Shown here piece after piece: positions 1 through 64,000 of a stretch of 64,000 nucleotides of DNA. The notes beneath the pieces were generated by a model. That model was not told where the DNA came from. It saw nothing but the letters and a program-made list of their open reading frames with translations, and ran no database searches. Position numbers and translations under genes: made by a program. The stretch covers positions 186,079 through 250,078 of the forward strand of contig JBMNNE010000001.1 of NCBI GenBank assembly GCA_050953805.1, written 5' to 3'. The DNA comes from Acholeplasmataceae bacterium. Lineage in GTDB: Bacteria; Bacillota_I; Bacilli_A; Acholeplasmatales; Acholeplasmataceae. Within the stretch, counting starts at the first letter, position 1. The number at the start of each line of letters is the position of its first letter.

Positions 1-2
1 TA

Positions 3-506
3 TCTCATGAGATTTTATCATCTTTAGTTAATGAAAATGATATCATCATTGATGCTACTTTAGGTAATGGTTTTGACTCACTTTTCTTATCACCATTAGT
101 TAGTCAAATCTTTAGTTTTGATATCCAAGAAATGGCACTCAATAAATCATTAGAAACCCTTAAAGATGTATCAAATGTTAATTGTCTTTTAGATAGCCAT
201 TTAAATTATAAAAAGTATCTAATTAATTATGACGGTGTCGTTTTCAATTTGGGGTTTTTACCAAATGGTGATAAAAGGATTACTACCACTTCTATAACGA
301 CAATTAACACCCTAAAATTAATGGTTAATGACAATTTAGCGCGTTTTATTTTAATTGTAGTTTACCCTAAACATCCGGAAGGTAGTATTGAAAGTAAAGA
401 TTTACTAGCATATATTAAAAATATTAGCAACTATAATGTTACTTTAATAAATTATGACGAAAATATTGTTAGTGATTATATAATCTTGCTTGAAAAAAGG
501 GCATAA
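3..506 (+). CDS. SAM-dependent methyltransferase of the YtqB/MnmM type, 5' end cut by window edge
   Basis: The frame is open from nt 3, upstream of the Met at 132: SHEILSSLVNENDIIIDATLGNGFDSLF..FDIQ..VFNLGFLPNGDKRITT..YPKHPEGS. The DATxGNG SAM pocket and NLG(Y/F)LPxGDK motif match Bacillus YtqB as I recall it. Confidence 0.6.
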   Translation, partial: SHEILSSLVNENDIIIDATLGNGFDSLFLSPLVSQIFSFDIQEMALNKSLETLKDVSNVNCLLDSHLNYKKYLINYDGVVFNLGFLPNGDKRITTTSITTINTLKLMVNDNLARFILIVVYPKHPEGSIESKDLLAYIKNISNYNVTLINYDENIVSDYIILLEKRA

Positions 507-514
507 GCCCTTTT
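493..514. terminator. bidirectional hairpin between convergent genes
   Basis: A-run, GGGC (499-502), loop ATAA, GCCC (507-510), T-run. The TAA stop of the + gene lies in the loop. Confidence 0.45.
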
Positions 515-2936
515 ATTTTGCAACTATATTGATTAATTTATTAGGAATAATAATTACCTTTAAGACATTTAGTCCCTCTAAATGCGTTTTAATATTGTCA
601 AGACCAAAAGCTATTTGTTTAAGTTCCGCTTCAGGCAAATCTCTTGGAACTTGTAATTTAGCTCTAACTCGGCCATTAACTTGAAACACCATTTCAACTT
701 CAGCTAAAATTATCATTTGTGGATCAAAGTCAGGCCATTTTGAATATAAAAGCTCTTCTTCGTTATTTAATATGACTTGATTAATTTCTTCAGTAAGATG
801 AGGTGCTACTGGATTTAAAAGTTTTAAGAAATTTATTGCCTTTTTACGATCGATTTTTTCAACTTTATATACTTCGTTAACAAAAATCATCATTTGACTG
901 ATCGCAGTATTAAAAGCCAATGTTTCAAAATCTTCAGTTACTTTTTTCACTGTTTGATGATAAACATAGTCAAGTTCATTAACATTATTCTCGGTAATCT
1001 CAAATTGTTTATACATACGATAAACTCGGTCTAAAAATCTTTTAGCACCATCTAATGAAGTCGTACTCCATGGTTTATCACTTTCTAGAGGTCCCATAAA
1101 CATTTCATATAGTCTTAAAGAGTCAGCTCCATGAGAATGGATAATATCATCTGGATTAACGACATTACCTAAGGATTTTGACATTTTTTGACCATTATCA
1201 CCTAAAATCATTCCTTGATTAACTAGTTTTTTAAATGGTTCAGGTGATTGGACTAAACCAATATCATATAAAAATTTATGCCAAAATCTTGCATATAGTA
1301 AATGTCCAACAGCGTGTTCTTTACCACCAAGATAAAGATCTACTGGTAACCACTTTTGGATTTCTTCTTTGGCTTCTAATGAATTAAGTGGAATCATTCC
1401 ATTTTCACTTTGTAACAAGTAACCAATGTAATACCATGAGCTACCTGCTAGTTGTGGCATCGTATTAGTTTCACGGCGATATTTTTTGCCGTCAATTTCT
1501 ACATATAGCCAATCAAGCGCATTAGCAAGTGGACTTTCTCCAGTTCCACTTGGTTTAATATTATCAAGTTTGGGAAGTAATAACGGCAACTCTTCTTCTT
1601 TTAAGACTTTAATTTCTCCATCTTCACCAAACAATACCGGAAATGGTTCACCCCAATATCTTTGACGTGAAAATACCCAATCACGTAATTTATAATTATC
1701 AGTTTTATAACCAAGCTTATTAGTTTCTAAATATCTAATAATAACTTCATTAGCTTCTTTAATATTTAATCCATTAAATAATGGACTATTAATATGAATT
1801 CCATCTCCAGTATATGCTTCACCAACAACATCTGAATCAATAACTTGAATAATATCTAATCCAAACTTTATCGCAAACTCATAATCTCTTTCATCATGAG
1901 CCGGTACTGCCATAACGGCACCAGTTCCGTATGATGTTAACACATAGTCAGAAATCCATATTGGTAGTTGAACTCCAGTTAGTGGATGAATCGCAAAGGC
2001 ACCGATAAAGACCCCTGTCTTTTCTTTGTCTAATTCGCGATCAAGATCTGATTTTTGTTTAGTAAGTTCAATATAACTTTTAACCTCATCATATTCACTC
2101 GGTGAAGTTATTTCTAAAACTAGTGGATGTTCAGGAGCTAATACACAATAACTAACGCCATATAAAGTATCAGGTCTTGTGGTAAAGATATCAAAAGATT
2201 CATCTGAATTAGCAACTTCAAAAGTAATAGTTGCCCCCGTGGATTTTCCAATCCAATTTCTTTGCATTTCTTTTAGTGAATCTGACCAATCTAATAATTC
2301 AAGATCATTTAATAATCTTTCAGCGTATTTAGTGATTTTTAAAACCCACTGCTTCATCGCTTTTTTAGTGACTGGATATCCACCACGCTCAGAAACCATT
2401 AATCCGTCAACCACTTCAATTTCATCATTAGCTAAAACTGTTCCCAACTCTTCACACCAATTAACTTCAACTTCTTTAATTTCAGCTAATCCATGTTCAT
2501 ATAGTTTCGTAAAAATCCATTGAGTCCACTTATAATAACTTGGATCACTAGTAATAACTTGGCGATCCCAATCAATTCCTTTACCAGACTCAATAATTTG
2601 TCTTTTAAAATTTTCAATATTTTGATAGGTGAATTCTTTCGGATCATTTCCGGTTTTAATCGCATATTGTTCAGCAGGCAGCCCAAAAGCGTCAAACCCC
2701 ATTGGAACTAAGACATTATAACCTTGCATCCGTTTAAATCTAGCATAAATATCACTAGCCGCATATCCTTCGATATGTCCAACATGTAATCCTTCAGCAC
2801 TAGGATAAGGGAACATATCTAAAATATAAATCTTTGGTAGTGATTCATCATTTAAAGTTTTAAAAGATTTATGGTCTTGCCAATGTTTTTGCCATTTTTT
2901 CTCTATTTTTCGAAAATCATAAAACATAAAAATCAC
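513..2936 (-). CDS. leuS: leucyl-tRNA synthetase
   Basis: 807 aa. Class I HIGH motif ([10 protein letters not shown]), KMSKS motif (QKMSKSLGN), and LeuRS-typical N-terminus with editing-domain layout. Confidence 0.97.
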
Positions 2937-2982
2937 CTAAAATTATTATACCACGAATTAGACCTTGCTACTTAAGAATGGC

Positions 2983-3011
2983 TAAAAAAAAGGATGCATC
3001 CCATCCTTTTT
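2983..3011 (-). terminator. intrinsic terminator after acpP (also reads as a hairpin on + strand)
   Basis: AAAAAAAA-GGATG-catcc-CATCC-TTTTT. Stem 2992-2996/3002-3006 with A-run and T-run flanks. Confidence 0.55.
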
Positions 3012-3037
3012 AAACTAAATAATAAAATTTTAAAATT

Positions 3038-3268
3038 TTATCCGATTAAGTTTTCTACGTATTTAACTAAATCTCCAACCGTTTTTAGTGAAAAAGCATC
3101 TTCATCAGATACTGATACATTATATTCATCTTCAATGAACATAATAATTTCAACAGCATCAATAGAATCGATTCCTAAATCTTCAGATAATCTTGCATCT
3201 AATGTTACTTTTGATTCGCTAACGCCTAAATCACTAACGATCATGTTTTTAAGTTTTTCAAATACCAT
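3038..3268 (-). CDS. acpP: acyl carrier protein
   Basis: 76 aa acidic protein with the phosphopantetheine-attachment motif DLGIDSIDAVEI. No fab/pls genes are adjacent. Confidence 0.9.
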   Translation of the reverse strand: MVFEKLKNMIVSDLGVSESKVTLDARLSEDLGIDSIDAVEIIMFIEDEYNVSVSDEDAFSLKTVGDLVKYVENLIG

Positions 3269-3306
3269 AATCTTCTCTCCTTTTTAAAATCCATAATTAT
3301 TTTAGA

Positions 3307-5013
3307 TTATTTCTTATCTTTTGTCAAACTAAGAGATATTACAACTGCTTCATATGGTCTTAAACTAATAGATTTAGGCGAAATATGTGAATCTTTATAA
3401 TTTGAAAAAATAATTTTAATAGGTTTCATTCCTTCTAGTTTAGAAAATAAAAAGCGTCGATTTTTATCACTAAAAGAGTTAATCACTAAAATAATCTCGT
3501 TGTTAAGCTTCCTTAGATAGGCAAAAATAAAGGGATTATTAAAATCAATAATCTCAAAATCTCCGTAAATTAGAGTTTCTCGATATTTACTATTTAATTT
3601 TAAATCAATGATTTTTTTATAGTGATTTAAAATAGAGTTGGTATCAGCAATTTGATTTTCAACATTTATGTCTTGATAATTAGGGTGAACCTTAATCCAA
3701 GGAACTCCGGTAGTAAATCCGGCATTTTTAGATGCATTCCACTGCATTGGAATTCTTGAGTGATCTCGCGAATGACCTTTATGGCGATTAACTGCCTCAT
3801 CTACTGTTAAATTTGGATTATTTTTTAAATCAAGTTTAATATGATTAATCGTTGATACGTCTCTAAATTCATCTAATTTTTTAAATGGATAATTAGTCAT
3901 GCCGATTTCTTCACCTTGATAAATAAATGGTGTTCCTTTAATAAAATATAATGTGTTAGCTAACATTTTAGCTGATTTTTCAAAGTAGTTTAAATCCCCG
4001 TACATACTCATAACTCGTGGGTGATCATGATTTAACCAATAAAGTGGATTCCATCCTTTTCCTCTAAATCCATCTTGCCACTTTTTAAAAACTGACTTTA
4101 ATTTAACAACATCAGTTTTTTCAACACCATTAACATTTTTAGTACACCAATTATGATCAAAATTAAAAACCATATTTAATTGGCCATATTCGTTAGAAGC
4201 ATATCTTAATCCCGATTCAACTGACGCTCCCCCACCCACTTCACCAATAGTAACAATATCATATTTAGAAAAAACTTTATCTTTTAAAATTTGCAAATAA
4301 TCATGAACTTTTGGTAAATTGGAATATTTAGAAAAATCAGGGACATAGCGATCATTTGTCATATGAGAATCTTCAAATGGAGCTCTAGCTAAATGACTTG
4401 CAGCATCAATCCTAAATCCTGAAATGCCTAGATCTAACCACCAAGTTGCCATTTTTACCATCTCTTGTTGGACTTTTTCAGATTTCCAATTTAAATCTGG
4501 CATTTTATTACTAAAAATTTTCATAAAATAATAACCAGTTATTTCATCTTTTTGCCAACAACTGCCACCAAAAAAAGAAGACCAATTAGTTGGTTCATAT
4601 TCTATTCCATCAATATAACGTGGCGGTTCCCAAATATAATATTCCCGATATGGATTATTTAATGATTTTCTTGATTCTTGAAACCAATAGTGTTCATCAG
4701 AAGTGTGATTTAAAATTAAATCAACAATAACTCGAATCTTTAATTGTTTCGCTTTATCTAAAACTTTTTTAAAAGTCTCAATAGTTCCATATTCACTTGC
4801 AACTTCATAAAAATCACTAACATCATACCCATTATCATCCATTGGTGATTTATAAAATGGCACTAGCCATATTAAATTAACTCCTAAGTAATGTAAATAA
4901 TCTAATTTTTGATAGACTCCTTCTAAATCACCAATGCCATCACCATTAGTATCAAAAAAACTTTTTATATAGATTTGATATCCAAATGATTCCATCCACC
5001 ATTTTTTCTTCAT
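3307..5013 (-). CDS. malL: cytoplasmic oligo-1,6-glucosidase / alpha-glucosidase (GH13, subfamily 31-like)
   Basis: 568 aa, no signal peptide. GH13 regions DLILNHTS, GFRIDAASH, IGEVGG, WLNHDHPR. N-terminus WWxxxxxYQIYxxSFxDxNGDGIGD is typical of oligo-1,6-glucosidases. Confidence 0.85.
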   Translation of the reverse strand: MKKKWWMESFGYQIYIKSFFDTNGDGIGDLEGVYQKLDYLHYLGVNLIWLVPFYKSPMDDNGYDVSDFYEVASEYGTIETFKKVLDKAKQLKIRVIVDLILNHTSDEHYWFQESRKSLNNPYREYYIWEPPRYIDGIEYEPTNWSSFFGGSCWQKDEITGYYFMKIFSNKMPDLNWKSEKVQQEMVKMATWWLDLGISGFRIDAASHLARAPFEDSHMTNDRYVPDFSKYSNLPKVHDYLQILKDKVFSKYDIVTIGEVGGGASVESGLRYASNEYGQLNMVFNFDHNWCTKNVNGVEKTDVVKLKSVFKKWQDGFRGKGWNPLYWLNHDHPRVMSMYGDLNYFEKSAKMLANTLYFIKGTPFIYQGEEIGMTNYPFKKLDEFRDVSTINHIKLDLKNNPNLTVDEAVNRHKGHSRDHSRIPMQWNASKNAGFTTGVPWIKVHPNYQDINVENQIADTNSILNHYKKIIDLKLNSKYRETLIYGDFEIIDFNNPFIFAYLRKLNNEIILVINSFSDKNRRFLFSKLEGMKPIKIIFSNYKDSHISPKSISLRPYEAVVISLSLTKDKK

Positions 5014-5047
5014 TAACTTACCTCTTCAATTCATACTATTAATATTT

Positions 5048-5066
5048 TATCACATTATATGTGATA
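5048..5066. promoter_or_regulatory. 19-bp palindrome overlapping an extended -10 in the malL / neopullulanase divergent promoter region
   Basis: TATCACAT-TAT-ATGTGATA (8-bp arms, 5048-5055/5059-5066). TGATATAAT (5062-5070) fits the TGnTATAAT pattern on the + strand. Confidence 0.4.
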
Positions 5067-5074
5067 TAATTAAA

Positions 5075-6850
5075 ATGGTGATTAACTTGAATTTACATGC
5101 AATTTGGCATCAAAGCCATTCAGAGTATTCTTATCAGATGGATCATGAAACTGTTCATCTTCTTTTACGAGTTGCTAAAAATGATATTAGTGCAGTGACA
5201 TTACTTTATGGAGATCCATTTCATTGGGCTCGAGATAAAAACAACAAGCGATATCAATGGGATATGAAGGAAAAAGAAATGACATTAAAATACAGTAACG
5301 AACTATTTGATTTCTTTTTTCTTGAACTAAAAGTTCCATCTAAAAGAATTAGATACGCCTTTTTAATTAAAGACAATCAAGGTGATGAAATTATTTATCA
5401 TTCAAAAGGAATTTTAAAAGTAGATCAATCACGCAATATTACTGATGTTAATTGTTTCTTTAACCTTCCTTATCTACATCAAGAAGATCTAACTAATACT
5501 CCTAGCTGGGTTAAAGAAACGGTATGGTATCAAATTTTCCCTGATCGTTTTTATAACTACAATAATCCTTCAAAACATAACTGGGATAATGTTGAAGTGA
5601 AAAATAATGAAATTTATGGTGGTAACTTACAAGGAATTATTAAAAAACTGCCCTATATTAAATCATTAGGTTGTTCAGGGATTTATTTAACACCAATCTT
5701 TAAAGCTAAAACGGCTCATAAATATGATACTGTTGATTACTACATGATTGACCCTAGTTTTGGAACTAATGATGATTTTAAAGAGTTTGTTGACAAAGCT
5801 CATCAATTAGGAATTAAAGTTATGTTAGATGGCGTCTTTAATCACGCTGGATTTTATCATCCGTATTTCCAAGATGTAAGTAAAAAAGGCGAAAATAGTG
5901 AATATGCTGAAGCGTTTATGATTAAAAAATGGCCAGCTGTTGACTTTGAATATGATGATGATAAAATCTTTATGCTAACATCGGATAATATTAACTATGA
6001 GACTTTTGCTACAACTCCGTATATGCCAAAATGGAATTTTACTTCACAAATTACGGAAGATTATTTGTTAGGGGTTGTAAAATATTGGATTACCAAATAT
6101 AATATTGATGCATGGCGCTTAGATGTTTCTAATGAAATTAGTTTTGAATTTTTACGAAAAATTAAACGCGTAGCTAGAAAAGCTAATCCGGAAGTTTATA
6201 TTTTAGGTGAAAACTGGGATCAAGCTCTTCCGTGGTTGCGTGGTGATCAAATGGACGGCGTGATGAATTATTTTCTAACTAATATAATTTGGGATTTTAT
6301 CGATTTAAAAATTGATTATTTAGAATTTAAAAATCGATTAACCCATTATTTAGTTGGAACGCCCAAAAATATAATTAACAATCAATTTAACTTAATTTCA
6401 TCACACGATACAATGAGAATTAAATCAAGAGTTAATGGTGATATGAGACGAGTTAAAATTGCCCATATTCTCTTACTTTTATCACATGGAACTCCTAGTA
6501 TCTATTATGGTGATGAAATTGGATTAGAAGGAAAAGATGATCCTGATAACCGTCGCACGATGATTTGGGATGAAACTAAATGGGATTTAGATTTCTTATC
6601 ATTTATCAAGAAGTTAATTACTATTAGAAAAGAATATCATGATTTTAATAGTGAAATGAAAGTCATTTCATATAATCATAATTTGATTTTAAAAACTAGT
6701 GATTTATATCTCGTTATAAATAATTCAAACCAAGAAAAACCGCTAAATCTTAAGGGTAAGTATCTAGATGTCTTAAATGAAACAATGATTAATTTTGATG
6801 AAGTTAAAACAATAAACCCATTTGAATTTTATATTCTAAAAAAGGAGTGA
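5075..6850 (+). CDS. neopullulanase / cyclomaltodextrinase / maltogenic amylase (GH13_20-like), cytoplasmic
   Basis: 591 aa. N-domain AIWHQSHSEYSYxxDxETVHLLLR..YGDPFHW is typical of this group. GH13 regions DGVFNHAG, DAWRLDVSNE, ILGENWD, LISSHDTMR. The start is uncertain: ATG 5075, TTG 5087 and ATG 5098 are all possible. Confidence 0.85.
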   Translation: MVINLNLHAIWHQSHSEYSYQMDHETVHLLLRVAKNDISAVTLLYGDPFHWARDKNNKRYQWDMKEKEMTLKYSNELFDFFFLELKVPSKRIRYAFLIKDNQGDEIIYHSKGILKVDQSRNITDVNCFFNLPYLHQEDLTNTPSWVKETVWYQIFPDRFYNYNNPSKHNWDNVEVKNNEIYGGNLQGIIKKLPYIKSLGCSGIYLTPIFKAKTAHKYDTVDYYMIDPSFGTNDDFKEFVDKAHQLGIKVMLDGVFNHAGFYHPYFQDVSKKGENSEYAEAFMIKKWPAVDFEYDDDKIFMLTSDNINYETFATTPYMPKWNFTSQITEDYLLGVVKYWITKYNIDAWRLDVSNEISFEFLRKIKRVARKANPEVYILGENWDQALPWLRGDQMDGVMNYFLTNIIWDFIDLKIDYLEFKNRLTHYLVGTPKNIINNQFNLISSHDTMRIKSRVNGDMRRVKIAHILLLLSHGTPSIYYGDEIGLEGKDDPDNRRTMIWDETKWDLDFLSFIKKLITIRKEYHDFNSEMKVISYNHNLILKTSDLYLVINNSNQEKPLNLKGKYLDVLNETMINFDEVKTINPFEFYILKKE

Positions 6851-6857
6851 TTTTAAA

Positions 6858-7832
6858 ATGAAACCAACAATGAGAGATGTTGCTAAAGAAGCAAATGTTA
6901 GTGTCTCAACTGTTTCAAGAGTTATTAACAACAAGGATTCGGTACACGAATCAACGCGAGTATTAGTGCTTGACGCCATTGAAAAATTAGGGTTTACCCC
7001 TAATAAATTAGCGCAAAGCTTAACTAGTAATTATAGTAAAATGGTGGCAGTGTTTGTCCCTCATATTGGGCCTGAATTTTATGGTCATCTTTTAGAAGGA
7101 ATTGAAAGTCAAGCCGGAGCTTATGGATATAAAATTATTTTCTGTAATACCCAAAATAATCCTGAAAGAGAATTAGACTATTTGCGCTTTGTAGAGCAAT
7201 ATAACATTGATGGATTAATTATCGCTTCTGATTTCCATAACATTAAAACGGTTCAAGAAATGAACATTCCAATCGTTACAGTTGACCACACTTTAGATGA
7301 AACTTATCCGTCTGTTACTAGTGATAATATTAAAGGTGGAAAATTAGGTGCACAAGAGTTAGTCGAAGCTGGTGCTAAAAATATTTTACTCTTTAGAGGT
7401 CCATCGTTTTTACCAACGACGATTGAAAGAACCATTGGTGCTAAAGAAGTATTTGATCTTCACCCTGATATTACTTATACTTATTATGATTTCGATTTAG
7501 TTGCTCCTGACTGCCGTGAAATTGAAGATGTTTTAAATTCTCATACTGATGTTGATGGTATTTTTGCTTATGGTGACACCTTAGCCTTAGCCACAATAAA
7601 AATATTGAATAAATTAGACAAGAGAATGCCTCAAGATGTTCGGGTTGTCGGTTTCGATAATAACTATTTTAGTGTCATGTCAACCCCACCACTAACAACC
7701 ATTGAACAATCACCATCTTTTATGGGTAAAAGTGCCTTTAATTTGCTTCATAAACTAATGAAAAATGAAACAATCGATAATCCACACGTCATCGTTGATG
7801 TTAAATTAATCGAAAGAAATTCATCAAAATAA
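6858..7832 (+). CDS. malR: LacI-family transcriptional regulator (maltose/maltodextrin type)
   Basis: 324 aa. N-terminal HTH TMRDVAKEANVSVSTVSRVINN plus a periplasmic-binding-protein-like sugar domain. It sits inside the maltodextrin locus. Confidence 0.85.
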   Translation: MKPTMRDVAKEANVSVSTVSRVINNKDSVHESTRVLVLDAIEKLGFTPNKLAQSLTSNYSKMVAVFVPHIGPEFYGHLLEGIESQAGAYGYKIIFCNTQNNPERELDYLRFVEQYNIDGLIIASDFHNIKTVQEMNIPIVTVDHTLDETYPSVTSDNIKGGKLGAQELVEAGAKNILLFRGPSFLPTTIERTIGAKEVFDLHPDITYTYYDFDLVAPDCREIEDVLNSHTDVDGIFAYGDTLALATIKILNKLDKRMPQDVRVVGFDNNYFSVMSTPPLTTIEQSPSFMGKSAFNLLHKLMKNETIDNPHVIVDVKLIERNSSK

Positions 7833-7837
7833 AAAAT

Positions 7838-7862
7838 TCCCGAGGATAACCTCGGGATTTTC
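7838..7862. terminator. bidirectional intrinsic terminator between malR and pullulanase
   Basis: TCCCGAGG-ataa-CCTCGGGA followed by TTTTC, with an A-run upstream. Confidence 0.75.
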
Positions 7863-7863
7863 T

Positions 7864-9810
7864 TTATAGATATTCAATAATGGCATAAACTCCAGGTTTC
7901 GTTACTTTAATCGTTTTGGGATCTAATAAATAATCTTGACTCGCAAACAAAACTTCTCCTTCCAAGAGGTTAATTCTTCTTACTTGATAGTCATTTTGCA
8001 AGTAATGAGTAATTCTCATTTTAGTATTTTCTAAAGTATAAATTACAAATCCACCTTTTTGGGTAACTGATTTAACCTTAGAATTTGAGTTAGTATAAAT
8101 TTTATAAGTTTTCCTAATTTTAATTAATTCTCTTAATTTTTCGACACTAATTAATTTATGATTCCAAATAATCATATTAATTTCGTCTGGTGATTTATAA
8201 GAGTTTTCAACTTGATTTTTGGTCCGATAAAACTCTTGACCAGCGTGGATAAATGGAACCCCTTGAGCAATTAAAACTACGTGAGTGGCAAAATCTTGAT
8301 AGTGCCACTTTTTATATTCATCATAATTCGTTTTAAGACTAATTTCATCATAAAATGTATAGTTATCGTGGCACTCAACATAATTAATTGATTGGCTTGG
8401 GCTATCAAAAATATTAAGTGATCCTAAAAGCGAATGTTTTAAAATTTCAAAGTGATCATTATTGCCCATGGCGTAACCGTATTTATCGGTTCCTTTCATT
8501 ACATTTCTAAACTGATCATTAAATTGGGCATACGATTTAATTTGTTTTTGATTGGCCATGTTGGCTCTCGTTTCACGTGGCATCGTGTTAGGGATGTTCC
8601 AGCCTTCACCATATAACATAATATTAGGATTAATTTCCTTTAATTCTGATTCAATAACTAACATCGTTTCAATATCCATTAATCCCATTAAATCAAAACG
8701 AAAACCGTCAATTTTAAAAGTTTTAGCTAAATAAACTAAACTATCAACAATTATTTTCCTTGCCATATAACGAAAACTAGCGACATCATTTTGGCAACCA
8801 CTAGAATTAGTAATATTGCCTCGTTTATCAAATTGATACAGATAATTAGGCACTAATTTATTAACTGTGAAATTAACGTAATCATAGACATGATTATAAA
8901 CCACATCAAGATTAATACCTAATCCAATTTTATGAGCGTAATTAACAACTTTAATAAACTCATTAATTCTTAAAAGTGGATCATCCGGATCTTTTGAATA
9001 CCATCCATCTAATAAGAAAAACTGATGAGGATTATAACCCCAATTATACAATCTATTTTTATCGTGATCATCGACTCCTAAAAAGTCAGTAACTGGAAGT
9101 AATTGCAAATGGGTAATTCCTAAATTATAAATATAATCTAAGACAGTAGTTCCTAGTGTCTTATTCTTAGTAATTAAACCGGTAAATAACCCTTTATCAT
9201 CAATATCTAAACCAATAGTCATATCACGGACATGACCTTCATAAATAATCGCTTTTGTCTTATCAGCCGTTTTAATTGGTGAATCAATAACTTTACTGAT
9301 GCGTCTTTGGTTTAAGACATAACTAAACTCATTAGTTCCAGCTTTAGCGTAAGGATCTAATACTTTTTCAAAAAAAGTATGAATTCTAACATCATAATAA
9401 TATGGTTTTAAGTGATGATCTCCTTTAACTCGAAGATGCCAAACTTCACCTAAATTTTTCATTTTATAAGTGTTATCATTTAACACTAAATCAATTTCTT
9501 TGGCAACTGGTGACCACACATAAAAATCAGTATAATCTTTATGATAAATAGATCCAAGTTTCCCATCATAACGGTTATTTTCTTCAAATTCTTCGGTAGT
9601 CGTAATTAATCCCACTTCGAGTGGAATCGCATAATCGTTAATGAAAACTAAGTAATCTTTATGTAAATCTAAATCTTTATTAAGGGTAAAAAAGCTTTGA
9701 TTATTATTAAGCTTCTTTAAAACTCCTTTAAAACCAATCATACTAACTTTATAAATGATTTCATTGGACTCAATTCTAATTAAATTATATTTATCAATAT
9801 ATGCTCTCAT
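7864..9810 (-). CDS. pulA: type I pullulanase (GH13_14-like), cytoplasmic
   Basis: 648 aa, no signal peptide. YNWGYNP motif. GH13 regions DVVYNHVY, DGFRFDLMG, YGEGWN, YVECHDN. Confidence 0.85.
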   Translation of the reverse strand: MRAYIDKYNLIRIESNEIIYKVSMIGFKGVLKKLNNNQSFFTLNKDLDLHKDYLVFINDYAIPLEVGLITTTEEFEENNRYDGKLGSIYHKDYTDFYVWSPVAKEIDLVLNDNTYKMKNLGEVWHLRVKGDHHLKPYYYDVRIHTFFEKVLDPYAKAGTNEFSYVLNQRRISKVIDSPIKTADKTKAIIYEGHVRDMTIGLDIDDKGLFTGLITKNKTLGTTVLDYIYNLGITHLQLLPVTDFLGVDDHDKNRLYNWGYNPHQFFLLDGWYSKDPDDPLLRINEFIKVVNYAHKIGLGINLDVVYNHVYDYVNFTVNKLVPNYLYQFDKRGNITNSSGCQNDVASFRYMARKIIVDSLVYLAKTFKIDGFRFDLMGLMDIETMLVIESELKEINPNIMLYGEGWNIPNTMPRETRANMANQKQIKSYAQFNDQFRNVMKGTDKYGYAMGNNDHFEILKHSLLGSLNIFDSPSQSINYVECHDNYTFYDEISLKTNYDEYKKWHYQDFATHVVLIAQGVPFIHAGQEFYRTKNQVENSYKSPDEINMIIWNHKLISVEKLRELIKIRKTYKIYTNSNSKVKSVTQKGGFVIYTLENTKMRITHYLQNDYQVRRINLLEGEVLFASQDYLLDPKTIKVTKPGVYAIIEYL

Positions 9811-11099
9811 CTTAATAAATCTTTATTTACCTTAATAATAATTGGATCTTTAGAAAAACTTAATTGTCCGCCTTTAACTTTTATCATTGAATTATCAATT
9901 AAACTAGGATAAATACCATCTTTTAAATGAGCATTAATTTTATTTGACGTTCCTAAATTAAAGTATCCAATCATGCAATTATTTTTATCTTCATATTTTA
10001 AAACTGCCGCTTTTTTAGTTTCTAAGAAAAATAAATTACCACTAGTAATCAATTCATCTTCATGAATAGCTTTTAACCGACGAATCGTTTTTGAAATATC
10101 TAAACCTGTTTCATAATTAATGGGATCATACTCAAATAAACTAGGGCGGTTAATGTTTAAAAACTCTTGTCCAGCATAGACAAATGGCATTCCTCTTAAG
10201 AAAAAACTTAATGCTGTTAAGTTCATTAATTTATGAAAATCACTCACATAACTAGCTATTCTTTCGCGATCATGGTTTTCTAAATGTCTTATTTTAAGAT
10301 AATTTTTCGGATAAATCATTTCTTGCCTTTCAACTTCATAGAGCCATCTTTCTAAAGAGCCCTCCCCAGTTAAATAAGCGTGGAAATATTTGTCAATATC
10401 ATAGTCATAACAAGCATCAAATACTTGATACATTTCACTATCACTATATGCGTCAAACCCTAGATCTCTAATATGTTTAACAAAACTAGGGTGAATTGAT
10501 TCGGTTAACCAAAATAAATTAGGATTTACTTTATTGACCGCTGTTTTCGCTTCCTCCCAAAATTCAAGTGGCACTAACGGTGCTACATCGCAACGAAATC
10601 CATCAACTAATTTTGCCCAATACACTAAAACATCAATGAAATAATCCCATACTTCTCTTTTAGAATAATCTAAATCGGTAATATCAGTCCAATCTCCAAC
10701 GCGATTTTTAAAAGTACCATCTTCCCTACGGTAAAACCAATCTGGATGTTTTTTCGTTAACACTGAATCTCTAGAAGTATGGTTAATAACGATATCAATC
10801 ATTACTAACATATCTAATTTATGGGCTTCAGCAATTAATTTTTTAAAATCTTCTAAAGTTCCATATTCAGAATTGATTTGATAATAGTCTAAAATTGAAT
10901 AAGGACTACCAACTTCCCCTTTTCTTTCTTTTAATCCAATTGGGTGAATTGGTAATAAATAAATAATATCGGTTCCTAGTTGTTTAATTCGTGGTAAATC
11001 ACGAATTACTCCTTGAAAATTTCGTGTTTTTGAGTGTTGTCTAGGAAAAATTTGATATATCATTTTTTTACGCCAATTAATATTCGTATTTCTTGCCAT
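9807..11099 (-). CDS. cytoplasmic GH13 alpha-amylase-family glycosidase
   Basis: 430 aa. GH13 regions DIVINHTS, DGFRCDVAP, WLTESIH, HLENHDRER. A 4-nt overlap with the pulA start suggests translational coupling. Confidence 0.8.
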   Translation of the reverse strand: MARNTNINWRKKMIYQIFPRQHSKTRNFQGVIRDLPRIKQLGTDIIYLLPIHPIGLKERKGEVGSPYSILDYYQINSEYGTLEDFKKLIAEAHKLDMLVMIDIVINHTSRDSVLTKKHPDWFYRREDGTFKNRVGDWTDITDLDYSKREVWDYFIDVLVYWAKLVDGFRCDVAPLVPLEFWEEAKTAVNKVNPNLFWLTESIHPSFVKHIRDLGFDAYSDSEMYQVFDACYDYDIDKYFHAYLTGEGSLERWLYEVERQEMIYPKNYLKIRHLENHDRERIASYVSDFHKLMNLTALSFFLRGMPFVYAGQEFLNINRPSLFEYDPINYETGLDISKTIRRLKAIHEDELITSGNLFFLETKKAAVLKYEDKNNCMIGYFNLGTSNKINAHLKDGIYPSLIDNSMIKVKGGQLSFSKDPIIIKVNKDLLR

Positions 11100-11125
11100 A
11101 ACTTCACTTCCTTACATATAATATT

Positions 11126-11145
11126 ATACCTTATTAATAAGGTAT
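11126..11145. promoter_or_regulatory. perfect 20-bp palindrome filling the spacer of a TGGAAA-17-TATAAT promoter of the amylase-pulA operon
   Basis: ATACCTTATTAATAAGGTAT is its own reverse complement. On the minus strand it lies between TGGAAA and TATAAT, upstream of RBS AAGGAAGTGA and ATG 11099. Confidence 0.45.
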
Positions 11146-11171
11146 TTTCCATTTATCCGTTCATAAAAGAC

Positions 11172-11203
11172 AAATACCGCTAAAGGTCAATTTAGCGGTA
11201 TTT
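11172..11203 (-). terminator. intrinsic terminator after malG
   Basis: 13-bp stem AAATACCGCTAAA / TTTAGCGGTATTT with loop ggtcaa. A T-rich tract follows on the minus strand. Confidence 0.7.
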
Positions 11204-11227
11204 GATAATTTAATTTTAAAACAAATT

Positions 11228-14068
11228 TTAACCTTTAGTAGCTCCAGCCATAATACCTTCGATAAGATATTTTTGGAAAAACATATAAAGTAAGGTAATT
11301 GGAACACCTACAATTAATGCCCCAGCGGCAAAAGCTGAATAGTGTAGAGTATTTGGGTCATTAATTAATTTAAATAATCCTACCGCTAATGTCCATTGTT
11401 CAGTAATATCGTGATCAATTGGCGCTCCAGGTCGCGGAATATTTAATAAATATCCTGGTAACATATAATCCATCCATGGAGCCATGAACATATTAACAGC
11501 AACAAATGTTAAAATTGGTACCGCTAGTGGCATAATAATTCTAAAGAAAATTTGTAGTTTATTAGCCCCATCAATCATCGCCGATTCATCAAGATCTCGT
11601 GGAATTTGATCCATAAATCCTTTAATCAACCAAACATTACCTGGAATTCCTCCACCAATATATAAAATGGTTAAGGCTAGTGGTTGACCAAGTAAACCGA
11701 ATTTCCAAAATAAGACATACATCGCAATTAATCCCATAAATGATGGGAATGATTGTAAGACTAAAATTGTCATTAGTCCAGCCTTCTTACCTTTGAAGTT
11801 AAATCTTGCAAAGACATATGAAGCTCCAGTAATTAAAACCGTTCCAATTAACATGTTAATCATCGCAATCATAAAGGTATTGGACCACCAAGTCTTAAAC
11901 CTAGTTTCATTAAATAAATAATTAAATGATTCCCAAGTTGGATTTTCTGGCCAAATGCGGCTTGGAATATCGGTCTTTAAATTTGAGAGTGCCATTCCGA
12001 AAATATAAATAATTGGCACAATAACCACCGTCGCAATAATTACAATTTCAGCGTAAATTAATAATTTAGCAAAAACTTCTGATGGTTTATAAACTTGTTT
12101 AATACCTGATTTGGAAATATTTCTTCGTTTTGGTTTTTTATAAAAATAGAACCAACCACCAATTGGAATTAAAGAAATTAATGACGGAATTAAGCCCTCA
12201 TAGCCCTTCTTTGATGCATAATCAGCGGTCATCGCTTGAGAAACGAAGAAAACGACAATCGCAATAAAGATTAGAATAACTCTTGTTACTACGACGCTTG
12301 ATTGCGATAGTCTACTTTCGCTATCTAACTCATCTTTATAGGCACGCATTAAATAAGTTCCATAATCATTTGCGTCAGTTTGAGCTAGTAATTGACCAAG
12401 TAAATCGTGGTTTTCTTTACTTGGATTATTTTCATTAGTTGTTTGTAATTCATTTAATCTGATTAAAGTATTTTTTTCAATTAGATTAATTAATTGTCGT
12501 TTTAATTGAATTTCATTTGATAGGGCTGTATCATTACTTAATTTTTTAGCTTCGCTAATTAATGTAATTAACGGATGATCTCCTTCGCCATCGTATGCAA
12601 GTGGTATTTCTAAAATTTCATCTGAAAGATTAATCACTTGATTAACAAAATCATATATTTTGAATTGATTATTAAACCATTTAACATTTTGGGTAATTGT
12701 TAATTTTTGACCATCAGTTTTGACTGCGATAATATCATCGTTAAATTGAGTGAAATTAACGATATTATTTTTGGTTGCATTTAAGTTAGCAAATTTTTCT
12801 TCTAAACTTAAGACAATTCTATATTCATTAAGAATTTCGTTATTAGCGATTCTAACTGCGTTATTAGTAATTTGGTTATTTGCAAATTGAGCTTTATTAA
12901 TATGGTCTTGAGTAACTTCTTTTGAAAGAATTAAGATTTTTAACTTAGCTAATAATTCTGGCTTTGTATCTTCGTTAAAATTATTAATTAAATGATTTAA
13001 TATCGCTAGATCACTATCAGTTAAGATATCAGCAGTTTTGAAACCGTCTATTTTTGAAGTAATATAGACAAATCCTTTATCAGTTAACTCATTGAATAAT
13101 CTAGTTTGATTAGTATTATATAAAACTTCTAAGCCAGCGATGTCTTCAGCTAATATAGTTTTATTAGTTGCATTTGACCTAACGATAGTTTCTAACTCAG
13201 CTTGTGTCACATTATTTAAATTTAATAAATCAAGATTATCTAAATATTTTTTAACACTTTCAAGTTTAGCTTCTAAATTGTATTTAGACGCTAAGGTATC
13301 CGGAAGTGCTTCAACTAAAGTTTTTGCTTCATCATAATTAGCTAAAGTTTTGTTATTAACTAAATCGCGAACTTTATCACCTACGGCTAAATGCTCTTGA
13401 ACTTCATTTATTGTAGTTTTATAAGTCGTTACATATTGATTATGAGCTGGAAGAGCATTTAACTTTGTCATTAACTGATTGTATGAAGCTGTAGTTGGAA
13501 AATCTAAAAATATTGTCACTAAATTATCGGCTTCTCTAATTTTTTCTTGAATTAAGTAACGATCCTTTAAGTTTTGATAATTTTCATAAGTTGGATCAAT
13601 TAGTTCTAGTGCTTCTCCGGCATTATTATAATTGGTTAAATTGTTTCTAGTTTCTAGTAGCAATATTTTATTTAATGCATCTTGATATTTCATTCGATCT
13701 ATTGATTTTTGAGAAATCAAATGAAGTTCATAAGTTTGTTCTTTAATGTAATCACCAACACTAAAAGTTGCAGTTAAAACAACCGTTTCATCATCAGTTG
13801 GAAGTGTTACCTTTCCAGTAGTTGATACTAATAGTGGTTTGCTTGATGCCCATTCAACTTTAGCTCCTTGATAAGTTTCATGTAAGATGATGTCATTAGT
13901 TACATAATCATAGTCATTATCCCCTTGGAAAGTAATTCGATATTCTTTGGCAATTCCTCTTAGGAAATATACATCATCTGATTTTTTTACACAACCAGAA
14001 AGAAGTGTGACTCCAAACAGAATTAGAATAGCCAAAATAATTTTAATGGTGGATTGATATCTTTTCAT
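11228..14068 (-). CDS. malG: maltodextrin ABC permease (MalG-type) fused to a ~600-aa N-terminal extracytoplasmic lipoprotein-like domain
   Basis: 946 aa. Signal peptide plus lipobox (LLSGC), then a long Asn/Leu-rich extracellular region. The C-terminal ~300 aa is a MalG-like 6-TM core with EAA loop ESAMIDGANKLQIFFRIIMPLAVP. Confidence 0.8.
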   Translation of the reverse strand: MKRYQSTIKIILAILILFGVTLLSGCVKKSDDVYFLRGIAKEYRITFQGDNDYDYVTNDIILHETYQGAKVEWASSKPLLVSTTGKVTLPTDDETVVLTATFSVGDYIKEQTYELHLISQKSIDRMKYQDALNKILLLETRNNLTNYNNAGEALELIDPTYENYQNLKDRYLIQEKIREADNLVTIFLDFPTTASYNQLMTKLNALPAHNQYVTTYKTTINEVQEHLAVGDKVRDLVNNKTLANYDEAKTLVEALPDTLASKYNLEAKLESVKKYLDNLDLLNLNNVTQAELETIVRSNATNKTILAEDIAGLEVLYNTNQTRLFNELTDKGFVYITSKIDGFKTADILTDSDLAILNHLINNFNEDTKPELLAKLKILILSKEVTQDHINKAQFANNQITNNAVRIANNEILNEYRIVLSLEEKFANLNATKNNIVNFTQFNDDIIAVKTDGQKLTITQNVKWFNNQFKIYDFVNQVINLSDEILEIPLAYDGEGDHPLITLISEAKKLSNDTALSNEIQLKRQLINLIEKNTLIRLNELQTTNENNPSKENHDLLGQLLAQTDANDYGTYLMRAYKDELDSESRLSQSSVVVTRVILIFIAIVVFFVSQAMTADYASKKGYEGLIPSLISLIPIGGWFYFYKKPKRRNISKSGIKQVYKPSEVFAKLLIYAEIVIIATVVIVPIIYIFGMALSNLKTDIPSRIWPENPTWESFNYLFNETRFKTWWSNTFMIAMINMLIGTVLITGASYVFARFNFKGKKAGLMTILVLQSFPSFMGLIAMYVLFWKFGLLGQPLALTILYIGGGIPGNVWLIKGFMDQIPRDLDESAMIDGANKLQIFFRIIMPLAVPILTFVAVNMFMAPWMDYMLPGYLLNIPRPGAPIDHDITEQWTLAVGLFKLINDPNTLHYSAFAAGALIVGVPITLLYMFFQKYLIEGIMAGATKG

Positions 14069-14070
14069 AA

Positions 14071-16533
14071 TTAATCCTCCTTGAAGGCTCTGGTTCGTGA
14101 TAAGTTCCAGGCCGTAATTGAACCAACAAAAATAAAGATTAGAACTGAGAATACCGAAGCAATGTTATAAATTGATCTGTCAACAGTTAATTTATACATC
14201 CACGAAATCAAGATATCGGTATCTCCAGCGAACCCCCTGGAGTAGTGATCTGCGTTAGGCCCTCCCCCAGTAATAAAGTAAATCACACCAAAGTTATTAA
14301 AGTTTCCTGAAAAGGTCATAATTAAAATTGGTGCGGTTGAATACAAGATCAGTGGCATGGTAATATGGCGTAACTTTTGCCATTTAGAAGCGCCATCAAT
14401 ATCAGCTGCTTCATATAATGACTTATCAATAGATGTCATAATACCGCTCATTAAAGCCATAAAGTATGGAAAACCCAACCAAATATTAACGATAATTAAT
14501 ACTACTTTAACGAATGTTGGATTAAATGGGTTAGTGAACCACTCAATGTTATCACGACCGATGTAGAAAAACTTTTCAACACCTTCTAACATACTATATT
14601 CTTGTCCGAGCCAGCCGAGTTTTATAAATAAGTCATATAATCCTACTTTTCTAAATACACTATTTATAAATCCGGTTTCGTTAAACATGACTGAGAAAAC
14701 CATTTGTGAGAGTAACGCCGGCATTGCCCATGGGAGAATTAAGATTGTTCTCCAAAATCTCTTAAATTGAACTCTTTCACTATTTAAAACTAAAGCTTGG
14801 AATAATCCACCAAAGAAGACAGTTCCAGTTGAGAAGATAGCCCAAACAATCGTCCATCTTAAAACTCTCCAGAAAGCTCGTCCAAATGAGGCTCCAAAAC
14901 CGTCAGCAAAATTAAATAAAGCGAAGAAATTTTTTAAACCAACATAATCGAAAGTATCGATCATTGATTGTTTTCCGGAAACTGAAGTAAAGGCTAGTAA
15001 GAATCCAAAGAGAATTGGCATAATTGAAATAAAGGCTAAAACAAATAATGCCGGTGATAAAATAATATATTCGAAGCTATTTTCATAAACTTCTTTAAAA
15101 TATTCAACACCGCTTTCTACTTCTTCATCGTTATATATCTTCTCACTAGTTCTATAAGCATCAACAATTGACCAAACCATAAAAATAAAGAAGAACAGTG
15201 ATAAAATCATTCCGATTAACCCTTCTAACAACACATGAGTGGAAACATGTCCTAACACTGGAGTTGATTCAACAACAGAAACAAATCTATCTCCTTCATG
15301 TAAAGTTAGGGCATCAGCAAATGCCATATAATCATTAAACTCAATTTTCTTTGTCGTACCAAGAGTAAAAACTCCCCAATAGCTTCTAGTAAAGAACCCA
15401 GCTTTATCGTAAAAGAAATTATCAAAATCACGTTCAAAAGCTTCCCTTTGTTCAGGATGCATTGCTAAATGAATTTTAATTAATAATTTAGTGTAGTCAT
15501 CTTCAGTATAGTTAGAGCCAATTTGTTTATAACTACGTGACATAAAACCGGCGAACACTTTAGTAAATGGAGTTTCTTCATAAGGTTTTCTTACCCCATT
15601 ATAAACTAGTCCTGGTTTTAAAAATTCATAAACTGTATCATTAATTAAATATAGTGGACCTTCATTATTTACTGCTACTGCGTTTTCTGGTAAAGTAAAT
15701 AATGGATCTTCTAAACTATTAAATAAATTCATATAAATTTCATCATTTGGATCACTAGTAAAATCGACTTTTAAAGATACATATAACTTACCATTAATAA
15801 TATAAGTTTTTCCGGTTTTTTCATATTTTGATAAACCAGCAACCGAAGTGATAATATTGAATTCATCTCCATATTGAACTGGTACACCAGTTTTAAAGTC
15901 AATTTCAATATAATCTTTAACATCGTTATCTTCTAAATCTTGGTAATTTCTTTCACGATAAAATAATTGATCAGCGTCACGATATAATACCTCTTTTAAA
16001 GCTAAATATTGTCTAGTTTCAACATAAGGATCGGACTCATCTGTTTTTAATTTTTGATATTCATTAGTGAAAATATTACGATACGAAATTGGATTTCGTT
16101 CTTTTAAATCATAAGCGATAAAATCAATTAATTCTTGTTCAGTGTTTAATTTATATATTTTATTGCCGCCTTGACCCTCAATTAAAAATCTTTCATCAAA
16201 ATCTTTAAATGAATCTGGTAGATTGTTATCATTATAATTTGATCGAGCGTCTTTATATGCAGTATCAATAAAATTCTTTAGAAAGAGACCTTGTTCATCT
16301 CTAACAAAATCTTGTCCTTTAATTTTATCGTACGGATTAGTCTTAACAAAATATTTGCTAGTTCCTAATTCAATTCCAATAAAACCAGCAAAAATAATAA
16401 AGAAAAACGCCGCCTTTAAGTATTGTTTGTTTAATAGTTGTCCTAACCCCCAAATAAAACCAGAAGCAATCGCTTTTAAAATACTTTTTTTCTGTTTGGG
16501 TGATGGAGTTGTCTTCATTTTTTGTGTTTTCAT
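14071..16533 (-). CDS. malF: maltodextrin ABC permease (MalF-type) with a ~370-aa extracytoplasmic insertion
   Basis: 820 aa. Two N-terminal TM helices, a large soluble insert (about residues 60-430), then a MalF-like core with EAA loop EAADIDGASKWQKLRHITMPLIL. Confidence 0.8.
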   Translation of the reverse strand: MKTQKMKTTPSPKQKKSILKAIASGFIWGLGQLLNKQYLKAAFFFIIFAGFIGIELGTSKYFVKTNPYDKIKGQDFVRDEQGLFLKNFIDTAYKDARSNYNDNNLPDSFKDFDERFLIEGQGGNKIYKLNTEQELIDFIAYDLKERNPISYRNIFTNEYQKLKTDESDPYVETRQYLALKEVLYRDADQLFYRERNYQDLEDNDVKDYIEIDFKTGVPVQYGDEFNIITSVAGLSKYEKTGKTYIINGKLYVSLKVDFTSDPNDEIYMNLFNSLEDPLFTLPENAVAVNNEGPLYLINDTVYEFLKPGLVYNGVRKPYEETPFTKVFAGFMSRSYKQIGSNYTEDDYTKLLIKIHLAMHPEQREAFERDFDNFFYDKAGFFTRSYWGVFTLGTTKKIEFNDYMAFADALTLHEGDRFVSVVESTPVLGHVSTHVLLEGLIGMILSLFFFIFMVWSIVDAYRTSEKIYNDEEVESGVEYFKEVYENSFEYIILSPALFVLAFISIMPILFGFLLAFTSVSGKQSMIDTFDYVGLKNFFALFNFADGFGASFGRAFWRVLRWTIVWAIFSTGTVFFGGLFQALVLNSERVQFKRFWRTILILPWAMPALLSQMVFSVMFNETGFINSVFRKVGLYDLFIKLGWLGQEYSMLEGVEKFFYIGRDNIEWFTNPFNPTFVKVVLIIVNIWLGFPYFMALMSGIMTSIDKSLYEAADIDGASKWQKLRHITMPLILYSTAPILIMTFSGNFNNFGVIYFITGGGPNADHYSRGFAGDTDILISWMYKLTVDRSIYNIASVFSVLIFIFVGSITAWNLSRTRAFKED

Positions 16534-16552
16534 ATTTTCACCTTTTAATTAG

Positions 16553-16589
16553 GTAATGGCGACGTCAAAAAAGTTGACATCGCCATTAC
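16553..16589 (-). promoter_or_regulatory. strong intercistronic stem-loop between malE and malF
   Basis: 16-bp stem with one mismatch (GTAATGGCGACGTCAA / TTGACATCGCCATTAC) and a 5-nt loop. No U-run follows, and the malF RBS AAAGGTGA comes right after it on the minus strand. Confidence 0.6.
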
Positions 16590-16616
16590 ATATTTTTATT
16601 TAATTTTATTTAAATC

Positions 16617-17966
16617 TTAATGACCAAGTTTGGCTAAAGATTCGTATGATTTTTGAGCTTCTTCTTGAGCTCTGTCCACAGCTGTACCTTTCCAGATTTC
16701 TCTAATCATAGCTTCACCTGGACCCCAATAGTGTTGAACTTCTGGAATCGTAGGCATTGGCACAGATGTTTCTAATTGTTTTGACATTGCCATTAGTAAT
16801 GCGTCAGCAGTTACTCCAGGAATATTAGATAATAATTCAGATTTTAATGCTGGTAATTTACCTTTATGTTTGTATAATAGTTCCATCGCTTTATCTGAGT
16901 TCATAAACTCAACAAAAGCAACAGCAGCTGGAATATTTCTTGAATATTTATAAACTGCAGTCATAATCGCACCAGCGAATGTTCTAGCTGGTTGACCATT
17001 AATTGATGGCATTGGCGCAACACCTAACTCAATAACATCTTTAGCAGCTGTATAAGCTTCAATATTCCAAGGACCAGCAATAATTAGAGGAATTTTACCT
17101 TCTTCAAAATGGTTTCCGAATCCTTTGGCATCTGTACTTGTTCCAGAAACAACAGGTTTTAATTCATCTCTAAACCAAGTTAATGCGTTAGTAACTGCAG
17201 TTGAATCTAATCCGACATTGTCTTTGTCATCTAGATCTTCACCAAATGGATAGAATCCAAATGCTGAGTAGAATCCTTGCATGAAATATGAGTCAGCAAA
17301 ATGGCTTGAAGTTGTGAAGTAACGATAACCATTTTCAGCATTAGTTAAAGTTGATCCTTCTGGTTTTTGAGCATTCCAGATTTTAGCTTTACTAATTAAA
17401 TCTTCCATTGTTTTTGGAACATCAGCTTCTTTAATTAGTTTTTTGTTGTAATATAGACCAACTGATTCAATTGAAGTTGGCATTGCAAATAGTCTAGTTT
17501 GAGCATTTGAACTAGGACCATATGTCTTAGTAGCATCATCATATTGAACTTGAGCAATTTGAGCTCCTAGTGGGTGCGATCTTTGTTCAACTAATTGTTT
17601 AGTACTTTGTGGTAAAGCATATAATAAGTCTTCTAAAATCGCAGGTGCTAAGTGGTCATGTGGAAATTGGAAAACGTCAGGTCCACCACCAGTAGGTCCA
17701 ACAACTTTTAATCTATCTCTAGATTCTACTGAACCTTCGTGACGGTGTCTTACAGTAATGTTTTTACCTGCTTCAGTTTTATTAAACTCAGCAATTAATT
17801 CTTTAGCATAGTCTCCTTTTTCATCGTCTAACCAAGCCCAAATTTCTACTTTTTTAGTTAAAACTTGTGAAAAGTCTACAACTTCTCCTTCTTTTTTAGC
17901 ACAAGCAGCAACTGTTACAGCAACAAGTACTGCTAAAATTAATAATAAATATTTTCTTACTCTCAT
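16617..17966 (-). CDS. malE: maltodextrin-binding lipoprotein (ABC substrate-binding protein, family 1)
   Basis: 449 aa. Lipobox VAACAKK. MalE-like length and motifs. Lies immediately upstream of malF/malG. Confidence 0.85.
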   Translation of the reverse strand: MRVRKYLLLILAVLVAVTVAACAKKEGEVVDFSQVLTKKVEIWAWLDDEKGDYAKELIAEFNKTEAGKNITVRHRHEGSVESRDRLKVVGPTGGGPDVFQFPHDHLAPAILEDLLYALPQSTKQLVEQRSHPLGAQIAQVQYDDATKTYGPSSNAQTRLFAMPTSIESVGLYYNKKLIKEADVPKTMEDLISKAKIWNAQKPEGSTLTNAENGYRYFTTSSHFADSYFMQGFYSAFGFYPFGEDLDDKDNVGLDSTAVTNALTWFRDELKPVVSGTSTDAKGFGNHFEEGKIPLIIAGPWNIEAYTAAKDVIELGVAPMPSINGQPARTFAGAIMTAVYKYSRNIPAAVAFVEFMNSDKAMELLYKHKGKLPALKSELLSNIPGVTADALLMAMSKQLETSVPMPTIPEVQHYWGPGEAMIREIWKGTAVDRAQEEAQKSYESLAKLGH

Positions 17967-17977
17967 TAGTCTTTACC

Positions 17978-19966
17978 TCATTTCCCTATTTTTTTAACTA
18001 CCCTAAAGATAAATACTACTTCAGTAACGTGTCCCCAATCATCTTCAACACGTAGTAAGATTTTGTAATCGCCTAATTCATTAGTGTCTAGTGTTCTAAA
18101 TTCGTTTGGTGATCCAGGAACATAAACACGATGAGTAATGTTTCCATCTCGGTTATCATCGGCTCTAAATACTGGGAACATTTGTGGGTCCCATTTAGAA
18201 TATCTTTCGATTTCAATAACTCCAATATTACCTTCAAAAATAGTGAAAGTTGTTTGGAAAATAATTTCAGGTGCTTCTCTGTCTAAGTCTAACTCAGCAA
18301 AGATTGCTTCTGGAACTACAAGATCTTCACCAGCGGTATCATTAGCTAAAGTAAAGGCTTCAGCTTCAGCTGGATATTCAGCACCAGCAACTGGTTCAGT
18401 TTTCCACTTAACTAAATCTTGAAGAACGATGGTGTTTAATTCACCAATTTCTAGTTTACGGTTACCTTTAACATCTTCTTCATAAGGCCAATCTGGACCA
18501 TAAACATATTTGTATTCGAAAGATTGTTGTAATAAAGTCGCCTTAACTTCTAATCTCCAAACTCCATCTGTACCTTTTTGAAGTTTCCAGTTAGATCTTC
18601 CTGGTTTCCAGCCATTGATACTTCCTACAACATATACTGCCGGAGTTCCTTCTGGAGCGGTTACTTCAAATCTAATTGTTCTTTCTTGAAGTGGATGAGG
18701 TGATTTATATACGATGCGATAGTTTTTCTTATGATCTAGTTGAGAACCTAATGTTAAAATAAATTCACTAGCTTTATCCTTGCTTTCGTCGAAACCAACT
18801 TTTGTAACTGGTACTTTATTAGCTGTTTCTTCTCCGTCAACAACTTCAACAACACTAAATCTTTCTTTAATAGCATTTCTTATCGCTTCTTTTTCTGTAT
18901 CAGTAAAGCCACCAGTAGCAAAGTTAGTAACAATATTTAAGTTAAATTTAGTATGAACAATACTATTTCCATCATCATCTTTCTTAGCGAATGTTCCTTT
19001 TCCATCAGCATAACTACCTAAGTCAAATTTAAGAGTAAATGCTTCTTCACCAAATCCTGCTAAATTTTCACCAAAGAAAACATTTTCATTAGATGTATTG
19101 CCGCCGCCAGCATCCATAACAAACATTGGAGTAGCCGAACCTACTTGAACATCGTCAGCAAAAATTCCTAAATCAGGAACAGTCGCTTTTTTAAGGTCAC
19201 CAGTATATTTGCTGTCGTCACCACCAGCATAAACAATTAATCCAACATCATCGATTTTATCGGCAGTTTGACTTAATATCGCCCCTTTTACTGGAGTAGA
19301 CCCAATTACTGCCACATCTTTAAACAATTTGTTTGGTGCTGCCCATGCCGAAGCGTTGTGGTCTTCGATCCAACCCCATGAGTAGAAACCTAAATTTTCA
19401 TCATAACCGTTATTTGGGTCATAAAATAAAACTAATAGGTTAACTTTTGCTGGATCAGCAACTAAATAAGCAACTTCATTCTTTTCTGCATCAGCACCAA
19501 CGCCCTTTGAACCTTCAAAAACGTAAACATGATAAGTTGTACCAGCAGCAAATGATGAAATGTTAATTAAGATATCTGTCCCACCACTGGTTAATTTTTG
19601 ACCCCAATCCGGATCAATTGTACCTTTTTCATCATCAAAACTGTTTGCGACAACCGGAATGAAGCCAATGGTTGCCCCTTCAGCGGTCGTTGCCTCAACA
19701 TGATAAACGAAATAGATACCAAATTCATCAGTACCTGTTGGCTTAACGCTTCCGCCTTTCTTGACATATTCATTGCCAACTTTTACTAAAACATCTCCGC
19801 CCCATGTGTGACCTCCAACAAGTTCGTAATCATCGTCCCATTTATGGAAGTGAACTACTACTGTTGTTTCTTCAGCACCAGCTGCAGGTAAGGCCGCATG
19901 TACCATTAGCCCTCCAACAACTGCGGTTAGGAGTAGTAAAGTAATAAATGATAATAATCTCTTCAT
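17978..19966 (-). CDS. non-catalytic surface/secreted starch-binding protein (two CBM41-like modules, one CBM20-like module, C-terminal Ig-like domain)
   Basis: 662 aa with a signal peptide. VVVHFHKWDDDYELVGGHTWGG and LLVLFYDPNNGYDENLGFYSWGW resemble pullulanase N-terminal CBM41 modules. VYVVGSINGWKP..WRLEV..FEYKYVYG is CBM20-like. I found no GH13 catalytic regions. Confidence 0.65.
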   Translation of the reverse strand: MKRLLSFITLLLLTAVVGGLMVHAALPAAGAEETTVVVHFHKWDDDYELVGGHTWGGDVLVKVGNEYVKKGGSVKPTGTDEFGIYFVYHVEATTAEGATIGFIPVVANSFDDEKGTIDPDWGQKLTSGGTDILINISSFAAGTTYHVYVFEGSKGVGADAEKNEVAYLVADPAKVNLLVLFYDPNNGYDENLGFYSWGWIEDHNASAWAAPNKLFKDVAVIGSTPVKGAILSQTADKIDDVGLIVYAGGDDSKYTGDLKKATVPDLGIFADDVQVGSATPMFVMDAGGGNTSNENVFFGENLAGFGEEAFTLKFDLGSYADGKGTFAKKDDDGNSIVHTKFNLNIVTNFATGGFTDTEKEAIRNAIKERFSVVEVVDGEETANKVPVTKVGFDESKDKASEFILTLGSQLDHKKNYRIVYKSPHPLQERTIRFEVTAPEGTPAVYVVGSINGWKPGRSNWKLQKGTDGVWRLEVKATLLQQSFEYKYVYGPDWPYEEDVKGNRKLEIGELNTIVLQDLVKWKTEPVAGAEYPAEAEAFTLANDTAGEDLVVPEAIFAELDLDREAPEIIFQTTFTIFEGNIGVIEIERYSKWDPQMFPVFRADDNRDGNITHRVYVPGSPNEFRTLDTNELGDYKILLRVEDDWGHVTEVVFIFRVVKKIGK

Positions 19967-20045
19967 ATCTTTTTATTTCCTCCTTTGATATGTTTTAATT
20001 ATATTAATCATACCTACCTACATTATATACAAAATAACCTCAAAA

Positions 20046-20059
20046 TGTAAGCGGTTACT
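20046..20059. promoter_or_regulatory. LacI/cre-type operator 1 in the divergent promoter region
   Basis: TGTAAGCGGTTACT fits the TGnAAnCGnTnnCA half-palindrome pattern of LacI-family and cre sites. It abuts the -35 region of the minus-strand sbp-malEFG promoter (TATAAT about 16 nt further on). Confidence 0.55.
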
Positions 20060-20071
20060 CTTTTTTTGTTT

Positions 20072-20085
20072 TGAAACCGCTTGCA
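20072..20085. promoter_or_regulatory. LacI/cre-type operator 2 in the divergent promoter region
   Basis: TGAAACCGCTTGCA, centred 26 bp from operator 1, upstream of the extracellular pullulanase gene. Confidence 0.55.
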
Positions 20086-20151
20086 AGATTTGATTAGTTA
20101 GATTATTATCATCATATTATGATATGATATCTACGAAAGTGAGGAATGTAT

Positions 20152-23007
20152 ATGAAGAGAATCTTATCTTTTTTATCGATATTTATGTTGCTTTTGTTGA
20201 CATCAATAACCGTTGGTGCCAGCAACAAATTAAATACATTAGTCGTCAATTATTATCGCTATTTTGACCATGATGCTTTACACACCGCTTGGATTTGGCA
20301 ATATGCCCCAAATGGTGGTGACGGTGTTAAAGATCATGAATTTCAAAAAAGTACTGATCCTGAATCTAGATGGTTAACTTTGGAAGTCGATTTAAAAAAT
20401 GACACTAGATATCAAGGAAGTACTGCTGTTGGTATTATTATTAAAAGAGGAACTGGTTGGAGTGGTGCTAGAGAACCAGGCGGAGATCGAATTATTGACT
20501 TAAGTAAAGTTAGTGTATCTAATGGAGTCGGTAATGTTTACTTTGTTCAAGAAGATGTCAATATCTATTATTCAATTAGTGAAGCTGATACTTCTGATAA
20601 AGTTTTAGATGCCGCTTTTGATGCTAATAATAAAATCAATATTTATGCAACCTTACCTCCAACTAAAACTTTAGTTTATTCTAACGGTGTGAAAGTTCAA
20701 GAGTTTGGTGCCCAAACAACTTACCACTATACAATTACCCTTGATCAATTTGATATCAACAAACAATATGAAATAGAACTTCATTTTGGTAATAAAGTTA
20801 GTGCTCGCTATGGTGTTTCTCTACGAAACCTTTATAGTACTACAATCTTTGAAGATGCCTTTCATTATGATGGTGATTTAGGTGTAATTTATAGTAAAGA
20901 AAAATCAATTTTTAGATTGTGGTCACCAATTAGCGAACAAGCAAATCTACTTCTTTATCATCAAGGCCACCCTGAATTTGATCGTAACGGAAAAGCTAAT
21001 GTCGAAAAAGATCCTTATGAAAGACTACAAATGACTAATATTGGTAAAGGAACTTGGGAAGTCGAAGTTAATGGTGATTTAGCTGGTAAATATTATACTT
21101 TTGAAGTTGCCTACAATAATCAAACTCATGAATTTGTCGACCCATATGCTTATTCAACTGGAGCTAACGGATTAAGGGCTCAAGTAGTTGATTTTTCAAA
21201 AACTAATCCTAAAAAATGGTCATATAATTCACGACCAAATACGATTACCAATATGACTGATTATATTTTATACGAACTACATGTTAGAGACTTAACAACC
21301 CACTCAAGCTGGGGCGGCAACCCTGATCATGCCGGAACTTTCTTAGGAGTAGCTGAAAGTGGTACTTCTTATACTGATGATAATGGATTGACCGTTACTA
21401 CCGGACTTGATCATTTAGCTGAACTAGGAATTAATGCGGTTCACTTCTTACCAATCTTTGATTTCGGTTATATTGATGAAACAAAAATTGATGATGAAAA
21501 TTATATGAGTGTCCACGGTTTTAACTGGGGGTACATGCCATATAATTTTAATACTCCTGAAGGTTCATACTCAACCAATCCATTTGATGGATATGTTCGA
21601 GTTAAAGAATTAAAAGAAATGATTCAAGCCCTTCATAATAAAAATATTAGAGTGGTCATGGATGTTGTCTATAACCACACTGGAGAAACTGCTGGTTCAC
21701 AATTTGAAAAATCTATGCCAGGTTACTATTTCAGACAAAATGCTGATGGCAGTTATTCTAATGGTAGTGGAACTGGTAATGAAACCGCTAGTGAAAGGTC
21801 AATGTTTAGAAAATATATGGTTGATTCAGTTAAATTCTGGGCTACCGAATACAATATTTCTGGTTTCCGATTTGACTTAATGGCTCTTCATGATGTTGAA
21901 ACAATGAATCAAATTAGACAGGCTGTTAACAAAATCGATCCAACCATTATTTTATACGGTGAACCATGGATGGGTGGCGATTCTCCACTTGATGAAAAAA
22001 TAAGAGTAGATAAAAACAACATGTCAAAAGTTAGTGACAATATTGCCTCATTTAATGATAATACTCGTAACGCCATTAAGTGGGATTGGAATAAAGGAAT
22101 TACTGAACTTAATGTGTTAAATTCGATAAGATATGGTATCGCCGGTGGCGTTATGTTAGATTATGCTAACGCTCAAGACAATGTTGCTTCTTTCCATCAC
22201 GAACCACACAAAATTATTAATTATGTTTCGGCTCACGATGATGAAACCTTAAGGGATTTTAACTACATCAAAAATACTAACGATGATGAAACCTTAGAAT
22301 TACTCCAAAAACAATCCAATACTTTTATCTTAACCTCACAAGGAATTCCTTTCCTACACGCTGGTGTTGACTTTATGAGATCAAAACCAGTTACTGAGGC
22401 TGATGGTGCCACTAGTGATAACCGAGTTGTCAAAGGTACATCAGGAAACTCATATAATTTACCTGATACTGTCAATCAATTAAACTGGGAAAATAAAGCA
22501 AAATACTATGATGTCTATAATTACTATCGCCATTTAATTGCCTTTAGAAGAATTATGCCAAGTTTAAGATTAAATTCGCCTGAAGCAATTAAACAAAGGT
22601 TAGAATTTATTGATCCTGAAAATAATAAACAATTAATGTATCGCATTAAAGGTGATGACAATACCCCCGATATCGTTGTCGTTCACACTAACAAATCATT
22701 CGGTAGTTTTACCACCGATAAAGATTATATTAGAATTACTAACAATATGGCTCAAGCTGATGCTCACGGATTTATGAAAGTTCCCAAAGGCACTAAATTA
22801 AGTTTAATTGAATTTAGCTCACTAATTTTAGTTGAAGACAATGGTAAATTTAACTACAACCCTGGAGCTCAACCTTATAATTTCTCAACTCCAAGAAGCG
22901 CTTCAAGAAATGTTGGTCTAATTTTAGGAATTACCATTCCAATTGTTGTCTTAGCTATTGCTGGAATTGTTGTTTTAATTACAATTAAAAAACGAAAATC
23001 GTTATAA
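20152..23007 (+). CDS. pulA: extracellular type I pullulanase with N-terminal CBM41-like module and C-terminal membrane anchor
   Basis: Signal peptide, then VVNYYRYFDHDALHTAWIWQY (CBM41-like). FNWGYMPYNF motif. GH13 regions DVVYNHTG, SGFRFDLMA, YGEPWMGG, YVSAHDDE. C-terminal TM plus KKRKSL. ATG 20152 is preferred over 20146 because of spacing to RBS GAGG. Confidence 0.85.
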   Translation: MKRILSFLSIFMLLLLTSITVGASNKLNTLVVNYYRYFDHDALHTAWIWQYAPNGGDGVKDHEFQKSTDPESRWLTLEVDLKNDTRYQGSTAVGIIIKRGTGWSGAREPGGDRIIDLSKVSVSNGVGNVYFVQEDVNIYYSISEADTSDKVLDAAFDANNKINIYATLPPTKTLVYSNGVKVQEFGAQTTYHYTITLDQFDINKQYEIELHFGNKVSARYGVSLRNLYSTTIFEDAFHYDGDLGVIYSKEKSIFRLWSPISEQANLLLYHQGHPEFDRNGKANVEKDPYERLQMTNIGKGTWEVEVNGDLAGKYYTFEVAYNNQTHEFVDPYAYSTGANGLRAQVVDFSKTNPKKWSYNSRPNTITNMTDYILYELHVRDLTTHSSWGGNPDHAGTFLGVAESGTSYTDDNGLTVTTGLDHLAELGINAVHFLPIFDFGYIDETKIDDENYMSVHGFNWGYMPYNFNTPEGSYSTNPFDGYVRVKELKEMIQALHNKNIRVVMDVVYNHTGETAGSQFEKSMPGYYFRQNADGSYSNGSGTGNETASERSMFRKYMVDSVKFWATEYNISGFRFDLMALHDVETMNQIRQAVNKIDPTIILYGEPWMGGDSPLDEKIRVDKNNMSKVSDNIASFNDNTRNAIKWDWNKGITELNVLNSIRYGIAGGVMLDYANAQDNVASFHHEPHKIINYVSAHDDETLRDFNYIKNTNDDETLELLQKQSNTFILTSQGIPFLHAGVDFMRSKPVTEADGATSDNRVVKGTSGNSYNLPDTVNQLNWENKAKYYDVYNYYRHLIAFRRIMPSLRLNSPEAIKQRLEFIDPENNKQLMYRIKGDDNTPDIVVVHTNKSFGSFTTDKDYIRITNNMAQADAHGFMKVPKGTKLSLIEFSSLILVEDNGKFNYNPGAQPYNFSTPRSASRNVGLILGITIPIVVLAIAGIVVLITIKKRKSL

Positions 23008-23031
23008 AAAAAGGACCTATGTCCTTTTTTT
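23005..23031. terminator. bidirectional terminator between convergent genes
   Basis: AAAAAA-AAGGAC-ctat-GTCCTT-TTTTT. Confidence 0.7.
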
Positions 23032-23872
23032 AAGCACTAAACTCACTTTTTCCATATTTCAACATTACAATCATCAAGATAATTCCAATACCAAATTGAA
23101 CGATAACTGGGGTTAATGCATGAGTGAAAAATCCAATGATAAATGATATAATCGAAGGAATTGTCATTGAGGCAACGACAATTTTCATACCATCAAAGTA
23201 ACTCATATAATTAACATAACCAAATCTAAATAGTTGTAGTAACCCAGATAAAACGAAAATTAAGATAATATACAACAAGATTTGAACTGAAGAATAAACT
23301 AAAATGGCATAAAAAGCATTTTGACGATCAAAACTTTTTTCAATAGAAATAGCCAACTTAGATAGAGCTTGATTTTTTTCTCGATGATTACTAATATTAT
23401 TAATATCTTCAAAGTTTACTTCTTCAGTAAACCCGTGATAATTTCCTTCTAAAATAGATTTCCCATCGCCTTTAACATAATAAATTTTTTTATTAGTAAA
23501 AATTAATTGACGAATTTCTTTATCAATCGTTAATCCTTCTTCACTAATTAAGAAGCGATAAGTAATATCGCCATTTACTGAATCTTTATAGACTACCGAA
23601 GCTGACTGACCAGAAGAACTATTAACTCCAGTTAACGGATGAATAGTAATGTCATTAGGTAATTTTTTGCCAACATTTTCTACTGACAAAAAATTATTCT
23701 CAACAAATCCTAATCTCCAGCCACCTTCTCGCAAGTTAGTATAATTAAATGAAAATAAGCTCACAAATGAGATTAAAATAAAGTAGATAATAAATTTCCA
23801 AAATGCGACAAATCTTAATTTTAGAATTCGATTTAAGAAAAAGCTGTCACGAAATATTCTAACTAAAAACAT
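23030..23872 (-). CDS. polytopic membrane protein, DUF1189 / MalA(YvdJ)-like maltodextrin-locus protein
   Basis: 280 aa. One N-terminal TM, an extracellular segment, and C-terminal TM helices. The layout and the position in a maltodextrin operon match DUF1189 proteins, recalled from the B. subtilis yvdJ and streptococcal malA contexts. Confidence 0.5.
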   Translation of the reverse strand: MFLVRIFRDSFFLNRILKLRFVAFWKFIIYFILISFVSLFSFNYTNLREGGWRLGFVENNFLSVENVGKKLPNDITIHPLTGVNSSSGQSASVVYKDSVNGDITYRFLISEEGLTIDKEIRQLIFTNKKIYYVKGDGKSILEGNYHGFTEEVNFEDINNISNHREKNQALSKLAISIEKSFDRQNAFYAILVYSSVQILLYIILIFVLSGLLQLFRFGYVNYMSYFDGMKIVVASMTIPSIISFIIGFFTHALTPVIVQFGIGIILMIVMLKYGKSEFSA

Positions 23873-23874
23873 CT

Positions 23875-25407
23875 TTATAAAGCCTTATCCACCGAACTAA
23901 TTTCACCAATATAAGTTCCCATTGGTGGAATTAATTGAGTTCCATATATATCTTTAATTACATCGAAATTAACTTCTTTTTCATTTGATGTTAAATTATG
24001 AATAATTAATAAAATTTGAGTATGTCCATCAATATTAACTTGTCTAATAAAAGCGACAGCACTACTAATTCCATCAACTCTTATAAAACTATTACCATAC
24101 ATTAAAGCTGGGTTTTCTCTTCTAACTTTAATCATTTCTACATAATGATTATATAGTGAATTCGGATTATTCTTTTGTTGAGACAGTCTTTCAACACTAT
24201 CGTTTCCATCAATTAATGGAAACCAATTTGTTAAAGCGGAATCATCTAGATCCCATAAAAATGGTTGTCTTCTTGGTTCGTCATAAGTCGTAATTGGTTT
24301 GCCATTATCATCAACATATCCAGGGACCGTTCCACCTTCAATTCGTCTTCCCTTCATTCCTAATTCTTCTCCGTAATATATATATGGATTACCTGGTAAA
24401 GTTAAAAGAATACTTGAGGCTAGTTTTTGATTAGTTAAATTAGGCTGCATTGAGGCGAAACGATTCATATCGTGATTAGTTATGAATGGAGCGTCAATAA
24501 ACTTAGGATTAAACTCCGATAATTCACTATATATTCTTTGTAAAGATAATTGAAGACGCGAATATTCACCAGTTTGAAAATACTGAGAAATAACGAAATT
24601 AAACATACTATCCGCTCCAAGATAATAATCTTCATTCATATTAGTGCTATATTCGAAGTTTTCTCCAACAAAATAAACATCTGGATAATCAGCAATTAAC
24701 GCTTGTTTGAAGGTTCTAAGTAATTTTCCTCCTTCATAATTAGGGTTTTTGACATAATTAGGATCATATGGTTTGGAGAAAAAATGTTTAACCGCATCAA
24801 ATCTAAATCCAGCAACACCTTTTTCTAAATAAAATCTTAAAACGTTAGTTAACTCGGTAATTACCTTTTCACTTTTTAAATTTAAATCTCTTGATGAAGG
24901 AAAAGTTTCAAAAGCTGCAGTTCCCTCTTTGGCATTTGTTGGCCAAATAAAAAAATCACGATATTCACTATCTAAATTGTTTAAAGCATCTAAATACCAA
25001 ACATTATTATCAGCAGCATGATTAAATACGGTATCCATAATAATTTTAATATTACGCTTCTTCGCTTCATCAACTAAATGTTCAAAGTCAGCCATCGTTC
25101 CAAATTCAGGATTGATTTGATAATAATCGGAAATTTCATAACCATGATATGAAATAGTAGGATGAATGGGTGATAACCATAAAGCGGTAACTCCTAAATT
25201 AGTAAAATAATCTAATTTATTAACAATCCCATTTAAATCACCAACACCATCATCATTACTATCGGCAAAACTACGAACAAAGATTTGATAATAAATATCA
25301 TTTTTCGGAAATTCTTCAGCATATTGATCAAGAATTGTCTTTTTCTTACAACCAACAATTCCAAAAGCCAATAAAATAATTGATAAAAATAATATAATTC
25401 GTTTCAT
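23875..25407 (-). CDS. surface lipoprotein GH13 alpha-amylase
   Basis: 510 aa. Lipobox FGIVGCKKK. GH13 regions DTVFNHAA, AGFRFDAVKH, FVGENFE, FITNHDMNR. Confidence 0.85.
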   Translation of the reverse strand: MKRIILFLSIILLAFGIVGCKKKTILDQYAEEFPKNDIYYQIFVRSFADSNDDGVGDLNGIVNKLDYFTNLGVTALWLSPIHPTISYHGYEISDYYQINPEFGTMADFEHLVDEAKKRNIKIIMDTVFNHAADNNVWYLDALNNLDSEYRDFFIWPTNAKEGTAAFETFPSSRDLNLKSEKVITELTNVLRFYLEKGVAGFRFDAVKHFFSKPYDPNYVKNPNYEGGKLLRTFKQALIADYPDVYFVGENFEYSTNMNEDYYLGADSMFNFVISQYFQTGEYSRLQLSLQRIYSELSEFNPKFIDAPFITNHDMNRFASMQPNLTNQKLASSILLTLPGNPYIYYGEELGMKGRRIEGGTVPGYVDDNGKPITTYDEPRRQPFLWDLDDSALTNWFPLIDGNDSVERLSQQKNNPNSLYNHYVEMIKVRRENPALMYGNSFIRVDGISSAVAFIRQVNIDGHTQILLIIHNLTSNEKEVNFDVIKDIYGTQLIPPMGTYIGEISSVDKAL

Positions 25408-25408
25408 C

Positions 25409-25867
25409 TTACAATCCTCGTTTCCTCATTGATTCCGTTTTATTAAATCCATCATCGCCACGATCTCTTACTGGTGGATCGATATCGATAATTCGAGTTC
25501 TAAAAATATAATCATGGGGCAATCTATTTTCTCTTTTGTCACTAATAAAAAAGAATGTAACTATAAAATAAATTCCAAAAGTAAGAATCCCTAAGGCTAA
25601 CATAAAAAATTGCCTTAATAAAACCCGCCACAACCTAGCATCAACGCCACTTACATCAACAACTTTAATTTTTTCGACTCGTTTACCAAAGGTTTGTCCT
25701 TTAGAAATAAAATAAGGCAAAAAGTAAAATCCAAAAAATGCCCCCAGAATTAAGACCATTCTTAAATATGGTGGTTCACTTAATGGAATACTAAGTAAAA
25801 CGACCACCATCACACCTGATGTATCAATTGCGAAAGATTTAATTATTTTTTCAAAAGATGGAACCAA
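25409..25867 (-). CDS. RDD-family membrane protein
   Basis: 152 aa, 3 TM. GQTFGKR..(TM)..RLPHDYIFRTRIID matches the RDD-domain pattern. TTG start with RBS AAGAGGTAAG. Confidence 0.6.
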   Translation of the reverse strand: MVPSFEKIIKSFAIDTSGVMVVVLLSIPLSEPPYLRMVLILGAFFGFYFLPYFISKGQTFGKRVEKIKVVDVSGVDARLWRVLLRQFFMLALGILTFGIYFIVTFFFISDKRENRLPHDYIFRTRIIDIDPPVRDRGDDGFNKTESMRKRGL

Positions 25868-25926
25868 TCTCTTACCTCTTTTCTTACATCTTTAATTATA
25901 ACACAAGAAAATATTACACTATGTTA

Positions 25927-26691
25927 TTAAACGATAACACCGACATGTTCTAAGTATTTTTTAAAGACTAAATTAATATCTTCATTAATTTGTAAACCTT
26001 CATAAAAAGGTATTTTTGACTTATTAATAATAACGAGGTTATGGCCGCGAAAGTAGTTTATTAAGCCACTTGCCGGATATACCGTTAATGAAGTTCCACC
26101 AACAATTAATAAATCAGCTTGACTCACTTCTTTAATCGAATCCATTAAAGTTTGATGATCAAGTGGCTCTTCATATAAGACGACATCAGGCTTAATTAAT
26201 TCCCCATCTTCAGCATACGGAATTCCATCAACTCGATTATTTAAAATATAATCTAACGAATAAAATCGATTTGTTTTAACGGTATAATTACGATGAACTG
26301 AACCATGCAATTCTAATACTTTTTTACTACCCGCTAATTGATGTAAGCCATCAATATTTTGAGTAATAACGGAAGTTAGTTTTCCTTTTTCTTCTAAATA
26401 AGCTAACGCTTTATGGCAGTAATTCGGCAACACATCTAAATATATCATTTTATCAAAATAAAATTCATAAAACTCTTTCGTTTTTTGCATGAAAAAACTA
26501 TGAGATAAAATCGTCTCTGGACGATAAGCATATTTTAAATGATACAAACCATCAGTACTTCTAAAATCAGGAATCCCTGAAGCTGTGGAAACTCCCGCTC
26601 CACCAAAAAATACGATCTTATTACTTTGATCAATTAATTCAAATAAACGTTCTAGTTTGATAACGATCACCCCTTGATAATATTGGGTCAA
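25927..26691 (-). CDS. cobB: NAD-dependent protein deacylase (Sir2 family)
   Basis: 254 aa. GAGVSTASGIPDFRS, QNIDGLH, LELHGS. The annotated ATG overlaps the upstream gene by 53 nt, so the true start may be an internal GTG or ATC after RBS AAGGGGTGA. Confidence 0.85.
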   Translation of the reverse strand: MTQYYQGVIVIKLERLFELIDQSNKIVFFGGAGVSTASGIPDFRSTDGLYHLKYAYRPETILSHSFFMQKTKEFYEFYFDKMIYLDVLPNYCHKALAYLEEKGKLTSVITQNIDGLHQLAGSKKVLELHGSVHRNYTVKTNRFYSLDYILNNRVDGIPYAEDGELIKPDVVLYEEPLDHQTLMDSIKEVSQADLLIVGGTSLTVYPASGLINYFRGHNLVIINKSKIPFYEGLQINEDINLVFKKYLEHVGVIV

Positions 26692-29593
26692 CTGTTGACA
26701 TTATTGGATTATTTAAGTTAAAGGTAAATCCCGCAGCTGCTTGTAATCTTAATTCATCAACGACCCAGTCTCTAATATTTCCTTCATAAATAATAGTTTC
26801 TGTTCCATATCTCATATAAACACTCGTATCTGGATCAAATACATAATCATTAGTTACTACTCGGTAATAATTACTTGGATTAATTGTAACTCCATTAATA
26901 TATGATATTCTTCTATCAATTTCTGAATTTACCGATGTACCCCTTAGAATGGTACTTTTTACCATATTATCAAATGGTAACATTTTATATAATTTTTCAA
27001 GTGTAATATTACCAGCAGATAAATCTTCTCTAACCCCACCGGAATTATAAATTCCAACATCCGATCCCGTTTTAATAGCCATTAATTTGGATAACCATGC
27101 GGCAAAATCATCGCGATTAATATATTCGTTATTCGCAATAATAGTCGTTTTAAAAATCGGATCAGTTTCTTCTTGGTATGCTTCAATTTTCGCTTTAATT
27201 GTTAAATCCGGAGTTTGAAAACTTGGAGAATTGTAATATCGGTAATTTTTCATTGAATCTTTATTAATTGAAATTACCCCAGAAATATTACTAACTTCTA
27301 AATATCCCACTTCTCTTCCATTTGATCGAGATTGAATAATTGGTGCATAGTTGCCGTTAATATCAATATAGCTTCGATGGGTATGAGCATTAAAGATTAA
27401 ATCAACTCGGCTACTTCCAGTAGCACTTCTAATAACATCATTACCATCACCAGTATGCCCAACAGCAATTACAAAATCAACACTTTCAACCTCTCTTAAA
27501 TAACTAGCATATTCAGCAATGATTGAATCTGGATTTCTAAATTCATAATCTTTAACTCTTCCGGCAGAAATTGAACTTTCTAATCCAGCACCAATATAAC
27601 CAATAATCCCAAATTTAATTCCACCCCGTTCAACAATATGATAAGGTTGCGCTCCTTCTAATAAGTCATCGGTTCCCTTATAAAAAATATTAGCTGCTAG
27701 TAATGGAAAACTATATTTTGGATTATGACCAATAAAATGTTTCGTTACTTCTTCAATGCCCCAATCGAATTCATGATTACCGACAACGAAAACGTCAAGT
27801 CCCATCATTTCTAATAAATCAAGAGTTGAAGTTCCCATATAATAATTAGATAGGGCACTACCTTGAAGCATATCACCGCCAGCAATAAAAATTGAATTAG
27901 GATTTTCTAATCGCATTTGATTAATGAAATTAGCAATTTTTGCTAGTCCCATTTCCTCTCCATTTTCTACAATTGAGCCATGTAAATCATTTAAATAAAA
28001 AATTTGAACAGTTGATGCACCAGTTATGGTTGCTGATAAACTCACATCATCTTTGATCCGAAATTGATACTTGCCATTAGTTAGTGTTGTCTTAGTTTCA
28101 TTAACATAAAAGTCTTTAATCGCCATTGCTTCAGGTGGATTGAATGTAACTGTAACTAAAGTATTATACGCAATATTAGTTAAACCGCTATCAACAATAA
28201 TATAGTCACCTAAAGTAATGTCAAAAGTTTCAATAATTTCGTCATATAAAGCATAAATATCTAAATCACTTTGGACATTACTTGCCTCACCTGACCAACT
28301 ATTAAATTGATAACCAACTTTAGTATCATCAACTTTTGGGGCATCGGCACTTTCTCCTAGTCTTAAATAAGCTCTTTTTAAAACTAGGTTAGTAATACTA
28401 TCAATAAATTGAATGGTATAAATTGGGATATCGCTAATAACCGCTCTAACTAATAAATTAGATTTAACATGAGTAAAATCCGTGTCCCAGCCTTCAAATA
28501 TTTTACCATCCACTTCTGGATCAGGGGGAGATACAGCTGATTGATTATATTCAACAATTTGATCATCTACGACAACCCCGTTAACTAAAAATTTAACAGA
28601 AAATTTTTTGATTTGATAATTGGCATTAATTTCTAAATTTGATTTAACATTAGCAAACTCTTGATCCCAATTAATAAAATCATAACCTTCTTTTTCAAGA
28701 TTAGTTGGCGGAATAGCCGTTTTATTATAAGAAACAATTTTCTCATCAACTTGATTATCTCCATAATAAAATTTAACAGTAAATGTTTTAACTTTAAATT
28801 TCGCCTTGATATTCAAGTCTGATTTAACATTAGTAAATTCTTGATCCCATCCATCAAAGTCATATCCTTGTTGATAAGGATTTGATGGTGCAATTGCTGC
28901 CTGATTATAAGCTATAATTTGTTTATCTATCAATTTATTGCCATGGAAAAAATTAACAACATAAGTTTTAATTTTAAAATTAGCATTAACATTTATATTG
29001 GATTTTACATTGACAAAAGTCTGATCCCAACCAGTAAAATCATAACCTTCTTTAGTCGGGTTTGATGGTGCAATTGCCGACTCATTATAGTTAATAACTT
29101 GTTCATCAAGTAAAAGATCACCATTAAAAAACTTCACGGTAAAAGTTTTAATTTCAAATTTAGCATTAATATCCAAATTAGATTTAACATTAACAAATTC
29201 TTGATCCCAACCAATAAAATTATACCCTTCTTTAAAGGGAGATGCTGGTGGAGTCGCTGATTGATTATGATTAACTGACTGATTACTAACAACACTACCG
29301 TTAACTAAAAATTTAACGGTATATGTTTTGGGCTCATATATAGCATTTACTGTTAAATTAGATTTGACATTAGTAAATTCTTGATCCCAACCGATAAAAT
29401 CATATCCTTCTTTGACAATATCAGTTGGAGCGCTTGCCGCCATCCCATCCAAAACTTTTTCGGTTTTTAATAATGCCTCTCCATCTAAAAATTCAACTGT
29501 ATGAAGTTTTATATTGTTTGTTTCTTCGTCGCAACTAACTAAAAATAGTAAAAATAGTGCAACAAAGATTAATAATATTTTTTTCATGTTCAA
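26639..29593 (-). CDS. surface lipoprotein: Listeria-Bacteroides (Flg_new) repeats fused to a 5'-nucleotidase / metallophosphoesterase
   Basis: 984 aa. Lipobox LVSCDEE. About six 70-aa repeats with the signature EGYDF(I/T)GWDQ(E/T)F(T/V)NVKSNL plus a more divergent seventh copy. Then metallophosphatase motifs NDLHGS, GGDMLQGS, GNHEFDWG, and a 5'-nucleotidase C-terminal domain. Confidence 0.8.
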   Translation of the reverse strand: MNMKKILLIFVALFLLFLVSCDEETNNIKLHTVEFLDGEALLKTEKVLDGMAASAPTDIVKEGYDFIGWDQEFTNVKSNLTVNAIYEPKTYTVKFLVNGSVVSNQSVNHNQSATPPASPFKEGYNFIGWDQEFVNVKSNLDINAKFEIKTFTVKFFNGDLLLDEQVINYNESAIAPSNPTKEGYDFTGWDQTFVNVKSNINVNANFKIKTYVVNFFHGNKLIDKQIIAYNQAAIAPSNPYQQGYDFDGWDQEFTNVKSDLNIKAKFKVKTFTVKFYYGDNQVDEKIVSYNKTAIPPTNLEKEGYDFINWDQEFANVKSNLEINANYQIKKFSVKFLVNGVVVDDQIVEYNQSAVSPPDPEVDGKIFEGWDTDFTHVKSNLLVRAVISDIPIYTIQFIDSITNLVLKRAYLRLGESADAPKVDDTKVGYQFNSWSGEASNVQSDLDIYALYDEIIETFDITLGDYIIVDSGLTNIAYNTLVTVTFNPPEAMAIKDFYVNETKTTLTNGKYQFRIKDDVSLSATITGASTVQIFYLNDLHGSIVENGEEMGLAKIANFINQMRLENPNSIFIAGGDMLQGSALSNYYMGTSTLDLLEMMGLDVFVVGNHEFDWGIEEVTKHFIGHNPKYSFPLLAANIFYKGTDDLLEGAQPYHIVERGGIKFGIIGYIGAGLESSISAGRVKDYEFRNPDSIIAEYASYLREVESVDFVIAVGHTGDGNDVIRSATGSSRVDLIFNAHTHRSYIDINGNYAPIIQSRSNGREVGYLEVSNISGVISINKDSMKNYRYYNSPSFQTPDLTIKAKIEAYQEETDPIFKTTIIANNEYINRDDFAAWLSKLMAIKTGSDVGIYNSGGVREDLSAGNITLEKLYKMLPFDNMVKSTILRGTSVNSEIDRRISYINGVTINPSNYYRVVTNDYVFDPDTSVYMRYGTETIIYEGNIRDWVVDELRLQAAAGFTFNLNNPIMSTVDPILSRGDRYQTRTFI
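28243..29503 (-). repeat. coding tandem array of ~210-bp (70-aa) Flg_new-type repeats
   Basis: The repeated protein signature K(T/F)(Y/F)TVKF..G..L....V.YN.SA..P..P.KEGYDFxGWDQEFxNVKSNL appears about 6-7 times. The DNA copies are diverged. Coordinates are approximate. Confidence 0.7.
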
Positions 29594-29680
29594 ATAAAAT
29601 TACCTCTCTAATGATAAATTCATGATATTAATTTTATCCCTAGTAATTTTCTATCGTTTGATTTATCTATCAATTAATTA

Positions 29681-29701
29681 AAAGCTGTGCGTGACAGCTT
29701 T
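29681..29701 (-). terminator. terminator of the V-ATPase operon
   Basis: AAAGCTGT-gcgtg-ACAGCTTT overlapping the ntpD stop codon. TTTTAATT follows on the minus strand. Confidence 0.6.
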
Positions 29702-30345
29702 TATTTTTTATTACTTTCTTCTTTACTTAAAATAATCTCTTTACTCTTCATTAGTCTAACGATATTAGACCTTTCATTATCTTCTAATTTCATTTTGATG
29801 GTATGAATTTGTTCGGTCATCTCAGGCATCATCACAAATTCAATTGCGTTAACACGGCGTCTTGTCTTTTCAATTTCACTAGCTAACATTGAACTGGCTT
29901 TATCAAGTTCAGCGAGTTTAATTAATTTAGGTAGTAAATTTGATAAATTAATTAACGACTCATCTAACTCAAGAGGAGTTGTAAAGAAACTATAAGTAAT
30001 ATCAATTGAATCAGAAACTTCAAACTCTAAGTGTGGCGTTTCAATATTCATAATATAATTAACTTTGTTAGTTAACTCTAAATTTCTTGTAGGGATAAAT
30101 AAGGCTTCGTTAATTGTTGCAACCGATGATTTATTTTTGGCATTATTAAATTTTTTCATGATTAAAACTAGCTCGCGCTCAACTTCAATTCTTAACTCGC
30201 GGTTTTCCCTAATTATATCCATAAACTGACGAACCATTTCGTCCTGTTTATCTTTTAATAATTTATGGCCGCGTTTGGCAATTTGAAGTTGATTTTGAAG
30301 CTTCGTTAACTCCATTCTTGTTGCTGCAACTTGTTTTTGTGCCAT
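29701..30345 (-). CDS. ntpD: V-type ATPase subunit D
   Basis: 214 aa coiled-coil protein. N-terminus VAATRMELTKLQNQLQIAKRGHKLLKDKQDE is typical of V/A-type D subunits. It is the last gene of the operon, as in E. hirae. Confidence 0.9.
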   Translation of the reverse strand: MAQKQVAATRMELTKLQNQLQIAKRGHKLLKDKQDEMVRQFMDIIRENRELRIEVERELVLIMKKFNNAKNKSSVATINEALFIPTRNLELTNKVNYIMNIETPHLEFEVSDSIDITYSFFTTPLELDESLINLSNLLPKLIKLAELDKASSMLASEIEKTRRRVNAIEFVMMPEMTEQIHTIKMKLEDNERSNIVRLMKSKEIILSKEESNKK

Positions 30346-30361
30346 ACAAACCCCTCTTTAC

Positions 30362-31741
30362 TTAATCTTTTTCTGGGTGATATTTCTTAATGTTATCCAA
30401 GCTAATTCGACGAAGTTCAGTTTTCGGTAAAATTGCTAATAGATCCCATCCTAAATTTAATGTTTCTTCAATTGATCTCCCTTTCTGAAATCCTTGAGAA
30501 ACATATTTTAATTCAAATTCTTCAGCAAATTTTGCATATAACTTATCTAAATCAGATAAGGCACTTTCACCAAGAATCGTCGCTAACTCTTTGGCATCTT
30601 TACCTCTTGCATAAGCAGCGAAAAGTTGGTTCATAGTATCAGCATGATCTTCACGTGTTTTTCCCTTACCTATCCCTTTATCTTTTAATCTTGATAGTGA
30701 CGGTAAAACATCAATTGGTGGAAAAATTCCTTTCATATATAATTCTCTAGATAAAATAATTTGACCTTCAGTAATATATCCAGTTAAGTCAGGAATTGGG
30801 TGCGTTTTGTCGTCTTCTGGCATCGTTAAAATTGGGATTTGAGTAATTGATCCTTTTCCACCTCTAACGCGGCCAGCACGTTCATATAATGTCGCTAAGT
30901 CAGTATATAAATAGCCTGGGTAACCACGACGACCTGGTACTTCTTTTCTTGCTGCTGATACTTCTCTTAAAGCCTCAGCGTAGTTAGTAATATCAGTAAT
31001 AATAACTAAGACATGCATGCCCAGTTCAAAGGCCAAATATTCAGCCGCAGTAATCGCCATTCTTGGGGTCGCAATTCTTTCAATTGCTGGGTCATCAGCT
31101 AAGTTAACAAACATTACACTTCGCTCAATTGCCCCTGATTCTTGGAAACTTTTAATAAAGTAATCAGCTTCCTCAAAAGTAATTCCAATGGCCGCAAAGA
31201 CAACTGCAAACTTGTCGCCAGAACCTAAAACTTTAGCTTGTCTTGCAATTTGAGCCGCCAGTCTCGCATGAGGTAATCCAGCACTTGAAAAGATTGGTAA
31301 TTTTTGTCCTCTAACTAAAGTATTTAACCCATCAATTGCACTCACTCCAGTTTCAATAAATTCAGATGGATAATCTCTAGCTACTGGATTAAGTGGAGTT
31401 CCGTTAATATCTAAAGTCACTTCTGGAATAATATCGCCGCCATTATCAATTGGTCGACCTAAACCATCAAAAACGCGACCTAAGACATCTGGTGATAATG
31501 GAAGTTCAATTCCGCGACCTAAAAAGATGGCTTTGGAGTCATCAATTTTTAATCCTTGAGAACTTTCAAAAAGTTGGACTAAAGCTTTATCTTCGTTTAC
31601 TTCAAGTACTTTACCAAGTCTAATTTCGCCGTTGGCTTGTTTAATTTGAACTAACTCGTCATATTTAACGCCACTAACGTGATCAACTAACATTAAAGGT
31701 CCAACAACTTCTTTAATTGTTTTATATTCTTTGATAGCCAT
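30362..31741 (-). CDS. ntpB: V-type ATPase subunit B
   Basis: 459 aa. [19 protein letters not shown]...[19 protein letters not shown] is nearly colinear with E. hirae NtpB as I recall it. Confidence 0.95.
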
Positions 31742-31745
31742 TTAA

Positions 31746-33524
31746 TCACTCTCCCAACTTTTCAAAGTCTTCATTCATTTTAACTTTAACTGCGTTAAAT
31801 GTTTCAATAAAGTCTTCTTCTTTAACATATTTTAAACGACCAATTTCTTCTAAAACTGGCATACTAATGATATTTTCATATCTAACATGACGCTTAATTG
31901 CAGCTAAAGCTTGTTCATACCATTGGAAAATAATATTTAAGATATCATATTGCTTTTCTAGTGTAGTATAAGTATCGATAGCGTCAAAGGCGTTTTGATG
32001 TAAAAAGTCTTCACGAATCATCGCTGCCGCATTTAATTTTAATCGATCATTGTAATCTAATGAATCCATTCCAACTAGACGAACGATTTCTTGAAGTGAA
32101 GCTTCTTCTTGAAGTAAATTCATCGTACGTCTCACTTGTAATGACCAATTAGACTTAACGTTTTTATCAAAATAATCATTTAAAACATCTTGATATAACG
32201 AATAACTTCTTATCCAGTCAATAGCTGGGAAGTGTCTAGCATACGCTAGTTGAGCTGATAGCCCCCAGAAAACTTTAACAATTCTTAAAGTTGCCTGGCT
32301 CACTGGTTCTGAAGTGTCTCCCCCTGGAGGTGAAACCGCCCCAATTGCGGTTACCGCTCCTTCTCTTGGATTAGTTCCAATCGTTTTAACATAACCAGCT
32401 CTTTCATAAAATTCCGCTAATCTCGATGATAGATATGCTGGGTATCCTTCTTCACCTGGCATTTCTTCTAAACGCCCCGACATTTCTCTTAACGCTTCTG
32501 CCCAACGGGAAGTTGAATCGGCCATAATCGCCACTTTATATCCCATATCTCTAAAATATTCGGCAATCGTAATTCCGGTATAAATTGACGCTTCTCTCGC
32601 AGCCACTGGCATGTTGGAAGTATTAGCAATTAATACTGTTCTTTTCATTAATGATTCATTAGTTTTAGGGTCGACTAATCGTGGGAACTCCATTAACACA
32701 TCAGTCATTTCATTACCACGTTCACCACATCCAACATAAACGATAATATCAGCTTCCGCCCATTTCGCTAATTGGTGTTGAACAACAGTCTTTCCAGAGC
32801 TAAAAGGCCCAGGAATTGCCGCAATTCCTCCCATTGCAATTGGAAATAAAGTATCAATTACTCTTTGTCCAGTTACCATTGGTTGATTTGGAGCAATTTT
32901 TTCTAAATAAGGGCGGCGTTTTCTTACTGGCCAATATTGAATCATATTTAGTTTAATAGTATTGCCATTTTTATCTTTTAATTCACAGACAGTTTCAGTA
33001 ACTGGTCCTTTTACTTCTTTAATTTTTATAATTTCACCAGAAATATTTGGTGGAACCATAATTTTATGAGTAACGGAATCTGTTTCTTTAACTTCGCCAA
33101 GAATATCTCCACCTTTAACTTTTGCACCAACTTTTAAAAGTGGTTTAAAATGCCAAATTTTTTCTCGGCTTAATTTCGGAACATCAATTCCTAATGGAAT
33201 ATGGTTGCCACTTATTTCATAAATATGATCTAATGGGCGTTGAATTCCATCAAAAATACCTTCAATTAATCCTGGTCCTAATTCGGCTGATAATGGTTCA
33301 TTAGTAAAATAGACTGGTTCGCCTGGTCCAATTCCAGCGGTTTCTTCATAAACTTGAATTGACGCTAAATCATCGCGAAGTTCAATGACTTCGCCAATTA
33401 AATGACGATCACTTACATGAACGACATCATAAACTTGGACATCTTGCATCCCTTTAGCGACAATTAATGGACCCGATACTTTCGTAATAATTCCGTGTTT
33501 TCTTTCTTTCTTCATATTTATCAC
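31746..33524 (-). CDS. ntpA: V-type ATPase catalytic subunit A
   Basis: 592 aa. Walker [10 protein letters not shown]. Non-homologous-region insert typical of A subunits. [10 protein letters not shown]. Confidence 0.95.
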
Positions 33525-33526
33525 TC

Positions 33527-33838
33527 CTAAAAGATGTTAATCCCGATAGCTCTTTCGACATCTTTTCTTATTTTTTCTAATCCTTTTCCACTTTCAATAC
33601 CACTAAGCGGTAATGAAAGAATAATTGGGTAAGCTTCATTTTGATATTTTTCTAAAGTTTCAACAATCGCTTCATTAAAAATATCACTAACTAAAATTAT
33701 TTTAGTTCCTAATTCAGCTAATTCATCGATTTTTTCATTTAATTTTTTTCGATCTTTAATAACAAAGGTAGTAATTCCGACCCCTTGAAATAAAATGATA
33801 TCTTCATTTTCACCTAAACAGGCAATTTCAATTTTCAC
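33527..33838 (-). CDS. ntpG: V-type ATPase subunit F (NtpG in E. hirae nomenclature)
   Basis: 103 aa, positioned between the C and A subunits. [21 protein letters not shown] resembles F-subunit N-termini. Confidence 0.8.
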
Positions 33839-33850
33839 AAATTACACCTC

Positions 33851-34804
33851 CTAATATTTTAATAAATTAGTAATGTCAACTTCCTTATCAAAATAAAGGA
33901 GTCTCACATTATTAATTTCAAATTCTTTCGCTAATAAATAATTAATTAATGGACCACTTGAAAAAGTATCATAATTATAATCTTTGATCCCTTTTAAAAG
34001 GTCTTGTTTGAGGGTGTGGTCAAGTAATGATAAATTAACTAACTCGTTAAATCCTTGTAAAACATTTATTACTTCATCTGAATAATGAAGTTTTAAAATA
34101 TCTAGTTTTTCATCAATTCTTAAATTATATAACTCTTTAAAGATACTTAATTCAATTTCACCACCTAAAATTAAATGGTTGTTAAATTCTTCATTTGTCA
34201 AATGAATATTTTCCGCTCTAAATAAAGTAATTAAATTATTTGAATCAATTAGTTTTTGTAAGTATTTAATTAAAGCCAGTTCGCGATACTCTTGCGCTTT
34301 TTTTAACATATAAGAGTAAACAATTTGGTCAACTTTGTGACTTAAACTTTGACTTGTTAAATTTTTGTCATGAGTAATTTCACTCAACTGTCTTAAAAGT
34401 TCTTCATTTTCACTTGATACTTTAGAAAATTCTTGATTAATTAAAGCTTCTTTTAATTCATAAATAGGAATTACTGATTGTTTTTCAAAAGTTAAATCAT
34501 TACTTTTAATAAAAAAATGATTCTTTAAAAGAAGTTTAATGTTAATTAAATCATATTTTAAATACCATAATCTAACAATCTCTAGGTTAGGAACAATTTG
34601 TAAAAGTTCAGTTTTAGTTTTAATCTGTTCATTAGTAATAACTTCATCTAAATAATATGAGACATGATCAAAACCGTAACCTAAGTCACGTAATACTTTT
34701 AAGTATTCACTTTTATCGGTTTTTAAAAGTGTTAAATATTGAGTTTCTCCAAATAAATTAGCACTTTTAGCATTAATTGCTCCACTAGCAAAAGTATATG
34801 GCAT
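33851..34804 (-). CDS. ntpC: V-type ATPase subunit C (d-type)
   Basis: 317 aa helical protein in the conserved operon position E-C-F(G)-A-B-D. Confidence 0.8.
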   Translation of the reverse strand: MPYTFASGAINAKSANLFGETQYLTLLKTDKSEYLKVLRDLGYGFDHVSYYLDEVITNEQIKTKTELLQIVPNLEIVRLWYLKYDLINIKLLLKNHFFIKSNDLTFEKQSVIPIYELKEALINQEFSKVSSENEELLRQLSEITHDKNLTSQSLSHKVDQIVYSYMLKKAQEYRELALIKYLQKLIDSNNLITLFRAENIHLTNEEFNNHLILGGEIELSIFKELYNLRIDEKLDILKLHYSDEVINVLQGFNELVNLSLLDHTLKQDLLKGIKDYNYDTFSSGPLINYLLAKEFEINNVRLLYFDKEVDITNLLKY

Positions 34805-35391
34805 TACTTAAATAACTCCTGTGATAATTTTGATTCGTATTCTCGTCTAACTTTATTAATTAATTCCATAAAATCAAAGTTTAAATCATAGTATTTACCA
34901 ACTATTAAAAAACCCGAATCAATTAAGGCTGGTTTGTCTGATAATTGGAACTTTGTTTTTAATTCTTTGTTGATTTTAGGAATTAAAAGTTCATATTTTT
35001 GATAATCTGATTTATTAACCATAATTTCTTCATTACCACTATATTCTTCTAATTTAATTAAATTAACAATTAGAGTTAAAAATTCTAAGTCAGGTAAAGA
35101 TTTTATTTTTTGATATGCTTGATCAAAAACTTGATTAATTACTTCGCTTTTAGCTCTTAAAAGTGTTTGTCTCCTTGCAATTTCTTGAGACATTTCTAGT
35201 GATTTAACTTTTAAATCAGCCTCAAGTTTAGCATCACCAATAATCTTATCGGCTTCTTTTTGAGCTTTTAAAATAATTTGGTTTTCTAATTCTTTGGCTT
35301 GTTGGCTAGCGACAGTTCTAATTTGCTTGGCTTCTTCCTTGCCTTGTGAAACAATGAAATCAGTTAGTTTTTCTTTTTCCAAATTAATCAC
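34804..35391 (-). CDS. ntpE: V-type ATPase subunit E (peripheral stalk)
   Basis: 195 aa. The N-terminal long charged helix (EEAKQIRTVASQQAKELENQIILKAQKEADKII) is typical of E subunits. Operon position supports the call. Confidence 0.8.
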   Translation of the reverse strand: MINLEKEKLTDFIVSQGKEEAKQIRTVASQQAKELENQIILKAQKEADKIIGDAKLEADLKVKSLEMSQEIARRQTLLRAKSEVINQVFDQAYQKIKSLPDLEFLTLIVNLIKLEEYSGNEEIMVNKSDYQKYELLIPKINKELKTKFQLSDKPALIDSGFLIVGKYYDLNFDFMELINKVRREYESKLSQELFK

Positions 35392-35397
35392 TCCTTA

Positions 35398-35874
35398 TTA
35401 AACTGGAATTGAAACCCACATTAAGATACTAACTAATAGTGATAAAATTGCATAAGTTTCAACAATCGCTGTCATTGTCATCCCGCGGGCTGTTAATGTT
35501 GGTTGTTTGGCAACCATATGAATTGCTGAAGCTGCAGCTTTACCTTGATAAATTGCTGAAACTAATCCACCAATAGCGATTGGTAATGCGGCATATAAAA
35601 ATGCCCTTCCTAATTCTTCATCTAGTGGAATAGCGTTACCACCCAAAATACCAATTTTAGCTAAAATTAACACTGACATTAGAAATCCATAAATTCCTTG
35701 AGTTCCTGGTAAAGCTTGTAAAATTAAGACACGACCAAATAATTCTGGTTTTTCTGAAATAACTCCGTTTCCTGCTTTACCAGCAATAGCGACTCCAATG
35801 GCTGATCCCGCACCAGCTAATGCTGTCGCTAAGGCAGCTCCTAATAACGCAAACACTAATCCTTCTGTAATCAT
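35398..35874 (-). CDS. ntpK: V-type ATPase proteolipid subunit K (duplicated 4-TM c subunit)
   Basis: 158 aa. LILQALPGTQGIYGF, IYQGKAAA and VETYAIL align with the E. hirae NtpK motifs LILQLLPGTQGLYGF, IAQGKVAA and VETYAIL. Confidence 0.9.
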   Translation of the reverse strand: MITEGLVFALLGAALATALAGAGSAIGVAIAGKAGNGVISEKPELFGRVLILQALPGTQGIYGFLMSVLILAKIGILGGNAIPLDEELGRAFLYAALPIAIGGLVSAIYQGKAAASAIHMVAKQPTLTARGMTMTAIVETYAILSLLVSILMWVSIPV

Positions 35875-35888
35875 AATCTATTTTCCTC

Positions 35889-37778
35889 CTATAAGTTATC
35901 TTCTATTTCATAAATATGATTGTATTGTAATTTTAATGGGGTAAAGGCATAGCCTCCACCATCATAAAATTTACCAAAAAATTCGATATATTGTAATCTA
36001 CTATCATGAACATAAGCTGATAGTAACCCCATAGCTAAATTAAATACGTGACCAATAATAAATATTATAATTCCAAATATATAAGTATACCAAGCTCCAG
36101 TAATGACCAAACTACCAATAATATTCATTGAATAAGCAATTACTCCCGATGATAGAGCTAAAGCTAAGATTCTAGAGTATGACAAGATATCTGATAAATA
36201 ACTAGTGATACCATATAATCCACCTAATCCGCTAGTAACTTTCTTAAAGATTTTTTTACTGCCACGACCGCTAAAGAGTAAAATCATTAACGCCCCAAGT
36301 CCAGCCATCACATATCCTAAAATTGCTAACTTCGGTAAAACCAATAAAATTACTAATCCGGGAATAATTAACATCCAACTAACTGCTTCAGCTAAGATTC
36401 CTAAATAGTCTTTTTCCTTAGCCATCCGAATCGATTTAATTATTAGAGCGACAAAGATATGAATCGTTCCTACAGCTAATGATGCAATCAACATTGGTAT
36501 CGGATCATTCATTGGATCGAATAATTGAAACTTCACCCCAAAGATAGCTTTTCCTATATCAAAAGAAATTCCAAAAACCGATCCATATAATACTCCAAAT
36601 AAAATTGAAGTAAAACTAGAATAAAATAAAACTTGAATCAATTTTTTCATATCACCTTTTGGCTTCTTAATAAATAAAAATAACCCAAATAAGATCGCCA
36701 TAACAATTCCGTATCCCCAATCTCCCATCATCATTCCAAAAAACATCCAGTACCAAACGGACATAACTGGATTTGGATCAATTTCATGATAACTCGGAAC
36801 ACTAAACATATTAGTAATGGTTTCAAATGGTGCCACAAATTTATTATTTTTATTATATGTTGGTGGATTTTCTTGTGGGAGTGGCTCTCTTAAGTCGATT
36901 TCATGATTACTAGTAACTCTCGCTACCGCTTTATTTAGTAAATCTTGTTGATCCTCTCTAACCCAACCTTCAAAATAAATTGTTCGTTCAGTGGTTTCGG
37001 CTTGATATTTTTTCAATTCTTTTTCTGATAACATTTGATCGCTTAACAATCTAATTTCATCAAGTGATAATGCAAAAGATTTTAATTTCTCTTCTAATTC
37101 ATTAATTATTTCTAAATTATTTTTAATTTTACTTTCTAATGCCTCAACTTCATCAGCAATTAAATGATTTAATAGTGGCAGTTTAACTTCATTAAAATTA
37201 ACTCCTTTTAAATCATTTAAAATATCATTTTTGCTAATAATAGCATATGCTAAACCGTTAGCATCGCTATCATATGTTTCATATAGTAAATTTTGCGACG
37301 CTAAAAAATTATTAAAAGACTCAATGTCTTGAGTTAATACTTGACCTAAATAAATATTAACGTAGGTGATGTTTGAAATATCTAATGGAGTAACACTTAA
37401 TTGTAACCATGGTTTATAAGCATTTATATTTTCATTAGCTATTGCATTTTCTTCTTTTAATTTGGAAACTTCAGCTAAGGTTTTTTCAATTTGGTCTAAC
37501 AGTTCTAATTGTTCTGGCTTAATATCTTGAAAACGATCATAATTAACAATTTGAAATTTTGGACTAAAAAATTTAGGTTTTTCTTCATATTTGCTTAATT
37601 CTTTAATTATTCGATTTGATCTAGAAATAATACTATCTTCATACTGAGTATCAACAACATGAGAACTACTACCTTCATTAGTAATCATTAAAACTCCATA
37701 TCTTTGTAGGGATCTTTTTAATTTATTTTCATATTCCTTTAAGACGAAAACTTTCGCCTTCTTCATTTTAACAATCAT
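35889..37778 (-). CDS. ntpI: V-type ATPase subunit I (a-type stator/ion channel)
   Basis: 629 aa. N-terminal soluble coiled-coil half and C-terminal polytopic half, including the conserved ...LSYSRILALALSS... arginine helix. Confidence 0.9.
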   Translation of the reverse strand: MIVKMKKAKVFVLKEYENKLKRSLQRYGVLMITNEGSSSHVVDTQYEDSIISRSNRIIKELSKYEEKPKFFSPKFQIVNYDRFQDIKPEQLELLDQIEKTLAEVSKLKEENAIANENINAYKPWLQLSVTPLDISNITYVNIYLGQVLTQDIESFNNFLASQNLLYETYDSDANGLAYAIISKNDILNDLKGVNFNEVKLPLLNHLIADEVEALESKIKNNLEIINELEEKLKSFALSLDEIRLLSDQMLSEKELKKYQAETTERTIYFEGWVREDQQDLLNKAVARVTSNHEIDLREPLPQENPPTYNKNNKFVAPFETITNMFSVPSYHEIDPNPVMSVWYWMFFGMMMGDWGYGIVMAILFGLFLFIKKPKGDMKKLIQVLFYSSFTSILFGVLYGSVFGISFDIGKAIFGVKFQLFDPMNDPIPMLIASLAVGTIHIFVALIIKSIRMAKEKDYLGILAEAVSWMLIIPGLVILLVLPKLAILGYVMAGLGALMILLFSGRGSKKIFKKVTSGLGGLYGITSYLSDILSYSRILALALSSGVIAYSMNIIGSLVITGAWYTYIFGIIIFIIGHVFNLAMGLLSAYVHDSRLQYIEFFGKFYDGGGYAFTPLKLQYNHIYEIEDNL

Positions 37779-38095
37779 AACGCAGTCACCTTATCAACGA
37801 CAAAATCAACTAACTTGTCAATATTTTTTGATGAGTTTTTGTGAACTGTCTTTTCAATATTAGTTAATTCTTCTTCGTGTTTTTTAGTTAGTTTTTCTAT
37901 TTTTTTAATTGATTCATCGTGAATTTTTTCAGCTTCGGCTTTGGCTTCTACCAAAATAGTATTACCTTTAGCCTCTGCATGTTTTTTTGAAGTTTCAAGA
38001 ATAATTTTTTGATCACCTTTAGCTTCATTTATTAAATTCTTAGCGTTATTTTCTGCTTGAATTATTTGATTTAAAACTGACAATTTAATCACCAC
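37775..38095 (-). CDS. ntpF: V-type ATPase small peripheral-stalk subunit (G/H-like; NtpF position in E. hirae operon)
   Basis: 106 aa Lys/Glu-rich helical protein. It is the first gene of the operon and overlaps ntpI by 4 nt. Confidence 0.65.
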   Translation of the reverse strand: MVIKLSVLNQIIQAENNAKNLINEAKGDQKIILETSKKHAEAKGNTILVEAKAEAEKIHDESIKKIEKLTKKHEEELTNIEKTVHKNSSKNIDKLVDFVVDKVTAL

Positions 38096-38186
38096 CTAAT
38101 AAAATAACAAATAATAATACTTCCTTATCATTTTATCACATATTGACTGGTATTAGTAATTTATTAATTACTATTATATTCTTTAG

Positions 38187-38215
38187 TAAAAAAAAGGAGA
38201 TACAAAATCTCCTTT
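38187..38215 (-). terminator. intrinsic terminator after the Na/Pi transporter gene
   Basis: AAGGAGAT-acaaa-ATCTCCTT with an 8-nt T-run on the minus strand. Confidence 0.8.
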
Positions 38216-38226
38216 ATATTTTATTC

Positions 38227-39915
38227 TTATCTACCAAAAACCGTAGCCTTTTTTGGCTGTGGTTGATAAATTAATAACACAGTCTCACTAATATTAGTTA
38301 AATGATCGGCAATTCTTTCTAAATTTGATAAAAGATCCGGATAATTATTTTCAGTTGATAATACGATTATCCCTTCTCTTAAGCGTTCAGTATGAGCGTG
38401 TTTAAATTCTTTTTCATAAATATCAGCTTGAATTTCATCGTCAATAACTTCTAATGCTAATTTAAGATTTTTCTTAGAAAATGCCGCAAATGAATTCCCC
38501 ATCATTTTTTCAATTAAATCGTAAAATCTATTTAATTCTTCGATCATAATTTGAGGCGTTTCTAATCCATATTCATATCTTTGACCAATTAACACACCGA
38601 TGTTATGCAAATGATCTCCAATTCTTTCTAAATCATTAATTATATCTAAATATCCCGAAAACAACAAAGAATCAGATTCGGTTAAATCATTCTTTTGAAC
38701 TAAATCAATCATATACTTATGTAACCTTTGATCATAGTCATCAATCTTGTTTTCTAGCTCTTCATTTAAATCTAAATATTTAGACTTATTTTCTAAGTGA
38801 AAATGTCGAATTGTTTGAAGATGTTCATAAACGATATCACTCATCATAAATATTCCGGATTTAGCATAACTAAGCGCAATACTAGGAGTACCAATTAAAA
38901 TTCTTTCATCTAAAACACGAGCTAACTCATCATCGCGTTTTTTATCTTTAATAATGATGGTTGTTAGTTTCACTATCGGATCTATAATCCAAACAAAAAC
39001 TAACATGGTAGCAATATTAATAAACATATGGATCAAAGCAATCGTCATCATCTTGGTATCTGGTGTTAAAAATTTATCTTCAATACTAACTAGTACCTTG
39101 GAAATGGGCGATATAAACGGCATGATTAATATTGTTCCTATAATATTATAAATTGTATGAATTAAAGCCACTCTTTTAGAATTTTTATTTCCTTTAATTG
39201 CTGCTAATCCACCAGTAATTGTAGTCCCAACGTTAGCTCCCAAAACCATAGGAATTGCTCCGATTACAGTAATCGTATCAATATCATATAGTTTTTGAAT
39301 TACCCCAACAGTACCTGATGATGATTGAATCAACATCGTAAATGCGGTTGAGAATCCGAAACCATAAATCCAAAATCCTTTAACACTAGGATCACCAAAG
39401 GTTCTTAATGCATCTTGAGCCCATTGGGCTTGAGCAATATCACTAACACCTTGTCCTAAAAATTGTAATCCAACAAATAATAGTCCAAAACCAATGATAC
39501 TTCTTCCAATATTTCTTGGCACCTTTCTTGAGAAAATAAAGAATATTAGGACACCAATTGCAATAAACCACAATCCCCATTTAGCTACCGGTAGACCAAT
39601 TAAAATTGAAGTAACTGTCGTTCCTATATTTGCTCCAATAACTACTGCAGCCGCTTGTTTTAAAGTCATTAAATCAACACTAACGAGTCCGATAATAATA
39701 ACGGTAACAGCTGATGATGATTGAATAAGAGCTGTTAATACTACCCCCACTAAAATACCTTTCCAAACAGTGTTGGTTGATTTTTCAATAATTATTTTTA
39801 ATTTATTTCCCGCAGCATTTTTAAGCGATGCCGACATTAACTCAATCGCATACAAGAATAATGCGAGTCCCCCAATAACTAACATTAAATTTTGAAATAT
39901 TTGTTCAGTTGTCAT
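38227..39915 (-). CDS. Na+/phosphate cotransporter family protein with C-terminal PhoU-like domains
   Basis: 562 aa. Duplicated Na_Pi_cotrans-type membrane repeats (IQSSSAVTVI.., LIQSSSGTVGV..). The cytoplasmic C-terminus has two ERI(G/A)DHL PhoU-like motifs. Confidence 0.8.
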   Translation of the reverse strand: MTTEQIFQNLMLVIGGLALFLYAIELMSASLKNAAGNKLKIIIEKSTNTVWKGILVGVVLTALIQSSSAVTVIIIGLVSVDLMTLKQAAAVVIGANIGTTVTSILIGLPVAKWGLWFIAIGVLIFFIFSRKVPRNIGRSIIGFGLLFVGLQFLGQGVSDIAQAQWAQDALRTFGDPSVKGFWIYGFGFSTAFTMLIQSSSGTVGVIQKLYDIDTITVIGAIPMVLGANVGTTITGGLAAIKGNKNSKRVALIHTIYNIIGTILIMPFISPISKVLVSIEDKFLTPDTKMMTIALIHMFINIATMLVFVWIIDPIVKLTTIIIKDKKRDDELARVLDERILIGTPSIALSYAKSGIFMMSDIVYEHLQTIRHFHLENKSKYLDLNEELENKIDDYDQRLHKYMIDLVQKNDLTESDSLLFSGYLDIINDLERIGDHLHNIGVLIGQRYEYGLETPQIMIEELNRFYDLIEKMMGNSFAAFSKKNLKLALEVIDDEIQADIYEKEFKHAHTERLREGIIVLSTENNYPDLLSNLERIADHLTNISETVLLIYQPQPKKATVFGR

Positions 39916-39994
39916 AAAGCCCCTCCCTTTATGAATTTTTCACTTATCATAATTATACAATACTTTTACAATTTCTTTACACTTTATTATAATT

Positions 39995-40021
39995 AAAAAA
40001 GCTTGCAAGTTATGCAAGCTT
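39995..40021 (-). terminator. intrinsic terminator after the 690-aa beta-propeller gene
   Basis: AAGCTTGCA-agtta-TGCAAGCTT with a T6 run on the minus strand. Confidence 0.8.
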
Positions 40022-40048
40022 CTTAAATGTTATTATTAGAAAGGAAAA

Positions 40049-42121
40049 TTACTGATTATCAATTGGATCTTGTTCAAATTTTAGCGGTTCTAGTAATTCT
40101 TTTTTAACTAAATTCCAAACAATATCTTCTTTCGGTGATAAAATGTGAACCACTTCATTAACTAATAGAATTTTTTCTGATCCAACAAATTTTTCATTAA
40201 ATAGGGATTCCTCAAGAACAAGTGGCTCTTCCAAACTAAAATCAACTTTAAACATTAACATTCTAGCTACACCGCGCCAATCATAGATGGTATATCTTTC
40301 GTCTGGTGAAATTTGAACTGTTTGATAATGATTCATAATGAAGCCAAACATTCCTAATTTTTTATTCATTAATAAATGTTCTCTTGGATTCCATAACGCT
40401 TCAGCCCATATGTATCCACCAAAATCTTCATATCTAAATTCAATAGTTTGAGTTGGTTCTTCGTCCCCAGTTCGATAAGCTGAGATTTTAATTCCCACTT
40501 GGCGATTGTTTTCAACCATATAGCCAAGTCCAATAGTGTTATTTTGTTCATCCCAAACAAATAAGACATTAGAAAATCCTGGTTCTTCAATCGCACTAAT
40601 AATTTTTGGATTTTTTGGATCGGTTAAATCGATAGTATATAACGGATCAGTTTGATAGAAAGTTACAATTTTAACAATATTTCCACTAAAAGTAACGCTC
40701 TTAACATCTTCATTTTCTTTACCTAAACCTTCAGTTAAATGAGATAGTAATTCTAAATTATCACTTTCAGCCCTAGTTTTTAAGATATAAAGGTGATTCG
40801 TTCTCCCTTTACCATAAGTTGTAACAACCCGAATCATACCTTCATGAACATCAAGGAAATATTGGTCACGTACATAACCTTCAACTTCTTGAGAACCGAC
40901 ATATTCTAGATTACCTTTTTCATCATATTTAACTGCTACAATTGATGAAGTATTGTAATATCCAATATCATCATTATAACCTCTCCATTTATCGTTAACT
41001 AAAATAATTAAATCGTTACCCATGTAAACAGTTTGGTTACTACCAACAAAACCAATTTGTCTAACCTTAAGTTCAGGATTAGCTAAATCCACTGAATGAA
41101 TTCTTGAAATTCGAGTTGAATTAATTTCACCTTTGAAATAATAAAATCTTCCAAAGTCAATTGGCATTGATGATGGAATTATTTTATTATCTTCATCAAA
41201 TGAAATATACTCATTAGTAAAAACATACAATATATTATCAACTAATCTTGAATCAATAATATAACCATCTACTTTTTGAGATTTAATAGGTGCAAAGGTT
41301 TCGGTATCAATAATATAATAGACTGATTCTGAACGGTAGTAATAATATTGAGACGCACTATATCGTCCATATAAACCAGTATCATAATAAGGTTCGCGAT
41401 ACATTTTATAACCAAAAACAACGAGCATATTTTCATATAAGACCATGTCAGAAAAAGTAAAATCGTCAATAATTACAGTTTCTGATTCCCCTTGATGATT
41501 ACCTGATTCATCCAATTTTACTTTGAAGATTCGATCACTATTACGTGGACCATAAAAAAAGTATTTACCACTACTGTGAATCTTAGCAATATCAGTTTCC
41601 AAGACTCCTTCAACTTGATTATAAGTATCGGATTGAGTACCACCTTTGGCTGCTGATTCAACATAAGACCCAGACCCTGAATAACTAACGTCATCCCCGT
41701 CAGTACCAATAAATGATGGTGGTGGCAGTACATTATCAAAAGTATTATATCGATACCCTTGATTATTATTGTTGTTTGAAATAATACTTAATTTTTCTTC
41801 AAAATCTTTAGAACTAGAAAAGGCATTGGCATTTTCCAAAGTCATACCAGTTGTTTCATTAATAGTTTTTCTAATTTTAAATGAGACTGGGTTACCTGCT
41901 TTTTCAAGACTAGTTCCACCTACTATTGTTAATGCTCCGACAACAAGTAATAATGTTAACGAAACAACATTTGACCTTAAAGCCGAAATGTTTAATTTAG
42001 ATCTTTCAATTCCACTTTTCTTTTGATAATTATGTAAGCGAATATTCCAAATTAAACGAACTAACATGATTGCAAATACAATGAAGGTAATTACTCCAGT
42101 AGTAATATAAAATCCTAACAT
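40049..42121 (-). CDS. membrane-anchored beta-propeller domain protein (PF09826/COG4880-like), paralogue 2
   Basis: 690 aa. N-terminal TM-loop-TM module, then NQVEGVLETDIAKIHSSGKYFFY and VTFYQTDPLYTIDLTDPKNPKIISAIEEPGFS. These match the family signatures TNxQxxGVDExDIVKTDG and VTFxQxDPLxxIDLSDPxNPK as I recall them. Confidence 0.7.
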   Translation of the reverse strand: MLGFYITTGVITFIVFAIMLVRLIWNIRLHNYQKKSGIERSKLNISALRSNVVSLTLLLVVGALTIVGGTSLEKAGNPVSFKIRKTINETTGMTLENANAFSSSKDFEEKLSIISNNNNNQGYRYNTFDNVLPPPSFIGTDGDDVSYSGSGSYVESAAKGGTQSDTYNQVEGVLETDIAKIHSSGKYFFYGPRNSDRIFKVKLDESGNHQGESETVIIDDFTFSDMVLYENMLVVFGYKMYREPYYDTGLYGRYSASQYYYYRSESVYYIIDTETFAPIKSQKVDGYIIDSRLVDNILYVFTNEYISFDEDNKIIPSSMPIDFGRFYYFKGEINSTRISRIHSVDLANPELKVRQIGFVGSNQTVYMGNDLIILVNDKWRGYNDDIGYYNTSSIVAVKYDEKGNLEYVGSQEVEGYVRDQYFLDVHEGMIRVVTTYGKGRTNHLYILKTRAESDNLELLSHLTEGLGKENEDVKSVTFSGNIVKIVTFYQTDPLYTIDLTDPKNPKIISAIEEPGFSNVLFVWDEQNNTIGLGYMVENNRQVGIKISAYRTGDEEPTQTIEFRYEDFGGYIWAEALWNPREHLLMNKKLGMFGFIMNHYQTVQISPDERYTIYDWRGVARMLMFKVDFSLEEPLVLEESLFNEKFVGSEKILLVNEVVHILSPKEDIVWNLVKKELLEPLKFEQDPIDNQ

Positions 42122-42239
42122 TTTTATTCCCTCCTTTACGGGATGCTTCTAATTTTTTAGAGGCACTTATAAAATGATAATTCATTTTCTATCCGCTTTT
42201 ATTATATAAAAATCCTATTTTAGACCGTTAGCTTTTCTC

Positions 42240-42269
42240 GCAACTTACATTTTTTAAGACACAAGTTAC
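42240..42269 (-). promoter_or_regulatory. LytTR-type direct-repeat box B (9 bp - N12 - 9 bp) upstream of paralogue 2
   Basis: + strand CAACTTACA-ttttttaagaca-CAAGTTACA. TATAAT (minus strand, 42205-42200) lies exactly 34 nt from the proximal repeat. Confidence 0.6.
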
Positions 42270-42277
42270 AGTTTTAT

Positions 42278-42317
42278 TAAAAAAACACTTCCGGATTAAA
42301 TTTTAAATCGGGAAGTG
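42278..42317 (-). terminator. intrinsic terminator after the 658-aa beta-propeller gene
   Basis: ACACTTCCGGATT / AATCGGGAAGTGT stem (one mismatch) followed by T7 on the minus strand. Confidence 0.75.
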
Positions 42318-42333
42318 TTTTCAATTTAATTTT

Positions 42334-44310
42334 TTATGGAATATCACTAGCTTCTTTTTTAACTAAGTCAATTGTCTGATTAAACTGTTTTAAATTGATA
42401 TTCCATGTAATCGTTTTTTCTCTAAAAATAATGTGTAACTGATTATTAATTAATAATAATTTTAGCGGATTAGTTTCAGTAAATCTTAATTGTGGTGGAT
42501 AATCAATTTCTTTGATTGGATTATCTAAATTAAAATCAACTTGATATAATAAAACTCTTGAATATTTACCACTAAACTTAGTTCCATCTTGAATAAAAGT
42601 TTCATCAAATCTTTTCATAATAAATCCAAAAACTCCAGCTTCGCGATCAATTAATAAATACATGTTTGGATAAGTCAAAATTTCACCATATAAAAATCCA
42701 ACTTGATAAAAATCATAAATAATCGTTTGAATTGGGATATAATTTCCATCTTGATAGACATTAATTACTAAAGCTTCCTGCGCTCCCGTTTCTTGATAAC
42801 GACGACCAATACCAATTGAATATTCATTATTCCACGGAATTAAAACATCAATTAAAATCATATCATCACTTATATCAATAATTTTCGGTTTTTTTGAATT
42901 ACTTAGATCAATCGTAATAATTGATTTAGTATTTATTTTGACGATATCTTCATGAAAATGAACTTTTTCAATTCTTTGACTAAGATCTTGATTAAAATAA
43001 GAAACTAATTTAAATTCATCACTATCAGGTTGAATTTTAAAAATATATAATGAATTGTTTTGTTTGTTTGGTGCCGCTACTGTCACCACTCTAATTTCAT
43101 CTTGATAGTAATCAATAAAATATTCACTAGGAACATATCCTAATACTTCATAAGAACCAACATATTGAAGGTTAGCTTCTTGATCATAATTAACTCCAAT
43201 GATCGTTGAACGATAGCCTCCGGTTGTGCCTGATGAATCCCAACGTGACATCGTTATTAAAATTAAACCGTCCTTCATATAAACAGCCTTACCTAATCCC
43301 AAAAATCCTATTGTCTTTGATTCAAGGTTATGAGAACTGAGATCAAAAGCATCAATTCTTGTAATCGCTCGCTCATTAGACGTGCTATTTAAATAATAGA
43401 CATTTTCAAAATCCGTTTCAAAATTAACTAAACTTCGATTAGAAGGAATTGAGCGATTACTAATTATATACAAAGTTTTATTATCAACTCTAGCACTAAG
43501 AAAATTATTTGTAAAATCAATATATTTAATAACTTCCAAAGTATTAGCATTCAAAAAATACATCCTTTGTGGAAATGGATTATATGGTCGTTCCCCTTCT
43601 TTTGGTTCATAACCAGGAATTATTTTATTACTTGGCTGAAATCCAATTACCGCTAAAATATCATCAACTAATAACAGTTGAGTAATATAAAATTGGTCGT
43701 CAAGTTGATTAATACCACAAATTGCAGTATGATTACCACTTGAATCAAGACCAATTTTATAGACAAGATTAGAATTTATTGGTGAATATAAATAGAAATT
43801 ACCAGAAGAATGAATTTGAACAATCTCACGATCATCAATTAAGACCGTCGGTTGACCAACTCCAATCACGCCATCGCCAATTTGATAACCCCCTTCACCT
43901 CTTTCATTTGGAGCGTTACCTTTAGCAAAACTATCAGGACTATCTGGAAGTGGACTTGGTAAACTTTCTTCTTCAATAAAAGTAATTATTTCTTCAACTT
44001 CTTTCATATCAGAAAAAAGTTTGGCATTTCGATAAACGACCCCATCTTTTTCATATGGTTTAAAAGTAAATAAGACACTCGGTTTTTGATTAACTGAGTT
44101 AATTCCCCCTAAAACTGATAAAATCCCAACTACAACTAAGAGAGACATTAAAACAAGATTCGATCTAAAAGCATGAATATTTAACTTAGAACGTTCAACC
44201 CCGCTCTTCTTTTGGTATTGTCTTAGTCGTAAATTCCATATTATTCTAATTACTAAAAAAGTGATTAACACGATTGTTAATACACCAACAGTAATGTAAA
44301 AAGCTAACAT
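42334..44310 (-). CDS. membrane-anchored beta-propeller domain protein (PF09826/COG4880-like), paralogue 1
   Basis: 658 aa. The N-terminal 70 aa are very similar to paralogue 2 (MLAFYITVGV..IWNLRLRQYQKKSGVERSKLNIHAFRSN). The rest is colinear but diverged. The start lies 1 nt after the LytTR gene stop. Confidence 0.65.
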   Translation of the reverse strand: MLAFYITVGVLTIVLITFLVIRIIWNLRLRQYQKKSGVERSKLNIHAFRSNLVLMSLLVVVGILSVLGGINSVNQKPSVLFTFKPYEKDGVVYRNAKLFSDMKEVEEIITFIEEESLPSPLPDSPDSFAKGNAPNERGEGGYQIGDGVIGVGQPTVLIDDREIVQIHSSGNFYLYSPINSNLVYKIGLDSSGNHTAICGINQLDDQFYITQLLLVDDILAVIGFQPSNKIIPGYEPKEGERPYNPFPQRMYFLNANTLEVIKYIDFTNNFLSARVDNKTLYIISNRSIPSNRSLVNFETDFENVYYLNSTSNERAITRIDAFDLSSHNLESKTIGFLGLGKAVYMKDGLILITMSRWDSSGTTGGYRSTIIGVNYDQEANLQYVGSYEVLGYVPSEYFIDYYQDEIRVVTVAAPNKQNNSLYIFKIQPDSDEFKLVSYFNQDLSQRIEKVHFHEDIVKINTKSIITIDLSNSKKPKIIDISDDMILIDVLIPWNNEYSIGIGRRYQETGAQEALVINVYQDGNYIPIQTIIYDFYQVGFLYGEILTYPNMYLLIDREAGVFGFIMKRFDETFIQDGTKFSGKYSRVLLYQVDFNLDNPIKEIDYPPQLRFTETNPLKLLLINNQLHIIFREKTITWNINLKQFNQTIDLVKKEASDIP

Positions 44311-44311
44311 T

Positions 44312-44824
44312 TTAGATTCCCCCTTTTTCTTTTAGAGCCCGTCTAAAAGGTTTTAAGTAGGAACGATTAACTTCTAATTTAATTCCACCAGGTAAACTCA
44401 GTTCAAGTTTTGAATTAAGTAACGGCTTAATATATTGAATCTTATCAAGATTAACAATATATGATTTAGAAATTCGGACGAATTTCAAATCAACTAACAT
44501 TTCTTCTAACTCAGCTAATGAATGTTTTAAAAAGATCGTCTTATAATAACTATTCATTAAGACAACTTCGTGTCCTAATGCTTCAAAATAAAGGCAGTTA
44601 GACGGATAAACTTTAAACCGATGGTCAATTGCTTCAAGCCAAAACTCGTTTTCTTGATCAATGATTTCGTTTAAAACTCTAAAAAAAGAGGCCTCATGTT
44701 TATTAGGTACTTGAAAGATGACATCGTTTGTCAAAACGACTGTTTCAAGTTCGATATTTGCATCTTCTTTAAGTAGTTTGATTAATTTTTCAGCTCTTTC
44801 TAAGCTTAAAACTAGTTTAATCAT
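44312..44824 (-). CDS. stand-alone LytTR-domain DNA-binding protein (no receiver domain)
   Basis: The C-terminal ~100 aa carry LytTR signatures (..CLYFEALGHEVVL..FVRISKSYIVNLDKIQYI..L.L..G..L.VNRSY). The N-terminal ~65 aa are unassigned. ATG 44824 is preferred because RBS AAGGTGGA sits 7 nt upstream; the ORF track starts at 44842. Confidence 0.75.
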   Translation of the reverse strand: MIKLVLSLERAEKLIKLLKEDANIELETVVLTNDVIFQVPNKHEASFFRVLNEIIDQENEFWLEAIDHRFKVYPSNCLYFEALGHEVVLMNSYYKTIFLKHSLAELEEMLVDLKFVRISKSYIVNLDKIQYIKPLLNSKLELSLPGGIKLEVNRSYLKPFRRALKEKGGI

Positions 44825-44879
44825 GTTCCTGTCCACCTTCATTATAATAAAATATTAAACTATAATTTTTATTTATTTA

Positions 44880-44909
44880 TAAGTTACACTAAATTAACCG
44901 TAACTTACA
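44880..44909 (-). promoter_or_regulatory. LytTR-type direct-repeat box A (9 bp - N12 - 9 bp) upstream of the LytTR gene
   Basis: + strand TAAGTTACA-ctaaattaaccg-TAACTTACA. TATAAT (minus strand, 44846-44841) lies 33 nt from the proximal repeat. Confidence 0.6.
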
Positions 44910-45061
44910 ACACCCTTCTGTATAAATAAGTTTATCATATTATTTAATTATTCTCTATCCCTTGCTAAACTAAAATAAAATAATTTGATAACATAATTTA
45001 CTATAAAAATTCAATTATCATCAAATTTATTATATGATAATACCAACAGGAGGGATTGTAC

Positions 45062-45820
45062 ATGTTTCAAGTTTTAACATTCGCTGAACAAATTATTCCA
45101 TCAAGAAGTATTAATCATTTATATATTTATTTAGATATCGTTTTTTTAGTAGTGCTATTATCCTTATTTGTAGTTACTAGAAGATATTTAACTTTACTTT
45201 TTAGTCTATTAGGTGGAATTATATATTTTATTGCTGATTATGGATTTTTCTATTTATTATTTGAAGAACGCATCGTAACTGGGGCTAACCCTTTTTGGTT
45301 TTTACTCTGGCTATCAATGAGTTATGGTATTACTAATTTCGCTTTTATTTGGCTTGCCTTAAAAAAAGATAAAAACTTAATTGAGTTTGCCTCATTTATT
45401 TTCTTGTGGTGGATTGCCTGTCCTCTAATTTCAGGAAATACTCCAGGAGCTGCTGGTAATATTGAAATTAGTCGAACTACTAGTTATCACGGAGGAATGG
45501 CAATTATGTTAATAGTTGGTTATTTAATTGTGATTATCCTTAATTTAACCAAGTATAAAGATAATAAGTTGCCACTTACTAGAATGTTAATTATTGGTGT
45601 TGTTGTCCAGTTCGGATGGGAGTTTGCCTTATATGTATCCGGAATTAGACCACATAATGATAATAGTCTTCAAACATTACTTTTAAACTCCTTAGTTGAG
45701 ACTAATTTGGGCATCCCCTATATCTTTTTTATCCAAATGTTTATTCAAAAATATTTTACCGAGGATTTAAAACGAAAAACGCCCCATAAAGACATTAATC
45801 TTGAATTAGAAACAACATGA
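45062..45820 (+). CDS. polytopic membrane protein of unknown function (about 7 TM)
   Basis: Hydrophobic 252-aa ORF. RBS AGGAGGG sits 8 nt upstream of ATG 45062; the ORF-track start 45056 is a TTG inside the spacer. Divergent from the LytTR gene. Confidence 0.6.
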   Translation: MFQVLTFAEQIIPSRSINHLYIYLDIVFLVVLLSLFVVTRRYLTLLFSLLGGIIYFIADYGFFYLLFEERIVTGANPFWFLLWLSMSYGITNFAFIWLALKKDKNLIEFASFIFLWWIACPLISGNTPGAAGNIEISRTTSYHGGMAIMLIVGYLIVIILNLTKYKDNKLPLTRMLIIGVVVQFGWEFALYVSGIRPHNDNSLQTLLLNSLVETNLGIPYIFFIQMFIQKYFTEDLKRKTPHKDINLELETT

Positions 45821-45828
45821 TATATATC

Positions 45829-45857
45829 AAAAAGGAAGTTAACAAACTTCCTTTTTT
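45829..45857. terminator. bidirectional terminator between convergent genes
   Basis: AAAAA-GGAAGTT-aaca-AACTTCC-TTTTTT. Confidence 0.8.
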
Positions 45858-45876
45858 AATATTATTTTAAATCTAT

Positions 45877-46917
45877 TTATTGCCAAGCTTTATCTTCTAA
45901 ATATGGATGTTTTTTCTCTAATATATCTTTTGCCAATTTATCCGCATTAGCTTTACCCGGGTTTTCTAGATAAAATGTAACAAAACCAAAAGGAGTAAAA
46001 TCCAAATACCTTAGACTGATTTGATATTGATCAATATCACTTTGATCTAAAATAGTTGTTAAGTCTAAATTTTCGTTAATTACTTCATCAAAGTATTTCC
46101 CCTGAATAATAATTTTAATATGGGTTTGCCCTTTATAGCCAATTGATTTAATCTTGGGGCACTTTTCTAATTTTGTAACTAATTCTTGAAGTTCTGCTTC
46201 ACTTATTTTTTCCTTAAAAACAACATCAACCCCTAAACTCCATTGAAAGGTTGTCACCTTTTTTAAGTTTTTAATTCCTTTGAAATCCTCAATCGTTAAA
46301 TCATTAATATAAAATTCACGAATGTATTCTTCTTTTATACTAAATATAATACTTTCTTGAAGTGAGGAAATTGTCCTAATTATAACTTCAATCTTTTTAA
46401 TATCTTTAATCTCTTCCTTTTTAACTGTAATTATTTCAATCCATCCAGTAAGTGCTGCAAAATGCCCTTCAAAACGATTAATATTTAAAGTTAACGTGTT
46501 TCCTTTTTTAGACAAGGCATAAGCATAATTTTTAGAAACATTAGGTTCAAATTTATAATAAAAAATTAAAATATGATCTTCAAAAAAAGCATCATTATAA
46601 TTTTCAATAATCGTGTTAAATTGTTGATCATCTGGGTAATTATATGTATAAAGATTAGGTTTTTTATTTTGATTAATTTTTTCTTTTAATTCTTCGTGGG
46701 TATATGCATAGAAAAAGACATATCCGCTTTCTTCAGTTTGGTAAACATCAAATGCTTCAAGTTGATCATCTTTTAATAAATAATTTTTGCCGCCATCACG
46801 TGAAAAAGGAACTAGTTCACTATTGTCAAAATTAAGTTGATAATTTTTTTCAGTAGTTTTGCATCCAACTATTGAAAGAAGCAATATAGCGATTAAGAAA
46901 ACCAACACTCTTCTCAT
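45877..46917 (-). CDS. lipoprotein of unknown function
   Basis: Start at ATG 46917 (MRRVLVFLIAILLLSIVGCKTT, lipobox) with RBS AGGGGTGA 5 nt upstream. I recognised no family. Confidence 0.6.
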   Translation of the reverse strand: MRRVLVFLIAILLLSIVGCKTTEKNYQLNFDNSELVPFSRDGGKNYLLKDDQLEAFDVYQTEESGYVFFYAYTHEELKEKINQNKKPNLYTYNYPDDQQFNTIIENYNDAFFEDHILIFYYKFEPNVSKNYAYALSKKGNTLTLNINRFEGHFAALTGWIEIITVKKEEIKDIKKIEVIIRTISSLQESIIFSIKEEYIREFYINDLTIEDFKGIKNLKKVTTFQWSLGVDVVFKEKISEAELQELVTKLEKCPKIKSIGYKGQTHIKIIIQGKYFDEVINENLDLTTILDQSDIDQYQISLRYLDFTPFGFVTFYLENPGKANADKLAKDILEKKHPYLEDKAWQ

Positions 46918-46970
46918 AGAATCACCCCTATTTTCGAGATGTCTTTCCAAAAATAACATCTTTCATATTA

Positions 46971-46999
46971 ATTATAGAAAAGATATATTAATTTGTCCA
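46971..46999 (-). promoter_or_regulatory. sigma-70-type promoter of the lipoprotein gene
   Basis: Minus strand TGGACA (46999-46994), 17 nt spacer, TATAAT (46976-46971). It lies 11 nt downstream of box C. Confidence 0.55.
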
Positions 47000-47010
47000 C
47001 TTTTACTTCA

Positions 47011-47040
47011 TAACTTACATTAATTTAGGGATAAATTACA
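47011..47040 (-). promoter_or_regulatory. LytTR-type direct-repeat box C (9 bp - N12 - 9 bp) upstream of the lipoprotein gene
   Basis: + strand TAACTTACA-ttaatttaggga-TAAATTACA. The proximal repeat is exactly 34 nt from the TATAAT at 46976-46971. Confidence 0.6.
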
Positions 47041-47049
47041 GTATATTAT

Positions 47050-47216
47050 TTATGTTCTTTTTCTAAATTTACAATTGATTGTTTCATTTCTCATCAACCG
47101 GCCTTTAGAACCGATAACTCGATGGCACGACTGGCTTTTGGATTTCCTATCGCTACTGCAATTTTTATAACTGCGAGTTTCTCCATAAGAAATCCGCAAA
47201 AGTTCGGACACGCTTT
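47050..47216 (-). pseudogene. ogt: decayed remnant of methylated-DNA-protein-cysteine methyltransferase (ogt/MGMT C-terminal domain)
   Basis: Minus-strand translation gives ELLRISYGETRSYKN in one frame and IAVAIGNPKASRA in another. SCHRVIGSKGRL then reads in the first frame and overlaps the PKASRA nucleotides. So there is a frameshift plus an internal deletion of the segment before the PCHR active site, and no N-terminal domain. Confidence 0.7.
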
Positions 47217-47250
47217 AATTTGAATATATGCTTAATCTGTTACTTTATTT

Positions 47251-47769
47251 TTATAAAGATTCTTTGATTCTTTTAATGGTATTTTTTAACCAATCAATGG
47301 TTACTTGATTTTGGATAATACCATATTCTAAAGTTAAATCAAACGAAAGATTCTTTTTAATATTCGGAATTGAAGTTTGCATTTCTAAATATATCTGTTG
47401 TTGAATTTCTAGTTCATTTAAAACATTTTTCAAATCAATTAACAATGAAGGGTAATCTTCTTTTTTACTAACAAATAGTTTTAACAACAACTCATCACGA
47501 TAGATTGTTGTATGTTGATGATTTGATAACCATTTAGAAAGTTCATTTTGCCCTTTTTCAGTGATTTCAAAAATAATCTTTTTTCTAGATCCAGGTTCAG
47601 ATAACTTTGTAACTAAGTTTTCTTTTGCTAAAAGATTTAAAGTTCGATGAACATTGCTATAAGATTCGTTCCAAAAATAACCAATTGATTCTTTAGCGAA
47701 TTTTGAAAGATCATATGCCGACATCTTTCTAATATTTAATAATCCTAATAAAGCGTATTTGGTTGACAT
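47251..47769 (-). CDS. PadR-family transcriptional regulator
   Basis: MSTKYALLGLLNIRKMSAYDLSKF..W..SYSNVHRTLNLLAKENLV is a winged-helix PadR signature. RBS AGAGGTG sits 5 nt upstream of ATG 47769. Confidence 0.8.
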   Translation of the reverse strand: MSTKYALLGLLNIRKMSAYDLSKFAKESIGYFWNESYSNVHRTLNLLAKENLVTKLSEPGSRKKIIFEITEKGQNELSKWLSNHQHTTIYRDELLLKLFVSKKEDYPSLLIDLKNVLNELEIQQQIYLEMQTSIPNIKKNLSFDLTLEYGIIQNQVTIDWLKNTIKRIKESL

Positions 47770-47834
47770 AGGGCACCTCTTTTTAATCATTTTCTTATTT
47801 TATTTGGTATTCTCAACTTGATAACTCCATTATA

Positions 47835-47866
47835 TACATATCTGATAGATATGTAAATAAATTTAC
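47835..47866. promoter_or_regulatory. two overlapping palindromes upstream of padR (candidate operator)
   Basis: TACATATC-tgata-GATATGTA (47835-47855) and GTAAAT-aa-ATTTAC (47853-47866), 66-97 bp upstream of the padR start. Confidence 0.35.
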
Positions 47867-47990
47867 TCATCAAAAAATAATAATAAAGATGAGAAATTAA
47901 GTTATTAATAAAACAAATTTCAAAATCTTTTTAGTTTTTCCTTATTATAATATTTTTAGCAAATGAAAAATGGTTTGTGTTTGCTTCCCA

Positions 47991-48090
47991 TAAAAAAGAC
48001 ACCTCCAAAGTGTGCGCCTACGATTGGGTAACCATAGGTCCTACATGAATCTAAACTGTTTTGTTTATTTCATGTATCTACTTTGGAGGT
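47991..48090 (-). terminator. large GC-rich nested stem-loop followed by a U-run (terminator-like) downstream of the surface-protein gene
   Basis: Perfect 11-bp outer stem ACCTCCAAAGT (48001-48011) / ACTTTGGAGGT (48080-48090). Inner 8-bp stem TACATGAA / TTCATGTA (48042-48049 / 48069-48076). On the minus strand the outer stem is followed by GTCTTTTTTA. Confidence 0.5.
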
Positions 48091-48129
48091 ATCATATTTA
48101 GCCCTTTTTCATATATTTTTTTAATTAAA

Positions 48130-51100
48130 TTATTTTATTGTTGGATAATCTCCATTTTCATAATCTAGTGTATCTAAATTCCAAATTTCTTCTGACCAAC
48201 CTAAAGTATTGGTATAAAATGATTTACTATTTAAGTCATTTACTGTAATGATAGGATATTCACTTTGCATGCTTTCGTTATTGACTTTTAAAATAACATC
48301 TTCAGCAATATATGAATTGTTAATATTGTTAATTTCTCCGCCATTTCCAATCAATCCGTTCACTCTAGTGAATGAAGTTGTGGTTACATTTATTGTTGTT
48401 CCACTTACATATGAATTATTTATATTATTTATATAAGTATTATTTCCAACCAATCCCCCTACAGTAACAGATGAATTTGTTATTATATTTATCGTTGTTC
48501 CGTTCACATATGAATTATTTACAGATGTAATAAGATTGGTTTCTCCGATAAATCCCCCAGCAACAGCAATTGCATTGGTGTTTATTGATATTGTTGTTCC
48601 ACTTACATATGAATTTCTAATCTCGGCATACGACTCATAATATAAAACTTTCGCAATGAAAGCCCCCAAACAAATTTCGCCTTTCGTTTTAATAGAAATA
48701 TAGGCGTCAACTAATCCTAGACCATCTATTAAACCACCAAAATTGTTAAATAATGCTATAAATTGTTGGTTTTCTGATTCGTTTTCCAACACAATAGATA
48801 AATTTTTAATTTCAAAACCTCTACCATATAGCACTCCGATAAAATTATAAGGCATCCATTTATGGTTCATTGCATTTATATCATTTACAAGTTGATAAGC
48901 ATATCCGCTTTCCATATTTTGTAATTCTTCTATCGTAGAAATGTTTCTTATCGTTAATGAATTAACAACAAATAAAACCTTATTAACATTACTAATTGTT
49001 TTTGTAGAATGTTCTACTCCTTCTATTCCATATGTTATTGATTTTACACTTACCGATATACTATTAGCGTATAAGCCTCCTTTTTGTTTTAGTTTAATTG
49101 TATTGTTATCTATTTTTTCAAGTTCCGTTGAATCATAAATGTGGTCACTAAGTCCTTGATTATCAGCTAAAACGACACCACTAATATCATAACCAGTTGG
49201 ATTGTCTAGATTAATAATTAAATAATTATCTTCTTCTTTCACAAAATAATCTAAACCATTCGCTTCTTCAATTGATAAAATACCAACATCACCTAATATT
49301 AAAATACTGTCTGAATATGTCAAACTTATAGGCTGATATTTCATTTGATCAAAAGCCAAATAATTAATTGCTGTAATTTGAACATCATATGTTCCACCCT
49401 CAAATTCAGGGATAAATTTAAAAATGGCATGAGCAGCAGTATTTGATGTTACAACATCAATTTTTTGTTCATTAATATAAAAAGCTTTAATATTAAGTTT
49501 TGCAGGATTCTCATAAAAAACTTGAACATGCACTTCTTCTCCAACCTTTGGATACGAATTGTTTAAAATGGTGATTCCCGTTATTTCAATTGGAGTCGCT
49601 AAGGTAGCTATTGGATTGGATAAATTTAATTGCCGAGCTCCCCCTCCATCATTTAAATCATATGTATAAACAACTCTAATTTCATATAAGTTATTTGATA
49701 ATAATCCAGTGAACTCTCTTAATGTTAAGTCTTCTAAACTTTTTACTTCTTCAGTTCCTTTATATAACTTGATTGAAGTAATCTCTCCTACTGAATCAGT
49801 GTCTTCTACATCTAAATCAAATTCAATTGATATTTGGGTTTCTACTACATCTATTATTTCTACTGTTGGAGTTGCTTTTGCTTTAGTTGTTACTTGATGT
49901 GTATCAATTGCTGTTCGTTCACCAACTCCATCATTTAGATCATATGTATAAACAACTCTAATTTCATATAAGTTATTTGATAATAATCCAGTGAACTCTC
50001 TTAATGTTAAGTCGGTTAAACTTTTTACTTCTTCAGTTCCTTTATATAACTTGATTGAAGTAATCTCTCCTACTGAATCAGTGTCTTCTACATCTAAATC
50101 AAATTCAATTGATGTTTGAGTTTCTACTACATCTACTATTTCTATTATTGGAGTTGCTTTTGCTTTAGTTGTTACTTGATGTGTATCAATTGCTGTTTGT
50201 TCGCCAAATCCATCATTTAAATCATATGTATAAACAACTCTAATTTCATATAAGTTATTTGATAATAATCCAGTGAACTCTCTTAATGTTAAGTCGGTTA
50301 AACTTTTTACTTCTTCAGTTCCTTTATATAACTTGATTGAAGTAATCTCTCCTACTGAATCAGTGTCTTCTACATCTAAATCAAATTCAATTGATATTTG
50401 GGTTTCTACTACATCTATTATTTCTACTGTTGGAGTTGCTTTTGCTTTAGTTGTTACTTGATGTGTATCAATTGCTGTTTGTTCGCCAAATCCATCATTT
50501 AAATCATATGTATAAACAACTCTAATTTCATATAAGTTATTTGATAATAATCCAGTGAACTCTCTTAATGTTAAGTCGGTTAAACTTTTTACTTCTTCAG
50601 TTCCTTTATATAACTTAATTGAAGTTAATGAACCTGTTTCAGCATTATCATCGATAACTATGTCAAAGGCAATTGAATCTTGAGTTTCTTTAACATTGGT
50701 TAAATTTATCATCTTCTTAGTATAAAAAGCATGTTTTTCTAATACTACTAATTGACTTCCATTACCATCTAATGAATCATAACTAGTAACTATAGCATAT
50801 TGATAAAGTGTATCTTGTTTTAATTTATCAAATAACACTTCATTATTACCAACAACTAATTCTTTTTCTTTAATCATATTTTCTCCGTCATATAAATAGA
50901 TCATTAATGGACTTTCATATAATTCAATCAAATTTGCCGGATCAGCTACTTGTGCGTTTAATGAAATGCTAGTCGTATCAACTTTTAAATTACTTGTAGA
51001 TGCATATGGAAGCACATCATATGTCACTCCCACTTTAACCGTTCTATCACCAGCAAAAATGGCATCTTTAATTTCAGTACCATCAATATATTTAATCGCA

Positions 51101-51600
51101 TCAATTGTATAATCTTTAATTCCTGATACATCGCCTGAATTCGCTTTTAAAATTAAGTTTTCAGAATCAGATCCATCTTGAAATTGATAGTTTTGATAAA
51201 ATACTCCATTTAATGTAAACGACAATATAACAAAATTATCGGGATTTAATAATTTTACTGTAATATAAAAATCCTTATTTTTAGTTGTATAATATTCAAC
51301 ATCTTCACTTGTTATTACATCTAATTTATTTTCAACTTCATCTTCAATAGTACTTCCATCAAAGTTATCATAAGGATCTTCTTGATCGATCTCATCATCA
51401 TCTTGATCGGTGTCATTATCATTTTCACCAAAAAATAATGGTGAATTATAAACCATTTGTTTTTCCAAAGTATCAGTAACTTTCATACCTTGATAAACCG
51501 GAATTGCTTTTTCTTTTTTATTTTCTTCTTTATCACAAGCTGATAAAAAGAAAAATAATAAGAAAAATGCTAAAACAGTTAACATTTTTTTAATTCGCAT
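48130..51600 (-). CDS. large surface lipoprotein with four 94-aa tandem repeats and C-terminal GLUG-motif repeats
   Basis: Lipobox FFLSACDKEE. Four copies of ..ETQxSIEFDLDVEDTDSVGEITSIKLYKGTEEVKSLTDLTLREFTGLLSNNLYEIRVVYTYDLNDG.. C-terminal repeats NSYVSGTTI....GG(F/L)(I/V)G are GLUG-like. ATG 51600 is preferred, because GTG 51609 lies inside RBS AGAGGTGAGG. Confidence 0.8.
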   Translation of the reverse strand: MRIKKMLTVLAFFLLFFFLSACDKEENKKEKAIPVYQGMKVTDTLEKQMVYNSPLFFGENDNDTDQDDDEIDQEDPYDNFDGSTIEDEVENKLDVITSEDVEYYTTKNKDFYITVKLLNPDNFVILSFTLNGVFYQNYQFQDGSDSENLILKANSGDVSGIKDYTIDAIKYIDGTEIKDAIFAGDRTVKVGVTYDVLPYASTSNLKVDTTSISLNAQVADPANLIELYESPLMIYLYDGENMIKEKELVVGNNEVLFDKLKQDTLYQYAIVTSYDSLDGNGSQLVVLEKHAFYTKKMINLTNVKETQDSIAFDIVIDDNAETGSLTSIKLYKGTEEVKSLTDLTLREFTGLLSNNLYEIRVVYTYDLNDGFGEQTAIDTHQVTTKAKATPTVEIIDVVETQISIEFDLDVEDTDSVGEITSIKLYKGTEEVKSLTDLTLREFTGLLSNNLYEIRVVYTYDLNDGFGEQTAIDTHQVTTKAKATPIIEIVDVVETQTSIEFDLDVEDTDSVGEITSIKLYKGTEEVKSLTDLTLREFTGLLSNNLYEIRVVYTYDLNDGVGERTAIDTHQVTTKAKATPTVEIIDVVETQISIEFDLDVEDTDSVGEITSIKLYKGTEEVKSLEDLTLREFTGLLSNNLYEIRVVYTYDLNDGGGARQLNLSNPIATLATPIEITGITILNNSYPKVGEEVHVQVFYENPAKLNIKAFYINEQKIDVVTSNTAAHAIFKFIPEFEGGTYDVQITAINYLAFDQMKYQPISLTYSDSILILGDVGILSIEEANGLDYFVKEEDNYLIINLDNPTGYDISGVVLADNQGLSDHIYDSTELEKIDNNTIKLKQKGGLYANSISVSVKSITYGIEGVEHSTKTISNVNKVLFVVNSLTIRNISTIEELQNMESGYAYQLVNDINAMNHKWMPYNFIGVLYGRGFEIKNLSIVLENESENQQFIALFNNFGGLIDGLGLVDAYISIKTKGEICLGAFIAKVLYYESYAEIRNSYVSGTTISINTNAIAVAGGFIGETNLITSVNNSYVNGTTINIITNSSVTVGGLVGNNTYINNINNSYVSGTTINVTTTSFTRVNGLIGNGGEINNINNSYIAEDVILKVNNESMQSEYPIITVNDLNSKSFYTNTLGWSEEIWNLDTLDYENGDYPTIK
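49645..50772 (-). repeat. 282-bp in-frame tandem repeat, four copies, three and a half nearly identical at DNA level
   Basis: The string CCATCATTTAAATCATATGTATAAACAACTC recurs at about 49645, 49927, 50209 and 50491, exactly 282 bp apart, with only scattered SNPs. The copy at the highest coordinates diverges after about 50625. Confidence 0.9.
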
Positions 51601-51773
51601 ATACCTCACCTCTTATTTTTAATATTTATAACAAGATACCTTTATTTTATATTAACAAACAAAAAAATACAATACCCCTCATATAATTTACCCAAATTAT
51701 AATAATTATCAATTATGGTTGTATAATCTAAACTAATTCGAGAAAAAACACCGTTTTTGATTTCGATTTAACA

Positions 51774-51812
51774 TTAAAAAAGGGTTCTAGTAGCAAGAAG
51801 TTACATAGAACC
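51774..51812 (-). terminator. intrinsic terminator after the ArsB/NhaD-type permease gene
   Basis: GGTTCTA (51783-51789) / TAGAACC (51806-51812) with a 16-nt loop. C plus T6 follows on the minus strand. Confidence 0.65.
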
Positions 51813-51851
51813 ACATAAACATTATTAAGTTTATTTTTTACCAAAAATTAT

Positions 51852-53150
51852 CTAAATCATCAGCTCAAGTAAACCTAGTGAAACAATCATTGTAACTATT
51901 CCTACGATGAAAATATGTTTAATATAACTGAAAAAGTTTAGTTTTACATCACTATGTTTTAAAATATTCATCCACATAAGTCCTGCTAACGCACCAAGGG
52001 GTGTTAATAAAACACCTAAATTACTACCGATTACGCTAGCATACATTGCTGGTAAACGAATCGTTTTGTCTGTGATTTGTAATATCTCACTAAACAACAT
52101 ACTTGCAGGTTGATTATTCATCAAGTTTGAAGTAACAAATGTCCCAACACCATAATTAAAAATTACATTACCTTTTGATAAAAGTGATGCAAAAACAACT
52201 ATAACTCCACTTTGTCTTAAGGTTTCTACTAATACGAACATTGATAACACCAGTGGAATAAAGTTCCAAGGAGCTATTCGATAAGCATTAATTAAAGGTC
52301 TAAAATCTTTTTTCCTAAAAAATAAATAGCCAGAAGCAAATAAAGTTAGAAAAAGGGCCATTAATAATACAATCAAATATAGCTCTGCATCAATAAAATT
52401 AGCTACCGCAAGTAATACGAGGGTTGCTATCATTATGAAAAGTGTTATCAATGTTAATGGTTTATCTTTTAATTCGTATTCATGACTACTTCCCTCATAC
52501 GGAAGTTTTAAATCTTTATAAAATAGTAAAAGTAAAACCATTAAGCCACTTATCCCAGCCCCAATTGCTGGTAAGTACATTACTTTAAAATATTCAAAAA
52601 AAGTAACATCCTCATTGAGTGCTAAATACATATTTGTTGGATTACCAACAATCAGCATAATACTCCAAGTATTAGCGGCAGTTAAAATAGCGAATAAATA
52701 TGGTAAAGGTTTAATCTTAGCCTCTCGTGTAAAATAAATTACTAGAGGTGTAAAAGTTAAAATAATGACATCGTTACTAGTTATTATCGTTAATAAACCA
52801 ACTAAGAAATATAAACTTACAAATAATGTTATTTGACTATTTTTAATTTTCTTTAAAAGTATATAGGCTAACCATTTAAAAAATCCTAATTCATCAAGAA
52901 ACAAACTAAAAAATGTCATCATAATAAATAAAATAACAAGTTTAACAGGATTCATCGCATCATTATTAATAAGTCCGTTCCATAATGATCTTAAATCAAG
53001 TGTAAAAGTTAAAATAATAAGCAACGCTCCAAAAAAAACGATGACCCAATAGGTATCAATGGACCATCTTCTAAATTTAATTTTTGGAAAAAATAGGAGA
53101 CTACTTATCATAACAATAAGGGTAATAATAACAATAATATTTCCAATCAT
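51852..53150 (-). CDS. ArsB/NhaD-superfamily ion permease
   Basis: Polytopic protein of about 432 aa. ..IVGNPTNMYLA.. and ..VIGSNLGVLLTPLGALAGLMWMNIL.. resemble the paired hairpin motifs of ArsB/CitMHS-type permeases. ATG 53150 is preferred because RBS GAGGA sits 8 nt upstream; the ORF track starts at 53165. Confidence 0.65.
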   Translation of the reverse strand: MIGNIIVIITLIVMISSLLFFPKIKFRRWSIDTYWVIVFFGALLIILTFTLDLRSLWNGLINNDAMNPVKLVILFIMMTFFSLFLDELGFFKWLAYILLKKIKNSQITLFVSLYFLVGLLTIITSNDVIILTFTPLVIYFTREAKIKPLPYLFAILTAANTWSIMLIVGNPTNMYLALNEDVTFFEYFKVMYLPAIGAGISGLMVLLLLFYKDLKLPYEGSSHEYELKDKPLTLITLFIMIATLVLLAVANFIDAELYLIVLLMALFLTLFASGYLFFRKKDFRPLINAYRIAPWNFIPLVLSMFVLVETLRQSGVIVVFASLLSKGNVIFNYGVGTFVTSNLMNNQPASMLFSEILQITDKTIRLPAMYASVIGSNLGVLLTPLGALAGLMWMNILKHSDVKLNFFSYIKHIFIVGIVTMIVSLGLLELMI

Positions 53151-53372
53151 AAAGCGTATCCTCATATAATATTATACACCATTATAAAGATAGTAACTCT
53201 ATAAATCCAATTACAAACATATTTAATCTTTTATCCATAAAATTTATATTTATACAACAATAGCCTTAATCATTAATTCCACTCCAATCATAATAATTTA
53301 ATCCTTTTATTTTCAAATAATCTTTTCAATAATTTCGCTTTGTAAACCGATTTTAAGTAATTATCAAAAAAT

Positions 53373-53414
53373 AAAAAAAGTTGGCATTAAATCAAAAATT
53401 ATTTTAATACCAAC
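53373..53414 (-). terminator. intrinsic terminator downstream of the LytTR/DUF3021-like pair
   Basis: GTTGGCATTAAA / TTTAATACCAAC stem (one mismatch) followed by T7 on the minus strand. Confidence 0.6.
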
Positions 53415-53500
53415 CTTAAGGTTAAATTATTTTTTATTCATTTTTATAATGAGTTAATAATATAACAATATCCCAATAGATATTATTTACTATTTAATCT

Positions 53501-53959
53501 TTATCCTCGTTCTTTATAGGCTTTCAAATCCTCATTCATTCTTTCAACTTCTTTTTTCCATATCAAATACATAATTGCCCAAATCAATGCATACACAACA
53601 ATAACAATTAAGGCAATCGCTAAACAACTAACAATATTAAATGGGACCCATCGAAGCACGGTAAAGACAATTATAAATCCAATTAAGATTGATACTGAAT
53701 GGGCGATTGTCGCCTTTAATAAACTCCAAGAATCAATATCATAAAAACTAACACCACCAAAACATACTGAACCAAGTAATCCTGATAGTATTGTCTGTAG
53801 AATGATGGCTAGTGTGTATCCCATAGCCTCTACTTGGTGTTCAGATACGATTCTAGCCCCTTCGCCATAACCTAGATTAACTAATAAAGTAATGAGGTTC
53901 CCCATAATCGCACCAACAAGAAAACCGACAATAATTCTAATAATTAATTTTCTTTTCAT
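53501..53959 (-). CDS. small 4-TM membrane protein, DUF3021-like partner of a LytTR regulator
   Basis: 152 aa with four predicted TM helices and a charged C-terminal tail. A 4-nt overlap with the upstream LytTR gene. This pairing is typical of LytTR plus DUF3021 modules in Firmicutes (recalled). Confidence 0.5.
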   Translation of the reverse strand: MKRKLIIRIIVGFLVGAIMGNLITLLVNLGYGEGARIVSEHQVEAMGYTLAIILQTILSGLLGSVCFGGVSFYDIDSWSLLKATIAHSVSILIGFIIVFTVLRWVPFNIVSCLAIALIVIVVYALIWAIMYLIWKKEVERMNEDLKAYKERG

Positions 53960-54408
53960 TTTGCAGGCTTACCTCCTCTTAAAATTTCTCTAATTTGTTT
54001 CGTATACCTCCTTGAAGTATACGACTTAATTCCATGAATCATTTCAATTTTAATGATTCCTCCACCTTCAAAACTCCATTTTTTTACATACTTAAGATTG
54101 ACAATCTCTGATTGTGATATCTTAACAAACCAAGTCGGATTAAGTTTGGTTTCAATCTGATATAAAGGTTCACTTAAAACATATTCTCCATTAATCGTTT
54201 TAACAGAAATAAATCTTCCACTTTTAGACAAAATGATAATATCATTAGTATCAATTAATTGCTCATCTGAAAGAAGCTGACAAGAAAGTTTCTCGCCGCC
54301 TAAAAGTTCAAGTATCTTATTGACTTCTTCGGTTTGAGCTTTAGCCTTAATGATAACCTCAGTTTCACTGACGCTATCATCATGGATAAACTTTAATTTA
54401 AATGACAT
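53956..54408 (-). CDS. stand-alone LytTR-domain DNA-binding protein
   Basis: 150 aa. The C-terminal LytTR signature is ..WFVKISQSEIVNLKYVKKW..GG.I.I....G.K.YTSRRY. No receiver domain. Confidence 0.7.
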   Translation of the reverse strand: MSFKLKFIHDDSVSETEVIIKAKAQTEEVNKILELLGGEKLSCQLLSDEQLIDTNDIIILSKSGRFISVKTINGEYVLSEPLYQIETKLNPTWFVKISQSEIVNLKYVKKWSFEGGGIIKIEMIHGIKSYTSRRYTKQIREILRGGKPAK

Positions 54409-54483
54409 CTAAGACTCCCTTACTAATTGATTGTTACAATTTTATTATAATTTTTATTTTTTTAATAGTCAATTATAAATGAA

Positions 54484-54510
54484 TAATCGGTTAATTTTTG
54501 ACATATTCGG
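54484..54510 (-). promoter_or_regulatory. candidate direct repeats upstream of the second LytTR gene
   Basis: TAATCGG (54484-54490) and TATTCGG (54504-54510), 20-bp period. The proximal copy is 34 nt from a minus-strand TATAAT (54449-54444). Confidence 0.3.
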
Positions 54511-54514
54511 CATT

Positions 54515-54551
54515 TAAAAAGACTTGACTTTTGTTAAATATCAAAATCAAG
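54515..54551 (-). terminator. hairpin plus T-run downstream of the PAS-GGDEF gene
   Basis: CTTGA(c)TTTTG / CAAAATCAAG stem with an 8-nt loop. TCTTTTT follows on the minus strand. It lies about 150 nt after the stop codon. Confidence 0.45.
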
Positions 54552-54699
54552 CCTTAAACTAACATTTTTTAATTAAATTTAAATAACTATTTAATTAATA
54601 AAATTACCGATGAATATGATCCATTCTATCTCTGGACACATTATCTTGATATTTTTCATTTTCAATATTGATTTAACTCACTGTAATAAAATAATTTAT

Positions 54700-55596
54700 T
54701 TAAATTTTGGATTGATTTCTCCCGTTTTGTTTTGCATAATACATATTTTCGTCTGCTCTTGATATAGCTGTCTTAATAGTATCAATTTTGGTAACAAGAG
54801 TACCTCCGATAGAAATTGTAACTTGTACCGTTCTTTCTTCATCTAGTTGATAACTAGAAGCGGCAACTAATAATCGCAATCTTTCAGCTATCTTTAATAA
54901 TTCATCTTTATTTGAGACATCAAGAATTGCAATAAACTCTTCTCCACCCCAACGACTGACTAAATCTGTTTTTTTAATATTTGATGTTAGTGTATGAGCC
55001 ACAATTTTTAAGATTTCATCTCCTACTAAGTGTCCGTAGGTATCATTGACTTTTTTAAAGTAATCGATATCCATCATTAAAATACCAAATGTATTAGAAA
55101 ACAATTTTGTCTCTTCTAATCTTTTAGCAATTTCAAAATCAAAGAAATTGCGGTTTGCTACTTGTGTTAACGGGTCAATTCGAAGTTTATCTTTTAATTC
55201 GATATTTTCATGATAAATCTGTCTTTGAAATCTTTCATCGGTAAAAACTTCAATAGCTGCGACTATATTTTGTTCTGAATCATAAATCGGTAATGTTTTA
55301 ACTGTAATTGGTATTCGATAACCATCTTTGTGTTTCAAAAACACGTGAGCTTCTCTAATGATACCGTCTTGTAAGGTCTCATTAAGAGGACATCCTTCAA
55401 GACAGAGTTGTTTTCCGTTATGGTCTACGTGTTGTAAAATATTTTGGTAACAAAAGCTGTTAACTACTTCTTCTTTAGAATATCCGGTAATGCGTTCGCT
55501 ACCTTCGTTCCAAAAAATTATTTTTCTGTTTTTGTCTACGACATATACCCCTTCATAAAGATGAGGAATAAGGTTATCATTGTATTTTATCTTCAT
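54700..55596 (-). CDS. PAS-GGDEF diguanylate cyclase
   Basis: 298 aa. N-terminal PAS (VVDKNRKIIFWNEGSERITGYSKEEV) and a GGDEF domain with an intact GGEEF site (SRWGGEEFIAIL). Confidence 0.85.
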   Translation of the reverse strand: MKIKYNDNLIPHLYEGVYVVDKNRKIIFWNEGSERITGYSKEEVVNSFCYQNILQHVDHNGKQLCLEGCPLNETLQDGIIREAHVFLKHKDGYRIPITVKTLPIYDSEQNIVAAIEVFTDERFQRQIYHENIELKDKLRIDPLTQVANRNFFDFEIAKRLEETKLFSNTFGILMMDIDYFKKVNDTYGHLVGDEILKIVAHTLTSNIKKTDLVSRWGGEEFIAILDVSNKDELLKIAERLRLLVAASSYQLDEERTVQVTISIGGTLVTKIDTIKTAISRADENMYYAKQNGRNQSKI

Positions 55597-55624
55597 AATT
55601 TGTTCTCCTATTTTTTATTTTAAA

Positions 55625-58294
55625 TTATTCATTAACTATAACTTCATTAATAAATACATTAACTAATTTTGAATCAAATTGTGTTCCTGCACAACGTTTT
55701 AGTTCTTCAATGGCCACTTCTTTAGTAAATGCTTTTCGATAAGATCGATCTGATGTCATAGCTTCGTAAGCATCACAAATACTAATAATACGTGAAAATA
55801 ATGGGATTTCATCACCTTTTAACCCTTGCGGATAACCTTTGCCATCGATACGTTCATGATGGGTTAGGGCATATTCCGCAAGTTTTGAATATTTATCTGC
55901 CGAACGTAAAATTTGATAGCCATTAGTCGTGTGGGCTTTCATAATTTCCCATTCGTCTTCAGTCAGTTTACCTGGTTTATTTAAAATATGGTCAGGAATC
56001 GTGATTTTACCGATATCATGCATCCGACCTGCAAATTCCAACTCTAATCTTTCATTTTCTGAAAGATTTAATTTTTCACCCATCATAGCACAATACCGAC
56101 TGACGCGATCAGAGTGTTTTCTTTCTTCATCATGTTTTTCTTTTAATGAATTAAAGATAGCACTAATAGCTTGATTTCTAGAACTTTGGCTACGAAGTAC
56201 TTTATTTGAATACATATGGTTTTCAGCTTCAGTAATGACATCATCAATCCGCATTGATTGATCGTTTTTGACCGCAGTTCCAAATGAAAGTGAAAGCTGA
56301 ATCTCTTTAATCTTAATTTGAGATATCTTAGTGATTAAATCATCTAATTTAGGCTTATATGTTTCAAGAGTGGCTTTTGGTGATAAGATTAAAAACTCAT
56401 CTCCTCCAATTCTTGAAACAATTGTAGGTTCTAAACAAAATTTTGTCAGCATATCGGCAACTTTCTTGATAGCCTGATCACCCACAAAGTGTCCGTAGGT
56501 ATCATTAATTAACTTTAATCCATCAATATCCATCATCGTGATTACTAGTGGATAGTTTTTGGGATTATCAAGTTCTTTAAGTTTGTCATCAAAATAACGT
56601 CGATTTGGTAATCCAGTTAATGAATCATGATTACTGGCATAAATTACTTTTTCTTCGATTTGTTTTTCAACGGTAATATCCATTAAAAAGCCTTCAATAA
56701 GCCATTCTCCATTTCGAATAAATGTTTTCCCCTTTTCCCAAATCCAAGCTGTCGTTCCATCTTTTTTGATAATTTCATACTCAACATTATTTGTTTGATC
56801 ATGTTTTTTTGATTCTAACCAGCTTTTCATTAAATAATCCTTATATTTAGGAATAATTAAATCATTAAATGACAACTTTTTATTGTTTATGAAATCTATA
56901 GGTTGATATCCAGTAAGTTTTTCACATTGCTCAGACATATATAACATCGTCCAATTGGAATCAAGCTTGCATTGAAAATAAACTCCGGGGAGACTATCGA
57001 TAATTCTACCTTTTTCACTTTCCTTTTCTATTAGAACTTTTTCCTGAAATTTTCTATCAGTAATATCTTCAGCAATAACAATGAACTTATCATCTATATA
57101 TGGATAGGAAACTACCCTAAAATATTTTTTTAATCCCCTTGAATAATCATCAATGGCCATAGTTTCTTTTTTTAACACGACTTCGCCGTATTTTTCAATC
57201 CATGATGGCTCAATTTCAGGAATAATTTCGGTTGCTAGTTTACCTATAATATCTTCTTTTTTTAACCCAGTCATCGTTTGATAAGCGTCATTAATATCTA
57301 GAAAGCGGTAATTAATAGGGTTCCCTTTTTCATCCCAAACCATTTCTCTTAAATTAAAGCCAAGCGGCATCTCGTGGATTAACCGGTCCCATTGCATTCC
57401 CATTCTAATGCTTTCTGCCTCAACTTTTTTGATTTCAGTAATATCTCTAAATTCGGTAATCATTACTTGTTTACCTCGATATGGAGTACTTTTGGATTCA
57501 ATTATTAACGGATAAATCTCTCCGTTTTTTCTGATACCTTTGGTTTCATATGGTAATTCATAACCTGATTTAATATAATTTGTCACATAATCTCTTGTTT
57601 CTGCTGCAATTAATAAAGGCCCTTTCATTCCAACCAACTCTTCATAATCATATCCGGTGATTGCTAGTAATCGTTTATTACAATCTAAAACGATACCTTG
57701 ATCGTGAATCACAACTCCTCCAAATGAGATGTCTTGTAAAGCTTTAAACCTTTCGCTTTCTTTCAAACTCTTATTCTTCTGACTAATCACTATTAATCCT
57801 GCCGAAGTAATTAACGCTACCGCAATCAGTAAGAGAATAATAATTAAGGTTAGATTATTTTGACGGTCTTCTAATAAGATAAATTCTGTTTGATCGATAA
57901 CAATTGAAAAAAGGTACGTTTCTCCATTAATATCCATCGGATACGAATAAACATGTACCGTTTTAATTTCGCCATTAGCTAAACGATGTTTAAAAATAAA
58001 GAATTCGCGTTCTTCTTTTAATGCTCGAAGCCTTTCATCAGCTACCTCTTTAGGTGATAATGTATTAATATCGTTGATATTCATCTCAATTAAGGTTTCT
58101 AATGGATAACCATAAAATTCTGCTGCAGCTGCGTTTGCATAGTAAATATCACCCGTTATCGGATGAATGATGAGCATGATACTTTGATGATTATCAAACA
58201 GTTCTTTAAAATCAACTTCATCAGCAGCATAAACAGTCAAGGGTGCAGTAAACATAGTCACAAAAATAATCAATAAAATCAGGACTTTTTTCAT
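55625..58294 (-). CDS. membrane sensor protein: extracytoplasmic PAS-like domain, TM, three PAS domains, GGDEF, HD-GYP
   Basis: 889 aa. Signal/TM, then a second TM around residue 150. RIGGDEFLIL (intact GGDEF). The C-terminus MHDIGKI...HHERIDGKGYPQGL is an HD-GYP c-di-GMP phosphodiesterase signature. Confidence 0.85.
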   Translation of the reverse strand: MKKVLILLIIFVTMFTAPLTVYAADEVDFKELFDNHQSIMLIIHPITGDIYYANAAAAEFYGYPLETLIEMNINDINTLSPKEVADERLRALKEEREFFIFKHRLANGEIKTVHVYSYPMDINGETYLFSIVIDQTEFILLEDRQNNLTLIIILLLIAVALITSAGLIVISQKNKSLKESERFKALQDISFGGVVIHDQGIVLDCNKRLLAITGYDYEELVGMKGPLLIAAETRDYVTNYIKSGYELPYETKGIRKNGEIYPLIIESKSTPYRGKQVMITEFRDITEIKKVEAESIRMGMQWDRLIHEMPLGFNLREMVWDEKGNPINYRFLDINDAYQTMTGLKKEDIIGKLATEIIPEIEPSWIEKYGEVVLKKETMAIDDYSRGLKKYFRVVSYPYIDDKFIVIAEDITDRKFQEKVLIEKESEKGRIIDSLPGVYFQCKLDSNWTMLYMSEQCEKLTGYQPIDFINNKKLSFNDLIIPKYKDYLMKSWLESKKHDQTNNVEYEIIKKDGTTAWIWEKGKTFIRNGEWLIEGFLMDITVEKQIEEKVIYASNHDSLTGLPNRRYFDDKLKELDNPKNYPLVITMMDIDGLKLINDTYGHFVGDQAIKKVADMLTKFCLEPTIVSRIGGDEFLILSPKATLETYKPKLDDLITKISQIKIKEIQLSLSFGTAVKNDQSMRIDDVITEAENHMYSNKVLRSQSSRNQAISAIFNSLKEKHDEERKHSDRVSRYCAMMGEKLNLSENERLELEFAGRMHDIGKITIPDHILNKPGKLTEDEWEIMKAHTTNGYQILRSADKYSKLAEYALTHHERIDGKGYPQGLKGDEIPLFSRIISICDAYEAMTSDRSYRKAFTKEVAIEELKRCAGTQFDSKLVNVFINEVIVNE

Positions 58295-58311
58295 AGTTCA
58301 CCTTCTTTGAG

Positions 58312-58331
58312 TTGCTTATACGTATAAGCAA
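58312..58331. promoter_or_regulatory. perfect 20-bp palindrome immediately upstream of the RBS of the 889-aa sensor gene
   Basis: TTGCTTATACGTATAAGCAA is its own reverse complement. It lies 3 nt from RBS GAAGGTGA of the minus-strand gene. Confidence 0.4.
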
Positions 58332-58767
58332 TAGAAAAGTTTTTCTATTTAGTTTTATTCTACCATAATTTTTTAATTATTTATATGTTAAATTTGGTAA
58401 AATATGATAATACAAAAAATTATTTATAGAATTTCGCACAACTATAAACTTATAAAACAAAAAGGCACTTAATCCTCTTATTAATTCGTTTAGATTACAT
58501 ATGACCAAACTACTTTCGCTTCAATCGACTCTTTCTTTAAAATTTAACGACTGTATTAATGCAAAAAGTTTATTATACACAATACAATGCAAGCCCTAAC
58601 TAGAGCGAATAATGAAATTTAAATCTACAAATATCAGTTTTATTTTTAATAATAATATGTTAAAATATCATTAATAATGAAGGAATAAAAACAACTATGT
58701 ACTTTTCAAAAATATTGTTAGGTACATCAACTGATATTTTAACCTTCTCTAAAGAAAGGGGATCTTT

Positions 58768-61700
58768 ATGGAATATGATATATTGTTATCTATAATATTG
58801 TACGCTTATGGTTGTTTTTATTTGTTTTTTGGGTTATCTGCCATAATTTCTAATCTGAAAAGTCGGACCAATAGATTATTTTTATATTTAACTCTTTCGA
58901 TGTCAATCTGGTCATTTGCATTTTCTATTGCAGTTTCAGCACCTGACGCCGAATCGAGTGTTTTTTGGTTGTCTATCTCCGTTTTTGGGCGAGGTGTCTT
59001 TTTTAGTTTATTACTCCACTTTATCTTAATTTTAACAAAACCTAAAAATTTCTCTAAAATCAAATGGGTTATTACCCCTCTTATTTACGTACCAGCTGTT
59101 ATTAATGTAATTTTATTTGGACCAAATGGGGTTTTTGCCAAAGAAATATATCAAATGGTGCCAAGTAAATTAGGTTGGATCCACATCATGCCAATGGGAT
59201 GGATCAATATCGCGTTAACATCGTACTATCTTATTTATACACTCATTTCTGTTTTTCTAGTCGTTCGCTGGTGGAGAAAGCTTGAACCGGATACAATTCT
59301 AAAAAAACAAGCAACATATTTCTTAGTCGCGGTTCTAGTTTCGCTTGTTGCAGGTTTTACATTAGATATTTTACCCGATATCATCGGAAAAGCGCTGATT
59401 CCAAAAATTTCTATATTAATTTTAGTAGCACCGATAATATTGTTGTTTTATTCATTGAAAGCTTGGGGATTACTTCTTGAAAAAAAGAAGACAACAGTTT
59501 CGTATCCGAAATCCGATTTTGATACAAAACGTGACAGATTGCGTTTGTTCCATGTAAGCGCCGTTCTATTCATGGTTGGTGGATTAGCATCGTTTATGAT
59601 TGGATATTTTGGAATGAGAAAACCAATAGAAGGCGAACTTTTACTCGCATCAATAGTTTTTGCTACTGGATTATTTTTATTATTTTTACCACTCATAACA
59701 AAAAATCATGCGATTCAAAATGTCATCTTTTTAATAATCTGCTCTTTAGGTGTATTAATGTTTATGCTGGAAAATGTCGAAACCGGAGCAATAACTGTAT
59801 GGTCAGTATATATTATCTTTCTTTCGATGACCGTCGTTCTTGACAGCCGACGCCATGCGATTATCTTTACTACTCTGTGTATCATGATTGAAATCGTATT
59901 TTCGATATTTATCCCTGAAGTTGTCGTTACAGTTGATAGAAATGATTATGTAACTAGAATTATTATTATCCTTCTTTCTTATTTCACTGTCAAATTTTTA
60001 ACGAATGAATATGATTCAAAAATGAAAGGATATCAAAAATTCGCTAAGGAGCAAGAAATGCTTGAAAGAATTTCCACTAACTTCATTTCAATTGATAGCG
60101 AAAATGTTGGCGGAAAAATTAGTGAAATGTTTGAAGCATCTGCTGAAGTGCTTGATTTTGATCAAGGATATTTAATTGAATTTAGTAACAATTACGAAGA
60201 TGCTACAATTTTAAATGCATATAATAGAGATGGAGTTGTAGAAACTAACGGTATGATAGTTAACTCCGTATTTTTCTCAATGGTTCAAACTTTTGTCACT
60301 AAACAACAGCCGATGGGCTGCACCGATACTACAAGTATCTCTATTCATGAAGAAAAAGAAGAAAGAGAGTTCTTTATTTCAAGAGGAATTCTCTCTTATT
60401 ATGCATTACCTGTAATTATTGAAAATCAAGTAATCTCAATGCTGGTCGTAGAAAATCGCCAAAAAATTAATTCAAGAGTTTGGGAACATCAAATCAACTT
60501 TTGGGGCTTAATCGCGAATATGTTAGCCGACGCTAAGAAAAAAATTCTGTATGAAGAGCAACTATATAATTATGCTTATTTTGATGAGGTCACCAAATTA
60601 GCCAATAATAATATGTTGATTCGAAAATTAGAAGCAAATATAACCAATAGAAAAGAATCAGAAAAATTAGCTGTTTTACATATTGAACTTGAAAACTTAA
60701 GAATGATAAATGATACATTTGGTCATAAAATAGGAGATAAGATAGTTATACAATCAGCATCAATTCTTAAAAATATACTAGGGGATTGTTGTTGTCTGGC
60801 AAGAGTTGAACAAGAAGCTTTTATGATAGTTATTTCTAATTTGGAAAGTGATGAGCAAATCCAAAATTATATTAACCAAATTATTAAAGCTTTTTCCGTC
60901 CCAATTCTACCTACCGAAGGTAGACAAACACTATTTGTTACTACTGCTATCGGCGTTGCCTTATATCCTGATGATGGAAAAGATGTAAATACGCTTTTAC
61001 AAAATGCGGATTTGGCCGGATATGAGGCCAAACACTCTGAAAATAAAGTTGTTTTCTGTTCTGACCAATTAACTAATCGTATTACCGAAAATATCGAACT
61101 AACCAATCGACTTTTCACAGCTTTAGACAACGAAGAGTTCTCCTTAGAGTTTCAACCACTAATTAGTAGTAAAACTGAAAAAACAGCTGGTGTTGAAGCC
61201 TTATTAAGATGGAATTATGATGTTGATAAAAGAATTAGACCCGATATCTTTATTCCAATCCTTGAAAAAACCGGATTAATTCATGATGTTGGGCTTTGGG
61301 TGCTTGAACAGGCACTTAAAGAACATAAAAGACTTGTTTCAAAAGGCTTTCCTCCACTTCGTTTTTCAATAAATATCTCCATCATTCAATTTAGAAAAGA
61401 TGATTTTGTTGCTGAAACTATCAAAATAATCAAGGAAAGTAAAGTCAATCCAAAATATATCGAATTAGAAATTACCGAAAGCTTTTTAGCTATTAATTTT
61501 GAAGATACCATTGAAAAATTATCAAAATTAAAAGAATTTGGTGTCAGTATTGCTATCGATGATTTTGGCAAGGGCTATTCATCACTACATCGTTTGGAAA
61601 TTGTTCCTTTTGATCGAATCAAAATCGATAAAAGCATTGTTGATGATATCATTTCAGAAAAGAAAAAAACTGTAATTGTCCAAACAATCGTTTCACTCGC

Positions 61701-61860
61701 TAGAGCACTTATGGCAAATATTACCGCCGAAGGTGTCGAAACTAAGGAACAACTAGATTTCCTAGTTGAAATGGATTGCGATGAAATCCAAGGATATTAT
61801 TATTCAAAACCTTTACCAATTGACACATTAGAAAAATTCCTTGAAAATGAAAATACATAA
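58768..61860 (+). CDS. polytopic membrane sensor: multi-TM N-domain, GAF-like region, degenerate GGDEF, EAL phosphodiesterase
   Basis: 1030 aa with about 10 TM helices. The GGDEF position reads VEQEAF (degenerate). The EAL domain is intact (EALLRW, ELEITES, DDFGKGYSS, EGVET, QGYYYSKP). Confidence 0.85.
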   Translation: MEYDILLSIILYAYGCFYLFFGLSAIISNLKSRTNRLFLYLTLSMSIWSFAFSIAVSAPDAESSVFWLSISVFGRGVFFSLLLHFILILTKPKNFSKIKWVITPLIYVPAVINVILFGPNGVFAKEIYQMVPSKLGWIHIMPMGWINIALTSYYLIYTLISVFLVVRWWRKLEPDTILKKQATYFLVAVLVSLVAGFTLDILPDIIGKALIPKISILILVAPIILLFYSLKAWGLLLEKKKTTVSYPKSDFDTKRDRLRLFHVSAVLFMVGGLASFMIGYFGMRKPIEGELLLASIVFATGLFLLFLPLITKNHAIQNVIFLIICSLGVLMFMLENVETGAITVWSVYIIFLSMTVVLDSRRHAIIFTTLCIMIEIVFSIFIPEVVVTVDRNDYVTRIIIILLSYFTVKFLTNEYDSKMKGYQKFAKEQEMLERISTNFISIDSENVGGKISEMFEASAEVLDFDQGYLIEFSNNYEDATILNAYNRDGVVETNGMIVNSVFFSMVQTFVTKQQPMGCTDTTSISIHEEKEEREFFISRGILSYYALPVIIENQVISMLVVENRQKINSRVWEHQINFWGLIANMLADAKKKILYEEQLYNYAYFDEVTKLANNNMLIRKLEANITNRKESEKLAVLHIELENLRMINDTFGHKIGDKIVIQSASILKNILGDCCCLARVEQEAFMIVISNLESDEQIQNYINQIIKAFSVPILPTEGRQTLFVTTAIGVALYPDDGKDVNTLLQNADLAGYEAKHSENKVVFCSDQLTNRITENIELTNRLFTALDNEEFSLEFQPLISSKTEKTAGVEALLRWNYDVDKRIRPDIFIPILEKTGLIHDVGLWVLEQALKEHKRLVSKGFPPLRFSINISIIQFRKDDFVAETIKIIKESKVNPKYIELEITESFLAINFEDTIEKLSKLKEFGVSIAIDDFGKGYSSLHRLEIVPFDRIKIDKSIVDDIISEKKKTVIVQTIVSLARALMANITAEGVETKEQLDFLVEMDCDEIQGYYYSKPLPIDTLEKFLENENT

Positions 61861-61974
61861 TCTTTTCTAATTGAGTTTTAAACTAAATTTTTATTGATAA
61901 ATGACACATCTTATAAGTGAACTTTATTATGAAACTTAATATAAAAGTAGGTCTATTAAGAAAATTGTTATAAA

Positions 61975-62023
61975 AGAAAAAAAGGAAATCAAGCACTTTT
62001 AAAACACTTGTTTTCCTTTTTTT
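61975..62023. terminator. bidirectional terminator between convergent genes
   Basis: AAAGGAAAtCAAG / CTTGtTTTCCTTT stem with one mismatch. A-run upstream and T7 downstream. Confidence 0.6.
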
Positions 62024-62240
62024 AAGTTCATTTAATTGTGATTTAATATTCAAAAACTAATGTTGAGATTTATTTTTAATTATATAAATATAATATCTCT
62101 TTTTATCTTTCTATGGACGAAAGAATTATACTCTTTTCATCTACAACACTTACTTGACATTTGTTTTTAAATCTCATCATAATTTCCATCATAAAGAGTA
62201 GCGATAACGTTATTATCTGAAATGCTAAAACAAAAGTGTT

Positions 62241-63659
62241 TTAATAGCAATTTAATTTAAAATACTCTTTAATTAAATTAAAATCACCAATTTTCTTAAT
62301 CTCTTTTCCCTCTATCAGTATTGCCTTATCAGCTAAGGCAAGTGCACATCTTTTATCATGTGTAATCGTGATGATTGTCGCATTATTTTCTAAATAATAA
62401 TTATTTAAAACTTCCACGATTTTTTTAAGCGATTCATAGTCTTGACCAACTGTTGGTTCATCAAGAATCAAAACTTCTGGCATACCGGCTAATACTCCGG
62501 CAATTGATACTCTCCTTTTTTCTCCTTCAGATAAACTTTGGGGGTGTCTGTTTCTAAGGTGTTCCAAATCTAAATCTTTAATAAGTTTATCTGTTATTGC
62601 TTCTGACTGAGAATTATAATTTATATCCTTATAAACAGTCGGCATAAATAATTGGTAATTAGGATTTTGAAAAATATATCCGACTTTAGAAAACCACTTC
62701 TTATTTCCTAGTTTTCGATTATATCTTTTAAATAAATGTTGTTGATATCTCCCACTTGAAGGTTTAATTAGTTTTGCTATTAAATTAAGTAAAGTCGTTT
62801 TACCAGCTCCATTATCTCCAATAATTAATAATCGATCACGCTTATTAATTGTTAAATTAATATCTTTTAATATTAAGCTTTTATTAATATCTTTACTTAT
62901 ATTATTAAGTTCAATTATCGAATTATTACTAGAGACAGTGTTAACCTCACTTTTTATAATCTTCTTATATTTCAAACATTCACAAGTATCTAAACTAACG
63001 ATAGTTTTGTTTCTTAAATACCAAAATTTATCGATATAATTGTAAACTTGGTCAACCCTGTGTTCAACTATTAAAACTGCATATCCTTTATTCTTAGCTA
63101 AACTTCTTAAATAAGAAAGTAGTAAATGACTAGTTTTATTATCTAAATTAGCTAATGGTTCATCTAATATTAATATCTTTTGCCCCATAGCCAGCGTTGA
63201 CGCAGTAATTAATTTTTGTTTTTCTCCACCTGATAATGTTTTTGTTTTTGATTTTTTATTTAATCCTAACTCGTTACTATATTTATTAACTATACTAATA
63301 ATTTCTTCTTTTGCAATCCCTAAGTTTTCAGGACCAAAAGCAATTTCATCTTCAACCAGTTCATTAATTATTTGAAGTTCTGCATTTTGCATAACTACTC
63401 CAACTTCTTTTGATATTTCTGATACTTTTTTACTCTCAATAGATTTATTATTTACTAATATTTCACCTTCATATTGAGCTTTGATTAAATTAGGAATAAT
63501 TCCTGATATTAAATTAATAATCGTGCTTTTGCCACTTCCAGAAAAACCACTCAATAACGCAACTTCACCATAATTTAGGTGGAAATTTATATCTTTAAGT
63601 AATGGATTTTCAAGTTTTTTATATGAAATAGTTAAATTTTTAATTTCGATCGCTTTCAT
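62241..63659 (-). CDS. ECF-transporter ATPase with two fused ABC domains (EcfA1-EcfA2 / CbiO-like)
   Basis: 472 aa. Walker A motifs GFSGSGKST and GDNGAGKTT. ABC signatures LSGGEKQK and LSEGEKRR. Walker B motifs ILILDEP and VLILDEP. Confidence 0.85.
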   Translation of the reverse strand: MKAIEIKNLTISYKKLENPLLKDINFHLNYGEVALLSGFSGSGKSTIINLISGIIPNLIKAQYEGEILVNNKSIESKKVSEISKEVGVVMQNAELQIINELVEDEIAFGPENLGIAKEEIISIVNKYSNELGLNKKSKTKTLSGGEKQKLITASTLAMGQKILILDEPLANLDNKTSHLLLSYLRSLAKNKGYAVLIVEHRVDQVYNYIDKFWYLRNKTIVSLDTCECLKYKKIIKSEVNTVSSNNSIIELNNISKDINKSLILKDINLTINKRDRLLIIGDNGAGKTTLLNLIAKLIKPSSGRYQQHLFKRYNRKLGNKKWFSKVGYIFQNPNYQLFMPTVYKDINYNSQSEAITDKLIKDLDLEHLRNRHPQSLSEGEKRRVSIAGVLAGMPEVLILDEPTVGQDYESLKKIVEVLNNYYLENNATIITITHDKRCALALADKAILIEGKEIKKIGDFNLIKEYFKLNCY

Positions 63660-64000
63660 AAAAGTATCACCAATATAATTCCTATAACTACTATTAAAAA
63701 ATAAAGAATATCTTTAAAGTGGATATTAATATCTTTATAAGATGTAGTTTCAGTTTTATCAAAACTAAAACCTCTAGTTTCAATTGAGATACTTAAAGTA
63801 TCACTGATGTCATCAATTCTTGAAATTAATGGTATTAAAAAAGCACGATAAAACACTTTAACATTCCACGGACTGGTCCGTCTTGTCTTCATTGCTTGTT
63901 TAATTCTTTTAACTTCTTCTTTAAATACTTCTATAAAACTAAAGCCAATCATAAAACCTAAAGTTATTTTTTTAGAGATTTTAATCTTTTTCATATTTCT
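63656..64000 (-). CDS. ECF-transporter transmembrane T component (EcfT/CbiQ), N-terminus outside window
   Basis: The frame stays open to the window edge upstream of the Met at 63994. The C-terminal part (..KQAMKTRR..ISIETRGF..) resembles the CbiQ coupling-helix region. 4-nt overlap with the ATPase gene. Confidence 0.6.
   Translation of the reverse strand, partial: RNMKKIKISKKITLGFMIGFSFIEVFKEEVKRIKQAMKTRRTSPWNVKVFYRAFLIPLISRIDDISDTLSISIETRGFSFDKTETTSYKDINIHFKDILYFLIVVIGIILVILL

Follow-up and report, generated by a model that had tools for sequence, protein, structure and literature searches.

How a LytTR transcription regulator without a receiver domain is controlled, when its gene is directly followed by that of a large membrane-anchored propeller protein, is the question raised by a locus on the minus strand of an Acholeplasmataceae genome. 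The stretch of DNA analysed, called the window hereafter, covers 64,000 nucleotides and includes the following genes.

44312-44824, minus strand: R, receiver-less LytTR regulator of 170 aa (Pfam, AlphaFold model, homologue lengths)
42334-44310, minus strand: A658, two-pass membrane protein with a divergent PF09826 propeller, 658 aa (ORF list, Pfam)
40049-42121, minus strand: B690, two-pass membrane protein with a canonical PF09826 propeller, 690 aa (ORF list, Pfam, model)
45877-46917, minus strand: lipoprotein of 346 aa (MRRVLVFLIAILLLSIVGC...), downstream of the third box promoter (ORF list)

It appears moderately probable that the locus represents a previously undescribed type of LytTR regulatory system (LRS), self-amplifying, in which R is held inactive by the cytoplasmic hairpin of its propeller partners.

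The ORF list gives R as a protein of 176 aa (44312-44842, minus strand). Its true start is likely the ATG at 44824, yielding 170 aa, because homologues are 170-173 aa long and the ATG at 44842 overlaps the -10 box. PF04397 (LytTR) matches residues 76-170 of the 176-aa ORF with an E-value of 6e-19 and is the sole Pfam match in R and in all 34 orthologues. The Pfam scan returned no Response_reg or receiver domain for R and its orthologues, in line with the receiver-less 170-aa protein initially described, and the alignment displays no invariant Asp within their N-domain of about 60 aa. The AlphaFold model of R (pLDDT 89) is constituted of an N-terminal beta-alpha-beta-beta-alpha domain (residues 1-60) and the LytTR domain (61-166). 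In a fold search, the LytTR part matched 3d6w, AgrA, and ComE, with a TM-score of 0.82 to AgrA- and B. cereus-type structures, and the N-domain gave no significant match, only weak ACT-like ones (E about 0.1). This N-terminal domain could receive a cytoplasmic signal without a membrane partner.

With the response regulators AgrA, ComE, and PlnC, R shares the LytTR fold and a promoter layout of two 9-bp direct repeats with 12 bp between them beside the -35 box, but it has no receiver domain and its N-domain no conserved aspartate. An Agr/Com-type quorum circuit was rejected, as the locus includes no receiver domain, kinase, peptide precursor, or exporter. The same holds for a two-component LytTR system, no Response_reg and no kinase being found among the scanned neighbours, and for an ECF sigma/anti-sigma system, as Pfam finds no sigma domains in R. 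The original prediction had pointed out that no histidine kinase or ABC exporter is close by; indeed, none of these, and no receiver, was found among the ORFs scanned from 31.7 to 58.3 kb.

The last base of the R stop codon is 44312 and A658 starts with the ATG at 44310, with the announced gap of 1 nt, and A658 is, to judge from the sequence, cotranscribed with R. The elements surrounding the genes are as follows.

44880-44909, minus strand: R-A658 operator, TGTAAGTTA (44909-44901), 12 bp, TGTAACTTA (44888-44880)
42241-42270, minus strand: B690 operator, TGTAACTTG, 12 bp, TGTAAGTTG
46971-47040, minus strand: third box promoter, TGTAATTTA (47040-47032), 12 bp, TGTAAGTTA (47019-47011)
42275-42332, minus strand: intrinsic terminator after A658, dG -19 kcal/mol, z -6.75, then a U run
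39995-40022, minus strand: intrinsic terminator after B690, dG -15.7 kcal/mol, z -5.4, then a U run
42122-42185, minus strand: second LytTR gene, of which a remnant is left (identified by alignment to the promoters and R genes of L016, a relative, and of the window)

The terminator and the separate promoter expected between A658 and its 690-aa paralogue were thus both recovered. The R-A658 promoter comprises the operator, 10-11 bp, a weak A-rich -35 box, 16-17 bp, and TATAAT at 44846-44841, with a predicted R transcript leader of only about 10 nt. That of B690 comprises the operator, 10-11 bp, again a weak -35 box, 17-18 bp, and TATAAT at 42206-42201, and it aligns position by position with the promoter of the LytTR operon in L016, the closest relative. 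Such weak -35 boxes, like the short R leader, count against the proposed system. The exact pattern TGTAAsTTA-12-TGTAAsTTA occurs within the 64 kb at 44880-44909 and 42241-42270 only, with 0 occurrences expected. One mismatch to this pattern is found in the third promoter, standing before the lipoprotein gene, in which the boxes are followed by 11 bp, TGGACA (46999-46994), 17 bp, and TATAAT (46976-46971).

Boxes of this kind would also be expected if R were a self-contained activator, perhaps sensing a cytoplasmic ligand via its N-domain, and if the propellers and the lipoprotein were surface proteins that it switches on, cotranscription reflecting a regulon and not a signalling partnership. 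R does have a folded N-domain with its weak ACT-like matches, B690 and the lipoprotein are on separate promoters with the same boxes, like ordinary targets, and PF09826 is found in many plain lipoproteins or secreted proteins without an adjacent regulator. This explanation is nevertheless considered unlikely, for reasons lying in the partner proteins and in the related loci, as detailed below.

HdrRM, BrsRM, and three other LRS of Streptococcus mutans (PMC6193735) have, like this locus, a receiver-less LytTR gene upstream of a membrane protein gene, neither kinase nor peptide signal, and 9-bp direct repeats standing 12 bp apart and about 10 bp upstream of the -35 box, a layout implying autoactivation. 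In the definition of Zou et al. (2018, PMC6193735), direct repeats of about 9 bp stand 11-13 bp apart and 4-11 bp before the -35 box, and the locus displays every LRS feature that a sequence can reveal. Its probable assignment to the LRS class is based on the receiver-less LytTR protein, the membrane-protein gene 1 nt downstream, and the 9-bp repeats before the -35 box. The resemblance to HdrRM and BrsRM put forward in the original prediction is supported by this direct-repeat layout, as well as by the link between anchor and regulator described below. The partners are different, however. In the known LRS they are small, with DUF3021, DUF2154, or no recognised domain, and no sensory ectodomain has been described for them, whereas the partners here are proteins of 620-820 aa with a PF09826 propeller outside and a 28-residue hairpin in the cytoplasm, and have no similarity to DUF3021 or DUF2154. 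Whole A658 and B690 match PF09826 only in Pfam, which places them outside the five described S. mutans subtypes, whose partners carry DUF3021 or DUF2154 or are homologous to HdrM, BrsM, SMU_295, SMU_434, or SMU_1069c. The repeats also differ, being TGTAAsTTA here versus ACCrCTTAt in the S. mutans LRS. As the published LRS survey (PMC6193735) required homology to DUF3021, DUF2154, or SMU_295, a propeller-type LRS could not be found by it. Full-text searches retrieved no publication linking a LytTR protein to a propeller partner, in agreement with the view that this combination is undescribed.

Both large proteins do belong to the beta-propeller family proposed for them, with PF09826 scores of 229.8 bits for B690 (E 8.5e-68) and 66.5 bits for A658 (E 2.8e-18), against a curated (gathering) cut-off of 22.4 bits. 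The two signature strings initially ascribed to the pair are present in B690 and absent from A658, which has kept its N-module and lost the PF09826 hallmark motifs. No full-length relative of A658 above 37% identity was found among 1.84 billion representatives. B690 is, by sequence comparison, the orthologue of the LytTR-linked propeller in related genomes, being 41-54% identical to proteins P0024-P0032, encoded after LytTR in L016 and L001. Its model (pLDDT 80) comprises a helical hairpin (2-35/42-73), a small domain (78-120), a disordered stretch (122-161), and an all-beta propeller (165-680). The fold search with this propeller returned propellers exclusively, all of them generic, with TM-scores of at most 0.5 and no ligand hint, and a profile of the propeller alignment gave no significant match among PDB sequences.

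Two hydrophobic helices are predicted in the partner proteins, and Pfam finds nothing at or near threshold in their N-modules. In A658 and B690, a very short N-terminus would lie outside. The cytoplasmic part would be a basic helical hairpin of 28 residues, in which the motif W-N-x-(R/K)-L-x-x-(F/Y)-Q-K stands immediately behind TM1. The remaining part, about 600 residues and mostly the propeller of about 520 residues, would be outside the cell and, in a wall-less Acholeplasmataceae cell, would directly face the medium. Only 28 cytoplasmic residues are available in the partner for contacting R.

Identity between A658 and B690 amounts to 58.6% in the N-module, 30.4% in the propeller, and 19% in the linker, the basic loop being the best-conserved part (75%). 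The far better conservation claimed for the N-module is therefore true of the two paralogues and does not extend to B690 orthologues, in which the module is about as conserved as the propeller and the loop alone stands out. Within the hairpin, L29 is conserved in 30 of 30 pairs, R/K28 in 29, N26 in 27, and W25 in 24; outside the propeller, invariant or near-invariant residues are located in the cytoplasmic hairpin only. Propellers that were just targets of R would leave unexplained both the presence of invariant residues in the sole cytoplasmic segment and the fact that A658 keeps its hairpin while its propeller degenerates. By a mirror-tree approach, the R N-domain and the loop gave a partial correlation of 0.44, compared with 0.19 and 0.11 for control pairings, a weak indication that both co-vary. 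Any two genes inherited together would be expected to yield such correlations. To see if the hairpin is combined with other ectodomains elsewhere, a profile of the N-module (72 positions) was searched against 5.8 billion proteins and returned one same-family fragment, this short hydrophobic profile having too little power.

The LytTR-propeller adjacency, whose uniqueness to this genome had been named as an argument against a signalling module, was found in at least 33 non-identical pairs and at least five genomic contexts. These pairs come from Acholeplasmataceae, Mariniplasma, Peloplasma, Izemoplasma-like and related MAGs, and two cultured organisms have the system, Peloplasma aerotolerans M4Ah and Tenericutes bacterium MO-XQ (CP017948). 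The gap from LytTR to propeller gene ranges from -32 to 157 nt in the 33 pairs, regulator identity goes down to 25-35%, and TGYA-type repeats with a 20-21-bp period are found 57-98 nt upstream of the LytTR start in 33/33. All positive loci belong to one broad group, the wall-less Bacilli, as a functionless, lineage-specific accident of gene order would predict. Such an accident is very improbable, however, given that the pair persists in these contexts although flanking genes change completely and protein identities fall to 14-30%, with short or overlapping gene gaps and conserved operator repeats.

Two TM helices together with the WNx(R/K)L motif characterize 30 out of 80 species-level PF09826 loci. 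LytTR stands immediately upstream in 29 of these, the remaining one lying at a contig edge and being not assessable, and in none of the 50 loci with any other N-terminus. A Fisher test of this anchor/LytTR table overstates independence, and the association could go back to one ancestral event that was then inherited, because the 29 positive loci form one related group of wall-less Bacilli. Where the propeller protein has a cytoplasmic N-segment and a single TM helix, its gene is encoded after an ECF sigma gene (L014, L015, L052, L056, and L093). This is the case in Clostridial and other loci, the Clostridial upstream genes carrying Sigma70_r2 and r4. On these sequences, which kind of regulator stands upstream can be predicted from the N-terminal anchor. 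That the anchor switches together with the regulator (LytTR versus ECF sigma) is again not explained by surface proteins merely switched on by R.

ECF sigma/anti-sigma pairs resemble the locus in several respects, as the regulator gene precedes or overlaps that of a membrane protein in an autoregulated operon, and as a short cytoplasmic N-terminal part is combined with a large propeller ectodomain. The ECF-linked and LytTR-linked PF09826 ectodomains are homologous. R is, however, a LytTR transcription factor and not a sigma factor, and the anchor of its partners is a two-helix hairpin instead of a cytoplasmic domain with one helix. The N-termini of ECF-linked propellers yielded sub-threshold DUF4179, DUF5345, and DUF3379 matches only and no anti-sigma domain in Pfam, so that their anti-sigma role rests on gene order and topology. 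Tt-TolB of T. tengcongensis, in which a cytoplasmic N-terminus of 39 residues precedes a single TM helix and a TolB-like ectodomain of about 580 residues, uses this short N-terminus to bind and inhibit the ECF sigma factor Tt-RpoE1 (PMC3397946). It is taken here as an analogy only, the old TolB annotation suggesting PD40 repeats. DanRI of uropathogenic E. coli (bioRxiv 10.1101/2025.06.10.658900) similarly includes a LytTR-like regulator antagonised by the product of the neighbouring gene, but DanI is a zinc-finger protein with neither propeller nor membrane hairpin, and no autoregulation is reported by the authors. Every LRS that has been tested, like DanRI, has an inhibitor as the adjacent partner, a further point against R having targets only.

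From the analogy with LRS and anti-sigma factors, we infer that R contacts the hairpin and that this contact is inhibitory, and likewise the signal and the activation of three promoters. R would bind a pair of 9-bp direct repeats with the consensus TGYAWSTTA and a period of 20-21 bp, located 10-11 bp before a weak -35 box, and from there would activate its own operon (R and A658), B690, and the lipoprotein gene. The hairpin would keep R inactive at the membrane, like HdrM and BrsM with HdrR and BrsR or an anti-sigma factor with its ECF sigma, until an event at the propeller, such as contact with a ligand or a surface, damage, or proteolysis, leads to its release. Freed R would amplify its own synthesis by positive feedback and also raise the synthesis of the inhibitor, thereby resetting the system. 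The interaction could have the opposite sign, with the propeller needed to activate R via membrane recruitment for modification or via an activating fragment released by proteolysis. Co-occurrence and hairpin conservation would be the same, and sequence does not tell the sign. This alternative is quite improbable, as an autoactivated operon with a co-activator would have no reset, whereas an inhibitor gives one, and as no protease or modifying enzyme is conserved nearby.

The history of the locus may be traced through the second LytTR gene, of which the ancestral start GCGGATAGAAAATG is preserved as well as the 3' end GCCTCTAAAA..AAAGGAGGGAATAAAAATG, some 450 nt in between having been deleted. 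In the relatives L016 and L001, LytTR is followed directly by one propeller only. An ancestral operon would have been duplicated in tandem. The downstream copy would have lost its regulator gene and kept the promoter and the canonical sensor B690, and the upstream copy would have kept R, the propeller of A658 diverging fast while the R-facing module was retained.

The PF09826 propeller seems to be an outside domain that can be reused by regulator partners tethered to the membrane. It is possible, as a tentative generalization, that it serves as a general extracytoplasmic sensor module plugged into two unrelated regulator-sequestering systems, ECF sigma in Clostridia and other lineages and LytTR in wall-less Bacilli. 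LRS are widespread, with more than 4600 operons reported, and the publications consulted name no natural signal beyond a link to cell density and purines. The inhibitors described for them have no obvious sensing domain. If the generalization holds, the locus would be the first LRS in which a sensory ectodomain can be identified, the WNx(R/K)L hairpin of 28 residues a new minimal motif capturing LytTR proteins, and PF09826 the first domain common to LRS inhibitors and anti-sigma factors. An inhibitor with an external propeller of about 520 residues would offer a concrete object for ligand and structure work, in a system small enough for rebuilding in a model host. The occurrence of this propeller family on anti-sigma-like proteins suggests a common modularity of LRS inhibitors and anti-sigma factors, by which they can exchange sensor domains, contrary to the earlier view that they have none in common. 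The LRS link would also give a first functional context to PF09826. Its Pfam description goes no further than a beta-propeller domain, and searches retrieved no study of its function.

Besides the propellers, the 346-aa lipoprotein is a candidate regulon member by virtue of its box promoter. It has no Pfam or NCBIfam match and no homologue in the fetched loci; a relationship with the extra C-terminal domain of the 807-820-aa propellers, suspected by eye, was rejected, the BLASTP E-values of 0.15-0.22 being not significant. The window also includes a canonical LytTR-DUF3021 LRS, with the same layout and different repeats.

The genes of the system, namely R for the receiver-less LytTR regulator and A658 and B690 for two paralogous two-pass membrane proteins, were delimited by ORF scan:

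44312..44842, minus strand: R, longest ORF 176 aa
42334..44310, minus strand: A658, 658 aa
40049..42121, minus strand: B690, 690 aa

The true start of R is most likely the ATG at 44824 (170 aa), because the more upstream ATG shares bases with the -10 box and all homologues have 170-173 aa with the same N-terminus. The R stop codon is separated from the A658 ATG by 1 nt. In the HMM searches suggested with the original prediction, R matches LytTR (PF04397, E 6e-19) and both large proteins exceed the 22.4-bit cut-off of the propeller family PF09826 (Beta_propel), A658 with 66.5 bits and B690 with 229.8 bits. No receiver domain was found in R by Pfam, and in NCBIfam it only weakly matches the LytTR portion of LytR and BtsR. 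The description as two transcription units is correct, since strong hairpins with a U run follow both A658 (dG -19 kcal/mol, z -6.75) and B690 (dG -15.7, z -5.4). The host is a wall-less member of Bacilli, and B690 is identical to one database protein.

The model of R (pLDDT 89) comprises a beta-alpha-beta-beta-alpha domain (residues 1-60) followed by a LytTR domain that superposes on a B. cereus LytTR structure, AgrA, and ComE (TM 0.82 relative to target). The fold search gave no significant match for the N-domain, ACT-like hits reaching only E near 0.1. A receiver is ruled out because the invariant aspartate is absent, and this domain is the obvious candidate for the surface that meets the membrane partner.

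On the partner side, the B690 model (pLDDT 80) pairs long helices 2-35 and 42-73 as a hairpin, followed by a small domain (78-120), a disordered linker (122-161), and the propeller (165-680). Loop 22-50, with seven basic residues and one acidic, is predicted from the positive-inside rule to be cytoplasmic and the sole cytoplasmic part of the protein. This N-terminal module matches no known Pfam family. Outside the propeller itself, 19 diverse hairpin-type proteins have just two invariant residues, N26 and L29 (B690 numbering), and in 30 non-identical pairs the motif is kept as W25 in 24/30, N26 in 27/30, R/K28 in 29/30, L29 in 30/30, and F/Y32 in 27/30. The module had been claimed to be far better conserved than the extracytoplasmic part. 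This holds between A658 and B690 (loop 75% identity, whole module 58.6%, propeller 30.4%), whereas among B690 orthologues module and propeller are about equally conserved, with conservation peaking in the loop among close relatives. Regulator and partner distances correlate (r 0.72-0.90), as expected for any co-inherited genes; the partial correlation between regulator N-domain and loop is 0.44, against 0.19 and 0.11 for two control pairings, which lends weak support to a putative co-variation of the two.

Homologues of R number 22 in 5.8 billion proteins, and a propeller gene comes next after the regulator in every one whose contig was examined. The flanking genes are completely different from locus to locus (L numbers denote loci from other genomes):

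Window, L001, L016: Na/Pi transporter and V-ATPase
L003: sugar ABC transporter cluster
L006-L011: maf to malic enzyme and fumarase
L012: peptidase S8 gene upstream, DUF2779 gene downstream
L013: acetyltransferase and phosphatase

The proposed survey of LytTR and PF09826 neighbourhoods was carried out at species level, with one genome per species and the propeller alignment as query; the best 80 of 297 relatives were analysed by ORF and HMM scan. Among these 80, an upstream LytTR gene accompanies 29 of the 30 PF09826 proteins with two hydrophobic helices and the juxtamembrane motif, the other locus stopping at a contig edge, and none of the 50 with any other N-terminus (0/50; ECF sigma in 4/50). 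PF04397 is the sole Pfam match in 34/34 regulators, and in 33/33 non-identical pairs the regulator start is preceded, at a distance of 57-98 nt, by TGYA-type direct repeats whose period is 20 or 21 bp. The hosts include Acholeplasmataceae, Mariniplasma, Acholeplasma sp., Peloplasma aerotolerans M4Ah, Tenericutes bacterium MO-XQ, and related MAGs, as well as those of the Izemoplasma-like loci L006-L011. The Fisher p of 2e-19 for the association of anchor and LytTR overstates independence, as the loci form one broad lineage; the argument for the pair rests on its having survived deep divergence and the turnover of its neighbours. An adjacency without meaning is very improbable.

Some LytTR-linked propellers are longer (P0033, P0035, and P0036, 807-820 aa; L013 5001-7424, L020 744-3206), with an extra C-terminal domain of ~140 aa, family unassigned, and a LytTR-to-propeller gap of 116-127 nt versus about 1 nt. 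In the L030 MAG (~3600-3950), an intact hairpin-type propeller is preceded by a LytTR gene broken into ORFs of 111 and 78 aa, which may reflect a frameshift or a pseudogene.

The same ectodomain is also found with ECF sigma factors. Clostridial PF09826 proteins have a cytoplasmic N-terminus of 40-70 residues and a single helix, with no hairpin, and at both Clostridial loci examined (L014, L015) an ECF sigma gene directly precedes or overlaps the propeller gene. Further upstream cases from the survey (L052, L056, L093, and L094, best 80 of 297) have sigma domains confirmed by Pfam. The remaining members are plain lipoproteins or secreted proteins with no regulator. Thus, which kind of regulator neighbours the propeller gene can be predicted from how the propeller protein is anchored in the membrane, as would be expected if the anchor is the part contacting the regulator. 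The N-domain of R could bind a cytoplasmic ligand instead of the hairpin, and a reading in which R is autonomous and the propellers are mere targets keeps roughly a one-in-five chance; the rule is, however, unexpected for a propeller protein that does no more than serve as a regulated surface protein. An experimental precedent by topology, with a short cytoplasmic N-terminus and a large ectodomain as in the ECF-linked proteins, is Tt-TolB of Thermoanaerobacter tengcongensis (645 aa, 39 cytoplasmic residues, one helix, TolB-like ectodomain), which binds and inhibits its own ECF sigma factor via its short N-terminus (PMC3397946). PF09826 would be a domain common to LytTR Regulatory System inhibitors and anti-sigma factors, for which the earlier view was that none is shared. 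A partner that activates R instead of inhibiting it is unlikely.

In a third arrangement tying PF09826 to ECF sigma, seen in some Bacilli and Bacteroidales-labelled MAGs, a lipoprotein-type gene is followed by the sigma gene (L059 5836-6372, L060 5760-6290, L065 5466-5999); the sigma domains of the downstream L060 ORF were confirmed by Pfam. In L094 (2240-2932, an Acidimicrobiia MAG), the upstream ORF joins sigma-70 regions 2 and 4 with a terminal zf-HC2 anti-sigma motif. This fusion may be an assembly frameshift, and it hints at a classical anti-sigma domain on some PF09826 proteins.

Boxes of the TGTAAsTTA type lie upstream of R (TGTAAGTTA-12 bp-TGTAACTTA) and of B690 (TGTAACTTG-12 bp-TGTAAGTTG). 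The pattern TGTAASTT-N13-TGTAASTT occurs at these two sites and nowhere else in 64 kb, with a chance expectation of none. Once mismatches are allowed, a third site appears at 47011-47040 (minus strand), TGTAATTTA-12-TGTAAGTTA, followed by 11 bp, TGGACA, 17 bp, and TATAAT. This promoter, the best-formed of the three, precedes a 346-aa lipoprotein gene (45877-46917, or 45877-47040 with the promoter, minus strand), a candidate regulon member whose product has no known family in Pfam or NCBIfam and no homologue among the fetched loci. All three promoters share the layout repeat, 12 bp, repeat, 10-11 bp, -35, 16-18 bp, -10, which is the hallmark layout of the LytTR Regulatory System (LRS), in which 9-bp repeats stand usually 12 bp apart and most often 10 bp upstream of -35 (Zou et al., PMC6193735).

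In this clade (window 44822-44846, minus strand; also L001, L003, and L016), no more than 14-17 nt separate the -10 box from the regulator start codon, so the R mRNA is predicted to have a leader of ~10 nt and at most a rudimentary Shine-Dalgarno sequence; in more distant relatives the leaders are long and carry a strong AGGAGG. A 254-aa multi-pass membrane protein without family match (45056-45820, plus strand) is encoded divergently from the R operon across a common 213-bp intergenic region containing the boxes, and its gene is not conserved beside the system in other genomes.

The tandem paralogue can be traced through the closest relative, L016 (regulator 84% identical), where LytTR is directly followed by one propeller (P0024, 53% identical to B690) and then the Na/Pi transporter; L001 also has a single propeller. 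The B690 promoter aligns base for base with the L016 LytTR-operon promoter across the second repeat, the -10 box, and the surroundings of the regulator start codon. Between this promoter and the B690 start codon lies:

42122-42185, minus strand: 64-nt LytTR gene remnant, ending like the LytTR 3' end, out of frame with B690

On account of this remnant, the simplest reading is tandem duplication of the whole operon, then an internal deletion in the downstream regulator copy. Of the two copies, B690 represents the canonical orthologue. The hallmark PF09826 motifs are gone from A658, whose relatives in a set of 1.84 billion representative proteins do not exceed 37% identity, apart from a 109-aa fragment of itself. 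As it has nevertheless kept the cytoplasmic module, selection on the operon-encoded A658 seems to act mostly on the end that faces the regulator; the protein may be a brake whose sensing is altered or lost, and B690 would remain the sensor.

To the observed domains, gene order, signals, repeats, conservation, and anchor-regulator rule, the mechanism considered rather probable would add a contact between R and the hairpin, its sign, the signal, and promoter activity. In this LRS, the propeller-protein hairpin would sequester R, an event at the ectodomain would release it, and freed R would activate its own operon, B690, and the lipoprotein gene. No description of the LytTR-propeller combination was found in full-text searches on LRS names, PF09826/COG4880, or LytTR with propeller. 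In the survey of Zou et al. the membrane protein had to carry DUF3021 or DUF2154 (or be homologous to SMU_295), so the propeller type could not appear in it, and additional LRS varieties were predicted there (PMC6193735); later LRS-related papers concern other partners. The system is therefore filed as an undescribed LRS variety, outside all five described subtypes yet not categorically new.

The window also includes a canonical LRS:

53956..54408, minus strand: LytTR protein, 150 aa
53501..53959, minus strand: DUF3021 membrane protein, 152 aa, 4-nt overlap with the LytTR gene

Its promoter (54512-54444) reads TGCCGAATA-12-ACCGATTAT-10-TTGACT-17-TATAAT. The repeats resemble the published LRS consensus ACCrCTTAt and differ from the TGTAAsTTA boxes in operator sequence but not in build. 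With this pair and its promoter, the organism carries one textbook LRS plus the propeller-linked system of the same build. Two c-di-GMP signalling proteins, PAS-GGDEF (298 aa) and PAS-PAS-GGDEF-HD (889 aa), adjoin the canonical LRS (54700-58294, minus strand).

Follow-up and report, generated by a model that had tools for sequence, protein, structure and literature searches.

The closest described counterparts of the locus analysed here are the five LytTR Regulatory Systems (LRS) of Streptococcus mutans, among them HdrRM and BrsRM (Zou et al. 2018, PMC6193735). In these systems the regulator gene comes first and the gene for its membrane inhibitor, a small multi-pass DUF3021 or DUF2154 protein, comes second, and the sites are 9-bp repeats, separated by a spacer of 12 bp and standing about 10 bp from the -35 (PMC6193735). 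The AgrA P2/P3, ComE box and PlnC/PlnD operators are likewise built from 9-bp direct repeats that lie upstream of the -35 and are 12 bp apart (PMC6193735).

Our locus lies in a 64-kb window (the whole stretch of DNA that was analysed) from an uncultured organism. Like an LRS, it encodes a soluble, receiver-less LytTR protein first and a membrane protein immediately after. It has two 9-bp direct repeats with a 12-bp spacer, here 10-11 bp before the -35, with a half-site ACTTA core in the orientation of the published repeats (ACCACTTAC; Listeria GCATCTTAG), and the same repeats stand at additional target promoters. It differs in the partner, here a protein of 634-728 aa that combines two transmembrane (TM) helices with a large PF09826 beta-propeller outside the cell, in having two propeller paralogues in this genome with one box each, and in a regulator that carries an additional domain of about 65 aa at its N terminus. 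A further difference is that we infer inhibition and autoactivation here from sequence. It is probable, in our judgement, that the boxes are operators of the 170-aa LytTR protein in an LRS with positive autoregulation and control of a second propeller gene and a lipoprotein gene, the propellers serving as inhibitors or sensors.

The regulator and its propeller partners

The regulator, the propeller genes and the intervening terminator are arranged as follows.

44312..44824, minus strand: LytTR regulator gene, 170 aa (Pfam PF04397, E=5.8e-19, residues 70-164)
42334..44310, minus strand: propeller paralogue 1, 658 aa (Pfam PF09826, E=2.8e-18), candidate membrane inhibitor/sensor
42279..42322, minus strand: intrinsic terminator at the end of the LytTR-propeller-1 operon, a GC-rich stem followed by U7
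40049..42121, minus strand: propeller paralogue 2, 690 aa (Pfam PF09826, E=8.5e-68), architecture as in paralogue 1

The regulator joins an N-terminal domain of the order beta-alpha-beta-beta-alpha-beta to a C-terminal LytTR DNA-binding domain, and its MIKL start is common to homologues. Its AlphaFold model (pLDDT 89) matches 3d6w and AgrA 4g4k in Foldseek (TM 0.82-0.83), with TM 0.81-0.83 for the AgrA LytTR structures. The original prediction had compared the box architecture with that of AgrA, ComE and PlnC. The DNA-binding fold is indeed the same, but Pfam and the structure model give no receiver domain and no phospho-acceptor in the 170 aa, and no histidine kinase or peptide-pheromone genes adjoin the regulator gene. 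Input must therefore come by another route, and the protein fits the LRS class instead (PMC6193735).

The start codon of propeller paralogue 1 lies 1 nt after the LytTR stop, and the protein is laid out as TM1, a conserved basic cytoplasmic loop, TM2 and the extracellular PF09826 beta-propeller. The operon ends in a terminator whose RNA folds at -19 kcal/mol (z = -5.9; 0/200 shuffles fold as well). Paralogue 2 forms a monocistronic unit, closed by a terminator hairpin and T-run at about 39995-40021. Relatives have a single propeller gene; paralogue 2 is its orthologue and shares 53% identity with the propeller of L001. The two paralogues are 59% identical over the N-terminal 70 aa and 25-33% over the remainder, the ectodomain; a juxtamembrane Asn/Leu motif is conserved across the family. 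The cytoplasmic part is a loop of only about 25 aa, a small surface for sequestering a regulator.

Homologues of the LytTR gene turned up in 49 genomes, which belong to Acholeplasmataceae, Izemoplasmatales and relatives. An equivalent 2-TM PF09826 propeller gene lies behind it in 47/47 informative loci from several orders, mostly with translational coupling; L002 apart, the two genes are separated by -20 to +37 nt. These proteins span the size range given above, with both TM helices at the N terminus and the propeller outside.

This arrangement also resembles that of ECF sigma/anti-sigma pairs, in which the gene of a small transcription regulator is followed by that of a membrane protein whose sensor domain is extracytoplasmic. 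It differs in that a LytTR DNA-binding protein takes the place of the sigma factor, and that the propeller has a 2-TM hairpin with its short loop and no N-terminal anti-sigma domain. Distant PF09826 homologues in Clostridia-type assemblies (24-31% identity), which consist of an N-terminal cytoplasmic head, one TM helix and the propeller, lie directly behind ECF sigma genes in 4/4 sampled cases. This anti-sigma position supports an anti-regulator role for the propeller.

Alternatively, the boxes could be LytTR operators and the propellers only regulated surface or envelope targets, with a one-component regulator that senses, for example, a small ligand through its N-terminal domain. That domain is confidently modelled and has weak ACT-domain-like fold matches (aspartate kinase regulatory domains, E 0.07-0.3), the cytoplasmic loop is short, and in L002 and L059 a terminator sets the propeller gene apart as its own transcription unit. 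However, the ACT-like matches are not significant, the pairing holds in every informative locus, the TM hairpin and loop are more conserved between the paralogues than the ectodomain, and homologous propellers sit beside ECF sigma genes where an anti-sigma factor would. We regard this alternative as unlikely and favour propellers that act on the regulator.

Three direct-repeat boxes and their promoters

An exact scan of the window for YAAVTTACA-N12-YAAVTTACA gave three matches, all on the + strand, upstream of minus-strand genes; the functional features below are given on the strand of those genes.

44880..44909, minus strand: box A, exact match with homologous boxes in relatives; predicted autoregulatory operator of the LytTR-propeller-1 operon
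44909..44901 and 44888..44880, minus strand: box A repeats, distal TGTAAGTTA, 12-bp spacer, proximal TGTAACTTA
44841..44846, minus strand: box-A promoter, -10 hexamer (TATAAT), 33 nt away from the proximal repeat
44839..44832, minus strand: Shine-Dalgarno AAGGTGGA of the LytTR gene, adjoining the box-A -10
42241..42270, minus strand: box B, exact match; predicted operator of the propeller-2 promoter
42270..42262 and 42249..42241, minus strand: box B repeats, TGTAACTTG, 12 bp, TGTAAGTTG
42201..42206, minus strand: box-B promoter, -10 hexamer (TATAAT), 34 nt away from the proximal repeat
47011..47040, minus strand: box C, exact match; predicted operator of the lipoprotein promoter
47040..47032 and 47019..47011, minus strand: box C repeats, TGTAATTTA, 12 bp, TGTAAGTTA
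46971..46999, minus strand: lipoprotein promoter TGGACA, 17 bp, TATAAT (promoter scan, 11/12 matches), with its -10 hexamer at 46971-46976
45877..46917, minus strand: lipoprotein gene, 346 aa, signal peptide and lipobox LSIVGC

The three boxes are those of the original prediction, with sequences and -10 distances (33, 34 and 34 nt) read identically; the coordinates of A and C agree, and box B lies 1 nt further on than had been given (42240-42269). The consensus (T/C)AA(G/C/A)TTACA with its 21-bp period likewise holds as a pattern, but its functional orientation is the reverse complement, TG(T/C)AA(C/G)TTA along transcription. All three boxes are intergenic and share one orientation, reading TGTAAnTTr-12-TGTAAnTTr in the direction of the genes.

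The scan, which covered these 64 kb of the genome, confirms the boxes as a real feature: 100 dinucleotide-preserving shuffles of the window contained no exact 9-N12-9 pair, against the three observed. The single 8-mer is not enriched (19 observed, 20.3 expected), so the signal lies in the pairing of the repeats. The half-site TG(T/C)AA(C/G/T)TT(A/G), in gene orientation, occurs 18 times in the 64 kb, with only three pairs closer than 60 bp, each exactly 21 bp apart. PWM-pair scores of at least 16 were likewise reached three times, against 0.07 per shuffled window, a rough control only because the PWM includes the window's own sites. Spacers and flanks are unrelated among the boxes, which are therefore not copies of one duplicated segment.

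At box A the short leader already suspected in the original prediction is real. The -10 and Shine-Dalgarno abut here and also in L001, L004, L005, L055, L057 and L058; a transcript starting 7 nt downstream of the -10 would begin inside the Shine-Dalgarno, so that translation of the regulator from the induced box-A transcript is uncertain. We found no evidence that box A controls the divergent 7-TM gene, which it had been noted to face: the orientation of the box is wrong, the gene is about 150 nt distant, and it gave no tblastn match in L001-L049 and is absent from the called upstream genes in L055-L059.

At box C the -35 lies 11 bp and the -10 34 nt from the proximal repeat, and this near-consensus promoter may not need an activator. 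The lipoprotein matched no Pfam or NCBIfam family, and its model (pLDDT 77) had no significant fold match in the PDB. Six homologues were found, and upstream of three homologues in other genomes there is no box; the predicted control of the lipoprotein gene by box C is specific to this lineage.

The box in related genomes

A homologous box, TGYA-N17-YGYA, stands upstream of the LytTR gene in 41/49 loci (background 0.165 per kb) and was not found in the other 8. Relative to the LytTR start it lies at -83 to -98 in 40 loci and at -132 in L016, where the start codon is mis-set. The two repeats, and a -10 element that follows them after 34 nt, stand out as maxima of information content, while the flanks are unconserved. 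Five further metagenomic loci, L055-L059, all carry the box, although they are not all independent (L056 is a near-identical contig of L055, and the L059 box sequences are those of L002). L002 and L059 have a second box resembling box B, TGCAACTTA-12-TGTAAGTTGcga, in front of the propeller gene. Two canonical LytTR+DUF3021 operons, L116 and L130, were found by DNA pattern alone and have the same half-site and 34-nt geometry. The proposed autoregulation and control of paralogue 2 are thus supported by the footprint and by the second box of L002 and L059, with lipoprotein control the lineage-specific part.

The half-sites of Izemoplasmatales-type boxes are identical at only about 5-6 of 9 positions. 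Their spacer is conserved too and looks like an extended -10, which simple activator binding does not explain. The LytTR protein might bind the boxes and repress, or switch between promoters: this spacer (GTGTAAAATAAA) could be occluded by bound protein, and the box-C promoter already has a near-consensus -35 and -10. However, 10-11 bp separate the end of the repeats from the -35 downstream of them, which is the documented activation position in LRS and other LytTR systems (PMC6193735); the -35 positions at boxes A (AAAATT) and B (AACGGT) are poor, as expected of activator-dependent promoters; and no conserved -10-like element was found in Acholeplasmataceae spacers. Repression, or such switching, is therefore very unlikely.

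It is scarcely credible that a different factor binds the boxes, such as a dimeric repressor reading the partial palindrome (the core TAA(G/C)TTA, reverse-complemented, reads the same apart from a G/C swap) or the nearby PadR regulator, whose gene lies upstream of box C, or that they are non-functional products of chance or duplication, because the boxes of L002, L003, L004, L005 and L055 repeat directly and lack dyad symmetry, the box accompanies LytTR genes in most loci and in the unrelated DUF3021 operons, the shuffles gave no match and boxes A, B and C have dissimilar flanks. Box A and the L001/L002-second boxes also read as inverted repeats (e.g. GCAACTTA...TAAGTTGC), owing to this self-complementary core; a purely palindromic reading is excluded by boxes that are pure direct repeats, such as those with TGCAACTTA twice (L003 and L055) or TGTAACTTA twice (L002).

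Proposed mechanism

Our favoured reading remains an LRS whose regulator activates its own operon. In the scheme that we infer, from LytTR binding and activation rather than repression to propeller inhibition and the nature of the signal, two LytTR domains would occupy the two direct repeats, 21 bp centre to centre. With the proximal repeat ending just upstream of the -35 position, bound LytTR would activate sigma-70-type promoters through a -10 at 33-34 nt downstream. Box A would thereby give positive autoregulation of the LytTR-propeller-1 operon, while box B would serve propeller 2 and box C the lipoprotein gene.

The co-transcribed propellers would be membrane-bound inhibitors or sensors. 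As long as no extracellular cue acts on the propeller, they would keep the regulator inactive and, because they are themselves induced, they would afterwards reset the system. The kind of sensory system is thus a known one, and the membrane partner of this LytTR system would be new and previously undescribed.

Paired direct repeats upstream of three genes

The original prediction described three LytTR-type boxes, each made of two 9-bp direct repeats with a 12-bp spacer between them. Its degenerate pattern has three exact matches in the 64-kb window, all on the + strand. Boxes A and C lie at the positions first proposed, while box B sits 1 nt further right; the quoted sequences were otherwise correct.

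Boxes in the window
44880-44909, + strand match: box A, 5' of the LytTR gene; exact pattern match
42241-42270, + strand match: box B, 5' of propeller paralogue 2; exact pattern match
47011-47040, + strand match: box C, 5' of the lipoprotein gene; exact pattern match

The pairing had been estimated to exceed chance, and this was borne out, with no match in 100 dinucleotide-preserving shuffles of the window against the three observed. The 8-mer core alone is not enriched in the window (19 found, 20.3 expected), so the signal lies in the pairing of the repeats. The half-site TG[TC]AA[CGT]TT[AG] occurs 18 times on either strand of the 64 kb, and only three pairs fall within 60 bp, each at a spacing of exactly 21 bp. 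The spacers and flanks of boxes A, B and C share no sequence similarity, so the three did not arise by duplication of a single segment. The boxes are a real feature of this DNA.

Taken in the direction in which the downstream genes run (minus strand), each box reads TGTAAnTTr-12-TGTAAnTTr, and a TATAAT hexamer follows the proximal repeat at the predicted distance of 33 nt (A) or 34 nt (B and C). The repeats end 10-11 bp from the -35 position; at box A, the 9-12-9 layout with 33 nt to the -10 gives 10 bp. The -35 hexamers at boxes A and B are poor. The promoter at box C is near-consensus (-35 TGGACA, 17-bp spacer to the -10).

Conservation of the box in relatives

A scan of species-representative genomes for relatives of the regulator gave 49 loci (L001-L049). 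Regulator identity is 53-84% in the Acholeplasmataceae loci and about 32-54%, as partial matches, in Izemoplasmatales, other Mycoplasmatota and two MAGs labelled Bacillales. Phylogenetic footprinting, a check proposed with the original prediction, found TGYA-N17-YGYA 5' of the LytTR gene in 41 of the 49, a pattern with a background rate of 0.165 per kb. Forty loci have it at -83 to -98 relative to the start codon; the box of L016 falls at -132 because the start codon there is mis-set. Per-column information is high at the two repeats and the -10, and low in the flanks and the intervening 31 nt.

Repeats in five Acholeplasmataceae loci
L001: distal repeat TGCAACTTA, proximal repeat TGTAAGTTG
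L002: distal repeat TGTAACTTA, proximal repeat TGTAACTTA
L003: distal repeat TGCAACTTA, proximal repeat TGCAACTTA
L004: distal repeat TGCAACTTA, proximal repeat CGCAACTAA
L005: distal repeat TGCAACTTA, proximal repeat TGCAACATA

Each of these five has a 12-bp spacer and a -10 (TATAAT, TAAACT or TAGAAT) 32-34 nt on. The box is also present in 5/5 further metagenomic loci found through exact-protein look-ups (L055-L059), which are not all independent, L056 being a near-identical contig of L055 and the box sequences of L059 being those of L002. The repeats are perfect and without dyad symmetry in L002, L003 and L055, which rules out a purely palindromic reading of the operator, suggested by a partial palindrome in box A and L001. 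As several boxes are perfect direct repeats without a dyad, the partial palindrome is incidental to the self-complementary TAA(G/C)TTA core.

In the distant group, the box takes the form TG(T/C)A(A/G)(T/C)TT(G/A)-12 bp-TGTA(T/A/G)(G/A)A(T/C)A and is followed by an extended -10 (TGnTAnnnT) whose hexamer likewise stands 34 nt from the proximal repeat. Intermediate forms in L009, L023 and L047 link this consensus to that of the Acholeplasmataceae. In 36 Izemoplasmatales-type loci, a PWM built for this group and run over about +/-8 kb returned 35 sites, all of them autoregulatory, and no extra boxes. The 12-bp spacer of Izemoplasmatales-type boxes (L006-L049), GTGTAAAATAAA, is strongly conserved at about -89 to -78 from the LytTR start (for example 4536-4547 in L007). 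It resembles an extended -10 embedded in the operator, whereas Acholeplasmataceae spacers show no conservation. The eight of 49 loci without a TGYA-N17-YGYA box are L028, L029, L031, L032, L034, L035, L037 and L041; another upstream element, ctgtttta..ctattttgtttc.. and then TGTAAAATA near the ribosome-binding site, is shared by L028, L029, L031, L032 and L041.

A regulator without a receiver domain and its predicted propeller partner

Genes and terminator following boxes A and B
44312-44824: LytTR regulator gene, 170 aa, downstream of box A
42334-44310: propeller-1 gene, 658 aa, starting 1 nt past the LytTR stop; two N-terminal TM segments and PF09826
42279-42322: strong terminator (-19 kcal/mol, z = -5.9)
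40049-42121: propeller-2 gene, 690 aa, PF09826 (E=8.5e-68), ending at its own hairpin and T-run

The 170-aa regulator shares its start, MIKL, with all homologues and carries a LytTR domain at residues 70-164 (Pfam PF04397, E=5.8e-19). Its sequence matched 3d6w among PDB profiles (E=2.7e-13), and its AlphaFold model (pLDDT 89) aligns with the B. cereus LytTR domain 3d6w and with AgrA at TM 0.82-0.83. Neither Pfam (no Response_reg) nor NCBIfam detected a receiver domain, matches to LytR/BtsR models being confined to the C-terminal LytTR part, and no hydrophobic segment was found in this soluble-type protein. Only 69 residues stand ahead of the LytTR domain; the N-terminal extension (44620-44824, residues 1-68) is confidently modelled as beta-alpha-beta-beta-alpha-beta, for which a fold search gave only weak, non-significant matches to ACT regulatory domains of aspartate kinases. 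No histidine kinase gene lies next to the regulator in the window or among the called genes of related loci, and the genes around it encode the propeller paralogues, a 7-TM protein with no assigned family, a lipoprotein and PadR.

These properties bear on the AgrA, ComE and PlnC response regulators, with which the boxes had been compared. The regulator has no receiver or phospho-acceptor aspartate and no cognate histidine kinase gene beside it. As sequence, the predicted sites have the layout of 9-bp direct repeats with a 12-bp spacer, and this layout is conserved. It also differs from the regulators of ECF systems in being a LytTR protein and not a group-4 sigma-70 factor (regions 2 and 4).

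The LytTR-propeller-1 unit has a terminator only 3' of propeller-1, after which come box B with its -10 and then propeller-2. Pfam assigned the propeller protein to PF09826 (Beta_propel) only, with no DUF3021 or DUF2154, and Rfam and tRNA scans of the window gave no matches. The original prediction had cautioned that the leader at box A would be very short. Indeed, the -10 hexamer there abuts the Shine-Dalgarno (TATAATgAAGGTGGA, 44832-44846), and most Acholeplasmataceae relatives keep this arrangement just 5' of the LytTR start (L001, L004, L005, L055, L057 and L058), with 13-16 nt from -10 to ATG; L002 and L003 differ, at 24-26 nt. Since it is kept in relatives, the abutment is probably meaningful, and because of it an induced transcript of the box A type may start inside the Shine-Dalgarno.

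A gene for a protein of 634-728 aa lies directly 3' of the regulator gene in every locus with enough downstream DNA (47/47), at a gap of -20 to +37 nt except in L002 (157 nt). In all of these proteins a basic loop separates two hydrophobic segments at the N-terminus, and the window propellers matched about 30 of the loci by tblastn. The pairing in all 47 loci therefore makes box, LytTR gene and propeller gene the ancestral unit. The single propeller gene of relatives is the orthologue of window paralogue 2 (53% identity in L001) and has the same Na/Pi cotransporter after it, with V-ATPase genes too in L057-L059. Comparison by ORF lengths of window 29701-39915 with L057 5643-12309 and L058 3317-10602 suggests that the synteny LytTR-propeller-NaPi-V-ATPase is kept in Acholeplasmataceae. 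The ORFs of this window segment, 3' of the propeller gene, mirror in their lengths (562, 629, 158, 195, 317 and 592 aa) the Na/Pi cotransporter and V-type ATPase operon found in these relatives.

By its gene order, the window reads as a locus in which a divergent paralogue is inserted between the regulator and paralogue 2, the latter having its own box. L002 and L059 have a terminator-like hairpin 3' of the regulator and a second box ahead of the propeller gene, so a box directly 5' of a propeller gene is not unique to the window genome. The two paralogues are 59% identical over their first 70 residues (TM1, loop, TM2) and 25-33% identical in the ectodomain; the loop carries a juxtamembrane Asn/Leu motif that the whole propeller family keeps.

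The lipoprotein and 7-TM genes

Genes at the bidirectional terminator
45877-46917: lipoprotein gene, 346 aa, downstream of box C
45062-45820, + strand: 7-TM gene for a multi-pass membrane protein of 252 aa, running divergently from the LytTR gene

The lipoprotein gene ends at a bidirectional terminator common to the convergent 7-TM gene. The protein belongs to no Pfam or NCBIfam family, and its AlphaFold model (6-sequence alignment, pLDDT 77) matched no PDB structure significantly. Three homologues (37-43% identity) elsewhere have no box upstream, which rules out a conserved lipoprotein target and makes box C lineage-specific. With its near-consensus promoter and no counterpart elsewhere, box C is the least secure of the three in its dependence on the regulator.

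Box A had also been considered as a control site for the divergent 7-TM gene. This found no support: the orientation is opposite, there is no + strand -10 at the conserved distance, and tblastn found no match to the protein in L001-L049. The 7-TM protein has no Pfam or NCBIfam family.

Two further features were observed nearby. A 53-aa ORF (47050-47211, - strand) between the PadR gene and box C weakly matches methylated-DNA-protein-cysteine methyltransferase (ogt) and looks like a gene remnant. At 49645-50625, 3.5 tandem copies of a 282-bp unit (97% identity) lie within the ORF 48130-51609 (- strand) and encode near-identical 94-aa repeats in a 1159-aa protein with a lipoprotein-like N-terminus, likely a variable surface protein.

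Comparison with LytTR Regulatory Systems

LytTR Regulatory Systems (LRS, the HdrRM/BrsRM class) are widespread in bacterial signalling but have been little studied. The known membrane partners are small proteins without an obvious sensor domain, and we know of no LRS for which an activating signal has been identified. The class is defined by a LytTR regulator without a receiver domain and an adjacent downstream membrane-protein inhibitor, whose deletion leads to positive autoregulation (PMC6193735). Autoregulation acts through two 9-bp direct repeats, usually 12 (11-13) bp apart and 4-11 bp, typically 10, 5' of the operon -35 (PMC6193735). DUF3021 and DUF2154 membrane proteins typify the S. 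mutans types, although membership is no requirement and 'putative novel LRS' with unrelated membrane proteins are also listed (PMC6193735).

The window shares with this class the LytTR domain, a soluble regulator without a receiver, a TM-protein gene directly 3' in the same operon, and 9-12-9 repeats 10-11 bp from the -35 position, a geometry kept in 41/49 loci. An ACTTA core in the same orientation is common to the window half-site and published repeats (ACCACTTAC; Listeria GCATCTTAG). The window differs in the membrane partner, which is a small DUF3021 or DUF2154 protein in published systems and a large PF09826 propeller protein here.

An exact-pattern scan of metagenome contigs matched at least 120 stretches, mostly by chance or in tandem repeats, and the window organism was absent among the matches listed. 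Two matches from unrelated metagenomes (TGTAAyTTA-12-TGTAAsTTA) precede canonical LytTR+DUF3021 (BrsRM-type) operons.

LytTR+DUF3021 operons with the box
L116, 4916-5905: box TGTAATTTA-12-TGTAAGTTA, 34 nt 5' of the -10 hexamer
L130, 5232-6197: box TGTAACTTA-12-TGTAACTTA, 34 nt 5' of the -10 hexamer

As both carry nearly the same box and the 34-nt geometry, this operator type occurs in classical LRS too. In L116, an ORF resembling an ABC-transporter ATPase (resemblance only) lies 3' of the pair. The window fits the LRS class at every sequence-level criterion examined, and the boxes are very likely LytTR operator sites. The class itself is already known; what is new is an LRS variant with a beta-propeller membrane partner, here duplicated.

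PF09826 propellers beside ECF sigma genes

Four distant PF09826 homologues in Clostridia-type assemblies (24-31% identity) each lie directly 3' of an ECF sigma gene.

PF09826 proteins behind ECF sigma-70 genes
P0054: L060 3484-6010
P0069: L062 3473-6043
P0050: L063 2497-5061
P0061: L064 2351-5058

In the three inspected (P0054, P0069 and P0050), about 45-65 residues form a cytoplasmic head, which is followed by a single TM helix and the propeller; their position and predicted shape are those of an anti-sigma factor. P0041, a closer 2-TM homologue, again has a LytTR gene directly ahead. From these gene positions, the same ectodomain family therefore pairs with ECF sigma factors in Clostridia-type assemblies and with LytTR proteins in Acholeplasmatales and Izemoplasmatales. 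This pairing independently, if indirectly, supports propellers that would be membrane partners of transcription factors and not mere targets. LRS and ECF/anti-sigma systems have been reported without common partner domains (PMC6193735). Searches of the literature for PF09826/COG4880 gave a single, unrelated pipeline paper, and those for a beta-propeller together with LytTR, anti-sigma factors or ECF gave nothing relevant.

Proposed mechanism and implications

We propose that two regulator molecules bind the repeats and activate the promoters, which would fit the poor -35 hexamers at A and B. We infer activation over repression from the position 5' of the -35 and by analogy with LRS. The conserved loop or hairpin of the propeller proteins would keep the regulator sequestered or inactive as long as no cue from outside the cell acts on the propeller; such inhibition is indirectly suggested by the conserved cytoplasmic loop and the anti-sigma-like position of the homologues. 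Induction of both propellers would then reset the system.

A broader reading is tentative, and we place it somewhat on the doubtful side: the PF09826 ectodomain may be a portable extracytoplasmic sensor wired to two unrelated kinds of transcription factor. The Clostridia version would act on ECF sigma factors via its N-terminal anti-sigma-like head, and the Acholeplasmatales/Izemoplasmatales version on a LytTR protein without a receiver via the 2-TM hairpin and short conserved cytoplasmic loop. The window would then be a two-sensor LRS, its paralogues having a conserved hairpin, diverged ectodomains and LytTR boxes ahead of both, and the -10/Shine-Dalgarno overlap might bias the induced transcript toward inhibitor over regulator.

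For annotation, two 'beta-propeller domain-containing' proteins, a 'LytTR family regulator' and a hypothetical lipoprotein become one testable module with defined predicted operators. The propeller LRS variant is kept across Acholeplasmataceae, Izemoplasmatales and relatives, and its large extracellular beta-propeller is a concrete candidate ligand-binding domain to study. The occurrence of the same ectodomain beside ECF sigma genes links LRS with ECF/anti-sigma systems.
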